This document shows, piece by piece, positions 1 to 64,000 of a stretch of DNA of 64,000 nucleotides; position 1 is the stretch's first letter; every line of letters starts with the position of its first letter. The position numbers were made by a program, and so were the translations under genes. Below the pieces are notes generated by a model. The model was not told the origin of the DNA. It worked only from the letters and a program-made list of their open reading frames with translations, and did no database searches. The stretch comes from Oligoflexia bacterium (lineage in GTDB: Bacteria > Bdellovibrionota > UBA1018). Where the stretch lies: contig JAMPXJ010000006.1 in assembly GCA_023701205.1 (NCBI GenBank), positions 86,404-150,403 of the forward strand. Direction: 5' to 3'.

Positions 1-1
1 G

Positions 2-415
2 ACGAAGCTCCCTTTGCCGGAAGACGGGGAACCGCTCGCGCGCTTCGGTATCGCGGTCTGTCGCGCCCTCAAGAGCAATGCCGTGGCACTCGTGCGCGCG
101 ATCCCGGGCCTCGCCGGAGGATATCAGCTCGTGGGCGCTGGCCAGGGCCAGCCCAACCGGATCGAGGCGCTGCAGGCTCTGGCCATCCCGCGCGCGCAGG
201 CAGTCCTGCGCGAAGGTGGCGGTCGGCTCGGGGATTGCCTGCTGGTGAGCGATGCGTTTTTTCCATTCCGCGATACGGTGGATGCCGCGCATGCGGCGGG
301 GATTCGGATGATCGTGCAGCCCGGGGGCAGCATCAAGGACGCCGAGAGCATCGCGGCCTGCGATGAGCATGGCATCGCGATGGCGTTTACGGGGGTTCGG
401 CATTTCCGGCATTGA
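2..415 (+). CDS. purH: Bifunctional AICAR formyltransferase/IMP cyclohydrolase PurH, C-terminal fragment (5' end outside window)
   Basis: Translation ends ...VSDAFFPFRD...GGSIKD...AFTGVRHFRH, the conserved PurH C-terminus; the reading frame is open to the window edge. Confidence 0.85.
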   Translation, partial: TKLPLPEDGEPLARFGIAVCRALKSNAVALVRAIPGLAGGYQLVGAGQGQPNRIEALQALAIPRAQAVLREGGGRLGDCLLVSDAFFPFRDTVDAAHAAGIRMIVQPGGSIKDAESIAACDEHGIAMAFTGVRHFRH

Positions 416-597
416 ACTGAGGATTCCCGGAACCGCGCGCTAGCCGGTGTGGCATTAAGTCAAACTGTAGCAGAATAATGTGCAAACACGGAAACAGACG
501 TAAAAACAGTTAGTTAAGGCTTGCTTACTCATTCTGTAATAATTATGGACGCCCCTAATTTCACTGCTATAAAGGGCAAAATCAAAGGGGACTTACG

Positions 598-984
598 ATG
601 AAAAGAGTGTCGCTGCTGGCGTTTGTATTTCTTTGTTCCTCCGTTAATGCTTTTGCGGTTGAGCCTGTCGTTCAGTGTATGTGGCGGGACTCCAATGCCG
701 CAGCGAACGGCAACACCGAAAACAGGTTTAAACTTCCGCTGACGGGGAATGACGACATTCATCATTCATTCAAGTCCCCAGCAGATTCTGCAGTCACTTT
801 CACGGTTTCCTATACTCGTTCGTTCAACACCGTTGATACGTTTATTCGGGATGAAGAACTTGGTGTTGAAGCAATGGCAACTGAATGGATGAACGAACCC
901 AAAAAAAAAGCCATGTCTGCAGTCCGGCTTTCTACTCGTAAAGGGAGCTACATTCTTTCGTGTGCCATTGTTGGCGGCGAATGA
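598..984 (+). CDS. Hypothetical small secreted protein (low-GC island)
   Basis: N-terminal signal peptide MKRVSLLAFVFLCSSVNAFA|VEP with an AXA cleavage motif; local GC is far below the flanks; a purine-rich stretch sits upstream of the ATG. Confidence 0.5.
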   Translation: MKRVSLLAFVFLCSSVNAFAVEPVVQCMWRDSNAAANGNTENRFKLPLTGNDDIHHSFKSPADSAVTFTVSYTRSFNTVDTFIRDEELGVEAMATEWMNEPKKKAMSAVRLSTRKGSYILSCAIVGGE

Positions 985-1422
985 TCAAAAGAGAGAGTAG
1001 CCGTTATTCACGGCGATAAAGAGCCAGATGTGATGCTCCAGGTATTTTAGGTTCGGTGTGAATCCCCAGAATCGTCGCCTAAGTCGTGAGATCCTGGAGC
1101 GAAGAACCGCACATTTTTGATTTATACTGAACAGCGGGTCAAATGCCTTCGTGAGAGTTTTCCCGTTCTTCTGCTTTTTGTTCCACCAGCTCCCTGGATC
1201 TGGCTTGAGCGAAAAATCCTCCAAGTCCCCGTGTTTTTCAAAGCTTGAAAGAGCCCGCTCCCTGAGCTTCAAGTCGGAGCCACTGTGTTTTTGGTAGTTG
1301 GCGAACGGCAAAATCCTGTTCACCAGGGGCTCATATTCAACCCACTTGTCGCTCGCTATAGTGAAGTTCTTCTCGTCTTTGAAACGACATTGGTAAGATC
1401 CCGGAGCATTGCCTTTAGCCAA
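985..1422 (-). CDS. Hypothetical protein (low-GC island), convergent with and abutting the previous ORF
   Basis: 145-aa ORF in the AT-rich block with balanced composition (W,Y,F,K-rich); its stop is immediately adjacent to the stop of 598..984. Confidence 0.4.
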   Translation of the reverse strand: MAKGNAPGSYQCRFKDEKNFTIASDKWVEYEPLVNRILPFANYQKHSGSDLKLRERALSSFEKHGDLEDFSLKPDPGSWWNKKQKNGKTLTKAFDPLFSINQKCAVLRSRISRLRRRFWGFTPNLKYLEHHIWLFIAVNNGYSLF

Positions 1423-1563
1423 TTTCAGAAGTTAGAAAAAAACCCCGAACATTATTTCTCTACAGTTTGCATTAAGTAGCCGAAAATAAAGACGGATTTC
1501 CTTTTTCGAACCTAACAAGAGGAAGGGGTAGCGAGAAATGACGCAGCGTGTTATCAGGCGCCC

Positions 1564-2268
1564 ATGAATCATTTCCTTTCGCTATTCGCCCTGATCTTTT
1601 CTGTTTCGGCACCGGCCGCGGAGCTGTCGCAATCGAAGGCTTCGCCTTCAGAGGATTCCGCCGGTTTCGAGAACTTCTACCAGCGCGTGATGCAGATCCG
1701 TCAGGACTCTTCGCGCGAGAATGAGAGCCTGGTTTTTCACCCCGTCCCGTCCGGCCCTCGAGTTCGTCTCATGGGCGAGTGGGACCCGCAGAACTGGGGC
1801 ATTTCAGACTCGCGGAACGGCGACCTCGTCTTTCTGATCGGCCACCTGGAAGCCAGTCCGACTCGCCAGGAGATGAAGAAGTTCCATGGAATGATCAAAT
1901 GGGCGATCGATTCAGGGTTTCGCGCGGTGATGGACCCGGCGGCGCTGAACGAGGAGCTCCGGCAGACCGTGCGCTCCGACAGGACTTCCGTGGTCATCTG
2001 GTCGAGTCACGGTTCGGCCGATGGCCGCGTGTGGGACGCAAAGGAGCGTGCCGTGCCGGCCGATGCTTTCGCCGACCGCGCGGGCGATCTGTTGAAGATG
2101 TATGTCCTGAGCAATTGCTCCGGCGAGAATACCGTCAAGCATTACCGGTTCAAGCCGGGTAGCAGGCACGTTTATTGGGAAGGCAAGACGACCAGTCAGG
2201 CGCTTTTCAGCTATCTTTACTCCACCCTCTTTGACGATGGCCTGAGGGATCTCGGCTTTTCGCTGTAA
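1564..2268 (+). CDS. Secreted hypothetical protein, possible clan-CD (caspase/gingipain-like) cysteine peptidase fold
   Basis: Signal peptide MNHFLSLFALIFSVSAPAA; hydrophobic-block+His-Gly (VVIWSSHG) and hydrophobic-block+Cys (MYVLSNCSG) about 36 aa apart, the pattern of clan CD peptidases; assignment is inference. Confidence 0.55.
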   Translation: MNHFLSLFALIFSVSAPAAELSQSKASPSEDSAGFENFYQRVMQIRQDSSRENESLVFHPVPSGPRVRLMGEWDPQNWGISDSRNGDLVFLIGHLEASPTRQEMKKFHGMIKWAIDSGFRAVMDPAALNEELRQTVRSDRTSVVIWSSHGSADGRVWDAKERAVPADAFADRAGDLLKMYVLSNCSGENTVKHYRFKPGSRHVYWEGKTTSQALFSYLYSTLFDDGLRDLGFSL

Positions 2269-2358
2269 AACGCGGTTGCCGGATGTCTCTCTGCCGGAAA
2301 AAAGGTCGGCAGCAGGTATCCGGCATTCCGTCAATCAGCAAACCGGTTCAGAGCGGGC

Positions 2359-2949
2359 TTACGGCCGCAGTTCCGGCCGCGTTCCCATCAGCTCATTGAG
2401 CTGCAGCACGAACTCCACCGCCGCGCGCGCGTCCTTTCCCTCGGTGGGGCTGTTGCAGTAGAGCCTCCGGCCGTAGACCGTTTCGATCTCGATCCAGTGA
2501 GGACAGCTGTCCTTGGGTGAGGGAGTGGCCGAAGGGAGACCTAGCGCGAGCTGACTGACCTTTTGGCGAAGCCCGAGCTCGAGCTTCTCGTCCAGGCGGA
2601 TCATCAGCGCATTGCCGGCGTCCTCGGCCGTCGCGATGCGGGTCATCGTGGTCTCGGAAAGCCCGCGCTCGACCTTCCACACGATGAGGGCCTGCTCGAC
2701 ATGCGCGGCGATCCCTTCCTGGATATTCCAGATGAGGTCCTTGAATTCCGGTTCGGACTCTCCCGGCGCGGCGGAATCAAAGGGATTGGGCAGGATCGGC
2801 TGGAAAGTATCGGAGAGCGCCGGCGAGGGCTCGTCCGGCAATGGGCGCTTGCCGGCCGCTTGCGTCGGCTCGGAAAAGGTCAGAGCCGCCAGAAACGACA
2901 GGACCGAAAGCAAGGAAACGGAAATCAGGTTTTTGGATTCACTCGGCAT
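2359..2949 (-). CDS. Secreted hypothetical protein
   Basis: N-terminal signal peptide (LISVSLLSVLSFLAALTFSEPTQA); balanced composition; the antisense-frame ORFs are Arg/Gly-rich artefacts. Confidence 0.5.
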   Translation of the reverse strand: MPSESKNLISVSLLSVLSFLAALTFSEPTQAAGKRPLPDEPSPALSDTFQPILPNPFDSAAPGESEPEFKDLIWNIQEGIAAHVEQALIVWKVERGLSETTMTRIATAEDAGNALMIRLDEKLELGLRQKVSQLALGLPSATPSPKDSCPHWIEIETVYGRRLYCNSPTEGKDARAAVEFVLQLNELMGTRPELRP

Positions 2950-3172
2950 TTTTCCACCCCACCCAAAATTTTCAATACCTGATTTTGACGAACAGCAATC
3001 GATATGCCAGGGATTCGAGCCGCGAGCGTATTTGGAAATTCCATTTAAATCAAACCATTGTTAGTTTGTAGCCACCCAATGAGCGGGGCGTTTCGAGAGA
3101 TAAGTTGGCTCCGGTGACGAAATGGGACTATGGCCAGAAAGGGCCAGGCAATTTTCGGGAGACAGGGACACG

Positions 3173-4216
3173 ATGGCGGCCTTGGATTACGCGCAGTCGG
3201 GAGTGAATCGCGAAGCGGCGGACCGTCTGGTCGAACGGATCGCGCTCCTGGCGAAAGCCACCTTGAACCGGAGGGTGAAAGCCGCCGTGGGCGGGTACGC
3301 TTCCCTTTTCGAACTCGATCGGAAACGCTGGCTTGCCGCCTCGACCGATGGCGTGGGGACGAAGCTCAAGCTCGCGTTCCGGCTGCGCGAGCACCGGACG
3401 GTAGGCGTCGATCTGGTCGCGATGTCGGTGAACGACATTCTTTGCGTCGGCGCCGAGCCGCTTTTCTTCCTCGATTACTTCGCTACGGGCCGGCTCGATC
3501 CGGGAGTGGCCGAGCAGGTGCTCGAAGGGATCGTCGAGGGCTGCCGGCAGTCGGGCTGCGCGCTCGTGGGCGGCGAGACCGCCGAGATGCCGGAATTTTA
3601 CGCGGCGGGGGAATACGACCTGGGTGGCTTCGCCGTGGGGCTGGTCGAGCCCCGGCGGGCGCTGCCTTCGCGCGAGATCCGCGCGGGCGATGTGCTCGTG
3701 GGTCTGGGCTCGAGCGGCTGTCACAGCAACGGTTATAGCCTGCTCAGAAAGCTTCTGCCCGAGGGCGCCGAGGGCGACGCGCGGGCGCGTGAGCTGCTCA
3801 CGCCGACGCGGATCTATGTCAAGGCGGTGAGAAAGCTCCTGGAGCGCGGGTGGGTGAAAGGCCTGGCTCATATCACGGGCTCAGGCTACCTCAACGTGCC
3901 GCGCATGTCCGAACGGGTGAGTTATCGGATCTCGCTGCCGCCGCGCGCGGAGCTTCCCTCGATTTATGACTGGGTTCGCGAGCGTTCGGGACTGCCGTTT
4001 TCGGAGCTCGCGTGCACTTTCAATCTGGGGATCGGGATGGTGCTCGTCGTTCCGGCCCGTAAAGCGGAAGAAGCCGTGAAGCTCGCCCGGCGCGCGGGCG
4101 AGAAGGCCTGGATCATCGGCGAGGTGACGGGAAAGGCGCGGGGCCGGGATTCCTCGGTCGCGATCTCGCAGGAAGGCGAGACGGCGGTGCTGGATTATGG
4201 GTCTGATTCCGGCTGA
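3173..4216 (+). CDS. purM: Phosphoribosylformylglycinamidine cyclo-ligase (AIR synthetase) PurM
   Basis: DYAQSGVN..., STDGVGTKLKLAF, VNDILCVGAEPLFFLDYFATG motifs; start moved to the second ATG (3173) so the N-terminus aligns with the canonical PurM start. Confidence 0.9.
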   Translation: MAALDYAQSGVNREAADRLVERIALLAKATLNRRVKAAVGGYASLFELDRKRWLAASTDGVGTKLKLAFRLREHRTVGVDLVAMSVNDILCVGAEPLFFLDYFATGRLDPGVAEQVLEGIVEGCRQSGCALVGGETAEMPEFYAAGEYDLGGFAVGLVEPRRALPSREIRAGDVLVGLGSSGCHSNGYSLLRKLLPEGAEGDARARELLTPTRIYVKAVRKLLERGWVKGLAHITGSGYLNVPRMSERVSYRISLPPRAELPSIYDWVRERSGLPFSELACTFNLGIGMVLVVPARKAEEAVKLARRAGEKAWIIGEVTGKARGRDSSVAISQEGETAVLDYGSDSG

Positions 4217-6935
4217 ACTGATCCCGCTGGAGCGGCTCGCCGGCCTGAGCCCCGCGACCTGGCTTGCGGTGGGCCCGGGCTTCGCGCGCGAGGAGATCAA
4301 GGCGCTGCTGCTCGAATCAGGCTCCGCTTTCGTCGCGGATGCGGTGACGACCGCTCCGGAAATCGCGCGCAAGGTGCTCAACGCCTCGGGACGGTCGATC
4401 GGGAGCGAGGCCGTGCTGGAGAGCCTCGGACGCCAGGAGGTGCTGCGGCTGCTGCTCGGGGAGCGGCGGCTGAGTGCGCGCTTTCCCGAGCTCAAGAAGC
4501 TCCGCCGGCAGGGCGGCTTCTTCCGGCGGCTGGACCGCGCGCTTCAGGCGGGGCGGCTCGCCATCTCCCACGCCGAGGAGGAGGAGGCGATCCTCGGAAG
4601 GCTCGAGCAGCGTTTCGGGAAGAGCTCCCTTCGGGAGGAGTTGTCGCTGCTCGCGCGCGCGTACGAGGCGTGGCTCATGGGCTCGGAACTTTGGGATCCG
4701 CCGCTGCTGTTGCGCCAGGCCACCGAGGCGCTCGCGCGCGAATGGCCCGCGCGCCTGCAGCAGCCCGGGGAGATTCTCCATTTCACGATCCAGCAGCCCG
4801 AAAGCTTGGAGCGCACCTTCTGGGACGCGCTCTCGCGAACGGTGCCGGTTCGCCGGCCCGAATGGGGAACGCCCGCGGGGCCGGGCGTCCGGGAGGTTCG
4901 GTGGTCCTGGGAACGCTGGCATACGCTGGATGACGCCGCCGAAAGGCTGGCCGAATGCCTTGCCGCCGAGCGGGATCTTACCGGGCACGCGGTACTGCTG
5001 GCGGATTCTCCATCGGTGCGGCGTTCGCTCAAGCGCGCGCTGCGCGACTGGGGCGTGACCGAAGCCGATCCCCGCGATCCACTGAGGCTCCAGCAGGAGG
5101 AGGCCGTGAAGTGGGCTCTTCTGCCGCTGGAGCTGGTCGGACGCGGTTACGAGCGTGAGCAGGTCGTGGCCTGGATCCGCGGTTTTCTCTCGGACCCGGA
5201 GGCGCGGCGCGAGGGCCCGGGCTGGGTCGCGGAAACCAGCGCGCGGGGTCTGCGGCTGGGGCGACGCGGGTACCAAGGCGGGGCCTTGACTCCCGTGTTC
5301 ACTCGCCTGGAACGGCTGGAAGCGACGCTCGGCGGGCGAAAATCCTGCGATGAGCTCGCGAAAGCGCATCTCGCGCTTCTTCGCGAGAACCTCGATGAGC
5401 GCGGCGAGGCCGCCGCGGCGCTGGGATGGGCGCTCGGGTTTTTCGAGGAGCTTTGGGCGCGCTTCGGTCGAGAGCTCGAGATCCTCGGACTGCGTGATCG
5501 TCGTGCGCCCCCGCTTTATTGGCTCGAGCGGATCGTCGCGCGGGTGCAGGAAAGTCCGGCCCCCGTGGAGCGCGCGCGACCATCCGGCGGCTTGGCCGTC
5601 TACCGGCTGCAGCAGGCGCCGCTCCGGGGCGCGCGCAAGCTCTGGGTTTTCGGACTTTCCGGCCGCTGGCTTTCGGCGGAAGGGGTGGGGGATTACTTTT
5701 TCAGCGAGCGGGAGCGCGAGGTGCTTTCGGCGGAGTTCGCCGTGCGTTCGGGAATCCAGGCTCGGGCGGAGCGCCTCTCCGCGTTGCGCGCCTGGCTCGC
5801 CGGGGCGCAGGAAATCGCCCTGCTGGATGCGCTTCACGATCCCGACGGCGGCGAGCGCGAGCTGCTCACGCCGGTCTTGAAGGAATGGGGTGGCCCGCAC
5901 ACGCCTTCCGAGCCCCTGGACAAGGGGGCGCATCCGCGCTGGTCGGCGAGCTATGGAGCGCTTCGCCCGCTGCAGCCCCAGGAGGCACGGCTGCCGGCGC
6001 TGCCGGCGCGACCCGGCGCCAGCTGCCCGGAGATCACCGCGACCGCGCTCGATCGTTACAGCCGCTGCGCCTTCCAGGCCCTGGCGTTCGACCGCTGGAA
6101 GCTGCGCGATTCCCGCGAGCCCGACTGCGATCTCTGGCCGGATGCGCGCGGGAATATCCTGCACGAGGCGGTGCGGCTGCTCATTGAGGGACGTGACGAC
6201 GCCGGCGGTTTCTCGCTCAGTCCCGCCGAGGCGCTCGACCGCGCCTGGCGCCGCAAACCGCCCAAAGGCCTGCTCCGCAGCGCGAGTCTCGAGCGGCACC
6301 TGAGATCGCGCCTCGTCCAGGTGCTTGAGTCCTTCTGCGAGAAAGAACGCGAGTACCAGCGCCGCGCGGGCGCGCGGCCGCGGCTGCTCGACGATACGTC
6401 GCTTCGGCTCGAGCTGGGAGAGGTCGCGATCAAAGGCACCCCTGATCGCATCGACGAGATTTCCGAGGGGCTCTTCGTCATGGACTACAAGACCTCCGGA
6501 GGGCTCCCGAGCGGCGCGGACATGGTGGAACTGGGCTATCGCCTGCAGCTGCCTTTTTACGCGCTCGCGGCCGAGGAGCGGCTGGGAAGGCCCGTGCTCG
6601 GCGTCCAGTTCATCGAGCTCAGTCGCAAGGGCTCACGCTCGAGCGGGATCTTCTTCAAGCGCCACAACGGGAAAGAGCCCGGCAAGCTCACCCAGGTCCG
6701 CTCCAATTCCCGGAGCCTCCTGCCCGGCGAGCCCGGGGAGCTCTGGCCCGTGCTGCGCGAGCGGATCGCGGCGGAGGCGAAAGGTTTCGCCCGCGGAGAG
6801 TTCGCCGCCCGTCCCAAGCGGGGTGACCGGGAATGCCAGGGCTGCGTAGCCGGGGATCTGTGCGGATATCGCCGCCGGATCAGCGACGGGCTCACTGACG
6901 AGGCTTCCGAAAAAGCCGAGGGAGGCGCCGAATGA
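4197..6935 (+). CDS. addB: AddB/RexB-like subunit of a helicase-nuclease: PD-(D/E)XK RecB-family nuclease with Fe-S cysteines, no Walker A seen
   Basis: C-terminal RecB-nuclease motif ...DRIDEISEGLFVMDYKTSG...; Cys upstream (YSRCAF) plus CQGCVAGDLCGY downstream, as in the AddB Fe-S cluster; 20-nt overlap with purM stop; ATGA overlap with downstream addA. Confidence 0.75.
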   Translation: MGLIPAELIPLERLAGLSPATWLAVGPGFAREEIKALLLESGSAFVADAVTTAPEIARKVLNASGRSIGSEAVLESLGRQEVLRLLLGERRLSARFPELKKLRRQGGFFRRLDRALQAGRLAISHAEEEEAILGRLEQRFGKSSLREELSLLARAYEAWLMGSELWDPPLLLRQATEALAREWPARLQQPGEILHFTIQQPESLERTFWDALSRTVPVRRPEWGTPAGPGVREVRWSWERWHTLDDAAERLAECLAAERDLTGHAVLLADSPSVRRSLKRALRDWGVTEADPRDPLRLQQEEAVKWALLPLELVGRGYEREQVVAWIRGFLSDPEARREGPGWVAETSARGLRLGRRGYQGGALTPVFTRLERLEATLGGRKSCDELAKAHLALLRENLDERGEAAAALGWALGFFEELWARFGRELEILGLRDRRAPPLYWLERIVARVQESPAPVERARPSGGLAVYRLQQAPLRGARKLWVFGLSGRWLSAEGVGDYFFSEREREVLSAEFAVRSGIQARAERLSALRAWLAGAQEIALLDALHDPDGGERELLTPVLKEWGGPHTPSEPLDKGAHPRWSASYGALRPLQPQEARLPALPARPGASCPEITATALDRYSRCAFQALAFDRWKLRDSREPDCDLWPDARGNILHEAVRLLIEGRDDAGGFSLSPAEALDRAWRRKPPKGLLRSASLERHLRSRLVQVLESFCEKEREYQRRAGARPRLLDDTSLRLELGEVAIKGTPDRIDEISEGLFVMDYKTSGGLPSGADMVELGYRLQLPFYALAAEERLGRPVLGVQFIELSRKGSRSSGIFFKRHNGKEPGKLTQVRSNSRSLLPGEPGELWPVLRERIAAEAKGFARGEFAARPKRGDRECQGCVAGDLCGYRRRISDGLTDEASEKAEGGAE

Positions 6936-9793
6936 GCGGGGAAACGGCGCCAGCGACGAATCTCTCTCCCGAACAGCAGCAGGTGGTGGACACCTGGGGC
7001 AGGGGAATGGCCGTGCTCGCGGGCGCGGGCTCGGGCAAGACGACGACGCTCGTGCTCAAGTGCGCGGAGCTGCTCAGGCGCAGGCCCGACGCGCGCTTCG
7101 CGGCGGTTTCCTTCACGGAGCGTTCCGCCGGGGATCTCCGGCTCAAGCTCTCCGAGCGACTCTCGCTCGAGGGGGAGGGTGGCGCCCTGGGCGGACATTG
7201 GGTCATGACGATCCACGGCCTGTGCCGCGCGATCCTGCGCGAGTACCCGCGCGAGGCGGGATTCGACGGCGAGGAGACGATGCTCTCGGAAGCCGAAGGA
7301 CAGCTCCTGTGGGAACGCGCCATCGAGTCGCTCTGGTTCGATGAGCTGCCCCCGGAGGTCGCGCGCGGGCTGGACGCGCTGCTGGCGCGCGAGAGCCGCG
7401 CGAGCGTTTTCCAGCTCCTCAAGCGGGTGCGCGAGCTCGCCGGCTTCGGAGGCCTGGAGTCGCTCGCGCGTTCGGAGGACGAAGCCGCGCGCGCGCTCGC
7501 GGCGATCGCCGGTCACGTGCTCTCGCGCTTCGAGCGACTGAAGCGACGCCGCGGGGCGCTTGATTTCTCGGATCTCGAGCTCGGGGCGGATCGCGCCCTG
7601 GAACATGCCCACGTCCGGGAAGCCTTTCACCGCCGCTTCGAGCTGGTGCTGGTTGACGAGTTCCAGGACACCAACCCCCTGCAGGCGAGGATCATCCTCA
7701 GATTTTGCCGGCCCGATACCTCGAACCTCTGCGTCGTGGGCGACCCCAAGCAGTCGATCTACCGCTTCCGCGACGCCGACGTGAGCGTCTTCGAGGATTT
7801 CTGCCGCAGGCTTCCTTCGCGTCACGTGCTGAGCTGGAACTTCCGCAGCCGGCCCGGCATCATCGAGTTCGCAAACGCCGTCTGCGCGCGCGCGTTCGCG
7901 GAGCCGGACGCGGCGCAGGCCATGCCTTACGACGCGCTGGAGCCGCGGCGCGAAGCCGACCCCGGCGCGATTCCGGTCGGGCGCCTCGACGTGCGCTCGC
8001 CCGCGGAGCTCGCCGCCTGGATCGGCGCCGAAGCCGCGCGGGGGGTGCCTTTGCACGAGATGGCGCTGCTCGTGCGTCGCATCCGCGGCAACGAGAAGTG
8101 GTTCAAGGCCCTGACTGCGGCGGGAATCCCGATCGCCATCGGCAGCGGCGGCCTCTTCTGGGAGGATCCGAGAGCGCGCGAGCTCGTGGCTTTCCTGCGC
8201 TGGTGGGATCTGCCGGCGAACTCGCTTTCGGGCGCGGTTTTCCTGCGTGCGCCGTGGGTGGGCGTCGCGGACGCCGAGCTCGACGCCTGGCACGGGAAGG
8301 ACCCGACGCTTTGGTCGCCGTTTTTCGCCTCCTCCCATCCGCTCGCGCGGGCGTTGTCGCCGCTGCGGGAGCGACCCGTGCGCCCCGGCGAGCTGCTCGA
8401 GGCGCTGCTGGTCGACGAGGGGCTCGAGCGCGAGCTCGGTGCGGCGCTGCTGGGGCTTTGGCATCGCGCCGAGGAGCTTTCGCTTCGCGGGCTCGACTTC
8501 CATCAGGTCGTGCTCGAGCTTGCGCGCGCGATCGAGGAGGGTCGGCGCGAGCGCGACGTTCCGCCTCCGCGCAACCTCGGGCAGCTTCCGGTCCTGACCT
8601 TCCACTCCTCCAAGGGCCTGGAGTTCAAGCACGTGATCCTGATCGATCTGGGCGAGAAGCCGCGCGCGATGCCCGCACCGCTGCTTTTCTGGGATCGCGA
8701 GCGGGGTGCATATCTCGGTCCGCGCGACGGCGACGGCGAGCGCGACCGCAAGCATCCGGTGGAGAACGCATGGCGCGAGACGGAGCGGGCGCGGAATCTC
8801 GCGGAGAGCAAACGCATCTTCTACGTGGCGCTCACGCGCGCGCGCGAGCGCCTGGTGCTGGCGTGCCCCGAGCTCTCGGAAAAGGCGCGCGAAAAGGGCT
8901 TCGATCCCGCCAAGGTTTATGGCGAAGAGGACTGGCGCGGTTGGCTGGAGTGTTCGGGCATCCGGCTGCCGGCGCTCTCGTCGGCGGACTGGCCCGGCCC
9001 CGGTGCCTCGACGGCCGACTCCGGTGCGGGGGGGCGCCCTGTTACGGAGCGTTCACGGGCTCTCCCGTTGCGGAGACCCCGCCATAGCGTGACGGAATGG
9101 AATCTGCTCGCGAAATGCCCGCGCGCCTATGAGTGGATGCACGCGCGACCGCGGCGGGTACCTTGCGAGTCGGAGCCCGAGCAGGAGGGGATCCCGCAGG
9201 CGGATCTCGGGAGCCGGGCTCACGCGGCGCTGGAGCTCGGAAATGAGGAAGCCTTGCGCGCCCTCGAAGCGGAGTTCGGAGCCGAGCGTTTCCGGGCCGC
9301 GCCGGTGTTGGAGTGGCTGCGCTCCAGCCGGTGGATGCGGCCGGGGCTGCGCGCATGGAGCGAGCTCGCGTTCGAGGTGCCGGTGCGAGGCCCCCTGGGA
9401 CCCGAAGCGCTGGTGGGCTCGATCGACCGCCTCGCCCTGGATCCCGATTCGGAACGCTTCGCGGTGATCGACTTCAAGGTGACCGCGCGCGCGCGCGCGC
9501 CGCGGAGTCTGCTGGAGTCCTATCGTTTGCAGCTGGAGCTTTACGCATGGGCGATCCAGGCGCTGCAGCCCGGGCTCGATCGCGAGAAGCTCGAGGCGTG
9601 GATCGTGAATCTCTCGCCCGAAGGCGTTTCGGAGATCCGCGTACCGCTCGAAGACGTTCGCGGTCCCTCGCCCGAGGCCTTGGCTTCGGAGGCCGCGCGG
9701 ATCGTCGCAGGCGGGGAAGGAGAGGCTCGGCCGGGTTCCCATTGCCGGTACTGTCGGGTGCGGGTGCTCTGTCCTCGCGCCGAATCCGATTGA
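6932..9793 (+). CDS. addA: AddA/UvrD-family ATP-dependent helicase with C-terminal RecB-type nuclease domain
   Basis: Walker A GAGSGKTTTL; UvrD motifs (VDEFQDTNPLQ; ...TFHSSKGLEFKHV; FYVALTRAR); C-terminal nuclease motif AVIDFKVT and a cysteine cluster CRYCRVRVLCP. Confidence 0.85.
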   Translation: MSGETAPATNLSPEQQQVVDTWGRGMAVLAGAGSGKTTTLVLKCAELLRRRPDARFAAVSFTERSAGDLRLKLSERLSLEGEGGALGGHWVMTIHGLCRAILREYPREAGFDGEETMLSEAEGQLLWERAIESLWFDELPPEVARGLDALLARESRASVFQLLKRVRELAGFGGLESLARSEDEAARALAAIAGHVLSRFERLKRRRGALDFSDLELGADRALEHAHVREAFHRRFELVLVDEFQDTNPLQARIILRFCRPDTSNLCVVGDPKQSIYRFRDADVSVFEDFCRRLPSRHVLSWNFRSRPGIIEFANAVCARAFAEPDAAQAMPYDALEPRREADPGAIPVGRLDVRSPAELAAWIGAEAARGVPLHEMALLVRRIRGNEKWFKALTAAGIPIAIGSGGLFWEDPRARELVAFLRWWDLPANSLSGAVFLRAPWVGVADAELDAWHGKDPTLWSPFFASSHPLARALSPLRERPVRPGELLEALLVDEGLERELGAALLGLWHRAEELSLRGLDFHQVVLELARAIEEGRRERDVPPPRNLGQLPVLTFHSSKGLEFKHVILIDLGEKPRAMPAPLLFWDRERGAYLGPRDGDGERDRKHPVENAWRETERARNLAESKRIFYVALTRARERLVLACPELSEKAREKGFDPAKVYGEEDWRGWLECSGIRLPALSSADWPGPGASTADSGAGGRPVTERSRALPLRRPRHSVTEWNLLAKCPRAYEWMHARPRRVPCESEPEQEGIPQADLGSRAHAALELGNEEALRALEAEFGAERFRAAPVLEWLRSSRWMRPGLRAWSELAFEVPVRGPLGPEALVGSIDRLALDPDSERFAVIDFKVTARARAPRSLLESYRLQLELYAWAIQALQPGLDREKLEAWIVNLSPEGVSEIRVPLEDVRGPSPEALASEAARIVAGGEGEARPGSHCRYCRVRVLCPRAESD

Positions 9794-10732
9794 TTACTGC
9801 AGGGGCGGCGCTTCGGCGGGCGGTGTTTCGATGGGCGGAGCTTCGACAGGAGGCGTTTCAACGGGTGGCGCTTCCGCGGGCGGGAGGTCGGGCGTCGGCA
9901 GATCGGCGGGCGGCGCCTCGGGCTGCAGCGGGGGCTCGGGTAGCGGAGCCGTTTCACCCGCCGGCGCTTCCGCCGGAGGTGGCGCGACGGGCTCCTGAGG
10001 CGCTTCGGGCTGCGGCTGCTGCTCCGGCTCGGCCGGCTGTTCCTCGGTCGGCTGCTGCGTCGCTTCGGCGGCGCGCCGGGCGTCTTCAGCCGCGCGCTTC
10101 TGCCGGTAGACCATTTTCCAGGGTTTTTCCGGCTGCTCCAGGTAGAAAGGCATGCTGAGGCCCAGACTGACCTGGTTGTAATCGGCGGATTGCAGCAGGG
10201 GGAGGCTTTTTGGACGGGTGCCGGAGACATTCCCGAAAAGCATCCGATCATAGAAGAGATTGATCAGGAGTTTTTCCGAGAGGAAATAGCCCATTCCCAA
10301 GCGGAAAGCGAACTTGCCTCCCATGCTCATCGCGGCGTCCGTATAGCCGGACGCCAGTTGCAGGGTTCCGGTCAGTCGGAGCGGGATATACTTGAGGTTT
10401 CCGCCGATCGAGGCGCCGGCGGTAAAGATCATCCCGGACTGCTCAGGGGAGATTTCCGCCAGAAGCACCCCAGGCTCGATCGCAAAGAAAATATCCTGTC
10501 TTTCGATGCCCAATCTCACCGAGCCGCCGAAGCCGAACGTGAGGCCCGAGCCTGATGCTTCATCGAGCACCGAGGAGACGCCGAGCCCGCCGCTTACGAT
10601 CGGCTCGATGAGCATCGCAGCTCGCGCGGGCTGAGGCGCCAGCGGCAGGATCGAAAGGATGGCGAGAAGAGAAAGCTGTGAACGGATGCGCGAGGCGCGC
10701 GGCGCGGGATTTTTTCTGATCAGCTTTATCAT
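9794..10732 (-). CDS. Outer-membrane beta-barrel-like protein with C-terminal Pro/Glu/Ala-rich repeat domain
   Basis: Signal peptide (LSLLAILSILPLAPQPARA|A); alternating amphipathic strands (GFGGSVRLGIE, KFAFRLGMGYFLS, INLFYDRMLFG); C-terminal 100 aa of PPxEx repeats. Confidence 0.6.
   Translation of the reverse strand: MIKLIRKNPAPRASRIRSQLSLLAILSILPLAPQPARAAMLIEPIVSGGLGVSSVLDEASGSGLTFGFGGSVRLGIERQDIFFAIEPGVLLAEISPEQSGMIFTAGASIGGNLKYIPLRLTGTLQLASGYTDAAMSMGGKFAFRLGMGYFLSEKLLINLFYDRMLFGNVSGTRPKSLPLLQSADYNQVSLGLSMPFYLEQPEKPWKMVYRQKRAAEDARRAAEATQQPTEEQPAEPEQQPQPEAPQEPVAPPPAEAPAGETAPLPEPPLQPEAPPADLPTPDLPPAEAPPVETPPVEAPPIETPPAEAPPLQ
9803..9892. repeat. Six tandem imperfect 15-bp units encoding the PPAEA/PPVET repeats of the upstream OMP
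   Basis: gggcggcgcttcggc / gggcggtgtttcgat / gggcggagcttcgac / aggaggcgtttcaac / gggtggcgcttccgc / gggcgggaggtcggg read directly. Confidence 0.6.
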
Positions 10733-10885
10733 GAATTGTCTTCAGGATCGGTGGGCTCCCTTCTTTTGTCAAGAAGAGCGGCCCGGCGGAACGTCGAAAT
10801 CTTGACGGCGCGTTCGCGGGGTCTCGCGAACCGGACCAAAAAACTTGCTGGAATTCAGGGGAAAGAGTTAGACTTTTTTAAAGTC

Positions 10886-11716
10886 ATGAAAAGCCATGGA
10901 AATCTTTTGGAGAAGCCTACGGGAACGATCAATCCGACGGGAGTCGCGGCGGCAGCTCCGGAGCGCGCCGGACTCAGGGCCTGGTTTCTGAAGCTGCTGC
11001 TGATCCTGGTGGCGATGCTCTGGCTCACCCTGATCGGGGCGAGCTGGATGCAGGGCGCGGAGGCCGCGCAGGCCGGCGGCGGCGAGTCGCCGGCAGACGA
11101 GTACAGCTTCAAGTGGCTGGACCCCGAGAAGAAGATCTACGTTCTGCAGAACCGGAGATATCTCAAGGCCAATCGGCTGCTTTTGAGCGCGATGGCGGGG
11201 CCGGGGCTTTCGAATCCCTATCGTACGACCTTGAGCCTGGAGCCGCGCGCGGCTTTCTACTTCCGCGAGGATCTGGGCCTGGAGGTCTTCTATCGCCGCG
11301 GCTTCAACACCTCGAACAACGCTTTCAAGGCGCTGGTGGCGACGAATTCCGCGGTTTACCCGGTGATCCGCGAGATCCGCTCCGAGTACGGGGCATTGAT
11401 GCATTGGGTGCCCTGGTACGCGAAGATCAACGTCTTCAACAAGATCCTCTATTTCGACTGGTATCTTTCGGGCGGCGCCGGCCAGCTGCAGACCTGGGTC
11501 AACCGGGATGCGCGCTTCCCGGAAGGCGAGTTCCTGCAGCAGGATCTTTTCGGTCTCTTCCTGGGAACCGGTCATCAGTACCATCTTTCCCGCGGGCTGA
11601 CTGTGCGGCTGGATATCACGGGGGCCTTCTATCAGGCGCCGACTTTCGGGAGCACGGGGGATCAGGTGTGGTTCTCGGACTACAACTTCGGCTTCGGCCT
11701 GGGATTGCGGATCTGA
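10886..11716 (+). CDS. Outer-membrane beta-barrel-like protein (GltA/GltB-like candidate)
   Basis: Hydrophobic N-terminal segment then AEAAQA; amphipathic beta-strand pattern; C-terminal ...YNFGFGLGLRI typical of OM barrel termini; start chosen at the internal ATG 10886 (longest ORF starts 10736). Confidence 0.55.
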   Translation: MKSHGNLLEKPTGTINPTGVAAAAPERAGLRAWFLKLLLILVAMLWLTLIGASWMQGAEAAQAGGGESPADEYSFKWLDPEKKIYVLQNRRYLKANRLLLSAMAGPGLSNPYRTTLSLEPRAAFYFREDLGLEVFYRRGFNTSNNAFKALVATNSAVYPVIREIRSEYGALMHWVPWYAKINVFNKILYFDWYLSGGAGQLQTWVNRDARFPEGEFLQQDLFGLFLGTGHQYHLSRGLTVRLDITGAFYQAPTFGSTGDQVWFSDYNFGFGLGLRI

Positions 11717-13236
11717 TGCGCGCAGCGGCTCTGCTCATCGCGGCGACGGTTCTCTCGGGGGGCGTCGCGGGCGCCGAGGAGCTTTCGGGCGCGGCCGCGA
11801 TCCGGGATGCCCAGGCGCTTTACCGCTCGGGGCAGTATTTCAAGGCGGCGCGCTACGCTTTCAGCGCGAAGGAGGCGGATCCGGGCCTCGCGGCGGAATC
11901 GTATTCCTGGGTCGCGCGCGGGCTGATTCGCGCGCGCCTCTATCACTCGGCTTCCTATTTTTTCATCAAGACGCTTCAGCAGAAGGACAAGGCCGCCATC
12001 CGTCGCGTGCTCGTCGACACGCAGGAGCTCATGGTCCGGGTGGGGCCCGATCTGCTCCGGCGCTATCTCCTCCAGCACACGCAGCTCGAGGATTACGATG
12101 CGCTCAACCGAAGCGCCTATCTCTACGCGCTCGGCAAGGACGCGCTCCTCGGCGGCAAGGAGGAGAAGGCGGTCGGGTACCTGAGCGCCATGAGCCCCAA
12201 GAGCCCGCTCTGGCCTTATGCGCTGCAGCTCCGCGGCTCGGCCCAGGCGATCCTGGGACGGGGAGACGCGGCGCTCGGGGATTTCCGCGGCTGCGCGGCG
12301 CTTTCGGATTCGTCGCCGGAGCTCGAGGATCTCGAGGCGCGCTGCAGGGCGGGCGAGGCGCGCACCCTGTATCAGCTGAATCGCTTCGAGGAGGCCGATC
12401 TGACCTATGACCAGATTCCGAAGACGAGCCTGGTCTGGCCCGACATCCTTTTCGAGCAGGCGTGGAACGCCTTCGCGCGCAACGAGTTCAACCGCTCTCT
12501 GGGCAAGCTGGTTTCCTACAAGAGTCCCGCGCTGAGCTTCGTCTTCAATCCCGAGATCGAGGTCCTGCGCGCGCAGTCGTTCCTGGCGCTTTGCCTTTAT
12601 GCCGAGGCCAACGACGCGATCAACGATTTCAACGGGAGATACGCGGGCGTGGGGGAGAAGGTGAAACGCCTGGTCGAGGAGAATTCCTCGAACGTGGGCG
12701 CGTTCCATGCGCTCGGCAGGCAGGCGCTTCGCGCCTCGATCACTTCGAAGGACGGCGTGCAGCAGCTGCTCAACCGCTTCGTGCGCGGGCCCTACTTCCA
12801 GACGCTGGTCAAGGCCGAGGAGGCCGCGGCCGCGGAGCTGGCGGTGATCCGTCGCTTCGATGCCGCGCAGCCGGGAGTGACTCACGATCCGAGCAAGGGG
12901 TTCCCGGGCTTCCTCGCGCAGGTCCTGGCCTGGCGCGCGCACTCGGCGCGGATGCTGGGCGGCGTTTTCGTGAAGAACAGCCTCATGGATCACCACGCCG
13001 AGCTGCTCGCGAATTTCGACAAGATGTCCTTCATCAAGCTGGAGATGCTCAAGAGGGCCAAGGAGCAGATCCTGTTGAAGAGCCGCGCCCGGGCCGACCG
13101 CGGCTGGGGGAATATCGAGCCTTCGCGGCAGGATTACCAGTATTACTGGGGCTTCAACGGGGAGTTCTGGAACGACGAGCTCGGTGACTACGTCTTCGGG
13201 CTCGAGTCAGAGTGCGGAGGCCGGAATGGGGCGTGA
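11716..13236 (+). CDS. Secreted TPR-like protein (GltE/AglT-like candidate), 507 aa
   Basis: ATG overlaps the upstream stop (ATGA); signal peptide MRAAALLIAATVLSGGVAGA; helical-repeat-like sequence (AQALYRSGQYFKAARYAF..., ALQLRGSAQAILGRGDAA...); the antisense 438-aa ORF is an Arg/Leu-rich artefact. Confidence 0.65.
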   Translation: MRAAALLIAATVLSGGVAGAEELSGAAAIRDAQALYRSGQYFKAARYAFSAKEADPGLAAESYSWVARGLIRARLYHSASYFFIKTLQQKDKAAIRRVLVDTQELMVRVGPDLLRRYLLQHTQLEDYDALNRSAYLYALGKDALLGGKEEKAVGYLSAMSPKSPLWPYALQLRGSAQAILGRGDAALGDFRGCAALSDSSPELEDLEARCRAGEARTLYQLNRFEEADLTYDQIPKTSLVWPDILFEQAWNAFARNEFNRSLGKLVSYKSPALSFVFNPEIEVLRAQSFLALCLYAEANDAINDFNGRYAGVGEKVKRLVEENSSNVGAFHALGRQALRASITSKDGVQQLLNRFVRGPYFQTLVKAEEAAAAELAVIRRFDAAQPGVTHDPSKGFPGFLAQVLAWRAHSARMLGGVFVKNSLMDHHAELLANFDKMSFIKLEMLKRAKEQILLKSRARADRGWGNIEPSRQDYQYYWGFNGEFWNDELGDYVFGLESECGGRNGA

Positions 13237-16200
13237 GTACGCGATCCTGCCCGCGTTGCTGGCGTTGAGTCTCGCGGCCGGGGTGCCGACGGCGTCGACG
13301 CCCGCGTGGGCTGCGACGAGCGCCTACTCCGAAGCGGAGATCCGCTCGATCGAGACCCCGGACGAGGTCCGGGTGCGCGAGCTGCGCAATCAGGAAATCA
13401 CCCAGCTCAGGATCGCGCTGGGCCGGCGCCTGCCCAACAATCGCCGGGCCGATCTCTATTTCCGTCTCGCGGAGATCTACCTCGAAGCCTACCGCATGGA
13501 ATACCTGCTCGAGGGGCGGGCTCACGAGAAGCGCGTCGAGAGCGGTCGGCAGGAGAAGGGGATCGATCATTCCCGCTCGAGGCCTTATCTGAAGAGCGGC
13601 ATCGCCGCCAGCCGGGAGATCCTGCGCTTCGGGATTCCCTACCCGAAGCTGGATCAGGTGTATTTCTTCCTCGGCTTCAATCACGGGGAGCTCGGGGAGG
13701 AGAAAGAAAGCCTCCGCTATTTCGAGCAGCTCGTGCGCAAGTTCCCCGGTAGCGTTTTCGCGGCGGAAGCTTATCAGCAGATGGGCGACGCCGCGTTCGA
13801 CGCGGGCCAGTTCCGCAAGGCGCAGGGGCATTATGAGGCCGCCACCGAGCTCGCCGCGCGCAAGGGCGCGGGCGACGGGGCGGTGCTGCCCCGGGTGCTG
13901 CACAAGCTGGCCTGGTGCTATTACCGGATCCGGCAGCATGACCGCGCCGTGGAAACCATGAAGCGCGCGATCGCGGCCGCGCGCCGGAGCGACGAGAAGT
14001 TCCTCTCGCTGCGCGAGGAGGCGCTCCGAGACATGGCCGTCTTCATGACGGAGTCCGGAAAAGTGGATGAGGCGGTCGCGTATTTCCAGGAGGCCGCCGG
14101 CGACAAGAGCTTCTATCCGAGGCTGCTCGAGAAGCTGGGCCGGCAGTACGAGCGCGGAGTGGAGCCGGCGAAAGCCACGCAGGTCTACGAGTCGCTGCTG
14201 AAGACGCATCCGGGAAGCGACGCCGCCTTCCGGGTGCTGGTGAAGCTGGTGGACCTCGATTTGCGACGCGGGCGCCATCGCGAAGCCCTGGCCCGCCTGC
14301 GGGACCTTCGCCTGAAGTCCGGGGATGACGAGACACAGGTGGCCTCGCAGAACCTCCGCGCGATGGTGCGGCGGACCGCGACGGAGCATCACGAGAAGTT
14401 CCGTAAGGCCGCGGGCGAGACCGGCGGCTCCGCCCGTTCGAAGGCGTTGCCCGCCCTCGAGATCGCCGAGGCCTTTTACGAGGTCTATCTCGCGACCTTC
14501 CTCGCCCAGGATGATCCCCGCAAGGAGACGCCGGAGATCCAGATGTATCTGGCCGAGGTGAAACGGGATCTCGGCAAGTCCAAGGAAGCGTCGGCGCTGT
14601 ACCGCAAGGTCGTGGATTCGCGTGATTCGCGCTATGCGAAGGAGGCTGGCGCCCTTTGGACGGCGAGTCTCGCCGAGGCGATCCGCAAGGAAATCTCCCA
14701 GGGACAGGCCCAGGGCAAGTCGCAGGAACCCTCGGAGCTGGAACGCGAGTTCATCTCGGCCGCGGACGCGCTCCGGGACGCGATCGGGGACACCGCCGAG
14801 GGACGCGAGGCCGCGCTCAAGGCCGCCGAAGTGCTGGCCGGTTACAAGGGCACCCAGAAGGACGCGATCAAGCGCGTGGAGAAGATCATCGATCGCTGGC
14901 CCCGTTCCGCGCAGGCCGTGACGGCCGCCCGGCTGTGGCTGCAGCTGCTTTCGGATCGCGGCGCGGGCGCTCTCGACGAGCTGAGCGACGCGCTCAAGGA
15001 GCTGCGCGGGAACGGCGTGCTCCTCGCCGCCGATCAGGAGCACGGAAAAGGAAAGCTTCACGCGCAGCTCGCCGAGCTGGAGTCCCGCGTCCGAATCGCG
15101 ACGATTGCGTCGCATGAGAAGGAAATGGACTTCGCCGCCGCCGCGAAGGGGTACGAGGAGTTCGCCCGCGACGCGGCCCAGCGGGAGCTCGCGGAGAAGG
15201 CCTATGCCAACGCGATCGGCAGTCATCTGAAGGCCGGCGACGATGAGGCCGTCGAGCGCGTCGGCCAGGCCTGGCTCAAGCGTTTCCCGAAAAGCCCGAA
15301 GGCCGCGGAGTCCTTGCGGGCAGCGGCGACCCAGCAGCTGGTCGCGGGTCGCTTCGACAAGGCAGCGAGGCTTTTCGAGCGCCTCGGCACCGAGGGCGGT
15401 GAGGCGGATTCGCTGGAAACCTCCGCCCGCATCCATGAGGGGCTCGGCAATGCCGGGGCGCTGACGAGCGCACTCAAGGCCTACCTCGGGACCTATCAGA
15501 CTCCGCAGCGGCCGCAGCTCGCGCTGCAGCTCGCGCGGGCGCTCGAGGCCGCGGGTCAGGACAGCGAGGCTTCCCGTTACTATCGCTTGTGCATGAGCGG
15601 CAGCGGGGAGCTCGAAACCGAATGCGGCGCGCGGCTGGCCGATCTGCATCTGCGCTCCAAGAGCGTGGCCGAAGCCAAGGCGCTCTATCGCAAGGTCGGC
15701 AAGGGCGGGGATTCCCCGTGGGTCGGTTATGCGCGCTACATGCTGGCGTCGATTACGGAGCAGGAGGCGGCTTTTCAGCCGTTGTCGCTTCCGGAAGCCC
15801 GGCTGAAGAAAGCCATGAGCCAACGCCTGGCGTTCGTCGAGACGCTGAGCCGCGCATACAATTCCGCGGTCGAGGCGGGTGGGCCCTGGGCCATCGCCGC
15901 ACTGGACCGGCTGGCGGACTGGGTACTCAGGTTCGCTGACGAGGTGGATGCGATCGCGACGCCCCCGCAGGCCAGCCCCGCGGCGGTCGCGCAGTTCCGA
16001 AAAAGCCTGGCGAGCGTGAGCTTGCCGCTGCGGCGCAAGGCGCTTCAGACCTGGCAGCAGGCCTATGCGAAGTCGGCCGCGGCGGAGGCGCTCAGTCCGG
16101 CGCTCCCGGGCATCGCGGACCGGCTGGCCGACTTCAAGGTGGGAGGCATCGGCAAGGCTCAGGGATTCAGAGGCCGGTTCCGGCTCGCGGGCATTCCCGC

Positions 16201-16864
16201 GAACGGCGGCTCCGAGGGAGGCGCGGCCTTGGAGAAGACGCGCGAAAGGCTTGCGAAGAACCTGCAGGACGCCGGCGCCTGGGTCGATTACGGCAATCTG
16301 CTTTGGGGCCAAGGCAAGCCGTTGCTCTCGAAGCTGGCTTATGATCGCGCACTGGCGCTCAACGCGCGCAATCCCGCGGCACTGAACAACCGCGCCGTCG
16401 TGGAGCTGAGTCTCGCGGACGCCGAGGATGACTGGAGCCTGGCGGCGGGAGCTTACGAGCGTTTCAAGAGCGCGCTCCGGCAGGACGAGTTCTTCCTTCC
16501 GGCGAAGTTCAACCGGGCGGCCCTGCTGAACTATTACCGGATCTTCGCGAAGGCCAAACCGCTCTGGGAGCAGGTGCTCGCCAAGGGCGCCAATGCCGAC
16601 GCGCAGGAGGGTCTCGGGATCGCGCTGCAGGGGCTGGGCAAGTCCGAGGCCGCCGCGGAGGGCTTCCGCAAGGCGGCCGCATCCGGAGGCTCCGCCTCGC
16701 GTTTCGTGTTCGCCTATCACGAGGCCGCGCGGGAGCCGGAGAGCTGCCAGGCGCGGCTCGAAGAGCTCGATGCGGGCTCGCTTTCCGGCTTCGAGAAGGC
16801 CGCGGTCGAGCGCCTCAGGAAAACGTGTTCCATGCGACAACCAACCTCGGGGAAATCAAGATGA
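13226..16864 (+). CDS. Giant secreted TPR-repeat protein (~1212 aa; GltD/AgmU- or NfsD-like candidate)
   Basis: Signal peptide MGREYAILPALLALSLAAGVPTAS; numerous TPR-like repeats (AEAYQQMGDAAFDAGQFRKAQGHYEAA...); start overlaps the upstream stop; an equally long antisense ORF (13154..16840) is rejected on composition. Confidence 0.75.
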   Translation: MGREYAILPALLALSLAAGVPTASTPAWAATSAYSEAEIRSIETPDEVRVRELRNQEITQLRIALGRRLPNNRRADLYFRLAEIYLEAYRMEYLLEGRAHEKRVESGRQEKGIDHSRSRPYLKSGIAASREILRFGIPYPKLDQVYFFLGFNHGELGEEKESLRYFEQLVRKFPGSVFAAEAYQQMGDAAFDAGQFRKAQGHYEAATELAARKGAGDGAVLPRVLHKLAWCYYRIRQHDRAVETMKRAIAAARRSDEKFLSLREEALRDMAVFMTESGKVDEAVAYFQEAAGDKSFYPRLLEKLGRQYERGVEPAKATQVYESLLKTHPGSDAAFRVLVKLVDLDLRRGRHREALARLRDLRLKSGDDETQVASQNLRAMVRRTATEHHEKFRKAAGETGGSARSKALPALEIAEAFYEVYLATFLAQDDPRKETPEIQMYLAEVKRDLGKSKEASALYRKVVDSRDSRYAKEAGALWTASLAEAIRKEISQGQAQGKSQEPSELEREFISAADALRDAIGDTAEGREAALKAAEVLAGYKGTQKDAIKRVEKIIDRWPRSAQAVTAARLWLQLLSDRGAGALDELSDALKELRGNGVLLAADQEHGKGKLHAQLAELESRVRIATIASHEKEMDFAAAAKGYEEFARDAAQRELAEKAYANAIGSHLKAGDDEAVERVGQAWLKRFPKSPKAAESLRAAATQQLVAGRFDKAARLFERLGTEGGEADSLETSARIHEGLGNAGALTSALKAYLGTYQTPQRPQLALQLARALEAAGQDSEASRYYRLCMSGSGELETECGARLADLHLRSKSVAEAKALYRKVGKGGDSPWVGYARYMLASITEQEAAFQPLSLPEARLKKAMSQRLAFVETLSRAYNSAVEAGGPWAIAALDRLADWVLRFADEVDAIATPPQASPAAVAQFRKSLASVSLPLRRKALQTWQQAYAKSAAAEALSPALPGIADRLADFKVGGIGKAQGFRGRFRLAGIPANGGSEGGAALEKTRERLAKNLQDAGAWVDYGNLLWGQGKPLLSKLAYDRALALNARNPAALNNRAVVELSLADAEDDWSLAAGAYERFKSALRQDEFFLPAKFNRAALLNYYRIFAKAKPLWEQVLAKGANADAQEGLGIALQGLGKSEAAAEGFRKAAASGGSASRFVFAYHEAAREPESCQARLEELDAGSLSGFEKAAVERLRKTCSMRQPTSGKSR

Positions 16865-17172
16865 CTTCCGCTTTTCGCGTGCTGTTTTTCATACTGACTC
16901 TCGCGGCGATCGGGGGCGTCTCCTTCGCCGCGGGCCTCGCCTGGGCGATCTCGGCGGAAGCCGCGGAACGGGACGGCGGCAAGGGCCGTTCCAAGGTCGT
17001 CTATCCCGAGAAGACGGAGCTGGATTTCGAGGGGCTGGCGATCGAAGGCGAGATCCGCAATCCGGGGGAATTCTACTTCCAGCACCGCACCGAGGAGAAG
17101 TTCGACTCGCTCGTGAAGCGGCGGCGCGACTTCCACCGCGAGATGCTGCGCGACGCGGTACTGGGAAAATAA
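16861..17172 (+). CDS. Small secreted protein (GltF-like candidate), ~103 aa
   Basis: ATGA overlap with the giant TPR gene; signal peptide MTSAFRVLFFILTLAAIGGVSFAAGLAWA; immediately upstream of the FHA protein. Confidence 0.5.
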   Translation: MTSAFRVLFFILTLAAIGGVSFAAGLAWAISAEAAERDGGKGRSKVVYPEKTELDFEGLAIEGEIRNPGEFYFQHRTEEKFDSLVKRRRDFHREMLRDAVLGK

Positions 17173-17184
17173 CGGAGAAGCACC

Positions 17185-19269
17185 ATGGATCACGGCGAGC
17201 AGGGCCCAAACGACGAGACCGTCACCGAAACATCCCGCAACGCGCCCCTGGCGCGCAAGGCGGCGCTCTTCTCCCTCGAGGTTCCCGCGGGCGGCGCTCC
17301 GCTCGAGGCGGATCAACAGCGCGTCTTCCGCCTGGGCAAGGAGCGCATCGTCGTAGGCTCGGTCGTTTCGGCTGACGTCCGGCTCCTGGGCAAGGGCGTG
17401 GCCCCGCTTCACGCGGTGGTCGAGATCACGGGCGCGCTTTCGGGCGAGCCCGAGGCCACCGTATACGATCTGGCGAGCGATTCCGGCGTTTTCGTCAACG
17501 GTCGGAAGATCGTGACCGGCGCCCTGAAGCCGGGCGATCTGCTGCGGGTGGGGCCGCACGAGCTTCGCTTCTCGATCAGCGACGCCGAGAAGGTGGTGCC
17601 GCGCGAGCGGGTGCGCGAGGCCGAAGGCCGCAAGCTCTATCTCAATCCCGATGAGGACCTGGCGCCGCTTCTGCTTCAGAGCGACGGCGAGGTGGATAAG
17701 ATCTTCGACTTCAGCCCGTGTCGCAAACGGGCGCTCGCGGTCGTGATGTCCTGGCACGGGACGATCATCGACGTGGAGCATTTCGTGAAGGAGAAATCCG
17801 TCACCGTCGGCGCCAACCGCAGGAGCGATTTCGCCATTCCGCCGCTGCTCTCGTCGAGCCGCTACGCGATCGTCACGCGGAGCGGGGAGGACTTCGTCCT
17901 GAATCTCGATCCGCAGATGAAAGGCGTGATCCAGCGCAAAGGCAAGCTCGAGACGTTCGAGGGGATCCGCGAAGGCGCATCGGTCGCCGGGCCGCAGAGC
18001 TATGGCATCCCGATCGGCAACGAGGATTTCGCCAAGGTTTCCATCGGCGACGTCGACTTCTACCTGAGCTACACCGACGCGCCCCCGCGCGTGAAGGCGG
18101 GCCGGCTGCTCGATCGCGATCCCTTCTTCCTGCGGGTCTTCGCGACTTCCCTGCTTTTCACCGCGGTCACGATCGGGGCCATGCTCAACGCCAACGTCCC
18201 GCAGAACCTCGAGGCCGAGCAGATCCCCGAGCGGATCGCGACGATCCTCTATCAGCCGGAGAAATACAGCGCACGCCCGAAGCGTGCGCCTGAGCCCTCG
18301 AGGCCCGAGCCCGTGAGAGCCGAGACCGCGAGGCCGCAGCCCAAGCCCACGCAGGTGGCGAAGCTCGACCTTCAGCCGAATCCGGCGAACGCCAAGAAGC
18401 CCGTGCCCAAGGAAATGAACGTGGGCGCGAAGCCCGAGGTCGCGAAGAATCCGGGCGGCTCCAAGAAGAAAAGCCCGGGCCAACGCGAGGCCAAGGAAGG
18501 ACGCGGCGCGCGCGCCAAGGGTACCGAAGGCAAGAGAGGCAGTCCCAAGGCCGCTCCTGGCGACAAGCCTCAGGACAGGGCGATGCGCGCATCGGCGCAG
18601 GGAGGTCCGGGGCGCGGCGGGGGCGCAAGCCAGGTCGAGAGCATCGGCAACGTGGACTTCCTGAGCTCCGCGGGCGCGAAGATTTCAGACATCCTCGGCA
18701 ACAGCGCCGAGAAGCTCGGCAAGGGCGGTGAGCGACTCAAGGGCTTCGGCGGTTTCACCACGCAAGGGGGCGGGGGGCTCGCGCTCTCCGGTGACGGCAA
18801 GGGCGGCGGCGGGACGGCCGATTCCCTGGGCGGCCTCGCCACGAGCGGTACCGGCGGCGGGCGAGTGGGCACCGGCAAGGGCGCCGCGGGCTTGGGCAGC
18901 GGCATGATCGGAGGCAAGGCGCGCGTGGCGATCCGCACGGGCGGTCCCGAGGAGGCTGTCGTCATGGGCTCCATCGACGCCAGCGCGGTCGAAGCCGCGC
19001 TGCTCGCGCACCGGGACGAGTTCCGGCTCTGCTACGAAAAGGAAATCAACGCCGAGACGCCTGATCTTGCGGGCCGCGTGAGCACGAGCTTCGTGATCGG
19101 CTCCACGGGCCGAGTGACCCAGGCGGGCATCGAGTCGACGACCCTGAAGCACGCCAATACCGAGCGCTGCGTGCTGAACGTGATCCGGCGGATCGACTTC
19201 CCGATCCCGCGCGGGGCGGGCATCGTGCAGGTTACCTATCCGTTCAAGTTCAATCCGACGCGGCGCTAG
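17185..19269 (+). CDS. FHA-domain / single-TM / Pro-Lys-rich and Gly-rich linker / TonB_C-like periplasmic domain protein (GltG/PglI-like candidate)
   Basis: FHA-like N-terminus (VFRLGKERIVVGSVVSADVRLLGKGVAPLHAVVE...VYDLASDSGVFVNGRKI...LRVGPHELRF); TM helix FFLRVFATSLLFTAVTIGAML; PKP/KPE-rich then GGxG-rich linkers; C-terminal TonB_C-like pattern (...STSFVIGSTGRV...CVLNVIRRIDFPIPRG...VTYPFKF); SD ggagaag before ATG. Confidence 0.75.
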   Translation: MDHGEQGPNDETVTETSRNAPLARKAALFSLEVPAGGAPLEADQQRVFRLGKERIVVGSVVSADVRLLGKGVAPLHAVVEITGALSGEPEATVYDLASDSGVFVNGRKIVTGALKPGDLLRVGPHELRFSISDAEKVVPRERVREAEGRKLYLNPDEDLAPLLLQSDGEVDKIFDFSPCRKRALAVVMSWHGTIIDVEHFVKEKSVTVGANRRSDFAIPPLLSSSRYAIVTRSGEDFVLNLDPQMKGVIQRKGKLETFEGIREGASVAGPQSYGIPIGNEDFAKVSIGDVDFYLSYTDAPPRVKAGRLLDRDPFFLRVFATSLLFTAVTIGAMLNANVPQNLEAEQIPERIATILYQPEKYSARPKRAPEPSRPEPVRAETARPQPKPTQVAKLDLQPNPANAKKPVPKEMNVGAKPEVAKNPGGSKKKSPGQREAKEGRGARAKGTEGKRGSPKAAPGDKPQDRAMRASAQGGPGRGGGASQVESIGNVDFLSSAGAKISDILGNSAEKLGKGGERLKGFGGFTTQGGGGLALSGDGKGGGGTADSLGGLATSGTGGGRVGTGKGAAGLGSGMIGGKARVAIRTGGPEEAVVMGSIDASAVEAALLAHRDEFRLCYEKEINAETPDLAGRVSTSFVIGSTGRVTQAGIESTTLKHANTERCVLNVIRRIDFPIPRGAGIVQVTYPFKFNPTRR

Positions 19270-19279
19270 TACTGCGTCC

Positions 19280-19403
19280 GCGAGGAGACTATCCTAACTC
19301 AGCTCAGGCTCGCGGGGGACATCCTGTCCACAACAAACCCTCGCCTGGACCCTCCTGGTCCAGCTCGGCTTATCAGCTGAGCTGAGTAGGATAGTCTCCT
19401 CGC
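19280..19403. repeat. Near-perfect 27/28-bp inverted repeat separated by 69 nt, between convergent genes
   Basis: Arm1 19280-19307 GCGAGGAGACTATCCTAACTCAGCTCAG; arm2 19377-19403 CTGAGCTGAGTAGGATAGTCTCCTCGC (reverse complement with a single 1-nt indel); smaller hairpins inside (ggaccctcctggtcc) and downstream (aggcccggcatagcgggcct; ggctcgctttgcgagcc). Confidence 0.7.
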
Positions 19404-19483
19404 TCCATTCCTCGTCTAGGCCCGGCATAGCGGGCCTAAGGTACTGGCTCGCTTTGCGAGCCTCGCACGGAGCGAGGAGGCGA

Positions 19484-20056
19484 CTACTCCTTCTTAAGCG
19501 CGAGGAACCGGAAGACCTTGTAGCCGGCGGCGGCCGAGGTGTACATCACGCGCCGAACCGTCTCGTACTGCACGCGTTTGTCGGCCTGGATGGCCAGGAC
19601 GCCCTCGAACGGCAGGGGGTTGCCCTTCTCGTCGCGGGTCTTGGACTTCGCGCGCAGCAGCTCGGCCTTGTCCCGCGCCTTCGTCAAGGCGTCATAGAGC
19701 GGCACGATCCGGCGTCCGCCCTCGTCGAGGTCCGTTTTCCTGAATTCGTAGCTCGGTCCCGAGCCATCGAGGCTCGCCGCCGTCTGCACGAACTCGAGGA
19801 TGCGCTCGTTCTCGAAAGTGACCGCCTCGGGCGTGATGATGACCTGCAGGCTCTCCGGGGGCATTTCCTCCGAACGCGAGATCGGAAGCTGCATGCCCGG
19901 GACGGTGGTAAAGGTATTGATCGTCGTCGAGTAGCTCTTCAGGAGGAAAACGACGATGATCACCAGCACGTCCATCATGCTCGTGAGCTGGAGCTCGAAG
20001 ACCTGATTGATCTTGCGCCGGCCCCGGCGCGAGCGGATCGAGCGGTGGAAGGCCAT
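19484..20056 (-). CDS. ExbD/TolR-family biopolymer transport protein (AglS-like candidate)
   Basis: Basic N-terminus, single TM (LTSMMDVLVIIVVFLL), periplasmic ExbD-like domain; ATGA overlap with the upstream ExbD gene. Confidence 0.8.
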   Translation of the reverse strand: MAFHRSIRSRRGRRKINQVFELQLTSMMDVLVIIVVFLLKSYSTTINTFTTVPGMQLPISRSEEMPPESLQVIITPEAVTFENERILEFVQTAASLDGSGPSYEFRKTDLDEGGRRIVPLYDALTKARDKAELLRAKSKTRDEKGNPLPFEGVLAIQADKRVQYETVRRVMYTSAAAGYKVFRFLALKKE

Positions 20057-20613
20057 CAGCTGTCCCCTCCCGGCGCGGAAAGCAGGTTTCCGAAGATGAT
20101 CTCCGGGAAAAGCTTCTTCACGGCTTCATCGTTGCCGCTCTGGGGGTTGCGGGCGAAGATCGGGGCATCCGTCGCCTCGACGGCCCGTGCGGAGTCCATC
20201 AGCGAGACCAGGACGTCGTAGGTCGTGGCCGCGTGAGGAACGAGCACGAGCTTCGTCTCATTGGGGAAGAGCTTCTTGATCTCGAGCAGCCCTGAGTGGA
20301 TGCCGGCGATGTCGGGCTGGCCAGGCAGCGCGTGGGGGATCTTCTTCGAGGCGAACTTCTCGAACGGGCTCCACAGCTCGGTGTCCGACTCGTGGACCGA
20401 GACGGTGAGCTGCAGGGGCTTCTCCTTGAGCTGCTCCTCCATCTCCTTTTCGCTCGAGATGGGGAAGGGCGACTCGATGTGCACGATCGAGAGGAACGAG
20501 GTCGTGAAAAGGAGGAATCCGATCAGCGTGACCATGGTGTCGAGGATCGGCACCAGGTTGAGGTTGATCCCTTCGGCGGAGGATTTGCGGCGGGAGCTCG
20601 GGCGCTTGAGCAC
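20056..20613 (-). CDS. ExbD/TolR-family biopolymer transport protein (AglQ-like candidate)
   Basis: INLNLVPILDTMVTLIGFLLF TM and ExbD-like periplasmic domain; 6 nt downstream of the TolQ-like gene. Confidence 0.75.
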   Translation of the reverse strand: MLKRPSSRRKSSAEGINLNLVPILDTMVTLIGFLLFTTSFLSIVHIESPFPISSEKEMEEQLKEKPLQLTVSVHESDTELWSPFEKFASKKIPHALPGQPDIAGIHSGLLEIKKLFPNETKLVLVPHAATTYDVLVSLMDSARAVEATDAPIFARNPQSGNDEAVKKLFPEIIFGNLLSAPGGDS

Positions 20614-20619
20614 GGCCCG

Positions 20620-21288
20620 TCACTCCGCCTTCTGCGCGCCCTGGCGGTACTTGCGTGCCGAGAGCAGATCCAGGAGCTTCACGCCGAACTCATCGATCTC
20701 CTCGAGCAGGCGGCTGGCCTGGTTCGAGAGGATGCTGTGGGCGATCATCGTGAAGATCGCGGTGATCAGGCCGAACGCCGTGGCGTTCATGGCCTCCGAA
20801 ATACCCGCCGAAAGGATCGCTTGCCGCTGCGCCGGATCCGCCTGCGCGATCGCCGCGAAGGACTTGATCAGGCCGCTGATGGTGCCCAGGAGGCCCAGCA
20901 GGGTGGCGATATTGGCGATCAGGGCGAGATAGGGAAGGCGCCGCTCGAGCTTCGGGATCATCTCCAGGCTCGTGGCATCGATCGCGTTCTGGATCTGGTT
21001 CTCGTCGCGCGAAGCGCGTTGCAGCCCGGCTTTGATGACCTTGGCCAGGGCCTTGTTGCCCCCGCCGTTACAGAGGCGGATCGCGCCGTCGATGTCGTTG
21101 GCCAGGATGTATTTCTGGACCTCGAACATGAAGGAGGCTCCGTCGACGTTGTACTGGATATAGAGCCGGTAAGCCCGCTCGATCGTCAAGGCGACGGAAA
21201 CGGCCAGGGAGATCGCGATGGGGATCATCCAGGCTCCGCCTGTTTGGAAGGCCGCGATCATGCTGTTGATGAAGCTCGTTTGTTCCAT
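20620..21288 (-). CDS. MotA/TolQ/ExbB-family proton channel (AglR-like candidate)
   Basis: Three TM segments and conserved C-terminal TolQ/ExbB region (LALIANIATLLGLLGTISGLI...AISEAMNATAFGLITAIFTMIAHSIL); heads a three-gene operon. Confidence 0.85.
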   Translation of the reverse strand: MEQTSFINSMIAAFQTGGAWMIPIAISLAVSVALTIERAYRLYIQYNVDGASFMFEVQKYILANDIDGAIRLCNGGGNKALAKVIKAGLQRASRDENQIQNAIDATSLEMIPKLERRLPYLALIANIATLLGLLGTISGLIKSFAAIAQADPAQRQAILSAGISEAMNATAFGLITAIFTMIAHSILSNQASRLLEEIDEFGVKLLDLLSARKYRQGAQKAE

Positions 21289-21404
21289 GAGCTTGGGTCT
21301 CCTTCGAATGGACGCGCGTGAAATGGGCGCGAGTATTGGAATTCCTTAGTTAAAGGATAACGGATTTGACGAGGCGGTCAATGGATTAACCCGCGGGGAA
21401 GGGC

Positions 21405-21441
21405 AAAAAAGAAGGGGCCGCCTCTTTCGAGGAAGCCCCCC
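21405..21441 (-). terminator. Rho-independent terminator downstream of trxA (minus strand)
   Basis: Minus-strand RNA GGGGCUUCCUCGAAAGAGGCGGCCCC followed by UUCUUUUUUG: GC-rich stem with GAAA loop and U-tract. Confidence 0.5.
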
Positions 21442-21466
21442 TCATGGATCTTCAAAGCACAAGATC

Positions 21467-21799
21467 TCAAAGATGCTTCTGGACCACCTGGCTGAGCGTG
21501 TCTTTCGGGTGATTGCCCACGAGCTGATCGACGAGCTGGCCGTTCTTGAAAAACAGGACCGTCGGAATCCCGCGGATGTGATAGCGGCTCGGCGTCGCCG
21601 GATTCTCGTCGACGTTCATCTTGTAGACATTCATCTTGCCGGCGAATTCATCGGCGAGGGCGTCGATGGTGGGACCGAGCAGGCGGCAAGGGCCGCACCA
21701 TTCGGCCCAGAAATCGACGAGCGCAAGCTGCGCGGATTTCAGGACTTCGGATTCGAAATTGCCGTCAGTCGCGGCACGGACATTGGGTGAATTTGCCAT
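21467..21799 (-). CDS. trxA: Thioredoxin
   Basis: WCGPC active site, 110 aa, canonical thioredoxin length and fold signature. Confidence 0.9.
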   Translation of the reverse strand: MANSPNVRAATDGNFESEVLKSAQLALVDFWAEWCGPCRLLGPTIDALADEFAGKMNVYKMNVDENPATPSRYHIRGIPTVLFFKNGQLVDQLVGNHPKDTLSQVVQKHL

Positions 21800-22009
21800 G
21801 AAAGATTCCTCTCTTCTCAGTGATCTCTAGGTAATCCCGATTGACCCAAAATAGCTGCCAAAAAAGCCGTGTCAAAAAAGTTTGCCAAAAAGTTTGGTGA
21901 AAAGGTCATTTCCTAATAAAATCGGCTTTAGCGTGATCGGGTTACCATTTTTCCTGAAAATGGTCGAGAGATTTAGTTTATAATTCCGTATGGTTGGGAT
22001 TGAAAGTTC

Positions 22010-22486
22010 ATGCTAGTCGCACTCAGCTTGGATCTGAAACCGGTTCCCGCACGTCAGAAAGTCGGCGTGCTCAACCGTGTTTCCGCCAAAATGATCGATA
22101 TCCTCCTGATCATCGGCGTCGCGGCGATTCTGCCCTACCCCCTGGGGCCGCTCCTCGCGTTTCTCTACAGCCTTTTGGCCGATGGATTGAATTTCGGCCC
22201 GTTTGCCGGACAGAGCGTCGGCAAGCGCCTCATGCGGCTGCAGGTGGTCAACGTCAAGACCCGCAAGCCTGCCAGCTACCGTGACTCGATGCTTCGCAAT
22301 ACCCCGGTCGGGGTGGCGACCTTTTTCGCGATCATTCCGGTGTGGGGCTGGCTCATCCTGGTCCTGGTCGGGGTGCCTCTCATGGTCATGGAGATCTACC
22401 TGATGATGAGCGTCGAGGCCGGCCATCGCCTGGGCGACGTGATGGGGGATTCCGAGGTCATCGAATTGCCGCGCCAGAGCAGCTAA
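22010..22486 (+). CDS. RDD-family membrane protein
   Basis: Hydrophobic segments with conserved R...D..D spacing (RLMRLQVVNVKTRKPASYRDSMLRN) typical of the RDD family. Confidence 0.55.
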   Translation: MLVALSLDLKPVPARQKVGVLNRVSAKMIDILLIIGVAAILPYPLGPLLAFLYSLLADGLNFGPFAGQSVGKRLMRLQVVNVKTRKPASYRDSMLRNTPVGVATFFAIIPVWGWLILVLVGVPLMVMEIYLMMSVEAGHRLGDVMGDSEVIELPRQSS

Positions 22487-22527
22487 CGGGTGCGGCCCAG
22501 GTTTTTGTTGTGCTATGAGGGGAGGAT

Positions 22528-25461
22528 ATGTCCAAGCCCCTCTTCGCCGATCCGGAGCACACGCTCTATCTCCTCGACATCAGCTCCTTCATCTTCCGGG
22601 CCTTCTTCGCGATCCGTTCCCTGAGCACGCGAAGCGGCGAGCCCGTGAATGCGGTGTACGGAGTGGCCACGATGCTCGCCCGGATCGCCGAGGAGGCGCG
22701 CCCGCAGTACCTCGCGGTGGCTTACGATTCCCCGGAGCCTTCGTTCCGCGAGGAGCTCTATGCGGAGTACAAGGCCAATCGCTCGGAGCCCCCCGAGGAC
22801 CTCATCCCTCAGTTCGCGCGGATCGAGGAGCTGGTGCGGCGCTTCGAGATCCATTCCTACCGCATGCCCGGTCTCGAAGCCGATGACCTGATCGCAACAC
22901 TCGCGCGCAAGTGGTGCGCGGAATCGCCTGTGAACCGCGCCGTGATCGTGACGGGCGACAAGGATCTCATGCAGCTCGTGGATGAGCGTACGCGGGTCTG
23001 GGACACGATGGCGCAGAAAATTTACGGCCCGGACGAGGTCTTCGAGAAGATGGGCGTGCGCCCCGATCAGATCCGCGATTACCTCGGGCTGGTCGGCGAC
23101 AGCTCCGACAATATCCCCGGAGTGGCGGGGGTCGGCCCCAAGACCGCCGCGGAGCTGCTCAAGGAGTACGGCGATCTCGACCGCATCCTGGCCGCGGCCG
23201 CCGTCGGCAAGATCAAGGGCAAGCGCGGCGAGACGCTCGCCGCGAGCGAGAAGGTGGCGCGGCTTTCGGCGGAGCTTGCGACCGTGCGCTCGGACCTGGA
23301 CGTTCAGCTCCGGCGAGACGAGCTCGTCTACCGCTTTCATGTCAACGAGAAGTGCCGGGACTTCCTGCTCTCGATGGACTTCAACTCGCTCGTGGCGCGT
23401 TGGGCGAAGGACGCTCAGGAAGGGGTGGTCAACGGAGTGAAGGCGTCTGTCCCTCTCGCCACGCAGGCCGCGTCTCCGAAAACCGCGGAACTTGCGACCA
23501 CCGGGCAGGCCTCCTTCGCGCTGGAGGCACCGGGTTTCGCCGGCGCGGCTCCGCCTGCTGCTGATTCCGCCCCTCCGGTCACGCCTGCCTCCGCGCCCGC
23601 TCCCGCGACCGTGAATCTTCCCGCGCTCGTGGGCCCGGACAAGATCTTCCGCACAGTGAATACCGAAGACGATTTCCAGGCGCTGCTCGCCGCCCTCGAG
23701 AAGGCGCACGAGGTGGGCTTCGATCTGGAGACCACCTCGCTCAATCCGCGCCAGGCCGAGATCGTGGGCTTCGCCCTTTGCCATGACCCGAAGTTCGCCT
23801 GCTACGTACCCGTGGGCCATCGCCCAAGCCTCGCGGGTCCGCCCGTGGAGCAGCTTTCGCTTTCGCGCGTGCTCGAAGGGCTCCGGCCTTTCCTGGAGGA
23901 TCCCCGCCGCAAGAAGATCGGGCAGAACCTCAAGTACGACTGGAACGTCCTGGCCGCTCACGGCGTGCATGCCGACGGGATCGGCGCCGACACGATGGTC
24001 GCCGCCTACGTGCTCGATCCCGAGGGGCGGCACAACCTGGCGACCCTGGCCGCCTCTTATCTCGACTATTCGGTGCTCACCTACGAGCAGGTCTGCGGCA
24101 AAGGCAAGGACGCGCTTTCCTTCGATCAGGTGCCCATCGATCTTGCGACCCGGTATTCGGCCGAGGACGCCTGGATCGCCATGCGGCTCTGGCTCCAGCT
24201 CAAGGAGCGCCTCGCGCAGGAGCGCTTAATGGAGGTCTTCGCGCGCGTGGATCTCCCGCTCGTGCAGGTGCTGGCCGACATGGAGTCCGAGGGCGTCTCG
24301 ATCGATACGGAGTGGCTGCGGCAGCTCTCCGAGGAATTTTCGCGCGAGCTGCGCGCGATCGAAAGCCGTATCCAGGCTTACACCTCGGGCCCGATCAACC
24401 TCAATTCCCCCAAGCAGCTCGCTGTGCTGCTCTTTGAGCAGCTCAAGCTCCCGGTGCAGGGCAAGACCAAAACGGGCTACTCCACCGATGCGCAGGTGCT
24501 CGAGACGCTCGCGCCGCTGCACGAGGTTCCGCGGCTGCTGCTGGAGTACCGCGAGATCTCCAAGCTCAAGGGGACGTACGTCGATCCGCTTCCGCTGATG
24601 CGCGATTCGAAGACGGGAAAGATCCACGCGAGCTTCCACCAGACGGTGGCCGCCACGGGGCGGCTTTCGAGCTCCGAACCCAATCTCCAGAACATCCCGA
24701 TCCGGACGGAGCGCGGGCGTAAGATCCGCCGAGCCTTCGTCCCCTCGCCGGGGAATGTCCTGGTTGCGGCCGACTACAGCCAGATCGAACTCCGGCTGCT
24801 CGCGCACATGAGCGGGGATCCGGAGCTCGGGCGCGCGTTCCGCGAGGACGAGGACGTCCATCGACAGACCGCCGCCGAGATCTTCCGCATTCCGGGCGCG
24901 GAGGTCGACGAGCGCCAGCGCGGCATTGCCAAGGCGATCAACTTCGGCCTGATGTACGGCAAGACCGCCTTCGGGCTCGCGCAGGAGCTCAAGATCTCCC
25001 GCAAGGAGGCGCAGGAGACGATCGACCGCTACTTCCAGCGCTACGGCGCCGTGAAGCGCTTCCTCGATCAGCAGATCCTCGACGCGCGCGAGAACGGCTA
25101 TGTCACGACGCTTCTTGGCCGCAAGCGCGCGCTTCCCGATATCGCTTCCAGGAATCAGGCGATCCGCAACAACGCCGAGCGCATGGCCATGAACTCGCCC
25201 ATCCAGGGCACGGCCGCGGATCTCATGAAGCTCGCGATGACCGAGCTCGCGCACCGCCTGCGCGGCGAAGGCCTGCGCTCGAAGCTCATCATCCAGGTCC
25301 ACGACGAGGTCGTGCTCGATTGCCCGCGCGAGGAGGCCGAAGCCGTCAAGGCGCTCGTGACCCGCGTGATGGAATCCTCGGGCGATGGGCATCTGGGCAT
25401 GAAGCTCTCCGTCCCCCTGCGCGTGAACGCGGCGGTCGGGGCGAACTGGATGGATCTGTAG
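22528..25461 (+). CDS. polA: DNA polymerase I
   Basis: 5'-nuclease N-terminus (LYLLDISSFIFRAFFA), 3'-5' exo and polymerase motifs (RRAFVP...DYSQIELR; KAINFGLMYG; QVHDE); 977 aa. Confidence 0.95.
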   Translation: MSKPLFADPEHTLYLLDISSFIFRAFFAIRSLSTRSGEPVNAVYGVATMLARIAEEARPQYLAVAYDSPEPSFREELYAEYKANRSEPPEDLIPQFARIEELVRRFEIHSYRMPGLEADDLIATLARKWCAESPVNRAVIVTGDKDLMQLVDERTRVWDTMAQKIYGPDEVFEKMGVRPDQIRDYLGLVGDSSDNIPGVAGVGPKTAAELLKEYGDLDRILAAAAVGKIKGKRGETLAASEKVARLSAELATVRSDLDVQLRRDELVYRFHVNEKCRDFLLSMDFNSLVARWAKDAQEGVVNGVKASVPLATQAASPKTAELATTGQASFALEAPGFAGAAPPAADSAPPVTPASAPAPATVNLPALVGPDKIFRTVNTEDDFQALLAALEKAHEVGFDLETTSLNPRQAEIVGFALCHDPKFACYVPVGHRPSLAGPPVEQLSLSRVLEGLRPFLEDPRRKKIGQNLKYDWNVLAAHGVHADGIGADTMVAAYVLDPEGRHNLATLAASYLDYSVLTYEQVCGKGKDALSFDQVPIDLATRYSAEDAWIAMRLWLQLKERLAQERLMEVFARVDLPLVQVLADMESEGVSIDTEWLRQLSEEFSRELRAIESRIQAYTSGPINLNSPKQLAVLLFEQLKLPVQGKTKTGYSTDAQVLETLAPLHEVPRLLLEYREISKLKGTYVDPLPLMRDSKTGKIHASFHQTVAATGRLSSSEPNLQNIPIRTERGRKIRRAFVPSPGNVLVAADYSQIELRLLAHMSGDPELGRAFREDEDVHRQTAAEIFRIPGAEVDERQRGIAKAINFGLMYGKTAFGLAQELKISRKEAQETIDRYFQRYGAVKRFLDQQILDARENGYVTTLLGRKRALPDIASRNQAIRNNAERMAMNSPIQGTAADLMKLAMTELAHRLRGEGLRSKLIIQVHDEVVLDCPREEAEAVKALVTRVMESSGDGHLGMKLSVPLRVNAAVGANWMDL

Positions 25462-25537
25462 CCCATCGCGCTCCCTCGCTTCGCTCGGGCTGGCGCCATC
25501 CATGGCGCGCAAGCCCCCTCACGATACCTTGAACGGG

Positions 25538-26188
25538 CTAAGCTCCGCAGAGCAGCGATTCGTCCAGCGAGCGCCAGCCTTCCACGGCCCGGTCGACCGA
25601 GGAGGCCCGCCCTGCGCTGAAAAGGAGCGCGTGTCTTCCGTCAGCGGATACGCCATAGCTCAGTGCATGGTTTGGGTTCGTGCGCACGGTTTTGCAAAAA
25701 CGGCCTGACTTCAAAAGGGTGAAGCCGTAGGAGTGCAGTAAGCCCAGGCGGTCTTCGGAGAACTCCACGATCAAATAGAGTGTCGCCACTGGTGCGCCCA
25801 AGAATCGACCGAGTACGCCCGAAATCGTGGGAGGGAAGTCCAGCGTCGCGTTTTTCCCGCTTAGGCCTTTCGCGGAGAGAATCAGGCCCTCATTCACAAA
25901 GTAGTTCTCATCGCAGATTTCCGTTCCCCGGACGTGTACGCAATTGGTTTCGAAATTGTCAGTTATCCGGGAGGTGATCGTACCTCCGTGAGGCGGAACG
26001 AAGTTGTGCAGCGGTTCCGTGCTGTTTACCGGTAAGCTGGCGGGCAATAACCGGATCTCGCTCGCGGGTAGCTTGGCGGCCGGAAGATCCGCGATAGGAA
26101 TGGATGGGGGCTGTTCCGCGCAGCCGCCAAGCAGGAGTCCGAAGCCGATGCTGACAACTAGCGCCGAATTCCGTCTTAACGGATTCAT
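25538..26188 (-). CDS. Hypothetical lipoprotein (reduced-GC region)
   Basis: Signal peptide plus lipobox LLGGC; no recognisable catalytic motifs. Confidence 0.5.
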   Translation of the reverse strand: MNPLRRNSALVVSIGFGLLLGGCAEQPPSIPIADLPAAKLPASEIRLLPASLPVNSTEPLHNFVPPHGGTITSRITDNFETNCVHVRGTEICDENYFVNEGLILSAKGLSGKNATLDFPPTISGVLGRFLGAPVATLYLIVEFSEDRLGLLHSYGFTLLKSGRFCKTVRTNPNHALSYGVSADGRHALLFSAGRASSVDRAVEGWRSLDESLLCGA

Positions 26189-26251
26189 TCAAGGGAGGGT
26201 AACATACGTCTCAAGTTGCCTGCCAGCTGGAAGGCCGGTTAGGATTGCTTT

Positions 26252-26893
26252 ATGCGATTTCTAATTCTGCTGATCTCTTCCTTTGTTGTGAACGCCTCGG
26301 AGGCCGACACGGTTTCCAAGATGCTTGACGCTGATAGGGCCACGGAGCAGGCGCTCTTCAAGCAGGCCGGGGGAGTGTTCAGTCGGCCAAAGCCCGGAAC
26401 GCTCAAGCTCAAGCTCACGAACGGGAAGGAAAAGGAGTTCCTGGATAATCCCAGCGATGGAGATACTCACGTCAACTATGCTCTTCAGAAGCTTTATCCC
26501 AAAGCGGGGTTCGCCCTCCTTCATCTGGCACTCTACGAAGGGGAAGATTACCTGCTGCTCCGGCTTTCAGATGGCTGGAATACCGTCCTTCCGGATCTTC
26601 CGGTCTGGTCTCCCGATTTCGCCTTTTTCGCGATTGCACACGACGGCGGCGAGGCCCAGTATACGCCGGATGAGGTGGCGATCTGGAGTTGTGCGGCCAC
26701 CGAGCGCGGATGCGAAAGGATCTGGCAGACCCCGAGGGACCCGGAGACACGCGTTTCTACCTATGCGGGGCGGCGCGCCTTGTGGAAATCCAAAAACACG
26801 GTGGAGCTCACGATGAGTCGCAACGACAAGTCGTTCAGCGCCGTGTGCATGTGCCAGATCAAGGCCTGCCGCTGCAGTCCCGATCCTCAGTAA
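26252..26893 (+). CDS. Secreted hypothetical protein; 3' end lies inside repeat copy A
   Basis: Signal peptide MRFLILLISSFVVNASEA; ~50% GC; last ~9 codons (CRCSPDPQ) are encoded by the repeat. Confidence 0.5.
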   Translation: MRFLILLISSFVVNASEADTVSKMLDADRATEQALFKQAGGVFSRPKPGTLKLKLTNGKEKEFLDNPSDGDTHVNYALQKLYPKAGFALLHLALYEGEDYLLLRLSDGWNTVLPDLPVWSPDFAFFAIAHDGGEAQYTPDEVAIWSCAATERGCERIWQTPRDPETRVSTYAGRRALWKSKNTVELTMSRNDKSFSAVCMCQIKACRCSPDPQ

Positions 26894-26951
26894 ATCGGCC
26901 CGAGCGGGCGCCGCCCGATCCTTCGTAACGCGTCCGGAAGCGCAGCCACGG
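26862..26951. repeat. Copy A of a ~75-90 bp repeat (AGGCCTGCCGCTGCAGTCCCGATCCTCAGTAAAYCGGCCCGAGCGGGCGCCGCCCGATCCTTCGYAACG...GCGCAGCCACGG)
   Basis: Near-identical to 31293-31386 and partially to 29051-29123, seen by direct comparison. Confidence 0.65.
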
Positions 26952-27491
26952 TGATCGGGGTCGGAAGGTTCTCTCGTATTTCTGGTCAAATCCGCACGAA
27001 AAATCGTTTGTTCGCGATCACTTGGCCATTGGAAGAAGGATTCGGTCCTGAAGGAAAGAATCAGTGTTGCCGTACCTTTGGGATAAAGAGTCGACTTTCC
27101 ATGTCTTGCATTGGCTTCAAAGATTGGCTTCAGTTTGGAATCGTTGAACTCCGCTCCCAGAGAATCAATCTCCTCAGGCGAGAGCTCTTGAAAAAGGTAT
27201 CCGACGGCCGCGAACTCGCGTGCTTCTGCTGACGTAGCGGCGCGCCGCTCTTTAGCGATAACCGATACCGCAAGAAAGAAAGCCGACCGACTTCTCCACG
27301 GCGGGTGTAGTCCCCAAGATCCCGCTGCGTGATTTCTGCGGAAATGCTGAAGGGGTCGGATTACAGCGACGCGGGGCGAGGCGCGCGGATGCGTCGTGCC
27401 GACGAGGGCGCGCTTTCTTAACGGCCCGGGAGTGGCAAGCGCCCCCGAGCGAACCTGTTTTTCCAGAAACGACTTCAGATAACTGAACAAA

Positions 27492-28979
27492 ATGCCGATT
27501 AACTCAGATGTGGGCTATTTTCTGTGGCTTCTACCCTTAGCTCTCCTCCTTTCGTCGGACCTCCGGGCTACCGAAGACCCCTGCGCGACTTCCGCAACTC
27601 GCACGGCCGCCGCTCCTGACGAGCAGATCCTGAAGATAGAGCAGCTCGCAACCACTCTCGCGGAAGACCTTCGCCCGAAGCACCGCGCGTATCTCGGGCC
27701 CGAGGAGCTTCGGGAGCAAGACACACGGACCCTGGCCAAGTTGCTTGTGACTCGTCTCCGAGAGGGGTGTGAAGCTCCCAAAGAAACCGGCGCATCCAGC
27801 AAGGATCTTCAAGCGGACGTCATCATGATGGTTCCTCACGCCAATTTTGAGGGGATCGCGCGTTTTGGATTTCTCAACCAGCACAAGACTCAAGCCTCGA
27901 TCGGAGCTTCGGACCGAAAGGGCCGCTTTCTCGCGGAACAGGACTTCTCCTTGATGCGCCTTCCTTACAGCGACAAAGGCAAGGAGCTATTGCCCAAGTA
28001 CGCCATCTTGAACCTGAAGGGCGGGGACTTCGGAAAATTTTCGCTTCCGGCGCACTACGGCGATGTAGCGGTGGTTTTCAAGCCTGAGGTGAAGCAGAGA
28101 ATGATCTGGAGCTACACTGACAGTCTAGGGACGGACAAATCGCGCCGGCGTCTGCGCCGCCCCCCGATGACCGCGCAGTACGAAACACCGGAAGCAAACA
28201 GGAAGGCTTGCTACGGATATTGCGAAGCGCAGATCTGGGGCGCCCTCGACCTGACGGATGTCGCCTACCTGATGATCAAGGAAGGGGATAAGGTTCCGGA
28301 GTCGCTCAAGAAGCTGGGAGTCCCGGTCTATTTTTATCGTCCCGAGCCCAATCCGGAACACGCCGCCGGCTTCACCCGGCTGGAGCAGGCTGTAGCGGGA
28401 AATCCAGCCAGGATCAAACGCCCGGATGTCCTCACTTTGAGCGAAATCGAAAAGGCGAAGAATGAACCTGCCGTGAGGGATATTCCAAAGCCATTCCCCA
28501 ATCCGATAAAAAGTATCTTGGTAAGCAAGGAACAAAGCATCCTCTCCGAAAGCGAGCTCCTTGAGCGGATCAGCTCCCCAGAATCCACTCCCGCTGATCG
28601 TGAATCCGATTCGGCATTCGACCCCAAGGAGCAATTGGTCGCCGAGTTGGCCACCCGACCTAAGACGCCAGCGGTGATCCGCAAGCTCAAGGAACTGATG
28701 ACGGATTCCTCCGTTCATATTCGCTCCCAAGCGGCCTATGGTTTAAGCGAGCTTCCTTGGAGCGAATTCAAACGCATCGCCTTGCACTGTCTGAAGGACT
28801 CGTCGGAGGTCGTGAAGCTGGAATGCCTCGCCCTGGTGGCGGATCACCTCACGGACGACGCCGATATCGCCAAGGCGATCAGGGAGCTTGAAGCCGCCGA
28901 GGGTGATTCAAAACTCAAGGATTGGATCAAGGTCTTGCAGGCGAAGCGTCTTTGCGATTCCATGGCTTCCGAGAGGTGA
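27492..28979 (+). CDS. Secreted protein of unknown function with C-terminal HEAT/ARM-like repeats (low-GC island)
   Basis: Signal peptide MPINSDVGYFLWLLPLALLLSS; C-terminal helical repeats (PAVIRKLKELMTDSSVHIRSQAAYGLSEL...); ~50% GC. Confidence 0.55.
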   Translation: MPINSDVGYFLWLLPLALLLSSDLRATEDPCATSATRTAAAPDEQILKIEQLATTLAEDLRPKHRAYLGPEELREQDTRTLAKLLVTRLREGCEAPKETGASSKDLQADVIMMVPHANFEGIARFGFLNQHKTQASIGASDRKGRFLAEQDFSLMRLPYSDKGKELLPKYAILNLKGGDFGKFSLPAHYGDVAVVFKPEVKQRMIWSYTDSLGTDKSRRRLRRPPMTAQYETPEANRKACYGYCEAQIWGALDLTDVAYLMIKEGDKVPESLKKLGVPVYFYRPEPNPEHAAGFTRLEQAVAGNPARIKRPDVLTLSEIEKAKNEPAVRDIPKPFPNPIKSILVSKEQSILSESELLERISSPESTPADRESDSAFDPKEQLVAELATRPKTPAVIRKLKELMTDSSVHIRSQAAYGLSELPWSEFKRIALHCLKDSSEVVKLECLALVADHLTDDADIAKAIRELEAAEGDSKLKDWIKVLQAKRLCDSMASER

Positions 28980-29050
28980 GGAACGCCGTATACCCATCCT
29001 TGCGCCCTAGGCTGACGGAAAAAAGTTTAACGCTGTTTGCCAGTCTCGTG

Positions 29051-29123
29051 CCTCAGTAAACCGGCCCGAGCGGACACCGCCCGGTCCTTCGCAGGGTCTG
29101 CGTGCGAAAGCCCGGCCACGGCA
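29051..29123. repeat. Copy B (5'-truncated, more diverged) of the island repeat
   Basis: cctcagtaaaccggcccgagcgg...ccgcccggtccttcgcagggtctgcgtgcgaaagcccggccacggca aligns with copies A and C. Confidence 0.55.
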
Positions 29124-29372
29124 GGTGCGTCGTCGTTCATAATGCAATGCAACGTGAAGTGCGCTATTTTTCAAGCCCGCTGTGTTCATGGACGAAAGGT
29201 AACTGATGGGATTCACCGCCCAAATACGGTCACTCATTCATGCGGTCACGATCCTCGGATGCCTTCTGACCTCGTATGATGCCTCGGCGACAGGGGGGCC
29301 TCCGAGCGCCCACGGCTATCCCCCATCCCTGAGCACCAACTGAGCGAGCAAGCCCTGGCTCGTCAGGGCCGA

Positions 29373-29822
29373 GTGATCGAGTTTCGAAAAATCCAGGATT
29401 TCACCCGGAAGTTCGGTTCTCAAGCGGCGCTCGCCCGCGAGTCCTTCCTCGATTGGCTTCAATACGTCCATGCCGACGTGGAGCGCGAAGGCGGCAACAA
29501 GGGTATCTTGCCCGAGCTTTTTGACTATGATCTCGACCGCATTTTTCATCCGGACCAGCCCGTCAAGATTCAATACGTCGAAAATGGCAAAGGAACCGCC
29601 GAGAACTTTCTGGAGTTCCTGACGCGCGAATTTCCCGGGACGCGTTGGCAGGTAGAAAAGGTTGCCGCTCTCGATTCTTTCCCAGCCGATGTCCGGACGA
29701 TGGCATCGCGAAAAATGCCGCCCATCGAGATGAAGGCGGAGGTCGCGGCGAATCTGGATCAGCTGGTAAGCTATATGCTCAAGCCACGCGCTACGACTTG
29801 GATCCGCCGGAAAAGGAGTTGA
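29373..29822 (+). CDS. Hypothetical protein (GTG start); possibly the N-terminal part of a frameshifted longer gene
   Basis: Protein-like 149-aa ORF in frame 0; overlaps the next ORF (other frame) by ~180 nt. Confidence 0.4.
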   Translation: MIEFRKIQDFTRKFGSQAALARESFLDWLQYVHADVEREGGNKGILPELFDYDLDRIFHPDQPVKIQYVENGKGTAENFLEFLTREFPGTRWQVEKVAALDSFPADVRTMASRKMPPIEMKAEVAANLDQLVSYMLKPRATTWIRRKRS

Positions 29823-31294
29823 AGGAGTTCATTTCAAAGCTCGGACCCCTCACCAGGAAAAACGCCGTGTCATCAGCGCGCCTTGACCAGCTCAGATCCG
29901 AGCTGGCCTCGCTGTTCTATGGCGCAACGAATTTCGAGCGGGCTTATCCGATCTTTTCACGGGTCGGTTTCGATTCCTTCATGAAGAAGCTCTCCTTTGC
30001 GCATGAGGGAGATTTCGATGGGGAACTGGATAAGTGGTTCAGCAAGGAGTACGTGAAGTGGTCGCCCGCTAAAAAGGAGGGACCCAACGACTGGATGTTC
30101 GAGACGCTTGTTCACAACACCAACAGAGAAAGCTACTGGCAGCTGGAAAGGAATCCTTTCGGGGTGTTGAACGCGGTTTATTCTAGTCGTAATGACGGCT
30201 TTGGTCATGCCGAATCCGGCGACGGCTTCTATGTTTTCGGCAAAGCGCCGCCCTATGCCGCCTATGGGGAAAATCGAATCTATTTTCGAACGGCTCAAAC
30301 GCCCGACACGGCCGCGCTTCGAAGAGGGTCGGCCCTGAAAGACGAGGCGACGATCCTCTATGCCGAGGACTTCCGAATCATCCCGGAAACCTTTCCTTCG
30401 AGTCCCGCCGCCCTGGCGGACGCATTCGTTCGTCCCGAGTCCTTCGCCGACCCGGGAAATCCGGGAAAGATAACGGTGCTTCACCGGCGAATCGATCGCA
30501 ACTGGAGTCCGGAGCTTGTGCGCGAGCTGGATAGAGCACTCGCGGAACGGCCGGATAACCTGCTCTACTATCTTCAGCTAAAAAAGGGTCCGGAATGGGA
30601 CGGACTAAAACGCTTGATTGACTCCAGGGTCGCGGCGAGGACGCTGACGGATGAGGAGCTTTTTGGTTTATTCAGCATGCGACAGTGGAAGCAGGCACCA
30701 GAGATGAGCAAGTGGGTCAGGGAACTTGCCAAGGACGAAGCCCGGTTTGCGCGCCTTGCGACAGGCTTAGCGGCCGCCAACCGATCCTTTGATACGACAG
30801 GAAATCACTTCGCTCAGGCTCTTTTGGAGATCGGAGAAAGGAATCTGGCCAATCAGGCGCTCAGGCAGGCGATGCAGGTACCTCGGCTGCGTAGCAAGAT
30901 GATTGACGTGGTTTTCACCCAGGAGTCGTCGGCAGGCGCCAAGAGGATCTTCGCGCAGCAGGTGAAGTTGGCGCTCAAGGAGAAACATCACTTACCCGTA
31001 ATGACGCTTTTGGATTCGGTTTATCGGAAGCCGCACTCGGTCGCGTTCGAGGACCATCTCGAAGAGATCTGCGCCTATGTGAAGAGGACGAATGACTCGC
31101 AGCTGAACGACGCGTTGATCCGGGCGCTATATCAGGGCCCGGACACCGCACGGCGCTTGCAGCGGCCTGAGATCCGGGCGCTGTTGGATGACAAAGCATT
31201 CCGGAGCAGGCTTTCGGCGCACGCGCGGCAGCAGCTTCTTGAGATCGAGAAGGCGCCATTGAAGTGCACGAAGGCTTTTGAGGGTCTGAATTAG
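29645..31294 (+). CDS. Hypothetical protein, start uncertain; the first ~50 codons look non-genuine, and a -1 frameshift join to 29373.. or a TTG start at 29818 are both possible
   Basis: Long balanced-composition ORF ending in TAG 52 nt upstream of repeat copy C (31347-31410); N-terminal MAGRKGCRSRFFPSRCPDDG... is low-complexity. Confidence 0.5.
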   Translation: MAGRKGCRSRFFPSRCPDDGIAKNAAHRDEGGGRGESGSAGKLYAQATRYDLDPPEKELKEFISKLGPLTRKNAVSSARLDQLRSELASLFYGATNFERAYPIFSRVGFDSFMKKLSFAHEGDFDGELDKWFSKEYVKWSPAKKEGPNDWMFETLVHNTNRESYWQLERNPFGVLNAVYSSRNDGFGHAESGDGFYVFGKAPPYAAYGENRIYFRTAQTPDTAALRRGSALKDEATILYAEDFRIIPETFPSSPAALADAFVRPESFADPGNPGKITVLHRRIDRNWSPELVRELDRALAERPDNLLYYLQLKKGPEWDGLKRLIDSRVAARTLTDEELFGLFSMRQWKQAPEMSKWVRELAKDEARFARLATGLAAANRSFDTTGNHFAQALLEIGERNLANQALRQAMQVPRLRSKMIDVVFTQESSAGAKRIFAQQVKLALKEKHHLPVMTLLDSVYRKPHSVAFEDHLEEICAYVKRTNDSQLNDALIRALYQGPDTARRLQRPEIRALLDDKAFRSRLSAHARQQLLEIEKAPLKCTKAFEGLN

Positions 31295-31317
31295 GCCTGC
31301 CGCTGCAGTCCCGATCC

Positions 31318-31836
31318 TCAGTAAACCGGCCCGAGCGGGCGCCGCCCGATCCTTCGCAACGTCTGCGTGCGAAAGCGCAGCCACGGCACATGCGCGGCGC
31401 GCTCGGCCTGGAGCCCGAGCTGCGAGGGCAGGGGAAGCTTTCTCACCCACGCCGCCGCCTGCGCCACGGCCTCCTCGACGAGCACGGTTCCGGTGTCGCC
31501 GCCGGGCCCGGGAATTCGCGAGTCGAGGTCAATCGGGCTTTCGATGAATGCACGATAATGCGGGTAGGCCCAAAGATGGAATTCCAGCACCGCCGGAAGC
31601 CCGAACTCGCGCACGGCGCCTTCGAGCTCCTGGTAGGCCGAGCCCCCTGAAGACTGCGGGGCCAGGAGCTTTTCGGCATGCAGCTCGATCGGCGCGGAGG
31701 CGGGGCGTTCGGCCTCGCGCTCGCCGGCTTCCTCGAGCACCTCGAGTAGCCGCTCCTCGCCCAGAAGCGCCGCGAGCCGCCGCAGCGTTTCCGCATGGGC
31801 TTCCAGGAGCTGGCAGAGGAATTCCACGATCCGCAT
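31318..31836 (-). CDS. Hypothetical protein (3' end runs into repeat copy C)
   Basis: Balanced composition versus the Arg/Pro-rich opposite frame; high GC, so core genome. Confidence 0.4.
   Translation of the reverse strand: MRIVEFLCQLLEAHAETLRRLAALLGEERLLEVLEEAGEREAERPASAPIELHAEKLLAPQSSGGSAYQELEGAVREFGLPAVLEFHLWAYPHYRAFIESPIDLDSRIPGPGGDTGTVLVEEAVAQAAAWVRKLPLPSQLGLQAERAAHVPWLRFRTQTLRRIGRRPLGPVY
31347..31410. repeat. Copy C of the island repeat, apparent right boundary of the low-GC block; its own 5'/3' ends were not resolved
   Basis: Near-identical to copy A over ~70 nt by direct comparison; also contributes the 3' end of the minus-strand ORF 31318..31836. Confidence 0.65.
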
Positions 31837-31842
31837 TCCCGC

Positions 31843-32529
31843 TCAGTACCTCTTCGGGGTGAAGACCGCCCGCCAATGCGCGGGCGTCGGCGCGGTGATC
31901 GTGCCCCCCGGCCATTCCGCGATGCCGCGCGAAAGCTCGTTGGGATCGGTGAAGCGCGGATCCAGGATCACGTACCACTGCCCGCGCCAGAGCGCGTCGT
32001 CCGGGTTGTCCGTCCTGCTCTCGAGAAACCCCGCGTTCTCGGTGAAGAGCACGATCCCGTGTGGCCAGAGCTGTTCGGTGAGCGTCTGATTCCACCTCTC
32101 GATCAGCGGGATCTGCACCCACGCGTCGAGGATCCAGAAACGCCAGCCCAGGGAGCAGGCCTGGGCCGCGAGCGCGTTCTCCCAGATGCGGTCATAGCGC
32201 TCGAGCTTTTCCTTGGGAATAAAGCTGAAGAGCGCGTCGGGCAGCACGCGCGTGCGCTTTCGGGCGGAAGAGGCCGGGCGTTCGATCAGCTCGGTGAGAT
32301 CCCCGTCGAGACTGGCGCTCAGCCGGAGCTCCTGGACCCGGGTTTCCCATTCGCCGAGGCGCCTGGCCTCGTCGCGCTGCCCTTTGGCCAGGCAGCCGGA
32401 CTTGCGCGCGTGGATCGCGCGATGGATATCCCGGAGCACCGCAAGCTTGAGCAGGAAGGCCGAAGGCCCGCCGCTCTCGCCGATCTGCTTCCAGAGATCG
32501 GTACTGCGCTCGAGAAGGGGGTGGATCAT
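31843..32529 (-). CDS. Hypothetical protein
   Basis: W/F/Y-containing balanced ORF; ATGA overlap with the upstream gene; opposite-strand ORF 31795..32565 rejected on composition. Confidence 0.5.
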   Translation of the reverse strand: MIHPLLERSTDLWKQIGESGGPSAFLLKLAVLRDIHRAIHARKSGCLAKGQRDEARRLGEWETRVQELRLSASLDGDLTELIERPASSARKRTRVLPDALFSFIPKEKLERYDRIWENALAAQACSLGWRFWILDAWVQIPLIERWNQTLTEQLWPHGIVLFTENAGFLESRTDNPDDALWRGQWYVILDPRFTDPNELSRGIAEWPGGTITAPTPAHWRAVFTPKRY

Positions 32530-32936
32530 GACTCGTCCGAAGGTTTCGGCCGCAGGATGGGATAGCTGATGCCCGGGCCCTTGCGGAAATTCGGCGCCTT
32601 CTTGGGCTGCGCCTGGACCTCGGGCGCGGCAAGCGGCGCGAACGCGGAAAGCGGCTTGAGCTCGCGCTGCGCCTGCACGGTGCCGCGGTGGAATTCCAGC
32701 AGCGCATCGATCACGCCCTGATCCTTGAGCGCGGGTTGGTACTCCTGGCGCGCCGTCACCGGACGCGGAGCGGGGGGCCTGGCAGCCCTCCCTGACAGCC
32801 GGGCTCGTGCTGCGGCTAGGGCGCTGGACTTGGGCGCGGCCGGGGTTTCGGGCGCGGCGGGTGCGGCCTTGGCGACCGGGATGCTTTCACGCGCGATCGC
32901 GGCCAGGGAGCCCAGGAGCTGCAACGACTGCTGCAT
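32526..32936 (-). CDS. Hypothetical Ala/Pro-rich protein (start at internal ATG 32936; the longer ORF overlaps its neighbour)
   Basis: MQQSLQLLGSLAAIARE...; stop overlaps the downstream start (ATGA). Confidence 0.35.
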   Translation of the reverse strand: MQQSLQLLGSLAAIARESIPVAKAAPAAPETPAAPKSSALAAARARLSGRAARPPAPRPVTARQEYQPALKDQGVIDALLEFHRGTVQAQRELKPLSAFAPLAAPEVQAQPKKAPNFRKGPGISYPILRPKPSDES

Positions 32937-33025
32937 CTGAGTGAATCCCGGGGCCGGCCCCGGCTCCAGGCGCTGCGAGTGAGAGAGGAGAGCGCGCGCG
33001 AGGTTCGCGAGCTCCTGTTTTTTCT

Positions 33026-33475
33026 TCAGGCCAGAATCCAAAGATCGACCTCCTTGAACTGCCGGGCGATGAACTCCTCGCTCGCGTTGCCGAAGTCCCT
33101 GCGGGAGATCCCGACTTTGGGGATCTTGAGCGAGGCCAGGTTCTTTTTCAGCGCTTGGATCGTTTCGGCCGGGGGCAGGTGGCGTTCCCCGGGGCGATGG
33201 GCGGAGCCGGCTCCGGCGAGGATCAGGTGATAGGTTATTCCGTGGCGGGTGAAGGGAAAATACGCGCATTCCCCCGGGGCTCCGGTGATCGCGCCCGAAC
33301 GCAGGTTGCGCGACAGCGCGCCCTGAAAACGCCAGTCCATCAGGCCCGCCAGTCCCTGCAGCGGGCGTTCGTTCTCGTGAAAGGTCACGACGAGACCTGC
33401 GACTTCGCCTTCAAAGAGGGCCTGTTCGGCCGGGATATCCAGGGAATGATGGACGTGTTTGCTCGCGGAACTCAC
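33026..33475 (-). CDS. Hypothetical protein
   Basis: 149-aa balanced ORF upstream of, and co-oriented with, the two genes above. Confidence 0.45.
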   Translation of the reverse strand: MSSASKHVHHSLDIPAEQALFEGEVAGLVVTFHENERPLQGLAGLMDWRFQGALSRNLRSGAITGAPGECAYFPFTRHGITYHLILAGAGSAHRPGERHLPPAETIQALKKNLASLKIPKVGISRRDFGNASEEFIARQFKEVDLWILA

Positions 33476-33558
33476 CCGATCAGTTTAACCGGTTCGGGAG
33501 GCGGCCCGCAAGCTTGGCGCGGCCCCGGGAGCGCGTCCGTGGGCAGAAACTGCCGAGC

Positions 33559-34008
33559 TCAGTCCTGGGCGGTCCGGGGGGCTTTGCGGAGAGCATCCAG
33601 AATCCCATTGACGAAAGCGGGGGTTTCCGCGCTTCCGAACTCCTTGGCCAGCTCGATCGCCTCGTCGATGACCACGGAGGCGGGGACCTCGGGCTTGATC
33701 AGAGTCAGCTCATAAGCCGCCATGCGAAGCAGCGCCCGGTCGATGAAGGCCATGCGCGCGAGCTTCCAGTTGGCGGCATGGGTCTCGAGCAGCCCGTCGA
33801 TCGCGGGCCCGTTCTGGAGCGTCCCGGCCACGAGCTGGGAGGCGTACTCGCGGATGCCCTGGGGCGTCTGGAAGTGCTCGAAATGTCCCTGCAGCTCGCG
33901 AACGAGTTCCGCGCCAGCTGGCGCGGGCTGGCCGGTGGACTGGGCCTTGACGTCGAATCGATAGAGGATCTGCAACGCGACTTCGCGCGCCTTGTGCCGT
34001 GATTTCAT
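33559..34008 (-). CDS. nusB: Transcription antitermination factor NusB
   Basis: MKSRHKAREVALQILY... N-terminus and ...AFVNGILD... C-terminal motif typical of NusB; 149 aa. Confidence 0.85.
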   Translation of the reverse strand: MKSRHKAREVALQILYRFDVKAQSTGQPAPAGAELVRELQGHFEHFQTPQGIREYASQLVAGTLQNGPAIDGLLETHAANWKLARMAFIDRALLRMAAYELTLIKPEVPASVVIDEAIELAKEFGSAETPAFVNGILDALRKAPRTAQD

Positions 34009-34517
34009 ACTTTGCTTTCGTTGGAATGGATGAAGGGAAACTCAAGGTGCACGGCGTCGCCGGAGCTGGCGCTCGGGATGCCCTGCAGCTCGGCCACGAA
34101 CTCCTCGACGTCGCGGAAGTCGCGGTAAACCGAGGCGAAGCGCACATAAGCGACCTTGTCGAGGCTCTGCAGGTGGATCATGACCATCTGGCCGATCGTG
34201 CGGGCCGGGATCTCCTTGAGGCCGTAGCTCTGCACCTTCTTCTCGATGGCATTGACCGCTTCCTCGATCTTCTGCATCGGGACCGAGCGCTTCTGGCAGG
34301 CTTTCTGGATGCCCTCGAGGACCTTGGCGCGGTTGTAATCCTCGCGCCGGCCGTCCTTCTTGATGACCACGGGCATGACCTCCTCGACCCGCTCATAGGT
34401 CGTGAAGCGGCCTTCACAGCGCGCGCAGGCGCGACGCCGGCGGATCATGTCCCCGGGCTGGTTCATCCGCGAGTCGATGACCTTGGTGTCAGGTGTGGAG
34501 CAAAAAGGGCATTTCAC
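34005..34517 (-). CDS. nrdR: Transcriptional repressor NrdR (GTG start; the longest ORF would start at TTG 34553)
   Basis: N-terminal zinc ribbon KCPFCS...CARCEGRFTTYE and ATP-cone (VIKKDGRREDYNRAKV); 4-nt overlap with nusB. Confidence 0.8.
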   Translation of the reverse strand: MKCPFCSTPDTKVIDSRMNQPGDMIRRRRACARCEGRFTTYERVEEVMPVVIKKDGRREDYNRAKVLEGIQKACQKRSVPMQKIEEAVNAIEKKVQSYGLKEIPARTIGQMVMIHLQSLDKVAYVRFASVYRDFRDVEEFVAELQGIPSASSGDAVHLEFPFIHSNESKV

Positions 34518-34569
34518 TCTTTTGCTTGTAGCTGATCCGGGGAAAGCGATCAACCCTCGTCGCGCCCGC

Positions 34570-35883
34570 TCAGCCGTAAAGCGGGAATTTCCCGCAGAGT
34601 TCCCGGACTTCCGCCCGGATGCGCCCGAGCTGCGCGGCTTCGCCCCGGGCCTGCAGCGCCTGCCGGATCCAGACGCCGATCTGCCGCATCTCCGCCTTGC
34701 CCATCCCCCGCGTTGTGATCGCCGGAACGCCGATGCGGATGCCGCTGGTGACGAACGGGCTGCGTTTTTCGTTCGGAACCGTGTTCTTGTTGACCGTGAT
34801 CCCCGCCTGATCGAGCCAGGCTTCGGCCTCTTTACCCGAAATGGAGCCGTCGAGAGAGGCAGTCAGGTCGATGAGCATCAGATGGTTGTCCGTGCCGCCG
34901 CTCACGAGCTTGAATCCCTGGCTCATCAGGGCGTCAGCCAGCGCACGCGCGTTTTCCAGGATCTGCTTTTGGTAGGCCTGGAACTCGGGAGTGAGCGCTT
35001 CGCCGAAGGAGACGGCCTTGGCCGCGATCACGTGCATGAGCGGGCCGCCCTGGATCCCCGGGAAGATCTGGGAATTGACGGCTTTCAGCCGATCGGCAGC
35101 GGTTCCGAGGGTCTCTCCGGGGGAAGGGCCCCGGCCGACCAGGATCAGCCCGCCCCGCGGTCCGCGAAGCGTCTTATGGGTGGTCGAGGTCGTATAGGTC
35201 GTATGGGGAAGCGGGGAAGGGTGCAGGCCCGCCGCGACCAGCCCGGCGATATGGGCCATGTCGACCACGAGGTGCGCGCCGGTTTCGCGCGCGATCCCGC
35301 CCAGGGCTTCGAAATCGATGATCCGCGGATAAGCGCTTGCGCCCGCGACGATGACTTTTGGCTTTTCCCTGCGGGCAAGCTCCCGGATCTGATCGTAATC
35401 GAGCCGCTCCGTCGCCGGATCGAGCCCATAGCTCACCACCCTGAACAGGCGGCCGCTGAAATTCACGGGGCTTCCGTGAGTCAGGTGCCCGCCATGCGAG
35501 AGGCTCATGCCCAGCATCGTGTCACCCGGGCTCATGAGCGCGAGGTACGCGGCCATGTTGGCCTGCGAGCCCGAATGCGCCTGGACGTTCGCGGCCTCGG
35601 CTCCGAAGAGCCGGCAGACGCGCTCGATCGCGGCCGCTTCGATCTGATCGGCGAACTCGCAACCGCCGTAGTAGCGCTTGCCCGGGTAGCCTTCGGCGTA
35701 CTTGTTGGTGAGGATGGAGCCTTGGGCTTCCAGGACCGCGCGGCTGACGTAGTTTTCCGAAGCGATGAGCTCCAGGCCCGTCTCCTCCCGCTCATGCTCG
35801 CGCCCGATCGCCGCATGAATCACGGGATCGGCGGATTGGAGATCGCTCAGGAATTTCTTCGAAGAGTCATGGGGCATCGTCAT
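34570..35883 (-). CDS. glyA: Serine hydroxymethyltransferase
   Basis: [40 protein letters not shown] motifs. Confidence 0.95.
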
Positions 35884-36359
35884 TTGGATTTTGTCTCGAG
35901 TCGTTCGATTTTTTCCACGCGGGTCCGGTGACGGTCGTCTCCGCTGAAGGGGGTTTCAAGCCAGACCTTTGCGATTTCCGCGCCGTATTCGGGCGCCACG
36001 AAACGGGAGCCCAGGCAAAGGACGTTGGTGTCGTTATGCTCGCGAGCGAGGCGGGCGGCCACCGGGTTCTCGACCGCCGCCGCGCGGATGCCGCGGATCT
36101 TGTTCGCCGCGATGCTCATGCCGATGCCGCTGCCGCAGATGAGGATCCCGCGCGGCACGTCGCCGTCGGAAACGCGGCGAGCGAGCTTTTCGGCGAAATC
36201 GGGATAATCCACGCGATTGCCGTTGATGGGGCCGAGGTCCTCCCAGTCCCACTCCGGCAGGGACTTCTGGATCGCGGCCTTGAGCTCGATTCCGGCATGA
36301 TCGGAGGCGATGAGGACCTTTCGCGTCCGGGGAGCGCGCTTCGAAGGTGATCTGGCCAT
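35880..36359 (-). CDS. rpiB: Ribose-5-phosphate isomerase B
   Basis: [11 protein letters not shown]...[17 protein letters not shown]... RpiB/LacAB signature; ATGA overlap with glyA. Confidence 0.85.
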
Positions 36360-36394
36360 TGAAGTCTCCTTTCGCGGAGCTTGTGCGACCCGGT

Positions 36395-37726
36395 TCAGAC
36401 CTTGCCGAAGATCAGGCTCGCGTTGGTTCCGCCAAAGCCGAAGCTATTGGAAAGTGCGTAGCGCACGGGCTTTTCGACGGTCCGGTTGGCCGTGAAATCC
36501 AGCCCAAGCTCGGCGCAGCCCGGATCGAGGGTCTCCAGGTTGATCGTGGGAGGAATGCGGCCTTCGCGGATCGCGAGAATCGAGAACATCGCCTCGATCG
36601 CGCCTGCCGCTCCAAGCAAGTGGCCGGTCATGGACTTGGTCGAGCTGATGTGAAGGTGCTTGGCTCCGTTCGGGAAAAGCCGTGCGACCGCGCGGGCCTC
36701 TTCGACATCGCCCGCGGGCGTCGAAGTTCCATGCGCGTTGATATAGCCCACCTCTTCGGGATTGATGCCGGCGTCCTTCAGCGCCATGGCCATGGCGCGT
36801 CGCCCGCCTTCGCCTTCCGGAGCCGGGGAGGTCATGTGATAGGCATCGCCTGAAAGACCATAGCCCACGATCTCGGCGTATACCTTGGCGCCACGCTTTT
36901 TGGCGTGTTCGTATTCCTCGAGGATCAGGATCGCCGCGCCTTCGCCCATGACGAAGCCGTCACGCGCGACATCGAACGGGCGGGAACCCTTTTCAGGGGC
37001 GTCGTTGCGCGTCGAAAGCGCGCGCATCGCCGCGAAGCCGCCGATCCCGAGCGGGGAGATGACCGCTTCGGCGCCGCCGCTCACCATGATGTCCGCGTCC
37101 CCGCGAATGATCTGCTTGAACGACTCGCCCAGTGAGTGGGCGCTCGAGGAGCAGGCGGTGACGTTACAGAGGTTCGGGCCCTGGAGGTTCAGCAGGATGC
37201 TGAGCTGGCCCGCGGCCATGTTCGGAATGACCTGCGGAATGAAGTAAGGAGTGATCCTGCGATAACCTTTGGTCATCAGCTCGGTATGGACATCCGCGAT
37301 CTCCGGGAGTCCGCCCATGCCGACACCGATGTTCACGCCGAGCCGGTCCGGATCGATCTTCGAGCGGATCGCGTCGAGCCCCGAGTCGCCGTAGGCCTCC
37401 AGCCCCGCCGCGAGCGCGAAATGCACATAGCGGCCGACGCGCCGGGCTTCCTTGGCGTTCGCGGCCTGCGTAACCGCGTACTCCGGGCTGGCCGGGTTGG
37501 GATGAAAGGGTCCGACGGCACGAGTGACATCGAAGCCTTTCACCTCCGCGGCGAAGGTCACCGGGCAGTCCTTCGGGTCGAACAGCTTGATCGTCGCCGC
37601 GCCCGAGCGCCCTTCCAGCGAGTTCCGCCACGTCTCCTGGGCGGAAAGGCCCAGGGGACTGACTGCTCCCATTCCGGTGATGACAACGCGGCGTTTGTTC
37701 ATTTTGACGGAGTTAGAGACAGTCAT
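36395..37726 (-). CDS. fabF: 3-oxoacyl-ACP synthase II
   Basis: KAS II motifs (active-site Cys in NVTACSSSAHS; HGTSTPAGD; GHLLGAAG), 443 aa. Confidence 0.95.
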   Translation of the reverse strand: MTVSNSVKMNKRRVVITGMGAVSPLGLSAQETWRNSLEGRSGAATIKLFDPKDCPVTFAAEVKGFDVTRAVGPFHPNPASPEYAVTQAANAKEARRVGRYVHFALAAGLEAYGDSGLDAIRSKIDPDRLGVNIGVGMGGLPEIADVHTELMTKGYRRITPYFIPQVIPNMAAGQLSILLNLQGPNLCNVTACSSSAHSLGESFKQIIRGDADIMVSGGAEAVISPLGIGGFAAMRALSTRNDAPEKGSRPFDVARDGFVMGEGAAILILEEYEHAKKRGAKVYAEIVGYGLSGDAYHMTSPAPEGEGGRRAMAMALKDAGINPEEVGYINAHGTSTPAGDVEEARAVARLFPNGAKHLHISSTKSMTGHLLGAAGAIEAMFSILAIREGRIPPTINLETLDPGCAELGLDFTANRTVEKPVRYALSNSFGFGGTNASLIFGKV

Positions 37727-37739
37727 TCCCTCGAAAACC

Positions 37740-37988
37740 TCAGTTGTTCGCCTTGGAAGCGACGTATTTCACGACATCGCCGACGGTCTTCATTTTCTCG
37801 GCGTCCTCATCCGGGATGTCCAGATCGAACTCCTCTTCCATCGTCATGACGAGCTCGACGATGTCGAGGCTGTCGGCGCCGAGATCGTCGATGAACGAAG
37901 CGGTCTGGGTGACTTTTTCCGGCTCGACGGCGAGCTGGTCACAGATGATGGTTTTGACTCTTTCTTCAACGGAAGCTGACATTTTCAT
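37740..37988 (-). CDS. acpP: Acyl carrier protein
   Basis: [14 protein letters not shown] phosphopantetheine-attachment motif, 82 aa. Confidence 0.9.
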
Positions 37989-38199
37989 TCTCCTCTATAG
38001 GTCCGGAGCTCCGCTCGGCTTTGCCTCGCTTGACTCCCGGACCCCCCTTCGGGGGCCCCTTTTTTCGGCGCTTCGCGCCTCGTTCTTTGCGGCTTTGCCG
38101 CTTTTTCGCCTTGGCTGGTGCCAAGGCTTTCATCTACAAACCCAAACTTACTGAACTGTTACTGAAACTGAAACCCAAACTGAACCTGTTGCCCAACGA

Positions 38200-38961
38200 T
38201 CACATGTACATCCCGCCATTCACCCCGATGACTTGCCCGGTAATGTAGCGGCTCGCGGGTGAGGCGAGAAAGGAGACCAGGGAAGCGATATCTTCCGGCT
38301 CGCCCAAGAATCCGAGTGGGACGGTCCGCAGAATGTCTTCTTTTTGCGCTTCAGTCAAGACCCCTGTCATATCGGTCACGATAAAGCCTGGGGTGACGAC
38401 ATTGACCCGGACCTGCCGGCTGGCGAGCTCCTTGGCCACGCTCTTGCTGAACCCGATCAGTCCCGCTTTTGCGGCGGAATAGGCGCTCTGGCCGGCATTT
38501 CCCATTTCGCCGATCACGGATGAGATCTGGATGATGCTGCCCTTGCGTTCGCGCATCATCTGGTTGGCCGCGGCGCGCGTGCAGTAGATTGCGCCCTTGA
38601 GATCCACGGAGAGGACCTTTTCGAGGTCTTCGTCCTTCATCCGGATCAGCAGGCCATCGATCGTGATCCCGGCATTGTTCACGAGCACGGAGAGCCTTCC
38701 GAACGTCTTGGCGATCCACTCGAACTTCTCGTTCACCTGCGCGGAATCGGCGACGTTGAACTGGCAGAGGTCTGCCGCTCCGCCCTCGGCCCGGATCCGC
38801 GTCTGCAGCTCGCGGGCCTTCTCCTCGTTCGAGCCGTAGTTGAGGATCACGTGGTAACCTTCACGGGCGAGCCGGGAGGCGATCCCCGCGCCGATGCCGC
38901 GCGAGGCGCCGGTGACGAGCGCGATCGGTTTCTTCTCGGGAAGCTGCGTAGCCTGCATCAC
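38200..38961 (-). CDS. fabG: 3-oxoacyl-ACP reductase
   Basis: SDR motifs TGASRGIG...NNAGI...YSAAKAG; position between fabD and acpP. Confidence 0.9.
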   Translation of the reverse strand: MMQATQLPEKKPIALVTGASRGIGAGIASRLAREGYHVILNYGSNEEKARELQTRIRAEGGAADLCQFNVADSAQVNEKFEWIAKTFGRLSVLVNNAGITIDGLLIRMKDEDLEKVLSVDLKGAIYCTRAAANQMMRERKGSIIQISSVIGEMGNAGQSAYSAAKAGLIGFSKSVAKELASRQVRVNVVTPGFIVTDMTGVLTEAQKEDILRTVPLGFLGEPEDIASLVSFLASPASRYITGQVIGVNGGMYM

Positions 38962-39983
38962 GGGTTCTCCTTGAGGAAAGTTTCGAGCGCCTTGAGGGTG
39001 GCGGAGTCCGACATGCCTGCGGTGTGGCAGGGCTTGCCGGCCTGCTTGGCGATGCGCTTGGCGAGCCCCGCGAGCACGGCACCCGGGCCGAACTCGACCG
39101 CGTGCCCAAAGCCCGCGTCGAGCAGGCCCGTCACGGATTGGCTCCAGAGCACCGGGTGATCCACCTGTTCGACGAGGAGCTCGAAGACCAGCCCGGCTTC
39201 CTGCGTGAGCCGTCCGGTGCGGTTGGGGACATAGGGACAGAAAGGGGACCTGGGCTTTTCTGCCGCGGAGGACTGGGCGAAGAGCTCTCCCATCCGGTCT
39301 CGCGCTTTGCGCATGAGCCTGCAGTGGAACGGGGCGCTCACCGAGAGCGGAATGGCCTTGGCGCCGGCGAAATCCCCGCCGCCCTTGATCAGGGCGATCG
39401 CCTCGCCGACCGCGTCCGTCGAGCCCGCGATCACGATCTGCCCGGGGGCGTTGAAGTTGGCCGGTTCCACGATCGCCTCGACCGTGACGTCGGAGTATTC
39501 GCCCTGCGCGCGCCGGGTCTTGGCTTGGCTCGTCGCGGCCGCGCAGAGCTTTCCGACGACCGCGTCTTCCATGCCGAGGATCGCCGCCATCGTGCCCTGG
39601 CCCGCGGGCACCGCCGCCTGCATCGCGCGGCCACGTTCGCGGACCCAGCGTACGGCGGTGGCGAGGGGAAGCGACTCCGCCGCGACTAACGCCGAATATT
39701 CGCCAAGCGAGTGCCCCGCCACGGCCGAAGGACGCGCGCCAAGCTCGGTGGTCGCCACGCGGAACGCCGCGATCGAGGCCGTGAGCAGGCAGGGCTGCGT
39801 GTTTTCAGTCAAGGTCAGATCGCTCTCGGGACCCTCGAAGCAGAGTTTGCGAAGGTTCACGCTGATGGCATCGGAGGCTTCCTCGAAAACCTCCTGCGCC
39901 ACGCGGAACTGCGAGACCAGATCTTTGGCCATGCCCACCTGCTGGGAGCCCTGGCCGGGAAAAAACGCGACGAACTTATTCAT
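38958..39983 (-). CDS. fabD: Malonyl-CoA:ACP transacylase
   Basis: FFPGQGSQ...GHSLGEYSALV active-site motif. Confidence 0.9.
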   Translation of the reverse strand: MNKFVAFFPGQGSQQVGMAKDLVSQFRVAQEVFEEASDAISVNLRKLCFEGPESDLTLTENTQPCLLTASIAAFRVATTELGARPSAVAGHSLGEYSALVAAESLPLATAVRWVRERGRAMQAAVPAGQGTMAAILGMEDAVVGKLCAAATSQAKTRRAQGEYSDVTVEAIVEPANFNAPGQIVIAGSTDAVGEAIALIKGGGDFAGAKAIPLSVSAPFHCRLMRKARDRMGELFAQSSAAEKPRSPFCPYVPNRTGRLTQEAGLVFELLVEQVDHPVLWSQSVTGLLDAGFGHAVEFGPGAVLAGLAKRIAKQAGKPCHTAGMSDSATLKALETFLKENP

Positions 39984-40002
39984 GGCTATCTGCCTTTCGT
40001 GG

Positions 40003-41010
40003 TTACCAGCGGATCAGCATCGAGCCGAAGGTCAGGCCCGCGCCGAAGACATCGAAGAGCACGGTGTGTCCCGGCCTGATCCTTCCGTCGCGCACGGCCT
40101 CGTCCAGCATGGTCGGAACCGAGGCCGAGGAGGTGTTGCCGTAACGGTCGACGTTGACGAGGACCTTTTCCATGGGAAGATCCAGGCGCTTCGCGACCGC
40201 CTCGATGATCCGCAGATTCGCCTGGTGCGGAATCACCCAGTCGACATCCGAGAGCTTCATCTGGTTGGCTTCGAGCGCGCGCACGGCGTAATCGGCCAGG
40301 GTCTTCACCGCGACCTTGAAGATCTCGCGGCCTTTCATGTTCATCTTATGGAGGCGCTGGGCATAGACTTCCGGGGTAACCTCCATGTTAGAGCCGCCGG
40401 CCACGACCTGGAAGAGCTCCCACAGATTTCCGTCCATCCCGAGATGGCTCGAAAGGATCCGGTGCGGTGACTCGCTCGAGGTGCGCTCGACGACGACCGC
40501 GCCCGCGCCGTCGCCGAAGAGGATCGCCGAAGAGCGGTCCTCCCAGTTGTTCATCCGGCTCAGCACTTCGGAGCCCACGACGAGCGCCGTCTTCACCTGG
40601 CCGGTCTTGATGTACTGATCCGCCATCGACATCCCGTAAACCCAGCTCGAGCAGGCGGCGTTCACATCCACGCCCCAGGCCTGCGGGGCGCCAAGCTTCT
40701 GCTGGAGCCAGCAGGAAGAGGTCGGTACGGGCGTGTCCGGCGAGACCGATCCGTAAACGATCATGTCGATGTCCGTGGATTTCTTGCCGGCCATCTCCAG
40801 GGCGCGGATCGCCGCGCGACAGGCGAGCGAGGAGTTCTGCTCCGAGGGGTCGCCCTCGCGCGAGACGTGCCGCTGGCGGATCCCGGTGCGCTCGACGATC
40901 CAGTCATTGGTGGTGTCGAGGGTCTTGGTGAGATCCTCGTTGGTGACGATCCGTTCGGGGAAGTAGGAGCCTGTCCCCGTGATTTTTGATGAAAAGAGCG
41001 AGGTACTCAT
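40003..41010 (-). CDS. fabH: 3-oxoacyl-ACP synthase III
   Basis: KAS III motifs (AACSSWVYG; ...VIPHQANLRII...; GNTSSASVP). Confidence 0.9.
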   Translation of the reverse strand: MSTSLFSSKITGTGSYFPERIVTNEDLTKTLDTTNDWIVERTGIRQRHVSREGDPSEQNSSLACRAAIRALEMAGKKSTDIDMIVYGSVSPDTPVPTSSCWLQQKLGAPQAWGVDVNAACSSWVYGMSMADQYIKTGQVKTALVVGSEVLSRMNNWEDRSSAILFGDGAGAVVVERTSSESPHRILSSHLGMDGNLWELFQVVAGGSNMEVTPEVYAQRLHKMNMKGREIFKVAVKTLADYAVRALEANQMKLSDVDWVIPHQANLRIIEAVAKRLDLPMEKVLVNVDRYGNTSSASVPTMLDEAVRDGRIRPGHTVLFDVFGAGLTFGSMLIRW

Positions 41011-41315
41011 CTGAGTGCTTTGCCTCCGTGATTCGAGTGCGTTTTCAGGAAAATCGGGAAACGGCTCACGAGATGCGCCCCGGGCGGGAGCTGTGCGCGC
41101 GCGAGCCTGGCGCGACCGGCGGGAGCCAGCCGTAATGAAGGCGAAGAGTCAGAAGCTTCAGGCGAAAAGCCGAAGCGGATCCGGCGGCGCGGGCGCGAAG
41201 GGTCTTGCCCTTGGTCGGGAAGGGTGAACCAGCTTGCTTGAAAGAGAGAAGGCCTTTCATACCCTTGCGGCGGTAAGGGGGGGGCCCCCCCTTCCGCTGA
41301 CTCAGAGAGTGGCTT

Positions 41316-41513
41316 TTACGCCTGAATCTCCGCTTTTTTCGAGGGCAGAACGGCCTTGCCGTCATAGTGGCCGCAAGCACAGACGCGATGAGGGCGGGTC
41401 ATTTCGCTGCAGGCCGGGCAGGTCACGACCGTCGGCTTGGCGAGGGCGTTGCCGGCGGCGAAACGGCGCATGTTGCGGCGGCTGCGGGAGATTTTCTTCT
41501 TTGGAGTTGCCAT
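41316..41513 (-). CDS. rpmF: 50S ribosomal protein L32
   Basis: MATPKKKISRSRRNMRR... with CPACSE...CACGHY zinc-ribbon; 65 aa. Confidence 0.85.
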   Translation of the reverse strand: MATPKKKISRSRRNMRRFAAGNALAKPTVVTCPACSEMTRPHRVCACGHYDGKAVLPSKKAEIQA

Positions 41514-41556
41514 GGTTTCCTCTCTTTTTGAGTTTCAGTTTCGTTGAGCCGGGCCT

Positions 41557-42186
41557 TCAAGAACCGACTTTAAAATCCCGCAGCGCCGAAAACGGCGAGC
41601 TGGAAATGATTTTCGAGCAGGCACAGCGGCCCGCGTTCAGGTCCGCGCCGCAGTTGGCGCAGATGCCGTTGCAGGCTTCCCGGCACAGCGGCTGGAAGGG
41701 AAGCTGGAGGCGCAACTGTTCCGTCAGAATGTCCCCGAGGTCAATATAATCGTGTGAAAGATAGGTGATATCCAGGTCCGCGCCGCCGCTGTCATTGGAA
41801 GAGTCGTGCGCGTGGCGCGCAAAGCCCTTGTTCTGGCCCGCCGGACGGCCCGCGCCCTCGAGATGGCCGACTCCGGCCATCACCGGATCCTGGCAGAAGA
41901 GTCCCGAGAAGCTGATATCGCAGTCCAGATTGAACGGGTTCGCGCAGCGGCTGCAGAGCAGGCGCAGATGCGTGGCCACGGTGCCCGAGACCACGATGAC
42001 CTCATCGACCTTACGCAAGTTGAAATGCACGCGGACCGGACGGCGCGCGGTCGCGCGCGTGGGATTGAGCGGACGCTCCTCGTCCACGCATTCCACGGCA
42101 TCGATCACCCAGGTGTCCTCCTGGGTGAAGTCGAGTTCGGTATCCTGATCTGTGATCTCGTGTAAATAAATTCTCATAGCGAACAA
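41557..42186 (-). CDS. yceD: YceD/DUF177-family protein (large-subunit rRNA accumulation)
   Basis: Upstream partner of rpmF; C-terminal CREACNGICANCGADLNAGRCAC cysteine cluster typical of DUF177. Confidence 0.7.
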   Translation of the reverse strand: MFAMRIYLHEITDQDTELDFTQEDTWVIDAVECVDEERPLNPTRATARRPVRVHFNLRKVDEVIVVSGTVATHLRLLCSRCANPFNLDCDISFSGLFCQDPVMAGVGHLEGAGRPAGQNKGFARHAHDSSNDSGGADLDITYLSHDYIDLGDILTEQLRLQLPFQPLCREACNGICANCGADLNAGRCACSKIISSSPFSALRDFKVGS

Positions 42187-42281
42187 CGAATACTCAGGGC
42201 AGCCGAACTCGTCCGGAAACGGTCCTTTCGCCGGGTAATCGAGGGTCGGACATTAGCCGGGGTTAAGCATCGAGTCAACCG

Positions 42282-43433
42282 CTAAAGCTCAGGTATTGGC
42301 CGGTAACTCTCCGGATTCCGGGATTTTCGCCAGAGGACCTTCCTGCCAAGAAGGACAGCCGGATCCAATCCCAAGGCGGCGAGCGGGAATCGGGTCACGC
42401 AGTCCAGGCTGCTTTTCAGGACTTTTTCCGGTTCCTGTCCGGTAGCGCGTGCCTCGAATGTCACCCAGCGTCCGAAAGATTCGCTGAGAAGCATTCCTCC
42501 GCCGGCGAGCGCCCCGCTTTCGAGTCGCGAGGCACCGTCGGCCAGCTGGATCGTGAGTGGCCCGAAGCCATGTTTGCTTTGCGTATCCGTGGCGGCGGCC
42601 GGCGTCGCGTCGGAGACGAAACAGATCGGGCAACCCGCATGGAGTCGGCGGGTCCAACGGATCAACGTGGGGCTCAGGTGAATCTGATCCGGGATCAGCT
42701 CAATATAGACGTCGGGGCGGCCAAGCGCGGCTCCCAAGGGGCCCGGCGCGCGGTGATGGAAGCCCAGCGCATTCCAGGCATGCGTGACCCCCCTGAAGCC
42801 CTGGTCAAAAGCGGCCCGCGCCTCGGCCTCAGAGGCCCTGGAATGGCCAAGCGAAAGCACGATTCCCTTCTTCCTGCAGAAGCGGCTTGCGTCCCTCAGG
42901 ACGGCGGGTTCGAGAGTTTCCGGGGCCATCGTCAGGATTTTCAAGGTCCCCTGGCTCGCTTCCCAGAGCGAACGGAGCTCTTCGGGAGTCAAAGGGCGGA
43001 TCCCCTCGGGAGGATGGGCACCGATGGCTTCCGGGTGCAGGAAAGGGCCTTCCAGATGGATTCCCAACGGGAGGGCGCCCCGAGTGCCTTCGGCCGGACG
43101 GCGAATCCATTCGCCGAGCCGCGAAACCACCTCGTGCAGCTCCTTGCTGGGCGCCGAGAGGGTGGTCGGACAAAAGGCTGCAATGCCTTTTTGCCAAAGC
43201 AGTTCGGCCAAGCGATCCAGCTCCGGAGGAGCGGCTTGCATCAGATCGATGCCGAATGCCCCGTGAAAATGGAGGTCTACCAGTCCGAAGGAGCGGATAG
43301 GACGAGGAAATTTCTTGACGGGGCTATTGTGGCGTGGCACCCAACAAACGTACCACAGGATTTTCGTCGTCACATCAAGGGACCCAAATGGCAAAGAAAA
43401 CTTCCTCCAAGCCGGCTCATAAGCCGGCTTCAA
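42282..43433 (-). CDS. NagA-like amidohydrolase (N-acetylglucosamine-6-phosphate deacetylase family); start uncertain
   Basis: LVDLHFHGAFGID metal-binding HxH, GIHLEGPFL, AHPPE, THAWNA motifs; the annotated start would overlap the divergent gene at 43388 by 45 nt. Confidence 0.55.
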   Translation of the reverse strand: MKPAYEPAWRKFSLPFGSLDVTTKILWYVCWVPRHNSPVKKFPRPIRSFGLVDLHFHGAFGIDLMQAAPPELDRLAELLWQKGIAAFCPTTLSAPSKELHEVVSRLGEWIRRPAEGTRGALPLGIHLEGPFLHPEAIGAHPPEGIRPLTPEELRSLWEASQGTLKILTMAPETLEPAVLRDASRFCRKKGIVLSLGHSRASEAEARAAFDQGFRGVTHAWNALGFHHRAPGPLGAALGRPDVYIELIPDQIHLSPTLIRWTRRLHAGCPICFVSDATPAAATDTQSKHGFGPLTIQLADGASRLESGALAGGGMLLSESFGRWVTFEARATGQEPEKVLKSSLDCVTRFPLAALGLDPAVLLGRKVLWRKSRNPESYRPIPEL

Positions 43434-44110
43434 AAGCGGCTCATAAGCCCCTGGTCAAGCTGGCGCAGAAAGCTGTCGCGAAGCTTGCATTGAAGAGCTC
43501 GTTGAAGAAAAAGAAACCCGAAGTCAAAGCCAAGCCTGCGGTAGCCAAGCCCAGCGCCAAGGTGACTCACCCCAAAAAGGGGCTGGAGAAAGCCCCGACG
43601 GCGCCTGCCAAGCATGGCGGCGCCAAGCAAAATGGCGTTAAGGCCGAGGCGAAGATCGATGCGAAGGCGCTCAAGGTCGCGCACGCCCCCAAAGCCGCGC
43701 CGATTGCCGCGGCGAAGCCCCTCTCGGCTAAGGCCGCGCGTCAGGCGGCCAAGGCTGCCGCTGATGCCGAAGCGGTCTGCCGCGAGGTCGCCTGCGAGGG
43801 TCTGGCCACCTCCGCCGGCTATTGCCGGCTGCACTACATCAAGAACTGGAAGAAGATCAAGCGCAAGGAAGTCATCCTCAAGGAAGGCAAGCTCAACCAG
43901 TACATCGAAGAGCTGGTCGTGAAGTATCCGGACAAATACCTCGAGGCGATCCGCCAGGATCTGGCCAGCGACAAGGACTTCGCCAAGGTGATTTACGATC
44001 TGGATCTGGATGAGTCGGTGGATGAGTTCGATGTCGAGGGCGAGAATGCCGATGCGATCATCGATTCGATCAAGAGGGACTTCGACGACGAGGGCGACAC
44101 CGGCTTTTGA
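43388..44110 (+). CDS. Histone-H1-like Lys/Ala-rich protein with central C4 zinc-ribbon-like motif and acidic C-terminus
   Basis: KPAxK/AKxA repeats over ~130 aa, then CREVACEG...CRLHY, then an Asp/Glu-rich tail; start at the second ATG (MAKKTSS). Confidence 0.55.
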   Translation: MAKKTSSKPAHKPASKAAHKPLVKLAQKAVAKLALKSSLKKKKPEVKAKPAVAKPSAKVTHPKKGLEKAPTAPAKHGGAKQNGVKAEAKIDAKALKVAHAPKAAPIAAAKPLSAKAARQAAKAAADAEAVCREVACEGLATSAGYCRLHYIKNWKKIKRKEVILKEGKLNQYIEELVVKYPDKYLEAIRQDLASDKDFAKVIYDLDLDESVDEFDVEGENADAIIDSIKRDFDDEGDTGF

Positions 44111-44178
44111 CCGGTCCCGATCCTGCACATTTCCGGTATGACTCCGCCAGCGGGCCGCGGAGCGACCGGAGGTTCGTC

Positions 44179-44577
44179 ATGATCGGATCGAGACTGGGGC
44201 GTTTCGTCTTACTCAGCCTGCTTGCGGGCACTGGCGCGTTTGCCCAGATAGGAACGCCGTCGCCTTCACCTACCGCGGGCCGGCAGGTTTATGTATTTCG
44301 TTTCGCGCCCGAGTTGAGCAGGCTTTTCGTCGAAGGAGCCACCTTCCAGGACGAAGCGGCGGATCGCACCGAGGACGGTTGCGAGCTGGTCGTTGCCGAG
44401 AACGGTCCCTTGGTCTGCATCAAGAAAGATTCTTGCACGAATGACAGGCCCGCCTGCGGGGTGATCTTCGAAGGGCCCGCCGGACTCGCGCTGCCTCAGG
44501 TGGCCGAACTCGAGCCGCTCAGCCCGGGCACCGCGCGGCTCGGCCTCAGGGCGGCTGAAGCGCTTCATTCCCGTTAA
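44179..44577 (+). CDS. Small secreted hypothetical protein (Cys-containing)
   Basis: Signal peptide MIGSRLGRFVLLSLLAGTGAFAQ; 4 Cys in the mature part. Confidence 0.4.
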   Translation: MIGSRLGRFVLLSLLAGTGAFAQIGTPSPSPTAGRQVYVFRFAPELSRLFVEGATFQDEAADRTEDGCELVVAENGPLVCIKKDSCTNDRPACGVIFEGPAGLALPQVAELEPLSPGTARLGLRAAEALHSR

Positions 44578-44641
44578 CGGTACCTTGCTCCTACCTCGCG
44601 AGATTCCGGCCTGTGACTGCTTTTGAGGAGCTTCGAGGGCT

Positions 44642-45325
44642 TTAATGAAGCGTTCCGCGCGGCGGCTTCCTCGCCGCGGCAGGTGTCTTCGGTGCTGAGT
44701 CCTGGGCTTCCTCGTCTTTGTCCTCGTCGTCGCGCAGGTCCTTTTCGTCGAGATTTTTCGGGCCCGTGAAAAAGCGGCTCTTCGTCGCCTCCTCGGCTTC
44801 CTCCGCGCGCTTGCGGTATTGGGGATCGTTCTTCGCGAGCCAGTCCTCGGTCATCTCATCGAGCGCCGGATTCGCCTTGTCCGCCTTGATGTGGATCCTG
44901 AATTTCTCCACCTGCACCGGCGTCCATTCGAACGGCACGTTCTCGAGCGCGGAGAGCGATTCGTCTGCGAGGTGCTCGAGGCGTTTGACATCGCCGGGCA
45001 CGAGCAGCTGCTGATAGACGGTTGCGATCGCGTCGACGCACGCGGCGAGCAGCTCCTCGATCGTCGGGACGCTCGCGCGCGGATCGTAGTCGCTGCTGGC
45101 ATAGACGCTGGTGGCGGCGAGCTGGCCCTCCTGGTGAAGCGAGACGCAAAGGACGATCTCGGTGAGGTGGATGTCGCCCCGGGCTTCGAACCGCGGCTTA
45201 TTGGCGATCTTCGCGAAAGCGCGCAGCCCTTCGTCGAAATTGGTCGTGAACACCTCGGAGACCATCCGGAGATAGTCCAGCGGCAAAGGGCTCGATCGGC
45301 CCGGCGCATTTTTGCGGTTTTCCAT
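44642..45325 (-). CDS. Hypothetical cytoplasmic protein with acidic C-terminus
   Basis: Balanced ORF immediately downstream of htrA on the same strand (stop/start share position 45325). Confidence 0.45.
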   Translation of the reverse strand: MENRKNAPGRSSPLPLDYLRMVSEVFTTNFDEGLRAFAKIANKPRFEARGDIHLTEIVLCVSLHQEGQLAATSVYASSDYDPRASVPTIEELLAACVDAIATVYQQLLVPGDVKRLEHLADESLSALENVPFEWTPVQVEKFRIHIKADKANPALDEMTEDWLAKNDPQYRKRAEEAEEATKSRFFTGPKNLDEKDLRDDEDKDEEAQDSAPKTPAAARKPPRGTLH

Positions 45326-46443
45326 CAGAGAATTCCTTTCGGGACGGTGTCGAGGCGGGGCAGCTCCTCGAGCCTGAGTTTCACATCCAGGGTTCGGCGC
45401 CCGCGGCGTACCTTCGCGGTCACGTTCTCGGTCGGGCGATGTTTGGCGAGCGCTCGTTCGATATCGAAGGGCTCAATGACTTCCGTTTCTCCGATCGAGA
45501 TCAGGATATCGCCCTGGCGCAAGCCCGCGCGATCCGCCGGACCATCGTTCACGAGATTGTAGACTAGGACACCCTGGGTCACCGGCAGGTCATAATATTG
45601 AGCCATCGGCGGGGTGATCCGCTCGCCCAGGATTCCAAGCCAGGGGCGGGGGACGCGGCCGTAGCGCTTCAGGTCGGGCAGCAGTCGCTTGGCCTCGTTG
45701 ATCGGGATGGCGAAGCCCAGGCCTCCGCTCTGGCCGGTGCGCGAGTAGATGACGGTGTTGATTCCGACGACCTCGCCAGAAAGGTTGAAGAGCGGTCCGC
45801 CGGAATTGCCCGGATTGATGGACGCGTCCGTCTGCAGGAAGTTGTCGAAGGGTCCTTGCCCGATCGTGCGGTTTTTCGCGCTGATGATTCCAGTGGTGAC
45901 GGTGTGCTGGAGCCCGAAGGGGTTGCCCACGGCAAAAACCGTTTCCGCGATGCGGACGGCGTCGGAGTTCCCGAGCGGCACGGGCACGAGGCCTTCCGGA
46001 ACCTTGCGTTCCTTGTCGCGCAGCTGCAGGAGCGCCAGATCCGTTTTCTGGTCCTTTCCGATGATCTTGGCGCGGAGGACCCGCTTATCGAGCAAAGTGA
46101 CGCTCACCTCGCTCGCATGCTCGACGACGTGACCGTTGGTGATCACGAATCCGTCTTTGTCGATGATGAAGCCGGTGCCGAGCGAAGTCTGGGTCTGACG
46201 GCGTTCCTGCGGGAGGCCCCAGAAGTGAAGAAACTCGTCCATACCGAAGATCGGCCGCGTGAGAACCGTGACCGAGCTGATGTTGACGACCCCGGGGAGG
46301 ATCCTCTCGACGAGGTCCGGAAGATGGGGCACGGGCGGAGGCGCCGCCATCGCCGCGCCGGCCCCCAATAACAGGCAGAAGGGAAGCAGCCCGAAGGCAG
46401 GCGGAAGGAAAGCCGTGGCGAAAGACGCGGGTTTCATAGGCAA
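45325..46443 (-). CDS. HtrA/DegP-family periplasmic serine endoprotease with one PDZ domain
   Basis: Signal peptide; catalytic motifs ...VITNGHVVEHA..., ...DLALLQL..., ...GNSGGPLFN...; C-terminal PDZ (GVLVYNLVNDGPADRAGLRQGDILISIG). Confidence 0.85.
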   Translation of the reverse strand: MPMKPASFATAFLPPAFGLLPFCLLLGAGAAMAAPPPVPHLPDLVERILPGVVNISSVTVLTRPIFGMDEFLHFWGLPQERRQTQTSLGTGFIIDKDGFVITNGHVVEHASEVSVTLLDKRVLRAKIIGKDQKTDLALLQLRDKERKVPEGLVPVPLGNSDAVRIAETVFAVGNPFGLQHTVTTGIISAKNRTIGQGPFDNFLQTDASINPGNSGGPLFNLSGEVVGINTVIYSRTGQSGGLGFAIPINEAKRLLPDLKRYGRVPRPWLGILGERITPPMAQYYDLPVTQGVLVYNLVNDGPADRAGLRQGDILISIGETEVIEPFDIERALAKHRPTENVTAKVRRGRRTLDVKLRLEELPRLDTVPKGIL

Positions 46444-46597
46444 GCTGTTCTAATCCCTTGCTTTGCCGCTGGTCAAAGCCAAAACAGGCGTGCGAAGCCT
46501 TTGCAGTGCGTCAGAGACTGGAGGACTGAAGATTTCGGGTGGAAAGTTCGGGGCCGAAGGATTAGTTTCGGGGAATTCCAATTTTGAAAGGGAGAAG

Positions 46598-47806
46598 ATG
46601 ATGAGCCAGCAAAATGCTTCACAGACCAGTCAGAACGTTGTGATCGTCGGCATGGCCCGCACGGCTTTGGGAAGCTTCCAAGGATCGCTCGCGGGCGTTC
46701 CGGCGGCGAAGCTCGGAGCGGCGGCGATCGCCGGTGCCCTGAAGAGGGCAGGCGTGGAGCCTGAGCAGGTCACGGACGTCTTCATGGGTAACGTCCTGCA
46801 GGCGGGACAAGGGCAGGCACCGGCACGGCAGGCGGGCATTTACGCGGGCTTGCCGAAGTCATTCGCGGCGACGACCGTGCACAAGGTCTGCGGCTCCGGC
46901 ATGCAGTCGGTGATCCTAGCGAGCCAGGCGATCCGGCTCGGGGACGCCGAGGTGGTGGTCGCGGGCGGCATGGAGAACATGAGCCAGTCGCCCTACCTCG
47001 TGCAGAACGCGCGGGGCGGCTTCCGCATGGGGCATCAGCAGTTCGTCGATTCGATGATTCATGACGGCCTGTGGGACCCGTATAACAACCAGCATATGGG
47101 CAATTGCGCGGAGCTGTGCGCGAAGGAGTTCCAGTTCACCCGGCAGGCGCAGGACGAGTTCGCGATCGAGAGCTTCAGGCGCGCCCAGGAGGCTCAAAAG
47201 AGCGGCAAGTTCGCGAAGGAAATCGTTCCGGTGGAGATCGCCGGCAGGAAAGGCGAGCTCCTGCGCGTGGATACGGACGAAGGCCCGGGCAAGGTCGCCT
47301 TCGACAAGATCCCGACCCTCAAGCCGGCCTTCGACAAGGCCGGTACCGTGACGGCCGCCAACGCGTCCACCATCAATGACGGCGCCGCAGCGCTCGTGCT
47401 GATGACGGCCGAGAAGGCGAAGAGCCTCGGCCTGAAGCCCCTGGCGCGCGTGGTGTCTTATGACCGCTTCGCTCAGGACCCGGTGTGGTTTACGACCGCT
47501 CCGGCCGAGGCTATGCGCCGGGCGATGAAGAAGGCGAGCTGGGATGTCGCCGGCGTCGACCTCTTCGAGGTCAACGAAGCGTTCGCCGTGGTGGCCATGG
47601 CCGCGCAGAAGGACCTCGCGATCCCTTCCTCTAAGCTCAATGTCTGGGGCGGCGCGATCTCGTTGGGTCACCCGATCGGCGCGAGCGGGGCCCGCATCAT
47701 CGTGACGCTGCTCTCGGCGCTGGAGGATCGCGGACTCAAGCGCGGCGTGGCCGGCATTTGCATCGGCGGCGGCGAGGCGACGGCGATCTGCGTGGAGCGC
47801 ATCTGA
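46598..47806 (+). CDS. Acetyl-CoA C-acetyltransferase (thiolase II)
   Basis: VIVGMARTALGSFQGSL, active-site motifs NKVCGSGMQS, ...NEAFAVV..., GHPIGASGARI, CIGGGEA; start at ATG 46598 after SD gggagaag. Confidence 0.9.
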   Translation: MMSQQNASQTSQNVVIVGMARTALGSFQGSLAGVPAAKLGAAAIAGALKRAGVEPEQVTDVFMGNVLQAGQGQAPARQAGIYAGLPKSFAATTVHKVCGSGMQSVILASQAIRLGDAEVVVAGGMENMSQSPYLVQNARGGFRMGHQQFVDSMIHDGLWDPYNNQHMGNCAELCAKEFQFTRQAQDEFAIESFRRAQEAQKSGKFAKEIVPVEIAGRKGELLRVDTDEGPGKVAFDKIPTLKPAFDKAGTVTAANASTINDGAAALVLMTAEKAKSLGLKPLARVVSYDRFAQDPVWFTTAPAEAMRRAMKKASWDVAGVDLFEVNEAFAVVAMAAQKDLAIPSSKLNVWGGAISLGHPIGASGARIIVTLLSALEDRGLKRGVAGICIGGGEATAICVERI

Positions 47807-48150
47807 TGAAGAAGATCTTGATGTGCGCGGCGGTCGCGCTTGTGACCTACGCGGTTGTGGCGCAGGGCCAGGAGGGCCATCCGGGCCATCCGGGACAACC
47901 ACCGGGGCATGGCGGGGCCGAGCACTTCGAGCAGTATTGCTCAGGCTGCCATGGGAGCGACGGAATCAGCGGGGCAGAGCACATTCCCAATCTCGCCGGG
48001 CAGAAGAAGGAATACATCGCGCTTCAGCTTCGGGATTTTCGCGATAAGAAGCGCCCGGGGACGGTGATGCCGGCGATGGCGGCGAATCTTCAGGATAGCC
48101 ACATCGAGGGGATCGCGGCTTTCGTCAGCTCCCTGGGGTGCGGGCGCTAA
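47806..48150 (+). CDS. Mono-haem class I c-type cytochrome
   Basis: Signal peptide MKKILMCAAVALVTYAVVAQG; single CSGCHG haem motif and downstream Met (TVMPAM); ATGA overlap with the thiolase gene. Confidence 0.8.
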   Translation: MKKILMCAAVALVTYAVVAQGQEGHPGHPGQPPGHGGAEHFEQYCSGCHGSDGISGAEHIPNLAGQKKEYIALQLRDFRDKKRPGTVMPAMAANLQDSHIEGIAAFVSSLGCGR

Positions 48151-48171
48151 GCGCTTGATGGGGCTGGAGTG

Positions 48172-50346
48172 CTAAGACTTGGGGTCCAGCGCGAGGAAAG
48201 TATCGAGAGGAGGGAGTCCTTCATTGGGCCGCCCCTCCGCTCCTACTGCCGGAACCTCCATGAGGTCGTCGCAGTAGCCCAGGTGGTACCCTGGAGTGTG
48301 GTCATCCTTGCAGAATAGGTAGCGATCATCCCCTGCTGAACCGTTGGGAACGAAAAGCTGCGGATGATCAAAAGGCGCCTTTTCATTCCGCACCCTTTCG
48401 TCCGTCAGGGTCAGTAAAAAGGCGACGAGCTGCCTTTGTTTGTCCGGGGCACCTCTGAGGCCTCCGATGGGATCGATGTCGGGGTCTAGGTTGAACGCGT
48501 TGGTGACGGGGAAGTTCCCCCCGCGAGTGTAGAACTCCACCACCTGCCTGAGGGTGGCCGCGTCACCATTGTGGAAATACGGTCCCGTGAGCTCGACGTT
48601 GCGGAGCCCGGGCGCCTTTTGAGACCCGTCCACGGCCACTTCGGTATCAGCTGGAACGCCAGGGGGAAGATCGGGGACGAAGACGGCCACACCGGAAGGA
48701 AGCAACCCGAGCGCCTTGAGCTTGGCGAGACGGACCACCGAAAGCGGATAGGATTTGCCAGTCAGCGGATTGAGCTGAGGCGCGGAATTACCTCGGGCGA
48801 CATCTTCGTTATTCGGCACGAATCCTGGCTCCGCGGCGTCGGTGCTTCCCGCCGGGCGGACACCGACATTGTAGAAGCCGTTGTCATAGATGATGTTCTT
48901 GCGGTTGCTGATATCCATGAACTCGATGAGGTTGACGGGCAGGAAGCCTGGCGCCTGGGCGATCTTGTCTTGGCGCACGTTCCTCACCGAGTGATTCATG
49001 AACTCGGGAGCTTGGTGGCAGTTGTTGCACTTCCCTTCACCCAGGAAGATGCCGAAGCCTTTGGCTTCCTCTTCGGTGAACTTGTCCCGGCCTTCCGCTA
49101 CGCGGTCGAACTTTGCGTCATCGGAGACGAGAGTCGCTTCATAAAGCTGGATCGCGAGCCCGAAGAACAAGGAGAAGTTCGCTTCCATCTGCGTGAACTC
49201 GTTTTCGCCGAGGTCCTGCGTGTGCTTCGGTCTGGAGACGATCTCGGGCACGCCCGGGAGGAAATAGTAGGTCGCCGAATCGCCCGGATCCGGGCGATGC
49301 AGGTATTCGGGAATCGTCGTGAACCTGACCGCCTGGTCGTCACTATCCCACCATTTGTCGATGAAGGCCCGGCGGATAAGCTCTCCGTAGCTGATGTTGA
49401 GGCCGCGGCCGGCGGAGTAGGGACCGAGCACGCTGTCCTCCGGGCTCACGTACTGGATCGCGAGGGGTTGCAGCGCGAGCAGTTTTCTCCCGATCTTAGG
49501 AAAGGTGCGGCCGAGAGAGGACATCTCAAAATCGCTGCCCGGAGGTCCCACTGCCTGCGAGGCGAGGCTGGCATCGGGAATGCGTACTTTCGTCGGTTGG
49601 AGTCCTGTGGCGCCATTCAGGAACACGCGAGCGGTCTCATCGAGTTCGCCGAAGGGATTGACGCCATTGAAAATGTTTCGCGCGCGCCCATCCCAGAAGC
49701 TTGAAAAGTTGAAGATCGAGTTGATCACGGTCGGCGTGTTGCGAGGCTCGACTCGTCGCGTGCTCTTGCCATGGACATTGAAGACGGGATCGAATAGGAA
49801 ATTCGCCCTTTCATAGGAGGTGCCGCGAACGATCCTGGTAAATTCGAAATGGCGGACTCCCTGCGAAGACATGACGTCGTTGATGTTCGAGGTGAACTTG
49901 TTCCCGGGATCCTTTTCGAAGCCGGGCTCATCCGGAAGCTTGAATGAGGTCAATGGGAAGTGCTTACTGGAAACGGTAGAGTTTGGGCCGCCGAGTTGAA
50001 AGGAAGTATCGTTCGCAAGAAGTCCGGGACTGATACTGTTCTTGATGCGGTTGTCCGCGCCCGCATGGAAATGACAGCTTGCGCAGGCCTGGATACCGGA
50101 GCTTCCCACTTGCATGTCCCAGAACAGTGCTTTTCCCAGCGCGATGGCGGATCTCTTGTCCTTTACGAACTCCCGGAGATTTACCGGTTCCGGAACGCTG
50201 ATGGTCTTCAGCGAGGTCAGAGGGGAGTCGGTTTCGGCCGCACCTCCGGCACCGAGCACCGAAAGCGACACGGCAAGGCAGGATGCAACGGCTATAGCTC
50301 GGACGGGATTGCGTTTCGCTGGAAGTGATTTCGTGGAGACGTTCAT
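48172..50346 (-). CDS. Di-haem cytochrome c peroxidase-family protein (enlarged, 724 aa)
   Basis: Signal peptide; two CxxCH motifs (CASCHF early in the protein, KCNNCHQAPEF in the C-terminal half) in CCP/MauG-like contexts (WDMQVGSSGIQACASCH). Confidence 0.7.
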   Translation of the reverse strand: MNVSTKSLPAKRNPVRAIAVASCLAVSLSVLGAGGAAETDSPLTSLKTISVPEPVNLREFVKDKRSAIALGKALFWDMQVGSSGIQACASCHFHAGADNRIKNSISPGLLANDTSFQLGGPNSTVSSKHFPLTSFKLPDEPGFEKDPGNKFTSNINDVMSSQGVRHFEFTRIVRGTSYERANFLFDPVFNVHGKSTRRVEPRNTPTVINSIFNFSSFWDGRARNIFNGVNPFGELDETARVFLNGATGLQPTKVRIPDASLASQAVGPPGSDFEMSSLGRTFPKIGRKLLALQPLAIQYVSPEDSVLGPYSAGRGLNISYGELIRRAFIDKWWDSDDQAVRFTTIPEYLHRPDPGDSATYYFLPGVPEIVSRPKHTQDLGENEFTQMEANFSLFFGLAIQLYEATLVSDDAKFDRVAEGRDKFTEEEAKGFGIFLGEGKCNNCHQAPEFMNHSVRNVRQDKIAQAPGFLPVNLIEFMDISNRKNIIYDNGFYNVGVRPAGSTDAAEPGFVPNNEDVARGNSAPQLNPLTGKSYPLSVVRLAKLKALGLLPSGVAVFVPDLPPGVPADTEVAVDGSQKAPGLRNVELTGPYFHNGDAATLRQVVEFYTRGGNFPVTNAFNLDPDIDPIGGLRGAPDKQRQLVAFLLTLTDERVRNEKAPFDHPQLFVPNGSAGDDRYLFCKDDHTPGYHLGYCDDLMEVPAVGAEGRPNEGLPPLDTFLALDPKS

Positions 50347-50471
50347 GGTAACTCCTCGGAGACTTTGCGGTGGCTTCCGCTTGCCGATGGCGATAGTGGA
50401 GCCGGGTACTCATCCCGGCGGGTCGCTCGCCGTTGCAATCGAAGTACCAACTGCGGAGGTGAGGAATGGAG

Positions 50472-52937
50472 TCAAATAACCCGAATTTCAAGCAAGCGGA
50501 GGCAAGGCTTGCCCGCCTTGCGCGAGGCTTCGCGCGGAATCTCGAAGAGGGCTTCCCAGTCGTTGTGCCCCTCGGCATCGATGAGGGTCTGCTGAAGCCT
50601 CCAAGGGTCCGAGTCCGTCTGGAGGCGCGTGTGCGCGGCTCCGCGGGCGGGCGTGTCGGTGCGCAGGCGCCCATGCCCGAGCTCATATTCCTTCATCGTG
50701 CGTTCGAGGGCGTCAGCGCTCCAGTGCTGTGCGGACTCGGGTTCGAGCAACGCGGCTGCGACGGCGTAATCGCGGCAGGCCAGCGCCCGGAGGAAGCGGA
50801 AGACCTCGTTGCGCGCCTGGATCGTGAAAGCTTTCGGACTCTCGGTGGGCGTGGGTGCAACAGCGGCGGATTCGGGCGCGGGTGCGAGCGCGGCCAGAGG
50901 GTTCCTGAGCTTTTCCCATTCATCGAGGAGACTTGAGTCGACCTCCCGGAGCATCGTCCCGAAGTACTCGATCATCGTGAAGAGCTCGTCGTTCTTGGCG
51001 TAATCGGGCACGGTCTGGACCAGCGTCTTGTAAACGTCCGAGAGATAGCGCAGCAAGAGCCCCTCGGCGCGCTGAAGCTCGTAATCGCGGATGTACTCGG
51101 CGAAGCTCTGGAAGTTCTCGAGCATCTCGCGCGCGATGGACTTGGGGCGGATGTTCTCCTGGCCGACCCAGGGATGCCTCGCCGCGAACTCGTTGAACGT
51201 CGCGTAGATGAAATCGCGGTTGGGCTTGGGGTACTCGAGCTTCTCGAGCTCTTCCATGCGTTCCTCGTACTCCATGCCGAGCTCCTTGAGCTCGCGGAGC
51301 TTTTCGCCCTTGAGCCGATCGAGCTGCTTGCGCAAGACGAGGTCAGGATTCTCCAGGATGGACTCGACGAGCGTGAGCAGGTCCAAGGCGTAATCCGGAT
51401 GATCCGGGTCGAGCCGCTCGATCGTGTCCACGAGGTAAAGCGAAAGCGCGTGATTGAGCGAGAAATCCTCCTGCAGGTCCACGTTCACGCGCAACGGAGC
51501 GAGGGTGATGATCTTCTTCTCGACCAGGGAGCGGAAGAGCTGGAAGGCCGTTTTTCCGAGCGCTTTCTGAGTGCCTGGAGCCTCGTGGCACGAGCGGAGC
51601 AGTTCGCGCATGGCGCGGCAGCCGTCCTCGTTTTCGCGGCCGAGGACCTGAAGCAGCATTCCGTGGCTCACCTTGAAGCGCGAAAGCAGCGCCTCGGGCT
51701 GTCCCTTGGAAAGTTTCTCGAAGGTCTCTTTATTCCACGGGAGATACCCTTTTTCGGGAGGCTTGCGCTTGACGATCTTCCGGAGCTTCTTGGGGTCACC
51801 CGCGGCCTTCTGCTCCATCCGGAGATTCTCGACGACGTGCTCGGGCGCCTGGACGACGACCGTGCCGCGGTCATCGAAGCCGCGCCGCCCGGCGCGCCCG
51901 GCGATCTGCTGGAAGTCGCGCACGGTCAGGATCGTGGTCTTCTCGCCGTCGAACTTGCAGAGCTTCGTGAAGAGCACGGTACGGATGGGTACGTTCACGC
52001 CCACGCCCAGTGTGTCCGTGCCGCAGATGACTTTCAAAAGGCCGCGTTGCGCGAGCTTCTCCACGAGCACGCGGTAGCGGGGGAGGAGTCCCGCATGGTG
52101 GATGCCCACGCCATGCTTGAGGAGCCTCTGGATCTCGCGCCCGTAGGGGCTCGAGAACCGGGATCCGCAAAGGGCGTCGGCGAGGACGCGCTTCTCCTCC
52201 TTCGTGCAGTAGTCAGTTGAAAGGAGGTTCTGGGCCTCCTCGGCGCATTCGCGCTGGGTGAAGTTCACGAGATAGATCGGCGCGCGCCCGCGCGCTACGA
52301 GGTCGGTGATGGTCTCGTGCAACGGGGTCTCGCGATACTCGAAGTCCAGGGGAACCGGGCGCTCCGAGGAGCGCACGACCACGGTCTCGCGACCATTGAG
52401 ACCGGTCAGCCCCTTCTCGAAACGCTCGGTTTCTCCGAGGGTAGCCGACATGAGCAGAAAACGCGTGTTCTTGAGCGTGAGCAGGGGGATCTGCCAGGCC
52501 ACCCCGCGCTCGCGATCCGAGTAGAAGTGGAACTCGTCGAGGACCGCGTCCTCCACGGGGGCGTTCGCCCCGTGCCGGAGCGCATCGTTGGCCAGGATCT
52601 CGGCCGTACAGCAGATGATGGGCGCGCCGGGATTGACCGAAGCGTCGCCGGTGATCATTCCCACCTGCTCGGGGCCGAAGTCGCGGCAAAGCGCGAGGAA
52701 CTTCTCGTTGACGAGCGCCTTGATCGGGCAGGTGTAAAAAGAGCGCCGGCCTTCGGCGAGCGCCTGAAAATGCAGCGCGGTCGCGACCAGGGACTTTCCC
52801 GAGCCGGTCGGGGTGTTGAGAATGACGTTCTTGCCCGAGTAGAGCTCGAGGATGGCCTCTTCCTGCGCGGGATAGAGCTCGAGGTTTTTTCCGCGGACGT
52901 GCTCGAGAAAGCGATCGAGGACCTCGCCTGTGCTCAT
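50472..52937 (-). CDS. DExH-box (Ski2-like) ATP-dependent helicase with long C-terminal extension (DUF3516-like)
   Basis: Walker [20 protein letters not shown], and motif [12 protein letters not shown]; 821 aa. Confidence 0.85.
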
Positions 52938-53569
52938 CTGGCCTTCTCGCCTCCGGCCATCTTCTCATGGATGGCGCGGGCTTCGGCGCTGGCTTGGGTT
53001 TTCAGCTCGGCAAGCTCCGGGGCGAGCCCGGCGTAGCGCTCGGTGACCCATTCTGCATGCAGCAGGCACATCGCTTCGGCCGCCGGGAGCGTGCCCGTGG
53101 GCTTGGGTTCGACGCAGGCTTTGAGCTGCGTCAGGAACTCGCGGGCGTGGCTCTCGCTTTCGAGCGCGATCGTCAGGCGGGCGCCGAGCTCCGCGCCAAA
53201 GCTCACGAGCGCCGGTGGCGTCACATGAGGCTCGCGCGCGATCTCGTCCCGGACCCTGGGGAGCTCGGGAATGTTGACGGGCGTGCGAAAAAGGCTTTCG
53301 GCCTGCGCGCGGTCAATGTCTTCGAGTGCGGCCGGGGGGGCGCCGGACGGGAGCGGCGAGGCCGCGGAGCCTGTTTCGATGGCGGCCGGGCTCTTCGTTA
53401 GAGAATCCTGGCGAGAGGTCTCACCTGGCGAAGAATGGGTCGCCAGGGCCCCGCGTTCGGGAGTTTCACCCGGTTCGAGAAGCGTTCTACCGGACAGGAG
53501 CGCCCAAAGTCCGAGCGCGACTCCGAGCAGGGTGAGGGTGATCAGCAGTCGGATCTGGCCAGGCCGCAT
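52934..53569 (-). CDS. Hypothetical membrane-anchored protein
   Basis: N-terminal TM ([20 protein letters not shown]); overlaps the helicase start by 4 nt. Confidence 0.4.
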
Positions 53570-53571
53570 TC

Positions 53572-54612
53572 TTAGCGTTGTACACTGTCTTTGCTGCTCA
53601 GGTCCAGAGGGCCCGCTTCGGCATCGACGAGGAGCCGGCCGAACGAATCCGCGGCCGAGGCGCTCAGGAGGCTCGAGTGCTTGATGATCCGCTTGGCGTC
53701 CTCGGGGGAGTTGCGGTGATAGGTCATCGCGGCCGCCGTATACACTGCGCCGAAGTAATAAGCTCCGTAGACGAAATCATCACAGGCCGCCAGTCCCGCA
53801 AGCGCGTGCCCCTTGGGGCAGCGCGTGTGGAGGTGTCCGCAGCGGCGATTGCGGTAGTTCTCATCGAACTCCTTGCCGTTGCGGGAGGCGCGCGCGACCT
53901 CGATATCCGAGGGCGTCAGCCCGGTCGGGCAGTCGGAGTGCCGTGCCTCATGGACCAGGATGGATTGCCGAAGCTCGGTCGGAAGCTTGAGCTTGAGGGG
54001 ACCGATGATCTTCTCGGCTTCTTTGTAGCCTGGGCCGAACATCATCAGGCCCGCGCGCGAGCCCTGGATCGGGAACAGCTTCTTGCCCACCCGGCAGGAG
54101 ACCTCGGCTTCGTTCACCGCGGAGAGCAACCACACGGCCGTGCCGATGTTCGCGGCACCCATTTCGGCTTTTGCGCTCGATTCGGGGGCTTCGGCAGGCC
54201 TTGACGGTTCCTGGGCTGGCTCTTCGCCGCCTCCAAAGAAGGCCGTGTATTTGAGCTCCTTCGGGAAGGTGCAGCGCGAGGACAATTCAGCATCATCGAC
54301 GGCGGGCATGAAAGCCTTCAGTCGTGTATTGAGATAGCTGATGGGCGAATCGCCTTTGTTCGGAGTGAAAAGCCGCTGGGCCCGGAGATCGCCGCGGACA
54401 ATCGCGCTCTGGTTGCCCGACATCGCTATGAGGTCCCTGACCAGGAGCTCCATCGAAGAGACGGGAACTTCAGGATCGACCGTGACGTTCACGCCGATTT
54501 TCGCGAGCTGAGCTTCAGCCTCGAGCGCGGCTTTTTCGTTTTCACAGGCGGTGAAAACCAGAAGGGAAATCAGCGAAAGGGGAAAGGCCATCCGTCCAAG
54601 GTTCTTAAGCAT
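53572..54612 (-). CDS. Putative lipoprotein with HEXXH zinc-metallopeptidase motif
   Basis: Lipobox LLVFTAC; SILVHEARHSDC contains HEARH; function is inferred from the motif only. Confidence 0.45.
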   Translation of the reverse strand: MLKNLGRMAFPLSLISLLVFTACENEKAALEAEAQLAKIGVNVTVDPEVPVSSMELLVRDLIAMSGNQSAIVRGDLRAQRLFTPNKGDSPISYLNTRLKAFMPAVDDAELSSRCTFPKELKYTAFFGGGEEPAQEPSRPAEAPESSAKAEMGAANIGTAVWLLSAVNEAEVSCRVGKKLFPIQGSRAGLMMFGPGYKEAEKIIGPLKLKLPTELRQSILVHEARHSDCPTGLTPSDIEVARASRNGKEFDENYRNRRCGHLHTRCPKGHALAGLAACDDFVYGAYYFGAVYTAAAMTYHRNSPEDAKRIIKHSSLLSASAADSFGRLLVDAEAGPLDLSSKDSVQR

Positions 54613-54678
54613 GACGCGGTGTGTAACTCATCTAACTTTGAAAGACAACCGAAAATATCGGATATAGGAATTGGCCTG

Positions 54679-55479
54679 ATGCATGCCAGGCTGATACAGA
54701 AAAAGATGATGAATCCCAGATCAGCAATCGCCGCTATCGAGCGTGCCGGCGTTCTTCTTGTATTTCCTTTAAATAACAAGAAGATGCCAGCTTCTCTTTG
54801 GTCTCACTTTCATCCCCGCAAAAAGATGATTTGGGAATGGGATGAGGAAGGGGACGACCGTGTCGCGGATCTCTGGCACCTGCGTGCTGAGCTCTCGACG
54901 AGCCGCAAGGTGGTTTACACGAAATGGTACCAAGGGCGGGCGACGTATTTTTCGCGCCCCGTTTTTGCCGCTCTCTTGCGGCTGAGCAATCCCGACGGCG
55001 TTGCGCGCGAGCGGCTGAGCGTTTCGGCACGCAAAATTCTGGAAATCCTCGAGGGCGAGTCGCCTCTTTCCACCCGCGAGCTCAAGCGCCAGGCCGGGCT
55101 TCAGGGGCGCGCGAACGAGCGCAGCTATGAGAAGGCGCTGCGCGAGCTTTGGGAGCGGCTTCTGATCGTGGCCTATGGCGAAGTCGAGGAGGGGGCGTTT
55201 CCTTCGCTCGCGGTCGGCGCGACGAGCGTGCTCTTCGAGGAGCTTTATCGCGAGGGGCTCAGGCTTGAGCCTGCGGTGGCGCTCGATCGCGTGCGGGCGG
55301 TGCTCGCCGAGGACAATCCGTTTTACCGGTTTTTTCTGAAGCTGCGCGCGCGGCAGGAGCTCGGGCCGATCCCGGGCACGGGACGCGAGGCCCGCAAAAA
55401 AGGAGCTCGCCGCGAGGGTGCGCGCCGGGGTGCGGGCGCGCGCGGGGATCTTCGGGTGGTTCGTTTCGAGGATCTGTGA
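54679..55479 (+). CDS. Hypothetical protein (possible winged-helix domain); start uncertain
   Basis: Balanced composition; divergent from the lipoprotein gene; Arg-rich C-terminal tail. Confidence 0.35.
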   Translation: MHARLIQKKMMNPRSAIAAIERAGVLLVFPLNNKKMPASLWSHFHPRKKMIWEWDEEGDDRVADLWHLRAELSTSRKVVYTKWYQGRATYFSRPVFAALLRLSNPDGVARERLSVSARKILEILEGESPLSTRELKRQAGLQGRANERSYEKALRELWERLLIVAYGEVEEGAFPSLAVGATSVLFEELYREGLRLEPAVALDRVRAVLAEDNPFYRFFLKLRARQELGPIPGTGREARKKGARREGARRGAGARGDLRVVRFEDL

Positions 55480-55493
55480 GGTCTGGTTAAAGT

Positions 55494-56168
55494 CTAGTTC
55501 TGATACTCGGGATAGCCGGTATTCTTCAGGCAGTTTTGCTGGAATCCATTCCCTAGCTCCGTGCAACCGCTGGAGCAGGCGTCCCATCTCTGATGGTACT
55601 CCTTCATCATTGTCTCCGTCCGCTCAGAAGGAGGTGGCAGATTGGGCAGCGAATCTCGGCAGTTGTCGTGGCACTTTCGGGATTCCGAAGCCCCCTTTTC
55701 TTCACAACCCGCGATGGCGTTCTTGCGCGCCCTCAAGGCCGGTGCTTGCTTCCATCCACGATAGGTCGCGTGGCTCCAGACAACGGCATCCCAGGCGAAA
55801 CAGGCGGCCGCGATGATGAAGACCGCGTTTCGCCATCGGGACTTTTGGAGCCATTTTCCGAGAAAATAGGCTCCGGCAAGAGTCGTCGCGAATATCAGCG
55901 GTACCACCAGAAGCGATCCCAGCCTGTTCAACGGTGGAGCGAGGACGATCCAGGCATCCGAATGGCCTCGAATCGGCAGGAAGCTCAGCAAAGAATAATA
56001 GATCCAATGGAGAGGAAGCCGGAGCCATCCGAATACTTCGCTGAACGAATGATTCGGCTCCGGCCAGATATCCCGCGCCAGGAAGACGCTCTGCCTAAGC
56101 CAGCTTCGGAAGCAATCGAAGGTGACCCAAAGCAGGAGAACGGCTTGAAGCGGAATGCGCGGCAACAT
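55494..56168 (-). CDS. Hypothetical multi-pass membrane protein with Cys-rich C-terminal tail
   Basis: Several hydrophobic helices; C-terminal ...CEEKG...CHDNC...CSSGC...NC. Confidence 0.4.
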   Translation of the reverse strand: MLPRIPLQAVLLLWVTFDCFRSWLRQSVFLARDIWPEPNHSFSEVFGWLRLPLHWIYYSLLSFLPIRGHSDAWIVLAPPLNRLGSLLVVPLIFATTLAGAYFLGKWLQKSRWRNAVFIIAAACFAWDAVVWSHATYRGWKQAPALRARKNAIAGCEEKGASESRKCHDNCRDSLPNLPPPSERTETMMKEYHQRWDACSSGCTELGNGFQQNCLKNTGYPEYQN

Positions 56169-56233
56169 TCCTTGAGACTACACGGAAGGCGGTTGCGCGT
56201 GTAGTTTGGAATTCCAACCGGCCCTCACAACAC

Positions 56234-57829
56234 TCACAGCCAGCACTTCCCGGAATCACTTGATCTCCAATCGACTTCCACCCAGGTGTCTTCCTTCAGT
56301 CTCACGGGTTGCGGACCTCGGAAGAGCTGGGACTCATATTTGATGACCTGTCCTTTGGGCAGGTAAAGCTCGCCATTGCTACCAACGCGAGTGGGGTCTT
56401 TGAGCTGAACGGTCTCATCTTTCCAGCTCCAGTCGCCGGAGTTCCGAACGGGCACCCGGCAGGTCAGGGTTGTGGGGAGTCCTTGGCACTGGGTGAGGGT
56501 TCCGTCTGCGGCTTTGCCCGCGCAGCTTACCCAATAGGGGCCCAGGCCCAGCGCTTCAACGACATTTGAAGCACCGCCATCGAATTCGATCACGCGAAGC
56601 TCGAGTTTTCCCCGATCAGAAGAGGTCACCTCGTAGGAAAGCTTGCGGAGCCCATTCCAGGTGAAGGTGCTCTTGCGGGCGCGGCCGTCAGGCTTATCCT
56701 GAAGCTCGAGCGTGCACTGAGCGTCGGGAATGGTTGATTCGAGCGTGATGGCGGCGCCCTTCGAGAAGGTCGAAATGCCCCGGCAGCTCAAATGCACATC
56801 GGCTTTCGCGTGTAGGAAATCCTTGAATTCGAAGCTGCTGGTTTGAAGCCCGCTCCAGTGGAAGATCCCTTTGTTGGATTCGTAGCGAAGAGACGCAGGT
56901 GCGAAGGCACGGATCACCAAACTATCGAGGGAAAGAGTTTCGCCGGGCGTCTGGGTCAGCTCGCCTTTTCCTTCACATCTTTCGGATAAGGTTGCACTGA
57001 AAACCTGTTCGAAAAACTTTTCCTTTCCAGACGACTCGCGGATCGGCCACCAATCCCTTTGGCAGCGCGCCTCCACGCGTTTGCCAGGCAGAGCTGCCCA
57101 GGCCGAATTGAATGAGGTAAAGGCTTTCAAATTCTCTTCAGGAAACGGGAAGTACTCTGAATCTCCATTGTAAACGGTTCCGCCACCCCAATCCCAATCT
57201 CGATAGATGCTTCTCATGTTTATGCTCGCCTCGAAATATTCCCGCATCGTGGCTTCGGAAAGCATGATCTGATTGAGGTGCCGGACGCGCAGGCTCTGCG
57301 GGTTTCCTCGGTTTGCGATCGCTTCGCGGAAGATCAGCTCATGCAGCACCAGCGCGGCACGGTTGTCGCTGTCCATGAGATCCCAGAGATCCAGGTCGAT
57401 GGTGTAGCGCTTGTACACGGTGCCCAGGTTCGCATCGGCGAGCTGCACGGCGATCTGCTTGATCTCGCAGCCGCGCGGGATCACGACGATCCCCTCGTCC
57501 GAGACGTTGGGGAGCTGGGCGCGGACAAAGAGCGTCTCGCTCTCGAAGGTCTCCAGCCACTGCCGATAAAGCTCGGTGCGGAAGGGGCTCCGGCTTGACC
57601 AGCGATCGAGGATGGCCTGAACCTTCTGCCGGTAATCGGCATGGGGAGGACCGAGCTGAAGCTTGCGGCCGCCGAGCTGAGCCTCGTAGAGGTCGACCAG
57701 GATGGCCTTGGCCCCCGAGGCGTTGGGGCAGTAAAAGATATCGCCGCCGTTGCCGAGCTCGTTGCCGGCCCAGCCGGGCAAGGACGCCGTTAAGGCTAAA
57801 GTCGCGATGAAAGCGGATTTAATTCTCAC
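56234..57829 (-). CDS. Secreted hypothetical protein (531 aa)
   Basis: Signal peptide MRIKSAFIATLALTASLPGWA; Trp/Cys-rich; no recognised motifs. Confidence 0.5.
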   Translation of the reverse strand: MRIKSAFIATLALTASLPGWAGNELGNGGDIFYCPNASGAKAILVDLYEAQLGGRKLQLGPPHADYRQKVQAILDRWSSRSPFRTELYRQWLETFESETLFVRAQLPNVSDEGIVVIPRGCEIKQIAVQLADANLGTVYKRYTIDLDLWDLMDSDNRAALVLHELIFREAIANRGNPQSLRVRHLNQIMLSEATMREYFEASINMRSIYRDWDWGGGTVYNGDSEYFPFPEENLKAFTSFNSAWAALPGKRVEARCQRDWWPIRESSGKEKFFEQVFSATLSERCEGKGELTQTPGETLSLDSLVIRAFAPASLRYESNKGIFHWSGLQTSSFEFKDFLHAKADVHLSCRGISTFSKGAAITLESTIPDAQCTLELQDKPDGRARKSTFTWNGLRKLSYEVTSSDRGKLELRVIEFDGGASNVVEALGLGPYWVSCAGKAADGTLTQCQGLPTTLTCRVPVRNSGDWSWKDETVQLKDPTRVGSNGELYLPKGQVIKYESQLFRGPQPVRLKEDTWVEVDWRSSDSGKCWL

Positions 57830-58619
57830 GGGAACGTTCTCCTTTTGAGTTGTTCGGAATCGGGGAGAGCTCAGTCAACGGGATGAGCTGGATCTGAAGG
57901 CGATAAACTTCGCTCGGGTTCTTGCCGCGCTCGAGCAGCTGGGCGAGCTTGCGGCGGAAGTCCTTGATCAGCGCCTTGGCCTCGTTCAGGCGCGCAGGAT
58001 CGGCGGCCAAGGTGATCGAGGTGATGTCGCGAAGCTCAAGCGGGATCCGCTCAAGCCCCTCGATGGCCTGCTCGAGCTGCCTGCGGTGCGCCTTGCGGAG
58101 CGCGGCGTTTTGCACGCCGTCGCTCGAGCGCACGCCTTGCGCATGCGTGGGTGTGAGCTTGCCGTCTTTTTCGGTGATGAGTCCCAGGTCCTGGAGCAGC
58201 CTCAGTGAGTGCGTGACCTCGGTGACCGAGGAGCGCAGCCGCGCGGCGATCCAGCGCGGCTCGCGGCGGAAGCCCCGGGTTTCCATCAGGCTCAGGAGCG
58301 TGAAATGAATCGGCTCGGAGATCAGCTCGAAGACCTTCTGATCGAGAAGCTCGGGGGCCGAAGGGGCGGGAATCGAGGCCTGCGCGAGCGAGAGCCCAAG
58401 CCAATGAGCCTGCTCCACGGGGGAGAGCCCAAGCCTGTTCATGATCCGATGCGCGGCCTTCGGGGTGACGGATCTCTGGCCCGAGAAGTACTGCGAAAGC
58501 CGCCCGGAGCCGACGTTCAGGTCCCGGCTGAAGCTCCGGAGGCTGTAGGCCGCGTTGCGGGCGCGGCGGGTGCGGTACTCGCGCCCGAGCTGATCGAGGA
58601 AGGGACGGCTGATATCCAT
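57819..58619 (-). CDS. TIGR02147-like HTH protein (family expanded in Bdellovibrio-like genomes, from memory)
   Basis: N-terminal ...YRTRRARNAAYSLRSFSRDLNVGSG... resembles the family's N-terminal signature; start set at the internal ATG 58619. Confidence 0.45.
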   Translation of the reverse strand: MDISRPFLDQLGREYRTRRARNAAYSLRSFSRDLNVGSGRLSQYFSGQRSVTPKAAHRIMNRLGLSPVEQAHWLGLSLAQASIPAPSAPELLDQKVFELISEPIHFTLLSLMETRGFRREPRWIAARLRSSVTEVTHSLRLLQDLGLITEKDGKLTPTHAQGVRSSDGVQNAALRKAHRRQLEQAIEGLERIPLELRDITSITLAADPARLNEAKALIKDFRRKLAQLLERGKNPSEVYRLQIQLIPLTELSPIPNNSKGERSREN

Positions 58620-58713
58620 GCGGCAGGGCTTAGCACGCCTTTTCAGGGGTGGAAAGGGATTTGGAAGCAAAGTGCTTCCAAAATGGAAGCGGGCTTGCGC
58701 TTGCCGACGCGTT

Positions 58714-60129
58714 TCACGGCGGAGGAGCCTCATTCGAGAGCTCGATCTCCACGTAAGTCGACGTCGCGGGCCGAACAGCGGCTTGGACTTCCTGGCGCGC
58801 GAATCCGGGAGCGCGCACCCGGAGGCGGACGCTGGGATTGGCCGGGAGGTTCGTTCGCGACCCGGCCTCGTTCTCGATCTTCGCGCGTTCGGGGCGGAGG
58901 TAACCCATATAGTAGAAGCGGGCTTCGTTGGGGAACTCGGCCGCGCCGCGGGCCGGCGCCTTGCCGTGCGAATAGAGCTCCAAGGGATCCGCGAGCCGCA
59001 AGCCGTTCTGCGAAGGAGGGAGTTCGATGGAGACCTCCTCCGGGCGCAAAGGTACGCCTTGTGGCGCTCGGATCGAGAGCTCGAGCATGAAAGAAGTGAG
59101 GGGAGAGGGAAGGGGCGGGCCTTCGGGGACCGGACGGCCCTGCAGGTGGTCCGCCACGATCTTGAAAGTCGGGTGCCTGCAATTGGGGTTGCTCACGCAA
59201 CGCTCGGGGACCTGCGCGATACCCGGGAAGTTTTCGGATTCGGGCAGGGGCGACAGATGGAGCGCCTCGACGACGCGAAAGGGCGCGAACTCCATGAAGC
59301 CCACCGTTGCGGGCCGATGGGGTTTCTGAGTCAGGTGAATGAAGTCGAAACGCGCGGAAGGAAGCGGCACGGCCGAGTCATCCTCGTATTCCCTGGCATC
59401 CGAAGCGAACGGGGCCAGCAGCTTGAGCTGAGTCGCGATCGCCGCGATATTGAGCAGGCGCACGCGGGATTGGATTTCGCCGCGCACCCTTGCGAACTCC
59501 TCGTCAACCGCCAGGCGCCGGAAACGGGTGATCGTATGGCTGCCAAAGCTCATTTCCTGCAGCTCCTGCGGCCCGAAAGGCAGCGGGAAAGGTACGCCCA
59601 GGGAATCCGCGAGCCGGCGAACCGTAGAGCCGAAAACGGCCGTCTTGGCACCCCAGAATGGGGTTCCGAGTGTGATGAACGCGTCGATGCGCGAGGCGAA
59701 CTCGGGATGGAAGCGGCTGTCACCCGCGAAAGCGCGCGCGAGCCAGATCGTGCCGACCAGTCCTCCTTGGGAGTGCATCACAAGCGAGATGCGATCTCCC
59801 TCACCCAATTCTCCGGAGCGATCGAAATAGGATTTCAGGAATTCGCCGAACTCCTGGGCGAAGGTATAGGTGTTCTTTCCCGCACTGCCGGTATCGTATT
59901 CGAAAGGCACGACTTCCAGGCCGCGCGCCTCGAGAGCGGGCTTCATCGAGCCAAAATGCCCCGCGTTCCCTCCGATGCCATGGATCAAAAAGACAACGTG
60001 GCGGGTTGTGAACGCTAAGTCGTAGGCTGCGGCGGGCGCCCGCAGCGCGCGACGCCAATGATCCGCGCTCAAAAGCGCGGCGATACCTGAAATCGCGAGT
60101 CCCAGGGCGAGTGCTCGGCTTTTCTTCAT
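58714..60129 (-). CDS. Secreted alpha/beta-hydrolase (lipase/esterase-like)
   Basis: Signal peptide MKKSRALALGLAISGIAALLSA; nucleophile elbow LVMHSQGG (GxSxG variant) after HGIGG oxyanion-hole-like motif. Confidence 0.65.
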   Translation of the reverse strand: MKKSRALALGLAISGIAALLSADHWRRALRAPAAAYDLAFTTRHVVFLIHGIGGNAGHFGSMKPALEARGLEVVPFEYDTGSAGKNTYTFAQEFGEFLKSYFDRSGELGEGDRISLVMHSQGGLVGTIWLARAFAGDSRFHPEFASRIDAFITLGTPFWGAKTAVFGSTVRRLADSLGVPFPLPFGPQELQEMSFGSHTITRFRRLAVDEEFARVRGEIQSRVRLLNIAAIATQLKLLAPFASDAREYEDDSAVPLPSARFDFIHLTQKPHRPATVGFMEFAPFRVVEALHLSPLPESENFPGIAQVPERCVSNPNCRHPTFKIVADHLQGRPVPEGPPLPSPLTSFMLELSIRAPQGVPLRPEEVSIELPPSQNGLRLADPLELYSHGKAPARGAAEFPNEARFYYMGYLRPERAKIENEAGSRTNLPANPSVRLRVRAPGFARQEVQAAVRPATSTYVEIELSNEAPPP

Positions 60130-60224
60130 AGAGCCAGGGTAACATAAGGGCATGGAGGAGTTGAAGCCGGGGTTGCAAGGAAGGCTCCGGTTCCGCATAG
60201 TGTCCTGAGAGAGGCATCCCTCGG

Positions 60225-60533
60225 ATGAAGAAGATTCCAGGCGATTATCAGGTCCATGTCTTCGTGTGCACGAACGAGAAAAAAGCCGGTGAGTGCTGCG
60301 CGGCCCGGGGCGGCGCTGAGGTCCATCGCGAGCTGAAGGAGTGGGCCAAGGGGCACCCTGAATGGAAGGGGCGAATCCGAATCAATCGTTCCGGCTGCCT
60401 TGACCGCTGCAGCGAGGGCGTGGCCGTGGCCATTTACCCGCAAAACGAATGGTGTCTCGAGGTCAACGCGGAAAATCTTCAGGAAGTGAAAGAGAAGATC
60501 GGGGCCCTGATGAGGGGCGCTCAGCGGAAGTAA
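60225..60533 (+). CDS. Thioredoxin-like [2Fe-2S] ferredoxin family protein
   Basis: Four Cys in the arrangement VFVCTNE..GECCA....SGCLDRC typical of thioredoxin-like 2Fe-2S ferredoxins; 102 aa. Confidence 0.6.
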   Translation: MKKIPGDYQVHVFVCTNEKKAGECCAARGGAEVHRELKEWAKGHPEWKGRIRINRSGCLDRCSEGVAVAIYPQNEWCLEVNAENLQEVKEKIGALMRGAQRK

Positions 60534-60799
60534 GACTTCACCACGCTCAGCAGCTTCTCGGCCGCGCGAGTCTGCTCGGCCGTGGGGCGGAGCGCGGGAT
60601 CGATCACGTGCTCGTAGACGTGGCCTTCGATGAGCTCGCCCATCAGCCCATTGAGCGCCCCCCGGCAGGAGGCGACCGTCTGCAGGAGCTCGACGCAGTC
60701 GTCTTCCTCCTCGAGGGCCTTCTCGATCGCCGAGACCTGGCCCTTGATGCGGCGGATGCGGGCCAGGAGCTTTTCCTTATCCTTGATCGCGTGAGCCAT
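60521..60799 (-). CDS. rcnR: CsoR/RcnR/FrmR-family metal-sensing transcriptional repressor
   Basis: 92 aa; ...RIKGQVSAIEKALEEE..C.ELLQTV.SCRGALNGL... matches the DUF156 fold pattern with a conserved Cys; divergent from a Ni/Co efflux gene. Confidence 0.75.
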   Translation of the reverse strand: MAHAIKDKEKLLARIRRIKGQVSAIEKALEEEDDCVELLQTVASCRGALNGLMGELIEGHVYEHVIDPALRPTAEQTRAAEKLLSVVKSYFR

Positions 60800-60806
60800 G
60801 ATGACG

Positions 60807-60839
60807 CTTGTATAGTATAGGGGGGTAGACTATACAAGG
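60807..60839. promoter_or_regulatory. Candidate RcnR operator: 13-bp inverted repeat flanking a G6 tract (CTTGTATAGTATA-GGGGGG-TAGACTATACAAG)
   Basis: Read directly in the 43-bp divergent rcnR-rcnA intergenic region; 12/13 arm positions complementary; G-tract-centred palindromes are the known operator type for this family. Confidence 0.55.
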
Positions 60840-60842
60840 GGC

Positions 60843-61793
60843 ATGATCGAGAATCCGTTGAGCTGGGTTTATTTTCCGACTGCGGTTGCTTTGGGCGCGT
60901 TGCACGCGCTCGAGCCGGGCCACGCCAAGACGCTGACCGCGGCCTACCTGATCGGCATCAAGGGCACGCGCCGGGATGCGTTTCTGCTCGGGCTTTCGGT
61001 GGCGTTCACCCATAGCCTCGTGGTCATCGCGATCGCGGCGGGAGCGCTCTGGGTCGGGCAGGAGGCGTTCACGAAGGACGTGACCCATTATCTGCAGCTC
61101 GGGAGCGGCGTGCTGGTCGTGGCGCTCGGGAGCTGGATGCTTTTCAAGCGCCTGCGGCAGATGCGGCGGGCGCAGATGCGGGCTCGGTCGCGGGTGCCGG
61201 GCCGGGAGGGCGAGGTCCACGCCGCATACCAGATTGCTTTTGTGCCGGCATCTCCGCACGTATCCCGGCCCGTTTCCCAGTCTGTCGCAATGACCTTCAA
61301 GCCGCTTTCTTCCGGAGCGCATTCTCATCATCATCACGGCCACGACCACGGGCATGACCATCATCATGGCTACGATCACGGGCATGCTCACGATCACCAC
61401 GACCATGATCATGACCACGACCTGATGACCGACGACGAACACGCGCGCGCGCACGCGGCGACGATCCCGGATTACGCCAAGCGCGGCGAGCGCCCGAGCT
61501 GGCAGCAGATCCTGGCTTTCGGCGCGGCAGGCGGGATGATCCCGTGCCCGGCTTCGATCACGGTGATGCTGCTCGCGCTTTCGATCGGGAAAGTCGCCTC
61601 CGGGCTGCTCGCGGTGGCGGGCTTCAGCCTCGGACTGGCGCTGGCGCTCGTGGGCATCGGCCTCATGGTCGTGGCGGGCCTCAATCGGCTGAGCCATACC
61701 GGCAAATTCGACTGGCTTTCGGCTCAGGCACCGGTCCTGAGCGCCGGAGTCGTGATCCTCTCGGGTGTGGCGGCGCTCGTCTTCGCTCATTGA
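60843..61793 (+). CDS. rcnA: RcnA/NicO-family nickel/cobalt efflux permease with His-rich loop
   Basis: HALEPGHAKT motif near TM1, six TM segments, cytoplasmic loop HSHHHHGHDHGHDHHHGYDHGHAHDHHDHDHDHD. Confidence 0.8.
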   Translation: MIENPLSWVYFPTAVALGALHALEPGHAKTLTAAYLIGIKGTRRDAFLLGLSVAFTHSLVVIAIAAGALWVGQEAFTKDVTHYLQLGSGVLVVALGSWMLFKRLRQMRRAQMRARSRVPGREGEVHAAYQIAFVPASPHVSRPVSQSVAMTFKPLSSGAHSHHHHGHDHGHDHHHGYDHGHAHDHHDHDHDHDLMTDDEHARAHAATIPDYAKRGERPSWQQILAFGAAGGMIPCPASITVMLLALSIGKVASGLLAVAGFSLGLALALVGIGLMVVAGLNRLSHTGKFDWLSAQAPVLSAGVVILSGVAALVFAH

Positions 61794-61884
61794 AGAGGAT
61801 GACGCGTCGGGCCGTCCGCTATTTCTTGCGATTACCCCTGTTTTGAGGCCAAATGAGGCCCATCATTTTCGAGGGGGCACTCAC

Positions 61885-62604
61885 ATGATCAACAAAGTCG
61901 TGAAAGACGCGCGCGAGGCCGTGAAGGACATTCCCGACAACGCCACGCTCGCCATCGGCGGGTTCGGGCTCTGCGGGATTCCGGAGAACTGCATTTCCGC
62001 GCTCGTCGAAAAGGGCATCCGGAATCTCACCTGCATCTCCAACAACGCGGGCGTCGATGATTTCGGCATCGGCCTGATGCTGCAAAAGCGCCAGGTCAAG
62101 AAGATGATCTCGAGCTACGTGGGCGAGAACAAGCTTTTCGAGACGCTGCTGCTTTCGGGCGAGCTCGAGGTGGAGATGACGCCGCAGGGGACCTTGGCCG
62201 AGAAGCTGCGCGCGGGCGGCGCGGGAATTCCGGCGTTCTTCACCGCGACGGGCGTCGGAACAGTCGTGGCCGAGGGCAAGGAGATCAAGAATTTCGACGG
62301 GCGGCCATACGTGCTCGAGCGCTCGCTCACGGCGGATTTCGCGCTTGTCAAGGCGTGGAAGGGCGATGCGATGGGGAACCTCCTGTTCCGCAAGACGGCG
62401 CGCAACTTCAACCCGCTTTGCGCGATGGCGGGCCGGATCACCATCGCCGAGGTCGAGGAGCTCGTGCCGGTGGGCACGTTCGACCCGGACCAGATCCATC
62501 TGCCCGGGATTTACGTGAAACGGATTTTCCAGGGAACGAACTACGTCAAGCGCATCGAGCGCCGGACGGTGGCCGCGGCGGGCATGGCTCGCCCGCGCGC
62601 CTGA
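61885..62604 (+). CDS. scoA: Succinyl-CoA:3-ketoacid CoA transferase subunit A
   Basis: IPDNATLAIGGFGLCGIPE...SENG.. family signature of CoA-transferase family I alpha subunit. Confidence 0.85.
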   Translation: MINKVVKDAREAVKDIPDNATLAIGGFGLCGIPENCISALVEKGIRNLTCISNNAGVDDFGIGLMLQKRQVKKMISSYVGENKLFETLLLSGELEVEMTPQGTLAEKLRAGGAGIPAFFTATGVGTVVAEGKEIKNFDGRPYVLERSLTADFALVKAWKGDAMGNLLFRKTARNFNPLCAMAGRITIAEVEELVPVGTFDPDQIHLPGIYVKRIFQGTNYVKRIERRTVAAAGMARPRA

Positions 62605-62616
62605 AAGGAGCCTTCC

Positions 62617-63276
62617 ATGCCCGCACTCACTCGTGAACAGATTGCCCAGCGGATCGCGCGCGAGCTGCGCGACGGCTACTACGTGAACCTCGGGATCGGG
62701 ATCCCCACGCTCGTCGCGAACTACATTCCCTCCGGCATGTCGGTCGTGCTCCAGAGCGAGAACGGGATCCTGGGCATGGGCCCGTATCCCACGGAGGCCG
62801 AGGTCGACGCCGACCTCATCAACGCCGGCAAGGAGACCGTGACGGTGATCCCGGGCGCGGCCTATATGTCGAGCGCTGATTCCTTCGCGATGATCCGCGG
62901 CGGAAAGGTCGACCTGACGGTCCTGGGCGCGATGGAGGTCGACGAGACCGGCAGCATCGCCAACTGGATGGTTCCGGGCAAAATGGTGAAGGGGATGGGC
63001 GGGGCGATGGATCTCGTCGCGGGCGCCAAGAACGTCGTCGTGGCCATGCAGCATGTGGCGAAAGACGGCTCGAGCAAGGTGCTGCCCAAGTGCACGCTCC
63101 CGCTGACCGGCATCAACTGCGTGAACAAGATCGTTTCGGAGCTCGCCGTGATCGACGTCACGCGCGAGGGGCTCGTGCTGCGCGAGCGGGCGCCGGGGAT
63201 CTCCGTCGAGGAGATCCGCAAGGCGACGGCGGCGAAGCTTCATATTCCGGGCGAGGTTCCGGAGATGAGGTTCTGA
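62617..63276 (+). CDS. scoB: Succinyl-CoA:3-ketoacid CoA transferase subunit B
   Basis: [10 protein letters not shown]...SENGILG...catalytic Glu context ([11 protein letters not shown]) of beta subunit. Confidence 0.85.
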
Positions 63277-63349
63277 GCTTCAGGCCCGAAGGCGAGCGCC
63301 CGCGCGCAGGTCCCAGCTGATTTCAGCGCCGGCAGGTAAGGTCGCATAA

Positions 63350-63961
63350 ATGTCTCCGAAGCGCCCAAAACGTTCGGTGCTCTTCGAGCGGAAAACACGA
63401 AGGCTCGTGGTTCGCCCGCTCGTGAGCTCTGATGATCTCGCCTGGAAGGCGGCATATTCGACGATGCTGCCGAAAAGGAATGCCTTTGACCCGACGAATC
63501 GCAAGCCGCGGGAGCTTTCGGTTCGGAGGTTTCGGGCAGATCTCAAGTCACGGAATGAGGGGATGGCGGCGGATCGATATTACGGTTTCGGGGTTTTCCA
63601 TCGGAAATCGGGAGAGCTGGTCGGTCAGGTCGGCATCATGGATGTCCAGCGGGGAATCTCCCAAAGCGCTTATCTCGGTTACGTGATCTTCAATCGTTAC
63701 TGGAACCAGGGCTTCGGAAAAGAGGCCGTGAGGGCGGCCGTTGATATCGCGTTCCGGGACCTGAGGCTTCATCGCGTCGAGGCGGGAATCAGGCCGCGGA
63801 ACCGCCGATCGATCCTGCTCGCGCGATCACTCGGCTTTCGCAAAGAAGGATTGAAAAAGCGCGCCGTTCTGATGCATGGCGAGTGGGTCGATCTCGTGAT
63901 GTACAGCGCGACGACCGAGGACTTCGGAATCCGCTGGAGGGGCAGGGTGGATCAGCGCTGA
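63350..63961 (+). CDS. GNAT-family N-acetyltransferase (RimJ/RimL-like)
   Basis: RLVVRPL...; acetyl-CoA binding motif ...NQGFGKEAVRAAVDIAF..LRLHRVEA. Confidence 0.7.
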   Translation: MSPKRPKRSVLFERKTRRLVVRPLVSSDDLAWKAAYSTMLPKRNAFDPTNRKPRELSVRRFRADLKSRNEGMAADRYYGFGVFHRKSGELVGQVGIMDVQRGISQSAYLGYVIFNRYWNQGFGKEAVRAAVDIAFRDLRLHRVEAGIRPRNRRSILLARSLGFRKEGLKKRAVLMHGEWVDLVMYSATTEDFGIRWRGRVDQR

Positions 63962-64000
63962 TCCCGGTTTCGGGCCGGTGCTCGGTTGGGGCGACGCTAT

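Follow-up and report, generated by a model that had tools for sequence, protein, structure and literature searches.

A run of predicted envelope proteins facing a TolQ/ExbD-type motor raises the question of which machine these genes build, whether the two sets belong together and what the machine does for its host. The locus (positions 9794-21288 of the 64,000-nucleotide stretch of DNA analysed here, hereafter the window) comes from an uncultured Bdellovibrionota bacterium that belongs to, or lies close to, the uncultured class UBA1018 and not Bdellovibrionia. A sequence-only reading had assigned it to the Agl-Glt/Nfs-type trans-envelope machines, an assignment that is upheld by matches to the GltC, CglF and GltG models, an above-cutoff match to OMP_myx_plus, a GltG-like predicted fold and conserved synteny. 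In family and mechanism, the locus is very likely a compact, proton-motive-force-driven and envelope-spanning force transducer of the Agl-Glt/Nfs type.

Nine open reading frames were found, matching the coordinates first proposed to within a few bases (Table 1), and all have a strong third-position GC bias (0.73-0.90). The operon at 10886-19269 contains five co-directional genes, not six as initially counted, encoding a GltA/B-type barrel (OMP2) and GltC-, GltD-, GltF/CglF- and GltG-like proteins in that order. The gene for a second, small outer-membrane barrel (OMP1) is divergent from this operon, while the motor genes, a TolQ-like one and then two different ExbD/TolR-like ones in the AglR-Q-S layout, are convergent to it. 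Within the structural operon, the OMP2 and GltC genes overlap by 1 nt (TGATG, read from the sequence; GltC starts at the ATG at 11716, not 11713), GltC and GltD by 11 nt and GltD and GltF through ATGA, and a 12-nt gap with a GGAG motif precedes GltG. In the motor operon, 6 nt separate TolQ from the first ExbD gene, which is joined to the second by TGATG, and the candidate promoter upstream (TTGACC, 16-nt spacer, TATCCT) has 9/12 consensus matches. The locus is flanked by AddB/AddA upstream and by RDD and PolA downstream.

Table 1 Features of the locus, with positions in the window.
Feature	Position	Strand	Remark
OMP1, accessory small outer-membrane beta-barrel, 312 aa	9794-10732	-	
OMP2, GltA/GltB-type outer-membrane beta-barrel, 276 aa	10886-11716	+	first gene of operon
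GltC-like periplasmic connector, 506 aa, signal peptide	11716-13236	+	
GltD/AgmU-like periplasmic TPR scaffold, 1212 aa, signal peptide	13226-16864	+	
GltF/CglF-like small secreted protein, 103 aa	16861-17172	+	
GltG/PglI-like inner-membrane force transducer, 694 aa	17185-19269	+	
Convergent intergenic spacer, very stable branched hairpin	19270-19483	no strand	
Second ExbD/TolR-like motor subunit, 190 aa, AglS-like by gene order	19484-20056	-	
First ExbD/TolR-like motor subunit, 185 aa, AglQ-like by gene order	20056-20613	-	
TolQ/ExbB/AglR-like proton-channel subunit, 222 aa	20620-21288	-	
Promoter-like site upstream of motor operon	21354-21381	-	consensus match only

Both barrels predicted by the sequence-only reading were recovered, with weak Pfam OMP_b-brl matches in each. 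OMP2 also passed the cutoff of TIGR04565 OMP_myx_plus (69.7 bits versus 60), which matched all 18 of its orthologues from other species and is presumably linked to GltA/B. Its size and GltC-adjacent position match those of GltB and GltA (275 and 256 aa; PMC4488436) and of Bd0829 and Bd1475 (PMC3169522 Table S3). The hydrophobic signal segment of OMP2 spans aa 34-52; numbering is from the ATG at 10886, although translation could also begin at the in-frame TTG at 10907. The next protein had been read as a 507-aa TPR protein of the GltE/AglT type but is 506 aa long, has no TPR by Pfam and no match to the GltE model, and is by its sequence GltC-like: its residues 215-501 aligned to positions 332-620 of the 622 in NF033756 gliding_GltC (E 5.8e-27; 94.7 bits, far below the equivalog cutoff of 450), a model matched by 18/18 orthologues from other species (best 2.5e-34).

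For the 1212-aa protein, the TPRs and signal peptide of the earlier GltD reading stood, with multiple TPR Pfam families and an all-alpha solenoid in the AF2 model (pLDDT 88), but no GltD-specific model was matched. Foldseek against the PDB returned generic long TPR scaffolds only. The YbgF/CpoB TPR model was matched by 30/30 homologues (aa ~162-248 in the window protein) and the GltE model, weakly, by 7/30. The protein is predicted to be GltD-like purely by size, TPR solenoid fold, signal peptide and position, as it falls within the range of Bdellovibrio GltD homologues (987-1237 aa; PMC3169522 Table S3) and lies between GltC and GltF-GltG. The 103-aa protein, whose signal peptide ends AWA, matched NF033764 gliding_CglF (E 1e-9, 38.3 bits, cutoff 90), as did 17/17 of its orthologues from other species (best 1.7e-11); CglF is GltF (PMC4488436), the identity originally suggested for this small secreted protein.

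The 694-aa protein, named by NCBI as an 'AgmX/PglI C-terminal domain-containing protein', matched NF033760 gliding_GltG (188 bits, E 3e-55; far below the cutoff of 650) and exceeded the cutoff of NF033768 myxo_SS_tail (AgmX/PglI tail; 80.1 bits versus 40), while the GltJ model gave only 40 bits. The FHA-TM-TonB_C architecture proposed for it, and its equation with GltG, were borne out: Pfam FHA and Yop-YscD_cpl were found, along with a single hydrophobic helix (aa 316-334), a linker of ~260 aa that is Pro/Lys-rich and then Gly-rich, and a TonB_C-like C-terminus. In the AF2 model, folded domains occupy residues 25-133, 180-300 and 597-690, with a helix at 313-335 and disorder at about 340-590, giving the order N-terminal FHA, second beta-sandwich, transmembrane helix, linker and TonB-CTD-like 'AgmX/PglI' C-terminal domain; the best PDB matches were FHA domains (TM-score about 0.86, normalised to target). 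This predicted fold has the domain layout published for M. xanthus GltG (FHA 1-114, central FHA 190-329, helix 330-348, TonB-CTD 544-640; PMC11761067). Homology was found for four of the five structural proteins. The GltC, CglF/GltF and GltG profiles are NCBIfam models built on Myxococcus proteins and all matches to them fall below the equivalog cutoffs, so the window proteins are only distantly related to their Myxococcus counterparts and do not count as orthologues.

The proposed TolQ + 2xExbD motor was likewise confirmed, with Pfam MotA_ExbB found once and ExbD twice. The 222-aa protein (MotA_ExbB, 3.2e-28) has three hydrophobic helices, and the solved structures closest to it in sequence are TolQ and ExbB pentamers; its scores against TolQ TIGR02796 (79.9 bits; cutoff 221) and ExbB (47.4 bits; cutoff 206) qualify it as an equivalog of neither. 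The two ExbD-like neighbours (Pfam ExbD, 7.5e-9 for the first and 3.6e-13 for the second) are only 26% identical over 58 aa, and the motor proteins missed all TolQ, ExbB and ExbD/TolR equivalog cutoffs by a wide margin. Conservation among orthologues extends to Thr136 (27/27), Thr170 (27/27) and Glu165 (23/27) of the TolQ-like channel and to the transmembrane Asp25 (28/28) and Asp29 (29/29) of the first and second ExbD-like subunits, positions that we equate with the proton-relay residues of TolQR/ExbBD. The AglS label of the 190-aa subunit is a tentative one, drawn from the R-Q-S gene order in M. xanthus and in Bd0836-0838 (PMC3169522 Table S3).

Contiguity of structural and motor genes, at first considered distinctive, is not new, as single-locus clusters were described in 2011 (PMC3169522). 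Luciano et al. reported that the core complex occupies a single locus in Geobacter and in every carrier outside the Deltaproteobacteria, Gammaproteobacteria included, and listed four contiguous 'expanded core complex' clusters in B. bacteriovorus HD100 (Bd0828-0838, Bd1474-1481, Bd0413-0420 and Bd2369-...; PMC3169522 Table S3). These clusters, from the same phylum, share with the window a single locus, a GltB-type barrel, GltC, GltD, GltG and an AglR-Q-S motor, a relation that rests on the shared Myxococcus-derived models and the published table. Bd1474-1481 contains the same eight genes (C, B, G, F, D, S, Q, R), likewise without GltE, while in Bd0828-0838 gene order and protein sizes are almost the same (240/266/529/1066/281/707/221/158/196 aa, against 312/276/506/1212/103/694/222/185/190 aa here). 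In contrast to Bdellovibrio, where the motor is apparently co-directional, it is convergent here, and the GltF-like gene occupies the slot of the GltE homologue Bd0833.

The M. xanthus Agl-Glt machine has homologous GltC, GltF and GltG, a GltD-like TPR scaffold, a GltA/B-type barrel, a TolQ-like gene with two TolR-like genes and the same GltG domain layout, and would share the same inner-to-outer-membrane force path. However, its genes are divided among the G1, G2 and M1 clusters and it also needs GltE, GltH, GltI, GltJ, GltK, CglB, AglZ and MglA, none of which was found within the window; the Myxococcus-required adhesin and cytoplasmic platform (CglB, GltK, MglA, AglZ, GltI and GltJ) are thus missing or encoded elsewhere. 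In the M. xanthus Agl-Nfs system, paralogous parts (A/B barrels, C, D, F, G) are encoded side by side in one operon and powered by the TolQR-like Agl motor, but the system has NfsE and NfsH, borrows AglRQS from elsewhere and acts in sporulation.

Taking subunit contacts from the M. xanthus AlphaFold model (PMC11761067), an AglR-like TolQ-type pentamer with an AglQ/AglS-like heterodimer would use proton flow to drive movement in the inner membrane and engage the GltG-like protein at its single transmembrane helix. The Pro/Lys-rich and Gly-rich linker would span the periplasm and peptidoglycan, allowing the TonB-CTD-like end to dock on the 1212-aa GltD-like scaffold, which the GltF-like and GltC-like proteins may couple to the GltA/B-type barrel; in this genome the second, lineage-restricted barrel, OMP1, may also take part. 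The most likely output would be slow surface gliding as in Bdellovibrio. As a whole, a compact Agl-Glt/Nfs-type machine is the best explanation of the locus and a likely one, though gliding as its output has roughly even odds, and the gliding machinery of Bdellovibrio itself is described as not yet identified by experiment (PMC13104615).

The same machine could instead move or assemble a surface polymer, remodel the envelope at prey entry or exit, or perform the 'core complex' function of non-gliders, a somewhat unlikely reading that nevertheless suits a window with neither an adhesin (CglB/GltK) nor an MglA/AglZ/GltI/GltJ platform and a housekeeping neighbourhood (addAB ... RDD-polA) that is stable across the clade. 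Sporulation is not known in the host clade, which counts against it. Luciano et al. (PMC3169522) found the core complex in many non-gliders and considered it unlikely to drive motility alone, and Agl-Nfs uses homologous parts in Myxococcus spore-coat assembly (PMC3858216). However, the window encodes 'expanded' parts (GltF and the GltB-type barrel), which Luciano et al. found only in Myxococcales and Bdellovibrionales and used to predict gliders (PMC3169522), and B. bacteriovorus, the owner of equivalent clusters, does glide (PMC3169522, PMC13104615).

Whether motor and structural genes form one machine can be judged from related loci, where the structural order B-C-D-F-G is kept in 44 (44 related species). 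The motor lies within 10 kb of the glt genes in 33/47 informative loci and directly after GltG on the same strand in two (L018 and L054), which argues against two chance neighbours whose motor serves TonB-type uptake or Tol-Pal-type maintenance. This improbable reading draws on the 14/47 loci without a motor within 8 kb or more, on glt-motor gaps of 11 bp to 9.9 kb filled with unrelated cargo, and on a window motor that is encoded on the other strand and set apart by a strongly structured spacer. Against it stand the missed TolQ, ExbB and ExbD cutoffs, two different TolR-like genes that fit the AglQ/AglS design, and the R-Q-S order that likewise follows glt genes in Bdellovibrio. Moreover, GltG is the only TonB/TolA-like partner nearby: as noted from the outset, no tolA, tolB, pal or tonB is adjacent, nor is cpoB or a TonB-dependent receptor. 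The spacer contains a perfect 17-nt inverted repeat (19280-19296/19387-19403), which lengthens to about 27 bp if one bulge is allowed, and the RNA fold of 19266-19490 reaches -119.5 kcal/mol (z = -8.07). The hairpin matched no Rfam family, was not found in related loci and probably acts as a bidirectional terminator or an insulator separating the structural and motor operons.

Tol-Pal and TonB-ExbBD resemble the Agl-Glt-type machine in their 5:2-type proton-driven stator (predicted here) and in a transducer with one transmembrane helix, a long periplasmic linker and a TonB-CTD-like end, and Tol-Pal further in a TPR partner, CpoB/YbgF, of which the GltD-like scaffold is reminiscent. In contrast to those systems, the transducer here bears cytoplasmic FHA domains and, where TonB and TolA have a conserved helix His (PMC12204202), a conserved Ser322-x3-Thr326 and no His. 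The view that these are ordinary genes for TonB-dependent uptake or Tol-Pal, joined by unusual accessory TPR proteins, is hardly credible and largely refuted, since Pfam TonB_C, TolQ and ExbD domains and a TPR block resembling the TolA-binding YbgF/CpoB are outweighed by unreached equivalog thresholds for TolQ, TolR, ExbB, ExbD, TonB and YbgF, by a locus without TonB-dependent receptor, TolB or Pal, and by the specific matches to GltC, CglF and GltG.

The divergent OMP1 comprises a signal peptide, an OmpX/OmpA-like barrel of ~160 aa ending in a PWR-type motif and a Pro/Ala/Glu-rich tail of ~105 aa. Its own OMP_b-brl match is weak (E 0.005), though 10/20 family members match the model (best 3.3e-8); homology between OMP1 and OMP2 was not detectable (hhalign probability 2%). 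OMP1 had no tblastn match in 68 related loci, and a later profile search of related loci returned a single copy, in L011. The divergent barrel gene first described in the window is thus absent from almost all related loci and does not belong to every such cluster. OMP1 comes from a rare family, with 21 cluster representatives among 1.84 billion proteins (E<=1e-3), and the small new point is that it is the divergent neighbour of a GltB-like gene in all seven contexts examined (the window, L011 and L069-L073).

Nine open reading frames occupy 9794-21288, all with the strong third-position GC bias typical of real genes, in a genome of about 63% GC. Five of these, rather than the six co-directional genes counted in the sequence-only reading, lie on the plus strand and form a tightly coupled operon; read from the sequence, successive genes overlap by 1 nt (TGATG), by 11 nt and at an ATGA, and the last two are 12 nt apart. 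The cluster is sharply bounded by housekeeping genes, with AIR-synthase-related, AddB-like and AddA-like genes upstream and genes for an RDD protein and DNA polymerase I downstream. As the order addB-addA (4197-9793), glt/agl cluster, RDD-polA (22010-25461) is kept in many of the related loci L001-L068, the cluster is inherited vertically, at a fixed site in the chromosome, and is not carried on a mobile island. No further glt/agl paralogues were found in the rest of the window by tblastn or by Pfam and NCBIfam scans of 30 other ORFs.

Genes of the cluster, predicted domains of the GltG-like protein, unmatched ORFs of the window and genes inserted between gltG-like and motor genes in related loci (positions in the latter are those of each locus)
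Feature	Position	Strand	Description
OMP1	9794-10732	-	312 aa; divergent from structural operon
OMP2	10886-11716	+	276 aa
GltC-like	11716-13236	+	506 aa
GltD-like	13226-16864	+	1212 aa
GltF/CglF-like	16861-17172	+	103 aa
GltG-like	17185-19269	+	694 aa
ExbD-like	19484-20056	-	190 aa; convergent to structural operon
ExbD-like	20056-20613	-	185 aa; convergent to structural operon
TolQ-like	20620-21288	-	222 aa; convergent to structural operon
GltG-like AlphaFold model (18 homologues)	aa 25-133		beta-sandwich
GltG-like AlphaFold model	aa 180-300		second beta-sandwich
GltG-like AlphaFold model	aa 313-335		helix
GltG-like AlphaFold model	aa ~340-590		disorder
GltG-like AlphaFold model	aa 597-690		alpha/beta domain
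Unmatched ORF	25538-26188	-	
Unmatched ORF	26252-26893	+	
Unmatched ORF	27492-28979	+	
Unmatched ORF	29645-31294	+	
Unmatched ORF	31318-31836	-	
Unmatched ORF	31843-32529	-	
L005 gap cargo	8594-16120		902-aa Big_5/Lcl_C surface-type protein and two ~800-aa proteins without Pfam match
L043, L046, L049 gap cargo	about 13.2-15.5 kb		thioredoxin-NHL proteins
L004 gap cargo	11948-13879		DUF885
L052 gap cargo	13053-14672		SelO

Pfam identified generic domains only: OMP_b-brl, weakly, in both small barrel proteins; a large number of TPR families in the 1212-aa protein; FHA together with a weak TonB_C in the 694-aa protein; and, in the motor, MotA_ExbB in one protein and ExbD in two. Family-specific NCBIfam models were more informative for several of the structural parts. 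The 506-aa protein, which had been equated with GltE, is instead GltC-like: it matched the GltC model NF033756 over its C-terminal 290 aa (E 5.8e-27) and did not match the GltE model, and as the score lies below the equivalog cutoff of 450 bits, the match points to homology with GltC only. The 103-aa protein carries a signal peptide and matched the CglF model NF033764 (E 1e-9; below the curated cutoff of 90 bits), CglF being GltF (PMC4488436). The barrel protein OMP2 scored 69.7 bits against TIGR04565 (OMP_myx_plus), above the cutoff of 60; we infer that this family corresponds to GltA/B, and a literature search on TIGR04565 found nothing. These matches are not peculiar to this genome, since among orthologues from 17 other loci the GltC model was matched by 18/18, the CglF model by 17/17 and OMP_myx_plus by 18/18. 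No window protein matched the GltE/AglT model NF033758 in the NCBIfam scan, and there is no space for an additional gene between the GltD-like and GltG-like genes. The model itself is present in the library, where it drew weak matches from seven of 30 GltD-like homologues.

The weakest assignment is that of the 1212-aa protein, which is considered GltD-like on the basis of its size, signal peptide, fold and position between GltC and GltF-GltG. An alignment-based AlphaFold model predicts, with confidence (pLDDT 88), an all-helical TPR solenoid, for which Foldseek against the PDB returned only generic long eukaryotic TPR scaffolds (IFT-A, Ski3, Ctr9). None of 30 homologues matched a GltD-specific NCBIfam model, while the YbgF/CpoB TPR model was matched by all 30 (aa ~162-248 of the window protein), which by analogy would fit a scaffold that binds the TolA/TonB-like GltG. 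In Myxococcus the gene order is gltD-E-F-G, and GltD homologues in Bdellovibrio clusters measure 987-1237 aa (PMC3169522). In public annotation the protein is named merely ‘tetratricopeptide repeat protein’; the GltG-like protein already carries a label there, ‘AgmX/PglI C-terminal domain-containing protein’.

The GltG-like protein scored 188 bits against the GltG model NF033760 (E 3e-55; equivalog cutoff of 650 not reached) and 80 bits against NF033768 (AgmX/PglI tail), passing the cutoff of 40, while the GltJ model reached only 40 bits, via the shared C-terminal domain. Its best structural matches were FHA domains (TM-score ~0.86, normalised to the target), and its disordered stretch is rich first in Pro, Ala and Lys and further on in Gly (33%). 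In the predicted structures, this domain layout agrees with that of M. xanthus GltG, for which a 2025 model places FHA domains at 1-114 (N-terminal) and 190-329 (central), followed by a helix (330-348), a long linker that is disordered and, at 544-640, a TonB-CTD-like domain (PMC11761067). The model, fold matches and profile scores thus bear out the FHA-TM-TonB_C architecture recognised in the sequence-only reading. In the first FHA domain, which also scores on the Pfam YscD-type FHA model, Ser59 is conserved in 55 and Pro74 in 59 of ~60 orthologues, and His76 and Asn105 are retained. Ser59 and Pro74 sit at what we take to be the positions where canonical FHA domains carry the phosphothreonine-binding Arg and Ser, and judging from these residues the domain may not bind phosphothreonine. 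Within the transmembrane helix there is a conserved Ser322-x3-Thr326 and no His, in contrast to TonB and TolA, where a conserved His mediates binding to the motor (PMC12204202).

The motor likewise proved to be a TolQ-type channel with two ExbD-type partners, as had been proposed, with Pfam matches to MotA_ExbB (3.2e-28) and ExbD (7.5e-9 for the 185-aa and 3.6e-13 for the 190-aa protein). Three hydrophobic helices are present in the TolQ-like protein, whose orthologues conserve Thr136 (27/27), Thr170 (27/27) and Glu165 (23/27); the transmembrane Asp of the ExbD-like proteins is invariant in 28/28 (185 aa) and 29/29 (190 aa) orthologues. Identity between the two ExbD-like proteins is only 26% over 58 aa, and a single channel gene with two dissimilar plug genes behind it is, as far as sequence indicates, the AglR-AglQ-AglS design; in Bdellovibrio, Bd0836-0838 come after the glt genes in the same R-Q-S order (PMC3169522). 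Sequence similarity to PDB entries was clear for the TolQ-like protein (to TolQ/ExbB) and marginal for the ExbD-like proteins; the same searches gave no match for the GltG-like protein and chance-level matches only for the GltC-like protein.

In the best-supported reading, with subunit contacts taken by analogy from the M. xanthus model (PMC11761067), a proton-driven AglR5-AglQ-AglS-type stator would pull on, or rotate against, the GltG helix, the ~260-residue GltG linker (aa ~336-596) would reach through the cell wall to the GltD scaffold, and GltF and GltC would tie that scaffold to the outer-membrane barrel. Surface gliding is the most likely output of such a machine, at roughly even chances, and the main rival is that the same machine serves an output other than motility. 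GltH, GltI, GltJ, GltK/CglC, the CglB adhesin and the AglZ/MglA platform were not detected within the 64-kb window, where the remaining scanned ORFs matched housekeeping families or nothing. The gliding machinery of Bdellovibrio was still experimentally unidentified according to a 2026 review (PMC13104615), so that function is a matter of inference everywhere outside Myxococcus. An ordinary Tol-Pal or TonB system, to which the TolQ- and ExbD-like genes could have belonged as uptake exbB/exbD, is effectively excluded: cutoffs were not reached (and not nearly so for TolQ, TolR, ExbB and ExbD) for the Tol-Pal equivalogs (TolQ 79.9 bits versus 221, TolR 17.6 versus 127, YbgF 53.8 versus 90) and for the TonB uptake equivalogs (ExbB 47.4 bits versus 206, ExbD <=21.6 versus 123-216, TonB 32.5 versus 315), and, in keeping with the earlier observation that the motor lacks a tolA/tolB/pal/tonB partner, none of these is attached and no TonB-dependent receptor gene occurs at the locus or among its neighbours AddAB, RDD and PolA.

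Conservation was assessed across 68 GTDB species, all Bdellovibrionota MAGs of the same clade with no cultured Bdellovibrio or Myxococcus among them; the relation to Myxococcus and Bdellovibrio reference proteins rests on profile models and published tables, not on direct alignment. By tblastn, the order OMP2-GltC-GltD-GltF-GltG was identical in each of the 44 loci whose sequence sufficed. The motor lay within 10 kb of the glt genes in 33 of the 47 loci informative downstream (gap 11 bp to 9.9 kb), mostly convergent and co-directional in L018 and L054, whereas in the remaining 14 no motor turned up over a stretch of 8 kb or more; the structural genes and the motor thus show linkage that is not strict. 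The closest cluster-bearing relatives, L003 (Bdellovibrionota bacterium FG-1), L007 (UBA1018) and L030 (genus CAIRTR01), fall in UBA1018, an uncultured class for which the name ‘Bdellonasia’ is proposed. A 2026 paper (PMC13200544) assigns FG-1 to this class, which is sister to Bacteriovoracia and includes the magnetotactic, putatively predatory MAGs FG-1 and FG-2; the word ‘gliding’ is absent from that paper.

Contiguity of structural and motor genes, which had been put forward as a distinguishing property, has already been described for the phylum, with four contiguous sets in B. bacteriovorus (PMC3169522). In that comparison (Luciano 2011), the core complex comprises AglRQS with GltC, D, E and G and occupies one region both in Geobacter and in every carrier outside the Deltaproteobacteria, Gammaproteobacteria included, while an expanded set that adds GltA, B and F occurs in Myxococcales and Bdellovibrionales (PMC3169522). 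GltE is absent from three of the four Bdellovibrio clusters; for example, Bd1474-1481 (GltC, GltB, GltG, GltF, GltD, AglS, AglQ, AglR) has the content of the set conserved here, likewise without GltE, and Bd0828-0838 has nearly the order and sizes of the window locus (PMC3169522 Table S3).

The divergent barrel gene, OMP1, is a real, rare, position-locked accessory gene outside the conserved core. It had no tblastn match in the 68 related loci, and a word-indexed search of 5.8 billion proteins returned only itself; a full HMMER search of 1.84 billion proteins with its first 205 residues recovered a family of 21 cluster representatives. Members share a signal peptide and a ~160-aa domain (matched by Pfam OMP_b-brl in 10/20), followed by a PWR-type motif and a Pro/Glu-rich tail that ranges from absent to >150 residues. 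In every readable context (the window, L011 and L069-L073) the gene is divergent from, and adjacent to, a GltB-like gene, with GltC-like and GltD-like genes next in line, and in L071 the arrangement AIRS-AddB-AddA-OMP1-OMP2-GltC-GltD is identical to that of the window. A spurious ORF was rejected given the 21 relatives with signal peptides and the conserved position, as was a GltA/GltB-style paralogue of OMP2, to which neither BLASTP nor hhalign showed any relation.

It is conceivable, if rather unlikely, that the locus represents a minimal self-contained eight-gene Agl-Glt machine (without GltE, H, I, J, K and CglB) that in some lineages has recruited the undescribed OMP1-type barrel family as a possible second barrel or surface-contact element. 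If this were true and the set sufficed for surface movement, it would mark the lower size limit of a gliding transducer and offer a model less complex than Myxococcus. How the Agl-Glt system is currently understood is unchanged by the locus, and what is new is modest: conservation across class UBA1018 and its relatives, which brings an entire uncultured clade of Bdellovibrionota, at class level, into the Agl-Glt family; the dispensability of GltE within the conserved set; and an accessory barrel family that is rare. The eight-gene set stays in a single chromosomal neighbourhood in dozens of species and provides a clean comparative data set that could show which Glt parts are indispensable, GltE evidently not being one, and which residues are constrained, such as those of an FHA domain without the usual phosphothreonine-binding Arg/Ser and of a Ser-x3-Thr transducer helix without His.

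Between the GltG-like gene and the motor, related genomes have a variable insertion site with unrelated cargo, and the inserts were accordingly rejected as carriers of extra Glt parts. In the window the corresponding convergent spacer (215 bp, 19266-19490) is predicted to form a branched hairpin of unusual stability (-119.5 kcal/mol, z = -8.07) and contains a 17-nt perfect inverted repeat (19280-19296 and 19387-19403); a known RNA or repeated element was rejected, with no Rfam match, no second copy in the window and none in related loci. Beyond polA, the six ORFs without Pfam or NCBIfam match at 25538-32529 overlie a low-GC stretch (0.57 at 26-30 kb) and could represent lineage-specific or acquired DNA. 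The lowest GC of the window is that of its first 2 kb (0.536), and within 1-3060 the ORFs at 1564-2268 (+) and 2359-2949 (-) likewise match no Pfam or NCBIfam model.

Follow-up and report, generated by a model that had tools for sequence, protein, structure and literature searches.

The GltG (PglI) proteins of the Myxococcus Agl-Glt gliding machinery have been defined since 2011 by their architecture, in which an FHA domain, a transmembrane (TM) helix, a Pro-rich region and a TonB_C domain follow one another (PMC3169522). In the same work, GltG interacted with AglR in a two-hybrid assay and was placed in a core complex with GltC, GltD, GltE and AglRQS. The AlphaFold model of the M. xanthus machine has AglR5QS bound by the central FHA domain of GltG and by its TM helix, an arrangement likened to TolQ5R2-TolA, while GltD and GltF are bound by the TonB-CTD (PMC11761067). 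NfsG, the GltG paralogue of the M. xanthus Agl-Nfs spore-coat machinery, has the same architecture and also binds AglR (PMC3858216); as it belongs to the family, GltG proteins can also serve surface transport other than motility. Bdellovibrio, which glides, carries four expanded clusters of the core-complex type (PMC3169522), and GltH, GltI, GltJ and GltK were reported to be absent from it (Luciano et al.).

Family assignment of the 694-aa protein

We analysed a stretch of 64,000 nucleotides (the window) that comes from an uncultured Oligoflexia MAG of ~63% GC. The gene under study and the parts of its product are as follows.

17185..19269, plus strand: GltG-family gene, 694 aa (ATG ORF with ribosome-binding site; gliding_GltG; NF033768 above cutoff; NCBI annotation)
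17257..17583, plus strand: N-terminal cytoplasmic FHA domain with non-canonical phosphothreonine (pThr) positions, residues 25-133 (Pfam, AF2, Foldseek, alignments)
17728..18078, plus strand: second cytoplasmic beta-sandwich just N-terminal of the TM helix, residues 182-298 (AF2: 10 strands, pLDDT ~97)
18121..18192, plus strand: single TM helix, residues 313-336 (Kyte-Doolittle maximum 1.75; AF2 helix 313-335)
18211..18267, plus strand: membrane-proximal periplasmic motif EAEQxPERIATILYQPEKY, residues 343-361 (majority-residue frequency 0.87)
18268..18594, plus strand: Pro/Lys-rich linker, residues 362-470 (composition; variable length)
18595..18954, plus strand: conserved Gly-rich segment, candidate GltD-binding, residues 471-590 (conservation; M. 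xanthus GltG parallel)
18955..19266, plus strand: AgmX/PglI C-terminal domain (CTD) with a TonB/TolA CTD fold, residues 591-694 (NF033768, AF2, Foldseek)

Inspection of the ORF revealed a GGAG ribosome-binding site ~10 nt 5' of the ATG, and NCBI already lists an identical 694-aa protein under the name 'AgmX/PglI C-terminal domain-containing protein [Oligoflexia bacterium]'. The protein scored 188 bits (E 3e-55) on the GltG equivalog model NF033760 (NCBIfam gliding_GltG). Since the NCBI cutoff of this model is 650 bits, the protein is a distant member of the family and not an orthologue at the level of M. xanthus GltG. The model of the AgmX/PglI C-terminal domain, NF033768, was matched above its cutoff (80.1 bits against 40, residues 597-690). 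As stand-ins for M. xanthus GltG we used relatives with 243-451 bits on the equivalog model; the window protein aligned with them collinearly over its full length, at about 25-29% identity.

The product combines a cytoplasmic N-terminal FHA domain, a single TM helix, a Pro-rich periplasmic linker and a TonB-CTD-like domain, the same architecture as in Table 1 of PMC3169522 and in PMC11761067. Its domain order is identical to that of M. xanthus GltG (PglI, MXAN_4867), including the second beta-sandwich before the TM helix and the segment that becomes ordered on binding, and the two proteins are of similar size (694 and 640 aa). A preliminary description of this DNA had already given the order FHA, TM, Pro-rich, Gly-rich and TonB_C-like correctly, as judged by Pfam, AF2, Foldseek and composition; it had overlooked that the cytoplasmic region holds a second beta-sandwich and that the gene lies in a Glt operon, and the architecture is not novel but the one that defines GltG/PglI. 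By sequence comparison, we assign the protein to the GltG (PglI) family, and it represents no new kind of protein. Homology, domain folds, operon context and loss of the pThr-binding residues were established here directly. Very likely, this GltG-family protein sits in the inner membrane and transduces force within an envelope machine of the Agl-Glt type in an Oligoflexia bacterium (Bdellovibrionota), by a mechanism proposed from its homology.

Operon neighbours and motor genes

The gene closes a run of Glt-like genes on the plus strand, and motor genes converge on it from the minus strand:

10736..11716, plus strand: outer-membrane beta-barrel, OMP_myx_plus, GltA/B-type (TIGR04565, 69.1 bits against a cutoff of 60; position kept in 47 loci)
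11716..13236, plus strand: GltC-like periplasmic protein (NCBIfam gliding_GltC, E 4.7e-27, 95 bits, below the cutoff of 450; position kept in 51 loci)
13184..16864, plus strand: GltD-like TPR protein, 1226 aa (TPR families; kept in 68 of 80 loci)
16825..17172, plus strand, probable start near 16861: GltF/CglF-like small envelope protein (NCBIfam gliding_CglF, E 1.4e-9, 37.9 bits, below the cutoff of 90)
19484..20056, minus strand: ExbD/TolR-family protein 2, AglQ/S-like, with a TM-helix Asp (SMMDVLVIIVVFLL; Pfam ExbD, E 3.6e-13)
20056..20613, minus strand: ExbD/TolR-family protein 1, AglQ/S-like, with a TM-helix Asp (PILDTMVTLIGFLLF; Pfam ExbD, E 7.5e-9)
20620..21288, minus strand: TolQ/ExbB-family proton channel, AglR-like (Pfam MotA_ExbB, E 3.2e-28)

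Eighty Bdellovibrionota loci share the gene order that runs from the barrel via GltC, GltD-like and GltF to GltG, and many of them end early at contig ends (GltF in 69, GltD in 68, GltC in 51, the barrel in 47); in the 69 loci with a GltF-like gene, this gene lies directly upstream of GltG. The GltD-like protein is homologous to a 1218-aa TPR protein encoded upstream of GltF-GltG in another locus, L083 (E 3e-24). Its last 297 aa matched GltE best, weakly, and the 1226-aa protein is possibly a GltD-GltE fusion. The TolQ-ExbD-ExbD genes are found convergent downstream of GltG in about 30 of the 80 loci (TolQ scored in 27), and also in L084 and L085, orthologous loci of ~30% identity; they are non-adjacent in about half of the loci that have 10 kb of downstream sequence.

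As occurs in M. xanthus, homologues of gltD and gltF precede the GltG-family gene, and genes for a TolQ and two TolR-like motor proteins are associated with it. The genes for the barrel and GltC, which M. xanthus has in a cluster of their own, are here inside the operon, and the operon adjoins the motor genes. The locus also resembles, by published description and not by sequence comparison with HD100, the expanded core clusters of Bdellovibrio bacteriovorus, from the same phylum (e.g. Bd0828-0838; Luciano et al. 2011): both are compact clusters with AglRQS-like, GltA/B, C, D, F and G genes and without GltH, I, J and K. Pfam and NCBIfam profile scans found no genes for GltI, GltJ, GltH, GltK, CglB, MglA or MreB in the window.

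Two other readings were rejected. For the adjacent motor, a Tol-Pal or Ton assignment is countered by equivalog scores that are far too low (TolQ 79.9 against 221; ExbD ~20 against more than 120), by the presence of two ExbD paralogues and by the lack of tolA, tolB and pal. A reading as the ZorA component of the Zorya defence system was dropped because the match was trivial (E 0.032).

The FHA domain and the phosphothreonine question

The N-terminal domain has a genuine FHA fold, as the preliminary description had proposed from its motifs. Pfam FHA matched residues 56-123 above the gathering score (E 2.3e-8, 34.8 bits against 20.7), and so did Yop-YscD_cpl at residues 43-130 (34.2 bits against 33.2). 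The AF2 model has pLDDT values above 90 across residues 25-133, and its 50 best Foldseek matches in the PDB were all FHA domains, the best being 3po8 (E 4.7e-8, TMt 0.86; TMt up to 0.89 among the matches listed).

The residues that contact pThr are substituted. In alignments to EmbR, Rv0020c and Dun1, from which the contact positions were read, the conserved Arg corresponds to S59, the Ser to A73 and the Asn to S100, so that the GR motif reads G58-S59, the SxxH motif A73-P74-L75-H76 and the S-T-N-G motif S98-D99-S100-G101. The window domain thereby differs from that of M. xanthus GltG in lacking the Arg, Ser and Asn contacts. The substitutions extend to the clade: among 56 homologues, the Arg position is never Arg and is Ser in 52, the Ser of SxxH is Ala in 34 and is followed by Pro in 55, the Thr position of S-T-N-G is Asp or Glu in 52, and the Asn position is Thr or Ser in 51. 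Across the wider GltG family, 210 of 248 sequences are without the FHA Arg, and fully canonical GR, SxxH and S-T-N-G motifs are present in 15 of the 248, all of them distant members.

The best PDB sequence match of the domain is the FHA domain of KIF13B, which binds centaurin-alpha1 without phosphorylation and offers a phospho-independent FHA module for comparison. The cytoplasmic domain of the type III secretion proteins YscD/PrgH is another likeness: it belongs to a machine that spans the envelope, its FHA fold lies beside a single TM helix, and the canonical pThr contacts are absent. Note that YscD/PrgH and KIF13B have no homology to the window protein past the FHA fold and belong to other machines.

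The preliminary description had suggested a pThr signalling input, that is, an FHA domain that receives a signal from a Ser/Thr kinase, with phosphorylation switching the coupling across the envelope. The genuine fold and the fully canonical distant members would suit such a switch, as would a GltG-like gene (P0211, locus L081) located two genes from a Ser/Thr kinase and the JGI auto-annotation of homologues as 'pSer/pThr/pTyr-binding FHA protein'. However, the window protein and its clade carry other residues at the positions that contact phosphate and peptide, the closest PDB sequence is that of KIF13B, and the search for nearby kinase genes detected neither Pkinase nor PP2C domains among the 38 window ORFs scanned with Pfam. 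Moreover, the N-terminal FHA domain of M. xanthus GltG has been modelled as binding unphosphorylated GltI (PMC11761067). We consider the pThr switch very unlikely. Most likely, the domain does not sense pThr but serves as an adaptor that binds a protein partner in the cytoplasm independently of phosphorylation. GltI, the predicted partner in M. xanthus, is among the proteins reported absent from Bdellovibrio.

We also considered whether the N-terminal tail 'DETVTETS' (residues 10-17) might be a phospho-acceptor bound by the FHA domain of the same chain, as in GarA and OdhI. This was rejected because the tail is unconserved (majority-residue frequency 0.17) and ranges from 3 to 40 aa in length, and because the pThr contacts are missing from the FHA domain.

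Tentatively, and with some doubt, we raise the possibility that two types of GltG FHA domain exist: one with canonical pThr-binding residues, represented in L084 and L085, and that of the Oligoflexia clade, in which every phosphate contact has been replaced and an acidic residue gained. If true, evolution would have switched the coupling of the gliding transducer on its cytoplasmic side from phosphorylation-dependent to constitutive (phospho-independent), and the compact machines without GltI and GltJ would be a natural system for finding what the GltG FHA domain binds.

From the membrane to the outer envelope

The second beta-sandwich (residues 182-298) gave no sequence-level match in Pfam, in a PDB profile search or in hhalign against the first FHA domain (probability 0.2%). 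The equivalent domain of M. xanthus GltG (190-329) was identified as FHA (PMC11761067), and by analogy the window domain may be FHA-like. It is followed by one hydrophobic helix, residues 313-336, which bears out the single TM helix of the preliminary description. The helix reads ...ATS322LLFT326AVTIGAM333LNAN337..., with S322 invariant in the alignment of homologues. The TM helices of TonB and TolA carry the motif S-x3-H-x6-L-x3-S (SHLS). This motif is absent from the window helix, which has Thr where TonB has His (S322-x3-T326).

Immediately outside the membrane, the motif at residues 343-361 is the most conserved segment of the protein among the 56 homologues, with E345, P348, R350, Y356 and P358 invariant, and it is still recognisable in relatives of ~30% identity. 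The Pro/Lys-rich linker that follows, also as previously described (19 P and 16 K in residues 361-480), is variable in these 56 sequences (majority-residue frequency 0.49, length 101-148 aa) and presumably spans the periplasm and the peptidoglycan. The next segment is Gly-rich as reported (for example, 18 G in residues 521-560), but this low-complexity stretch is no random spacer: in the same homologues it is as conserved as the C-terminal domain (0.76 against 0.78), its length is nearly fixed (119-122 aa) and many Gly residues are invariant. Its counterpart in M. xanthus GltG, residues 428-543, is predicted to wrap GltD (PMC11761067). A variable linker followed by a conserved Gly-rich segment and a conserved CTD fits a spacer plus a binding segment.

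The C-terminal domain adopts the TonB-CTD fold, in line with the TonB_C-like C-terminus that had been proposed. The AF2 model of residues 595-694 has pLDDT values of 84-92 over most of the domain, and in a Foldseek search of the PDB, TonB CTDs occupied ranks 1-5 and 7-17 (best 6fip, E 6e-4), with TolA CTDs at rank 6 and below. The AF2 model also has an extra helix specific to AgmX/PglI, and the Cys616/Cys662 pair is invariant in the clade and in the ~30%-identity relatives.

This fold could suggest a true paralogue of TonB, one that powers TonB-dependent receptors in the outer membrane and has an added regulatory FHA domain. The Pro-rich spacer matches the E. coli TonB model (E 7.7e-8, residues 320-458), ExbB/ExbD-family genes adjoin, and JGI names such as 'TonB family protein' agree with it. 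Yet both C-terminal models score under threshold (Pfam TonB_C, PF03544, 17.8 bits against 24.6; TIGR01352, 22.1 against 27.1), the TonB equivalog model gives 32.5 bits against 315, and the SHLS His is missing. Profile scans with Pfam and NCBIfam found no gene for a TonB-dependent receptor among the operon members, the GltG-family gene always shares its operon with Glt-type partners, and the CTD bears the AgmX/PglI helix and Cys pair. A TonB paralogue is improbable in the extreme. The likeness to TonB and TolA would be one of mechanical layout: a single TM helix near the N-terminus docks on a proton motor of 5:2 TolQ/ExbB-TolR/ExbD stoichiometry, and a Pro-rich spacer in the periplasm leads to a C-terminal alpha/beta domain with the TonB/TolA fold. 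Unlike them, the window protein has a ~310-aa cytoplasmic region with two beta-sandwich domains and an extra conserved Gly-rich segment, and its partners would be Glt proteins rather than TonB-dependent receptors or TolB/Pal.

For the GltG-family transducer, we infer physical interactions, motor energisation and motility output by homology with M. xanthus GltG. The TM helix and the juxtamembrane second beta-sandwich would dock on the pentameric TolQ-like channel that is encoded convergently downstream together with two TolR/ExbD-like subunits, and proton flow through this motor would move or remodel the protein. The variable Pro/Lys-rich linker would carry the movement over the periplasm and the peptidoglycan, and the Gly-rich segment and the TonB-CTD-like domain would bind two partners, the GltD-like TPR scaffold in the periplasm and the small GltF-like protein; from these, the GltC-like protein may provide the link to the barrel in the outer membrane. 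The coupling of the adjacent TolQR-like motor to outer partners, already envisaged in the preliminary description, agrees with the published GltG data (PMC3169522, PMC11761067).

Such a machine most likely drives surface gliding, by analogy with Myxococcus and Bdellovibrio; in the literature, we found no experiment that ties a Bdellovibrionota cluster of this type to gliding. The same machine could instead serve Nfs-like or core-complex-like surface transport, of polysaccharide or other envelope cargo, or a predation-related envelope task. The M. xanthus Nfs proteins, paralogues of Glt that include NfsG, use the same AglRQS motor for spore-coat assembly, and their authors proposed a versatile class of surface transporters (PMC3858216). 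In addition, core complexes occur in non-gliding bacteria (PMC3169522), the genes for GltI, J, H, K and CglB are missing near the window locus, and the gliding motor of Bdellovibrio is still called unidentified (PMC13104615). Nfs differs, however, in being a recent Myxococcales-specific duplication, and there is no indication of sporulation genes at the window locus. Against a non-gliding output, the cluster has the Myxococcales/Bdellovibrionales-restricted additions (the GltF-like protein and the GltA/B-type OMP_myx_plus barrel) that Luciano et al. tied to potential gliders, Bdellovibrio is a documented glider, and the locus is a chromosomal fixture conserved across Bdellovibrionota. We therefore regard an output other than gliding as rather unlikely, and surface gliding as the favoured one.

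The window protein leaves the current picture of the GltG family unchanged. It mainly confirms that envelope machines of the Agl-Glt type are conserved in the chromosomes of uncultured Bdellovibrionota, where a compact set of eight or nine genes encodes them. Since the gliding motor, the adhesins and the force path of Bdellovibrio are still unidentified according to a 2026 review (PMC13104615), the conserved compact locus is a reasonable candidate for the motor. The clade-wide loss of the pThr residues, the conserved motif after the TM helix and the conserved Gly-rich segment provide handles on how a TolQR-type motor transmits force via a GltG-type transducer.

Domain architecture and family of the protein

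The open reading frame at 17185..19269 (+) begins with an ATG, has a GGAG about 10 nt 5' of it and encodes a 694-aa product. NCBI already holds the identical sequence, on a 151-kb contig, as 'MAG: AgmX/PglI C-terminal domain-containing protein [Oligoflexia bacterium]'. Every architectural element named in the preliminary description (FHA domain, TM helix, Pro/Lys-rich linker, Gly-rich stretch and TonB-like C-terminus) was found by Pfam, NCBIfam, hydrophobicity and composition. Residues 56-123 matched FHA (Pfam, E 2.3e-8, 34.8 bits; gathering score 20.7) and residues 43-130 the FHA-related family Yop-YscD_cpl, the sole strongly hydrophobic segment was 313-336, and residues 362-470 and 471-590 were Pro/Lys-rich and Gly-rich, respectively. 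The C-terminal ~100 residues scored 80.1 bits with NCBIfam NF033768 'AgmX/PglI C-terminal domain' (cutoff 40) and 17.8 bits with Pfam TonB_C, under the threshold of 24.6.

AF2 models and Foldseek searches bore out both the FHA and the TonB_C folds. The model of residues 1-345, built with 55 homologues (mean pLDDT 85.4), contains a beta-sandwich (25-133), a second beta-sandwich (182-298) and a helix (313-335). Its best 50 PDB matches were all FHA domains, with target TM-scores up to 0.89, headed by Rv0020c FhaA (3po8, E 4.7e-8) and then GarA and EmbR. The second sandwich, hereafter domain 2, is a second cytoplasmic domain that the preliminary description lacked. In the model of residues 571-694, order begins at ~595, with pLDDT of 84-92 across most of the domain and the topology helix, helix, strand, strand, helix, strand. 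TonB C-terminal domains occupied ranks 1-5 and 7-17, the best being that of P. aeruginosa TonB (6fip, E 6e-4), and the matches included BtuB-TonB and FhuA-TonB complexes; TolA domain III structures appeared at rank 6 and lower. Note that PMC11761067, in its section 'The periplasmic complex', gives the PDB entry 7zc8 when describing the central GltG FHA domain and 3gqs when describing the TonB-like domain. These identifiers appear swapped, since Foldseek lists the CT664 FHA domain under 3gqs and the FusB TonB-like C-terminal domain under 7zc8.

The NCBIfam GltG equivalog model (adventurous gliding) matched the protein in three stretches (E 3e-55, 188 bits), below the NCBI threshold, and we therefore regard it as a distant family member rather than an orthologue at the M. 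xanthus level. It carries the domain that defines the AgmX/PglI family, together with the architecture and gene context of GltG, and is collinear with relatives that reach 243-451 bits with the GltG equivalog model. With these it shares the domain-2 signature W..GT/DTIL.V.HF...VTIG, a motif just after the TM helix, the Gly-rich core 'GGL.LSG.G.GGGGTA' and two invariant cysteines in the C-terminal domain. When 1.84 billion cluster representatives were searched exhaustively, 242 proteins reached an E value of 1e-30 or lower. The window protein is a further member of the known, already annotated GltG family.

It matches the M. xanthus GltG layout element by element, with domain 2 as the putative counterpart of the central FHA domain. 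In PMC3169522, GltG (PglI, MXAN_4867, 640 aa) has an FHA domain at 26-90, a TM helix and TonB_C at 570-637. A 2025 AlphaFold study (PMC11761067) adds a second FHA domain, centrally placed (190-329) against the TM helix, which docks on AglR5QS, a disordered linker of ~124 aa, a segment (428-543) that gains order around GltD, and a TonB C-terminal domain that contacts GltD and GltF; the authors likened the AglR5QS-GltG assembly to TolQ5R2-TolA.

Identity with TonB itself was rejected: scores fall below the curated TonB_C thresholds, the TM histidine is absent and the partners are Glt proteins. The TM helix of TonB and TolA carries an SHLS motif, whereas the window protein has Thr at the His position. 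The mode of working would nonetheless be similar to theirs, judging from M. xanthus GltG.

The Glt operon and its neighbourhood

The gene lies among Glt-type partners and adjoins motor genes of the TolQ plus two TolR-like type, both of whose ExbD products keep the TM aspartate.

Glt-type partner and motor genes in the window
10736..11716, OMP_myx_plus barrel, above the model cutoff
11716..13236, GltC-like, GltC match at E 4.7e-27
13184..16864 (+), GltD-size TPR protein, 1226 aa
16825..17172, GltF/CglF-like, NCBIfam CglF/GltF at E 1.4e-9
Downstream of GltG, convergent, TolQ/ExbB-family gene and two ExbD/TolR-family genes, by family matches

According to PMC3169522, GltG, GltC, D and E and AglRQS form a 'core complex', to which Myxococcales and Bdellovibrionales add GltA, B and F; Bdellovibrio has four such expanded clusters. 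The last 297 aa of the TPR protein (15971..16861) had NCBIfam GltE as best match (23.4 bits, E 2.5e-5) and aligned weakly (E 0.004) with a 306-aa protein of L084, a related locus. By sequence, the 1226-aa protein may combine GltD and GltE, and such a fusion would account for gltE seeming to be missing. In locus L083 the scaffold is likewise a single ORF, and in the distant orthologous loci L084 and L085 it is encoded by a pair of genes, of 957 and 306/316 aa.

Between addA and the barrel gene lies a 312-aa ORF, 9794..10732 (-). Its N-terminus resembles a signal peptide, its match to OMP_b-brl is weak (E 0.005), and its C-terminal tail (~90 aa) carries Pro/Glu/Ala repeats (PEAP, PVETPP). In 80 related loci addA directly adjoins the barrel gene, and tblastn turned up no equivalent of this ORF in any of them. 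The ORF represents an insertion specific to this lineage or else a second barrel.

Scanning GTDB representative genomes gave these 80 loci, at 37-78% identity; almost all of them carry a Bdellovibrionota MAG label (Oligoflexia, Bacteriovoracaceae, Bdellovibrionia). The order barrel, GltC, GltD-like, GltF, GltG is kept across them; many loci end at contig ends, and partners were present as GltF in 69/80, GltD in 68/80, GltC in 51/80 and the barrel in 47/80. In ~30 of the 80, the TolQ-ExbD-ExbD genes sit in convergent orientation 0.2-10 kb downstream, often with genes for thioredoxin, an RDD protein and PolA after them, and with AddB-AddA preceding the operon, as in the window. The synteny spans 4197..9793 (AddB-AddA) and 21467..25461 (thioredoxin, RDD protein, DNA polymerase I), in loci L004, L008, L010, L084 and L085. 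Since L084 and L085, at only ~30% GltG identity, share this AddAB...Trx-RDD-PolA neighbourhood, the locus is orthologous throughout the phylum and has long been part of the chromosome, rather than a mobile island. Elsewhere the window looks like ordinary housekeeping, none of it linked to the Glt genes, including a fatty-acid cluster (FabH, FabD, FabG, FabF-like).

Other genes in the window
34570..35883 (-), serine hydroxymethyltransferase
36395..41010 (-), fatty-acid cluster
45325..46443 (-), HtrA-like protease
50472..52937 (-), DEAD-box/DUF3516 helicase

The FHA domain and phosphothreonine

The FHA domain had been proposed to receive a phospho-Thr signal, a proposal that the sequence contradicts. 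We aligned the clade (56 members) by profile with the FHA domains of EmbR, Rv0020c, Dun1 and Slr1951. G58-S59 fell on the canonical G-R motif, A73-P74-x-H76 on S-R-x-H and S98-D99-S100-G101 on S-T/S-N-G.

Clade residues at canonical phosphothreonine-binding positions
Arg, Ser in 52/56, Arg in 0/56
Ser, Ala in 34/56, Ser kept in 21/56
Residue after this Ser, Pro in 55/56
Thr, Asp or Glu in 52/56
Asn, Thr or Ser in 51/56

The structural residues G58, H76, D95, S98 and G101 are invariant, and N105 is kept in 53/56. Thus, the window protein lacks the residues for canonical phosphothreonine binding, though the FHA fold is present. The best PDB sequence match of this domain was the FHA domain of KIF13B, which binds its partner without phosphorylation, and a Pfam scan of 38 window ORFs showed no Pkinase or PP2C domain. 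Because of these three observations, the simplest reading of the clade FHA domain is an interaction module that works independently of phosphorylation. Such a reading fits the M. xanthus model, in which the N-terminal FHA domain sits on unphosphorylated GltI (PMC11761067); Luciano et al. (PMC3169522) report GltI absent from Bdellovibrio.

Among the 248 family sequences collected, the Arg is absent in 210/248, and 15/248 are fully canonical, including the proteins of the orthologous loci L084 and L085. P0211, the GltG-like protein of locus L081 (3584-5557; 451 bits on the GltG model), has an FHA domain with G-K, S-R-M-H and S-T-R-G. Its gene follows TolQ-ExbD-ExbD and precedes genes for a HEAT-repeat protein and a PEGA-domain Ser/Thr kinase of 841 aa; given this neighbour, some GltG-family members may be phospho-regulated.

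Conserved segments and proposed mechanism

The Gly-rich stretch is present as described, but it is not loose low-complexity sequence: among the 56 homologues its conservation (majority-residue frequency) is 0.76 vs 0.78 for the C-terminal domain, and its length is nearly fixed (119-122 aa). The Pro/Lys linker is variable (0.49; 101-148 aa). The top-conserved segment (0.87) is the membrane-proximal periplasmic motif EAEQxPERIATILYQPEKY, residues 343-361 (18211..18267), recognisable even at 30% overall identity (KAPERLATILYK). It goes unmentioned in the excerpts of the GltG literature consulted, and is a candidate contact for the periplasmic parts of the ExbD-like subunits. Cys616 (19030..19032) and Cys662 (19168..19170) are invariant in 56/56 and also in relatives at 25-29% identity, which suggests a structural disulfide specific to the AgmX/PglI-type TonB-like domain.

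The earlier idea of coupling to the adjacent motor agrees with published GltG biology. By analogy with M. xanthus, the TM helix and domain 2 would dock on the TolQ-like pentamer and proton-motive force would drive a conformational or positional change. The Pro/Lys spacer would cross the peptidoglycan, the Gly-rich segment and C-terminal domain would hold the GltD-like scaffold and GltF, and the GltC-like protein and barrel would complete the path to the surface. An Nfs-like role of the machine in transport other than motility (PMC3858216) is a less likely alternative. Gliding, our preferred output, is proposed more tentatively than the coupling itself; a recent review calls the Bdellovibrio gliding motor unidentified (PMC13104615). 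For the family, it is mildly new that the post-TM motif and Gly-rich segment are strongly conserved and that the phosphothreonine contacts are lost clade-wide, whereas orthologous loci in other parts of the phylum keep the canonical residues.

Follow-up and report, generated by a model that had tools for sequence, protein, structure and literature searches.

An AglR-AglQ-AglS-type motor operon adjoining Glt-like genes in an Oligoflexia bacterium

Background

The closest described relatives of the operon analysed here are the AglR-AglQ-AglS complexes of Myxococcus xanthus (MXAN_6862/6861/6860; 245, 162 and 194 aa) and Anaeromyxobacter (224, 162 and 194 aa). These combine one TolQ-like protein with two distinct TolR/ExbD-like proteins (162 and 194 aa in M. 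xanthus; PMC3169522), encoded in the order R-Q-S, and both small subunits carry an aspartate in the transmembrane (TM) helix. In both genera aglRQS is located away from the glt clusters. An interaction between AglR and GltG has been found by two-hybrid analysis (PMC3169522), and an AglR5QS-GltG complex has been predicted (PMC11761067). The core Agl-Glt complex, consisting of aglRQS with gltD, gltE, gltG and gltC, also occurs in bacteria that are not known to glide (Luciano et al., PMC3169522).

Within the Bdellovibrionota, four Agl-Glt clusters have been listed for Bdellovibrio bacteriovorus HD100, i.e. Bd0413-0420, Bd0828-0838, Bd1474-1481 and Bd2369-2377 (Luciano et al. 2011, PMC3169522), and a review from 2026 describes the gliding machinery of Bdellovibrio as unidentified. 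The Escherichia coli TolQ-TolR and ExbB-ExbD motors, with 5:2 stoichiometry, belong to the same superfamily and presumably share the same mechanism.

Results and discussion

Organization of the motor operon

Three open reading frames on the minus strand of the window (the whole 64-kb stretch of DNA that was analysed) were found where the initial annotation had placed them, at 21288-20620, 20613-20056 and 20056-19484. Together with the elements upstream of them, they are as follows:

20620..21288, minus strand: aglR-like gene, TolQ/ExbB-type channel subunit of 222 aa (Pfam MotA_ExbB, 3.2e-28)
20056..20613, minus strand: aglQ-like gene, ExbD/TolR-type subunit of 185 aa with a GTG start (Pfam ExbD, 7.5e-9)
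19484..20056, minus strand: aglS-like gene, ExbD/TolR-type subunit of 190 aa (Pfam ExbD, 3.6e-13)
21354..21381, minus strand: putative promoter-like site TTGACC-16-TATCCT, 5' of the aglR-like gene (consensus scan only)
about 21405..21439, minus strand: hairpin and U-tract 3' of trxA (from the sequence)
21467..21799, minus strand: trxA (thioredoxin, 1.1e-35)

The GC3 of the three motor gene frames is 0.88-0.91, both start codons are backed by N-termini that are kept in homologues, and a putative ribosome-binding site, GAAGGAGA, precedes the aglR-like gene. The gap between the aglR-like and aglQ-like genes is indeed 6 nt, but the ATGA overlap of 4 nt that had been read at the second junction is in fact a TGATG overlap of a single nucleotide (...AGC TGA TG GCC). 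The trxA gene lies upstream on the same strand, as had been described, and is followed by the hairpin GGGGGCUUCCUC-GAAA-GAGGCGGCCCC plus UUCUUUUUU. Its folding energy (MFE -21.9 kcal/mol, z -1.0) is ordinary for such G+C-rich sequence and it was not called in a consensus terminator scan. We regard it as a likely terminator between trxA and the operon.

Assignment to the AglRQS class

Neither M. xanthus nor B. bacteriovorus was among the matches listed in our locus sample. The reference for AglR, AglQ and AglS was therefore an Anaeromyxobacter locus from a metagenome-assembled genome (MAG), used as proxy for MXAN_6862/6861/6860. This locus (L073) was chosen because the lengths of its products (224, 165 and 191 aa) match those of Adeh_4310/4309/4308 (224, 162 and 194 aa), which are listed as AglR, AglQ and AglS homologues (Luciano Table S3).

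In alignments with AglR, AglQ and AglS on the one hand and TolQ, TolR, ExbB and ExbD on the other, all three proteins match the Agl proteins better. The AglR-like protein gives a full-length alignment with Anaeromyxobacter AglR (164 bits, 40% identity), whereas its likeness to E. coli TolQ (46 bits) and ExbB (42 bits) is confined to the C-terminal half. It has three hydrophobic segments by hydropathy (residues 18-39, 123-148 and 169-187), and its residues T136 and T170 align with T145 and T178 of E. coli TolQ; both threonine columns of the channel are invariant in 73 family members. In total 166 representatives align with it over the full length at E<=1e-30, and one representative sampled from these (P0141) lies in a cluster of the order MotA_ExbB-ExbD-ExbD-955 aa-TPR-FHA. 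In a neighbour-joining (NJ) distance tree every AglR-like protein is separated from the only two outgroups, TolQ and ExbB of E. coli.

The two ExbD/TolR-type proteins each have one TM helix, bearing D25 in the AglQ-like and D29 in the AglS-like protein, and both residues align with TolR D23 and ExbD D25. The TM aspartate is invariant in all 76 second-position (AglS-like) paralogues. The first protein matches Anaeromyxobacter AglQ (3.8e-8) far better than AglS (0.18), ExbD (0.03) or TolR (0.06), and the second matches AglS (1.6e-12) rather than AglQ (3.7), ExbD (9e-5) or TolR (0.006). This pairing is reciprocal and not reversed. The small subunits are only 23-25% identical to those of the Anaeromyxobacter proxy. 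Position-specific scoring of the first ExbD as AglQ and the second as AglS holds across related loci. Of the 79 related loci listed, 70 have exactly two ExbD genes behind an AglR-like gene, and wherever two ExbD genes are present the order AglR-AglQ-AglS is constant. The two ExbD paralogues form old groups of conserved order and are not the product of a recent duplication.

The periplasmic part of the AglS-like protein, in the AF2 model, matches the ExbD structures 8vgc, 8pek and 8p9r (prob 1.00), and contains two insertions, at about residues 93-110 and as a long helix at 118-137. The AF2 model of the AglQ-like protein (pLDDT 75) gave only weak Foldseek matches, with TolR 5by4 at rank 2 (E 0.019); the protein has a longer linker and an additional C-terminal beta segment, and is about 20 aa longer than its Myxococcus and Anaeromyxobacter counterparts. 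A PDB sequence search with it returned nothing except armadillo-repeat matches, which we consider spurious. Compared with E. coli ExbD (141 aa) and TolR (142 aa), the ExbD-type subunits are about 43-49 aa longer, in line with the 40-50 aa excess noted in the initial annotation. This excess is not a special feature, however: lengths of 150-200 aa are normal for AglQ and AglS, and the family medians of 176 and 177 aa rule out extra length as the mark of a new variant.

Could the operon nevertheless encode a divergent energiser of the TolQR (Tol-Pal) or ExbBD (TonB) kind, in which tolR/exbD has been duplicated and whose partner genes, tolA/tolB/pal or tonB, lie elsewhere in the genome? The proteins do fall in the same Pfam superfamilies, TolQ, ExbB and ExbD are their nearest solved structures, and the gene search covered the 64-kb window, so that partners could sit beyond it. 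Yet the scores are far below the NCBIfam equivalog cut-offs for TolQ (79.9 vs 221 and 50 vs 403), TolR (17.6 vs 127.3), ExbB (47.4 vs 206) and ExbD (20-22 bits vs 123-216). In addition, the ORFs scanned in the window include no tolA, tolB, pal or cpoB, and the two ExbD-type genes differ from the single tolR of the ybgC-tolQ-tolR-tolA-tolB-pal-cpoB context in the E. coli reference. Small ORFs at 33-34.6 kb, considered as a second TolQ/ExbD set, proved to be NusB, NrdR and Peptidase_M17_N-like instead. With each ExbD paralogue closer to AglQ or AglS than to TolR or ExbD, with order-conserved paralogues, and with a GltG-type transducer gene adjoining the operon (see below), we regard a canonical energiser as highly improbable.

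The assignment to the AglR-AglQ-AglS type, rather than to a TolQRA or ExbBD-TonB layout, had been proposed in the initial annotation and is well supported by the reciprocal Anaeromyxobacter matches, the NJ tree, the gene order in 70 of 79 loci and the failed NCBIfam cut-offs; orthology to the individual Agl proteins leans on the MAG proxy and on a simple tree with two E. coli outgroups. The operon is a further example of the known Agl system and not a new kind.

A Glt-like gene cluster converges on the operon

The operon had been taken for an orphan. This does not hold, since a Glt-like cluster on the plus strand, from 10.7 to 19.3 kb, converges on it, and the pairing is conserved in Bdellovibrionota. 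The cluster and the intergenic element comprise:

10736..11716, plus strand: gene for a GltA/GltB-type outer-membrane beta-barrel (69-70 bits with NCBIfam OMP_myx_plus, cut-off 60)
11746..13236, plus strand: gltC-like gene, about 496 aa when counted from the Met of the signal peptide (NCBIfam gliding_GltC, 1e-26, 94 bits, below the cut-off of 450)
13184..16864, plus strand: gltD-like gene, secreted TPR protein of 1226 aa (TPR families only; size and position)
16825..17172, plus strand: gltF/cglF-like gene, product of 115 aa, hydrophobic segment at the N-terminus (NCBIfam gliding_CglF, 1.4e-9, 38 bits, below the cut-off of 90)
17185..19269, plus strand: gltG-like gene, 694 aa (NCBIfam GltG, 3e-55, 188 bits, below the cut-off of 650)
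19280..19403: long inverted repeat between the gltG-like and aglS-like genes, with perfect arms of 17 and 11 nt

The GltG-like protein consists of an FHA domain (residues 56-123; Pfam 2.3e-8), a TM helix at about 316-336, a proline-rich and then glycine-rich linker, and an AgmX/PglI TonB-like C-terminus (597-690). The latter scores above the cut-off as a myxo_SS_tail (AgmX/PglI) domain (80 vs 40 bits) and below it with Pfam TonB_C (0.0048; 17.8 vs 24.6) and NCBIfam tonB_Cterm (22.1 vs 27.1). A canonical tonB was not seen close to the operon. The domain order is that of GltG. By its score the protein is a distant GltG homologue and not a strict equivalog (188 vs 650), and it is presumed to dock on the motor as a force transducer, in the place that TolA or TonB takes with E. 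coli TolQR and ExbBD.

The gltF/cglF-like gene is conserved in four related loci (L008, L011, L014 and L019), the gltC-like gene is a conserved neighbour in related loci, and the outer-membrane barrel gene is conserved beside it; the true start of the latter is probably internal to the ORF. For the large TPR protein, L008 has an orthologue with 53% identity, and weak matches lie beside AglR-like genes in Myxococcota loci. The size and position of the protein suggest that it is GltD-like, the counterparts being M. xanthus MXAN_4870 and Bd1478 (1237 aa). No match to the NCBIfam models of GltD, GltE, GltA and GltB was obtained even at E<=10, and clear GltE-, GltH-, GltI-, GltJ- or GltK-like genes were not seen in the 64-kb window.

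The inverted repeat (MFE -80.8 and -74.3 kcal/mol, z -7.5 and -8.6) probably acts as a bidirectional terminator for the convergent genes. Rfam gave no matches, either on this repeat or in the window as a whole. The same intergenic gap in L008 holds another, different long inverted repeat.

The clustering of genes for an outer-membrane barrel, GltC, GltD, GltF, GltG, AglR, AglQ and AglS is shared with B. bacteriovorus HD100, of the same phylum, and sets this locus apart from Myxococcus and Anaeromyxobacter. The protein sizes are also near those of Bd0836/0838/0834 (221, 196 and 707 aa) and of Bd1480/Bd1478/Bd1477 (185, 1237 and 82 aa). Unlike in the HD100 clusters, however, the agl operon here is linked to trxA and runs towards the glt genes from the opposite strand, and a GltE-like gene was not recognised.

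Conservation in Bdellovibrionota and proposed function

L008, L011, L013-L021 and L027 share the block polA-RDD-trxA-aglRQS and its convergence on gltG-F-D-C-OMP, and this synteny extends from Oligoflexia-like groups as far as Bacteriovoracaceae and Halobacteriovorax. L003, a close relative, retains trxA-aglRQS, but a search of about 9 kb downstream yielded no glt-like genes.

We propose that the operon encodes a motor of AglRQS type, driven by the proton motive force, that powers the adjacent Glt-like complex, most likely for gliding; we hold this reading to be probable. By analogy with TolQ5R2, ExbB5D2 and the published AglR5-AglQ-AglS model, five AglR-like subunits would form a ring in the inner membrane. 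The TM helices of the AglQ-like and AglS-like proteins would occupy the inside of the ring, where the two paralogues pair as a heterodimer, in contrast to the homodimer of E. coli TolQR and ExbBD, with the protonatable D25 and D29 facing T136 and T170 of the AglR-like subunits. Proton flow would then be converted into conformational work on the GltG-like protein, and from there be passed on to the GltF-, GltD- and GltC-like periplasmic proteins and the outer-membrane barrel protein. The most likely output would be surface gliding of the Bdellovibrionota host.

Alternatively, the motor could be of AglRQS type while its Glt-like partners serve an envelope task other than locomotion, such as moving or positioning material at the cell surface (as with the Myxococcus Nfs spore coat), prey entry or exit, or the role that the core complex has in non-gliders. 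That core complex occurs in bacteria without documented gliding and does not suffice for motility (PMC3169522), which is consistent with such a task, as are the missing matches to gltE, gltH, gltI, gltJ and gltK in the window, the housekeeping neighbourhood, and the 75-87% identity of AglR-like homologues across many Bdellovibrionota MAGs. The locus does contain, however, the group-A additions (GltF/CglF-like protein and outer-membrane barrel) that Luciano et al. tied to gliders (PMC3169522), and B. bacteriovorus, which carries four such clusters, glides (PMC3169522). We consider such a non-locomotory role unlikely.

Conclusion

Agl-Glt clusters in Bdellovibrio were already published in 2011, and the idea of an AglR5QS heterodimer in 2025. 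The present locus adds a well-resolved Agl-Glt example from an uncultured Bdellovibrionota lineage, represented by an Oligoflexia MAG, and shows that this phylum keeps the motor operon in synteny with the genes of its Glt-like partners, next to trxA and polA. This synteny helps in selecting, from several paralogous clusters, the one to examine as gliding engine in predatory Bdellovibrio-like bacteria. It is conceivable, and we suggest it tentatively, that trxA-linked aglRQS with OMP-gltC-gltD-gltF-gltG is the primary gliding engine conserved throughout the phylum; if so, the locus would offer a concrete target for knockouts aimed at the motility that serves prey scouting and exit.

The AglR-AglQ-AglS-like operon

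Three tightly spaced ORFs on the minus strand, with GC3 values of 0.88–0.91, encode proteins of 222, 185 and 190 residues directly downstream of trxA, as initially annotated.

Genes of the operon and trxA
21799-21467, minus strand: trxA, upstream of the AglR-like gene
21288-20620, minus strand: AglR-like large subunit, 222 residues (Pfam MotA_ExbB, 3.2e-28)
20613-20056, minus strand: AglQ-like protein (paralogue 1), 185 residues, GTG start (Pfam ExbD, 7.5e-9)
20056-19484, minus strand: AglS-like protein (paralogue 2), 190 residues (Pfam ExbD, 3.6e-13)

The first junction has the reported 6-nt spacing; the second, described as an ATGA overlap, actually reads TGATG, a 1-nt overlap. Both start codons are backed by N-termini conserved among homologues. 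The hairpin terminator proposed 3' of trxA is present with a U-tract, but its energy is ordinary (-21.9 kcal/mol, z only -1.0). A promoter-like site lies between this hairpin and the AglR-like gene, which is preceded by the ribosome-binding site GAAGGAGA.

None of the NCBIfam Tol/Exb equivalog models reached its cut-off on the three operon proteins, all scores being far below it (tolQ on the large subunit, 80 versus 221; exbB, 47 versus 206; tolR, 18 versus 127; ExbD models, about 20–22 versus 123–216). The large subunit aligns with solved TolQ/ExbB structures over residues 110–208 only, and among PDB sequences paralogue 1 had no meaningful match and paralogue 2 a weak ExbD match. Locus L073 of an Anaeromyxobacter MAG encodes proteins of 224, 165 and 191 residues; as these lengths match Adeh_4310, Adeh_4309 and Adeh_4308 (224, 162 and 194 residues), listed as homologues of MXAN_6862, MXAN_6861 and MXAN_6860 by Luciano et al. 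2011 (PMC3169522), it was used as an Anaeromyxobacter proxy for M. xanthus AglR, AglQ and AglS. The large subunit aligns with L073 AglR over its full length (164 bits, 40% identity), versus 46 bits for E. coli TolQ and 42 bits for ExbB. Paralogue 1 matches AglQ best (3.8e-8, versus AglS 0.18, E. coli ExbD 0.03 and TolR 0.06), and paralogue 2 AglS (1.6e-12, versus AglQ 3.7, E. coli ExbD 9e-5 and TolR 0.006).

A genome scan yielded at least 80 loci from Bdellovibrionota, Myxococcota and others. Among the matches listed, exactly two ExbD-type genes follow the AglR-like gene in 70 of 79 loci, and in every one of these 70 the first gene scores with window paralogue 1 alone and the second with paralogue 2 alone. 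The paralogue-specific matches, this conserved order and the missed Tol/Exb cut-offs bear out the proposed AglR-AglQ-AglS arrangement. In a neighbor-joining tree with two outgroups (E. coli TolQ and ExbB), which is only indicative, a long branch separates these from all AglR-like proteins, and the window protein falls within a trxA-linked Bdellovibrionota clade. No tolA, tolB, pal or tonB was found among the other scanned window ORFs, these being housekeeping genes or without family match.

Key residues, fold and subunit length

Hydropathy analysis indicates three hydrophobic segments in the large subunit and one in each small subunit. The expected functional residues were found: D25 of paralogue 1 and D29 of paralogue 2 align with the transmembrane Asp of TolR (D23) and ExbD (D25), and T136/T170 of the large subunit with TolQ T145/T178, these two columns being invariant in 73 AglR-like family members among the matches listed. 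The AlphaFold models are of moderate confidence (pLDDT 75 for the AglQ-like and 65 for the AglS-like protein). The AglS-like periplasmic domain matches ExbD structures 8vgc, 8pek and 8p9r (probability 1.00); the AglQ-like model matches TolR 5by4 weakly. These structural matches parallel the published resemblance in structure of AglQ and AglS to TolR at 8.5% and 21.4% identity (PMC11761067).

Among the matches listed, the AglS-position Asp is kept in 76 of 76 proteins, and Asn replaces the AglQ-position Asp, in a P-x-M-N-L motif, at 24 loci, most of which belong to the core-complex type from Myxococcota and others (L023, L024, L026, L028, L030, L031, L033, L035, L038, L040, L047–L049, L051, L052, L054, L057, L062, L064, L071, L074, L077, L083, L086). 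The sequences of this clade suggest a stator heterodimer with a single protonatable Asp; the window pair, in contrast, has Asp in both proteins.

The paralogues are indeed 40–50 residues longer than E. coli ExbD and TolR (141 and 142 residues), because paralogue 1 has a lengthened linker and additional strands at its C-terminus, and paralogue 2 has two insertions. This enlargement is not special to them, however: family medians are 176 (AglQ position) and 177 residues (AglS position) among the matches listed, and M. xanthus AglQ and AglS have 162 and 194 residues (PMC3169522), so that it is a family trait.

The convergent Glt-like gene cluster

Contrary to the initial proposal, the operon is not an orphan, since a Glt-like cluster on the plus strand (10736-19269) converges on it.

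Glt-like genes
10736-11716, plus strand: outer-membrane barrel (OMP_myx_plus, above cut-off)
about 11746-13236, plus strand: GltC-like (1e-26)
13184-16864, plus strand: putative GltD-like TPR protein, 1226 residues
16825-17172, plus strand: CglF/GltF-like (1.4e-9)
17185-19269, plus strand: GltG-like, 694 residues (GltG, 3e-55; domain model above cut-off)

This GltG-like protein carries an FHA domain and a single TM helix; its linkers are rich in Pro and Gly, and its C-terminal domain is TonB-like, of the AgmX/PglI type. The Myxococcus-specific parts GltE, GltH, GltI, GltJ and GltK were not detected among the scanned window ORFs.

An inverted repeat of about 124 nt (19280-19403) fills the gap between the gltG-like and aglS-like genes, with perfect arms of 17 and 11 nt (MFE -80.8 and -74.3 kcal/mol, z -7.5 and -8.6). 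It is single-copy in the window, matches no Rfam family, and probably acts as a terminator in both directions; L008, a related locus, has a different long inverted repeat at the equivalent gap (11797-11941). Divergent from the cluster, 9794-10732 (minus strand) encodes a 312-residue secreted protein whose N-terminal part is beta-rich and whose tail is repetitive and rich in Pro, Glu and Ala (...ETPPVEAPPIETPPAEAPP...); it matches no family and lacks a counterpart in the related loci among the matches listed.

Elsewhere in the window, two large genes downstream of purM (4197-9793, plus strand) resemble an AddB/AddA-type helicase-nuclease pair (912 residues with a PD-(D/E)XK domain; 953 residues with UvrD helicase and PD-(D/E)XK), and a region of lower G+C (0.57) at about 26.9–31.3 kb has hardly any ORFs passing the GC3 gene-calling filter.

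Distribution and synteny

The AglR-like protein is identical to a database protein from an "Oligoflexia bacterium" MAG and 75–87% identical to more than 100 proteins of Bdellovibrionota MAGs; AglQ-like and AglS-like homologues are similarly abundant and very constant in size (about 181 and 191 residues). Two homologues (P0004 and P0107, 77–81% identity) carry the NCBI labels Methylotenera sp. and Xanthomonadaceae bacterium; their MAG contigs were probably mis-binned or mislabelled, because every other close match is from Bdellovibrionota. Searching 1.84 billion representatives with the AglR-like query (E<=1e-30) gave 166 proteins, all aligned over the full length at 35–47% identity, which marks them as a subfamily separate from TolQ and ExbB. 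One sampled representative, P0141, sits in a MotA_ExbB-ExbD-ExbD-955 aa-TPR-FHA cluster, the arrangement that Luciano et al. 2011 (PMC3169522) call the "core complex".

Among the matches listed, a block of polA and an RDD-family membrane protein gene (both minus strand), trxA and aglRQS spans distant Bdellovibrionota lineages; the polA-RDD-trxA part lies at 21467-25461 in the window, and the synteny extends to L003, L007–L022 and L027. The full arrangement, with convergent gltG, gltF, gltD, gltC and OMP genes, is common to L008, L011, L013–L021 and L027 (AglR identity 50–81%), Bacteriovoracaceae and Halobacteriovorax included. In L003, a close relative, no glt-like genes were detectable within about 9 kb downstream; nusB-nrdR-glyA-rpiB genes are also close to its trxA-aglRQS. 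A second, paralogous Bdellovibrionota cluster type has OMP-gltC-aglR-aglQ-aglS-...-gltG on one strand, with AglR 40–48% identical to the window protein (L029, L032, L039, L041, L043, L044, L053, L059, L060, L067 and L070; at about 7.4–17.5 kb in each).

Proposed function

Given the homology to TolQ5R2 and ExbB5D2 and the predicted AglR5-AglQ-AglS-GltG assembly (PMC11761067), a pentameric AglR ring would enclose an AglQ/AglS heterodimer. Proton flow via the Asp and Thr sites would drive this motor and the GltG-like transducer would receive its work, an AglR-GltG two-hybrid interaction having been reported in M. xanthus (PMC3169522); the work would then reach the Glt-like proteins of the periplasm and outer membrane. 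We propose that gliding is the most likely outcome, as B. bacteriovorus is a glider with four Agl-Glt clusters (PMC3169522); against this, the core complex is also found in non-gliders (PMC3169522), and GltE, GltH, GltI, GltJ and GltK were not detected among the scanned window ORFs.

Agl-Glt clusters in Bdellovibrio, as well as the occurrence of two TolR-like subunits, have already been published (2011, 2025), and a 2026 review still describes the Bdellovibrio gliding machinery as unidentified. What is modestly interesting here is the phylum-wide conservation of the trxA-linked agl-glt locus.
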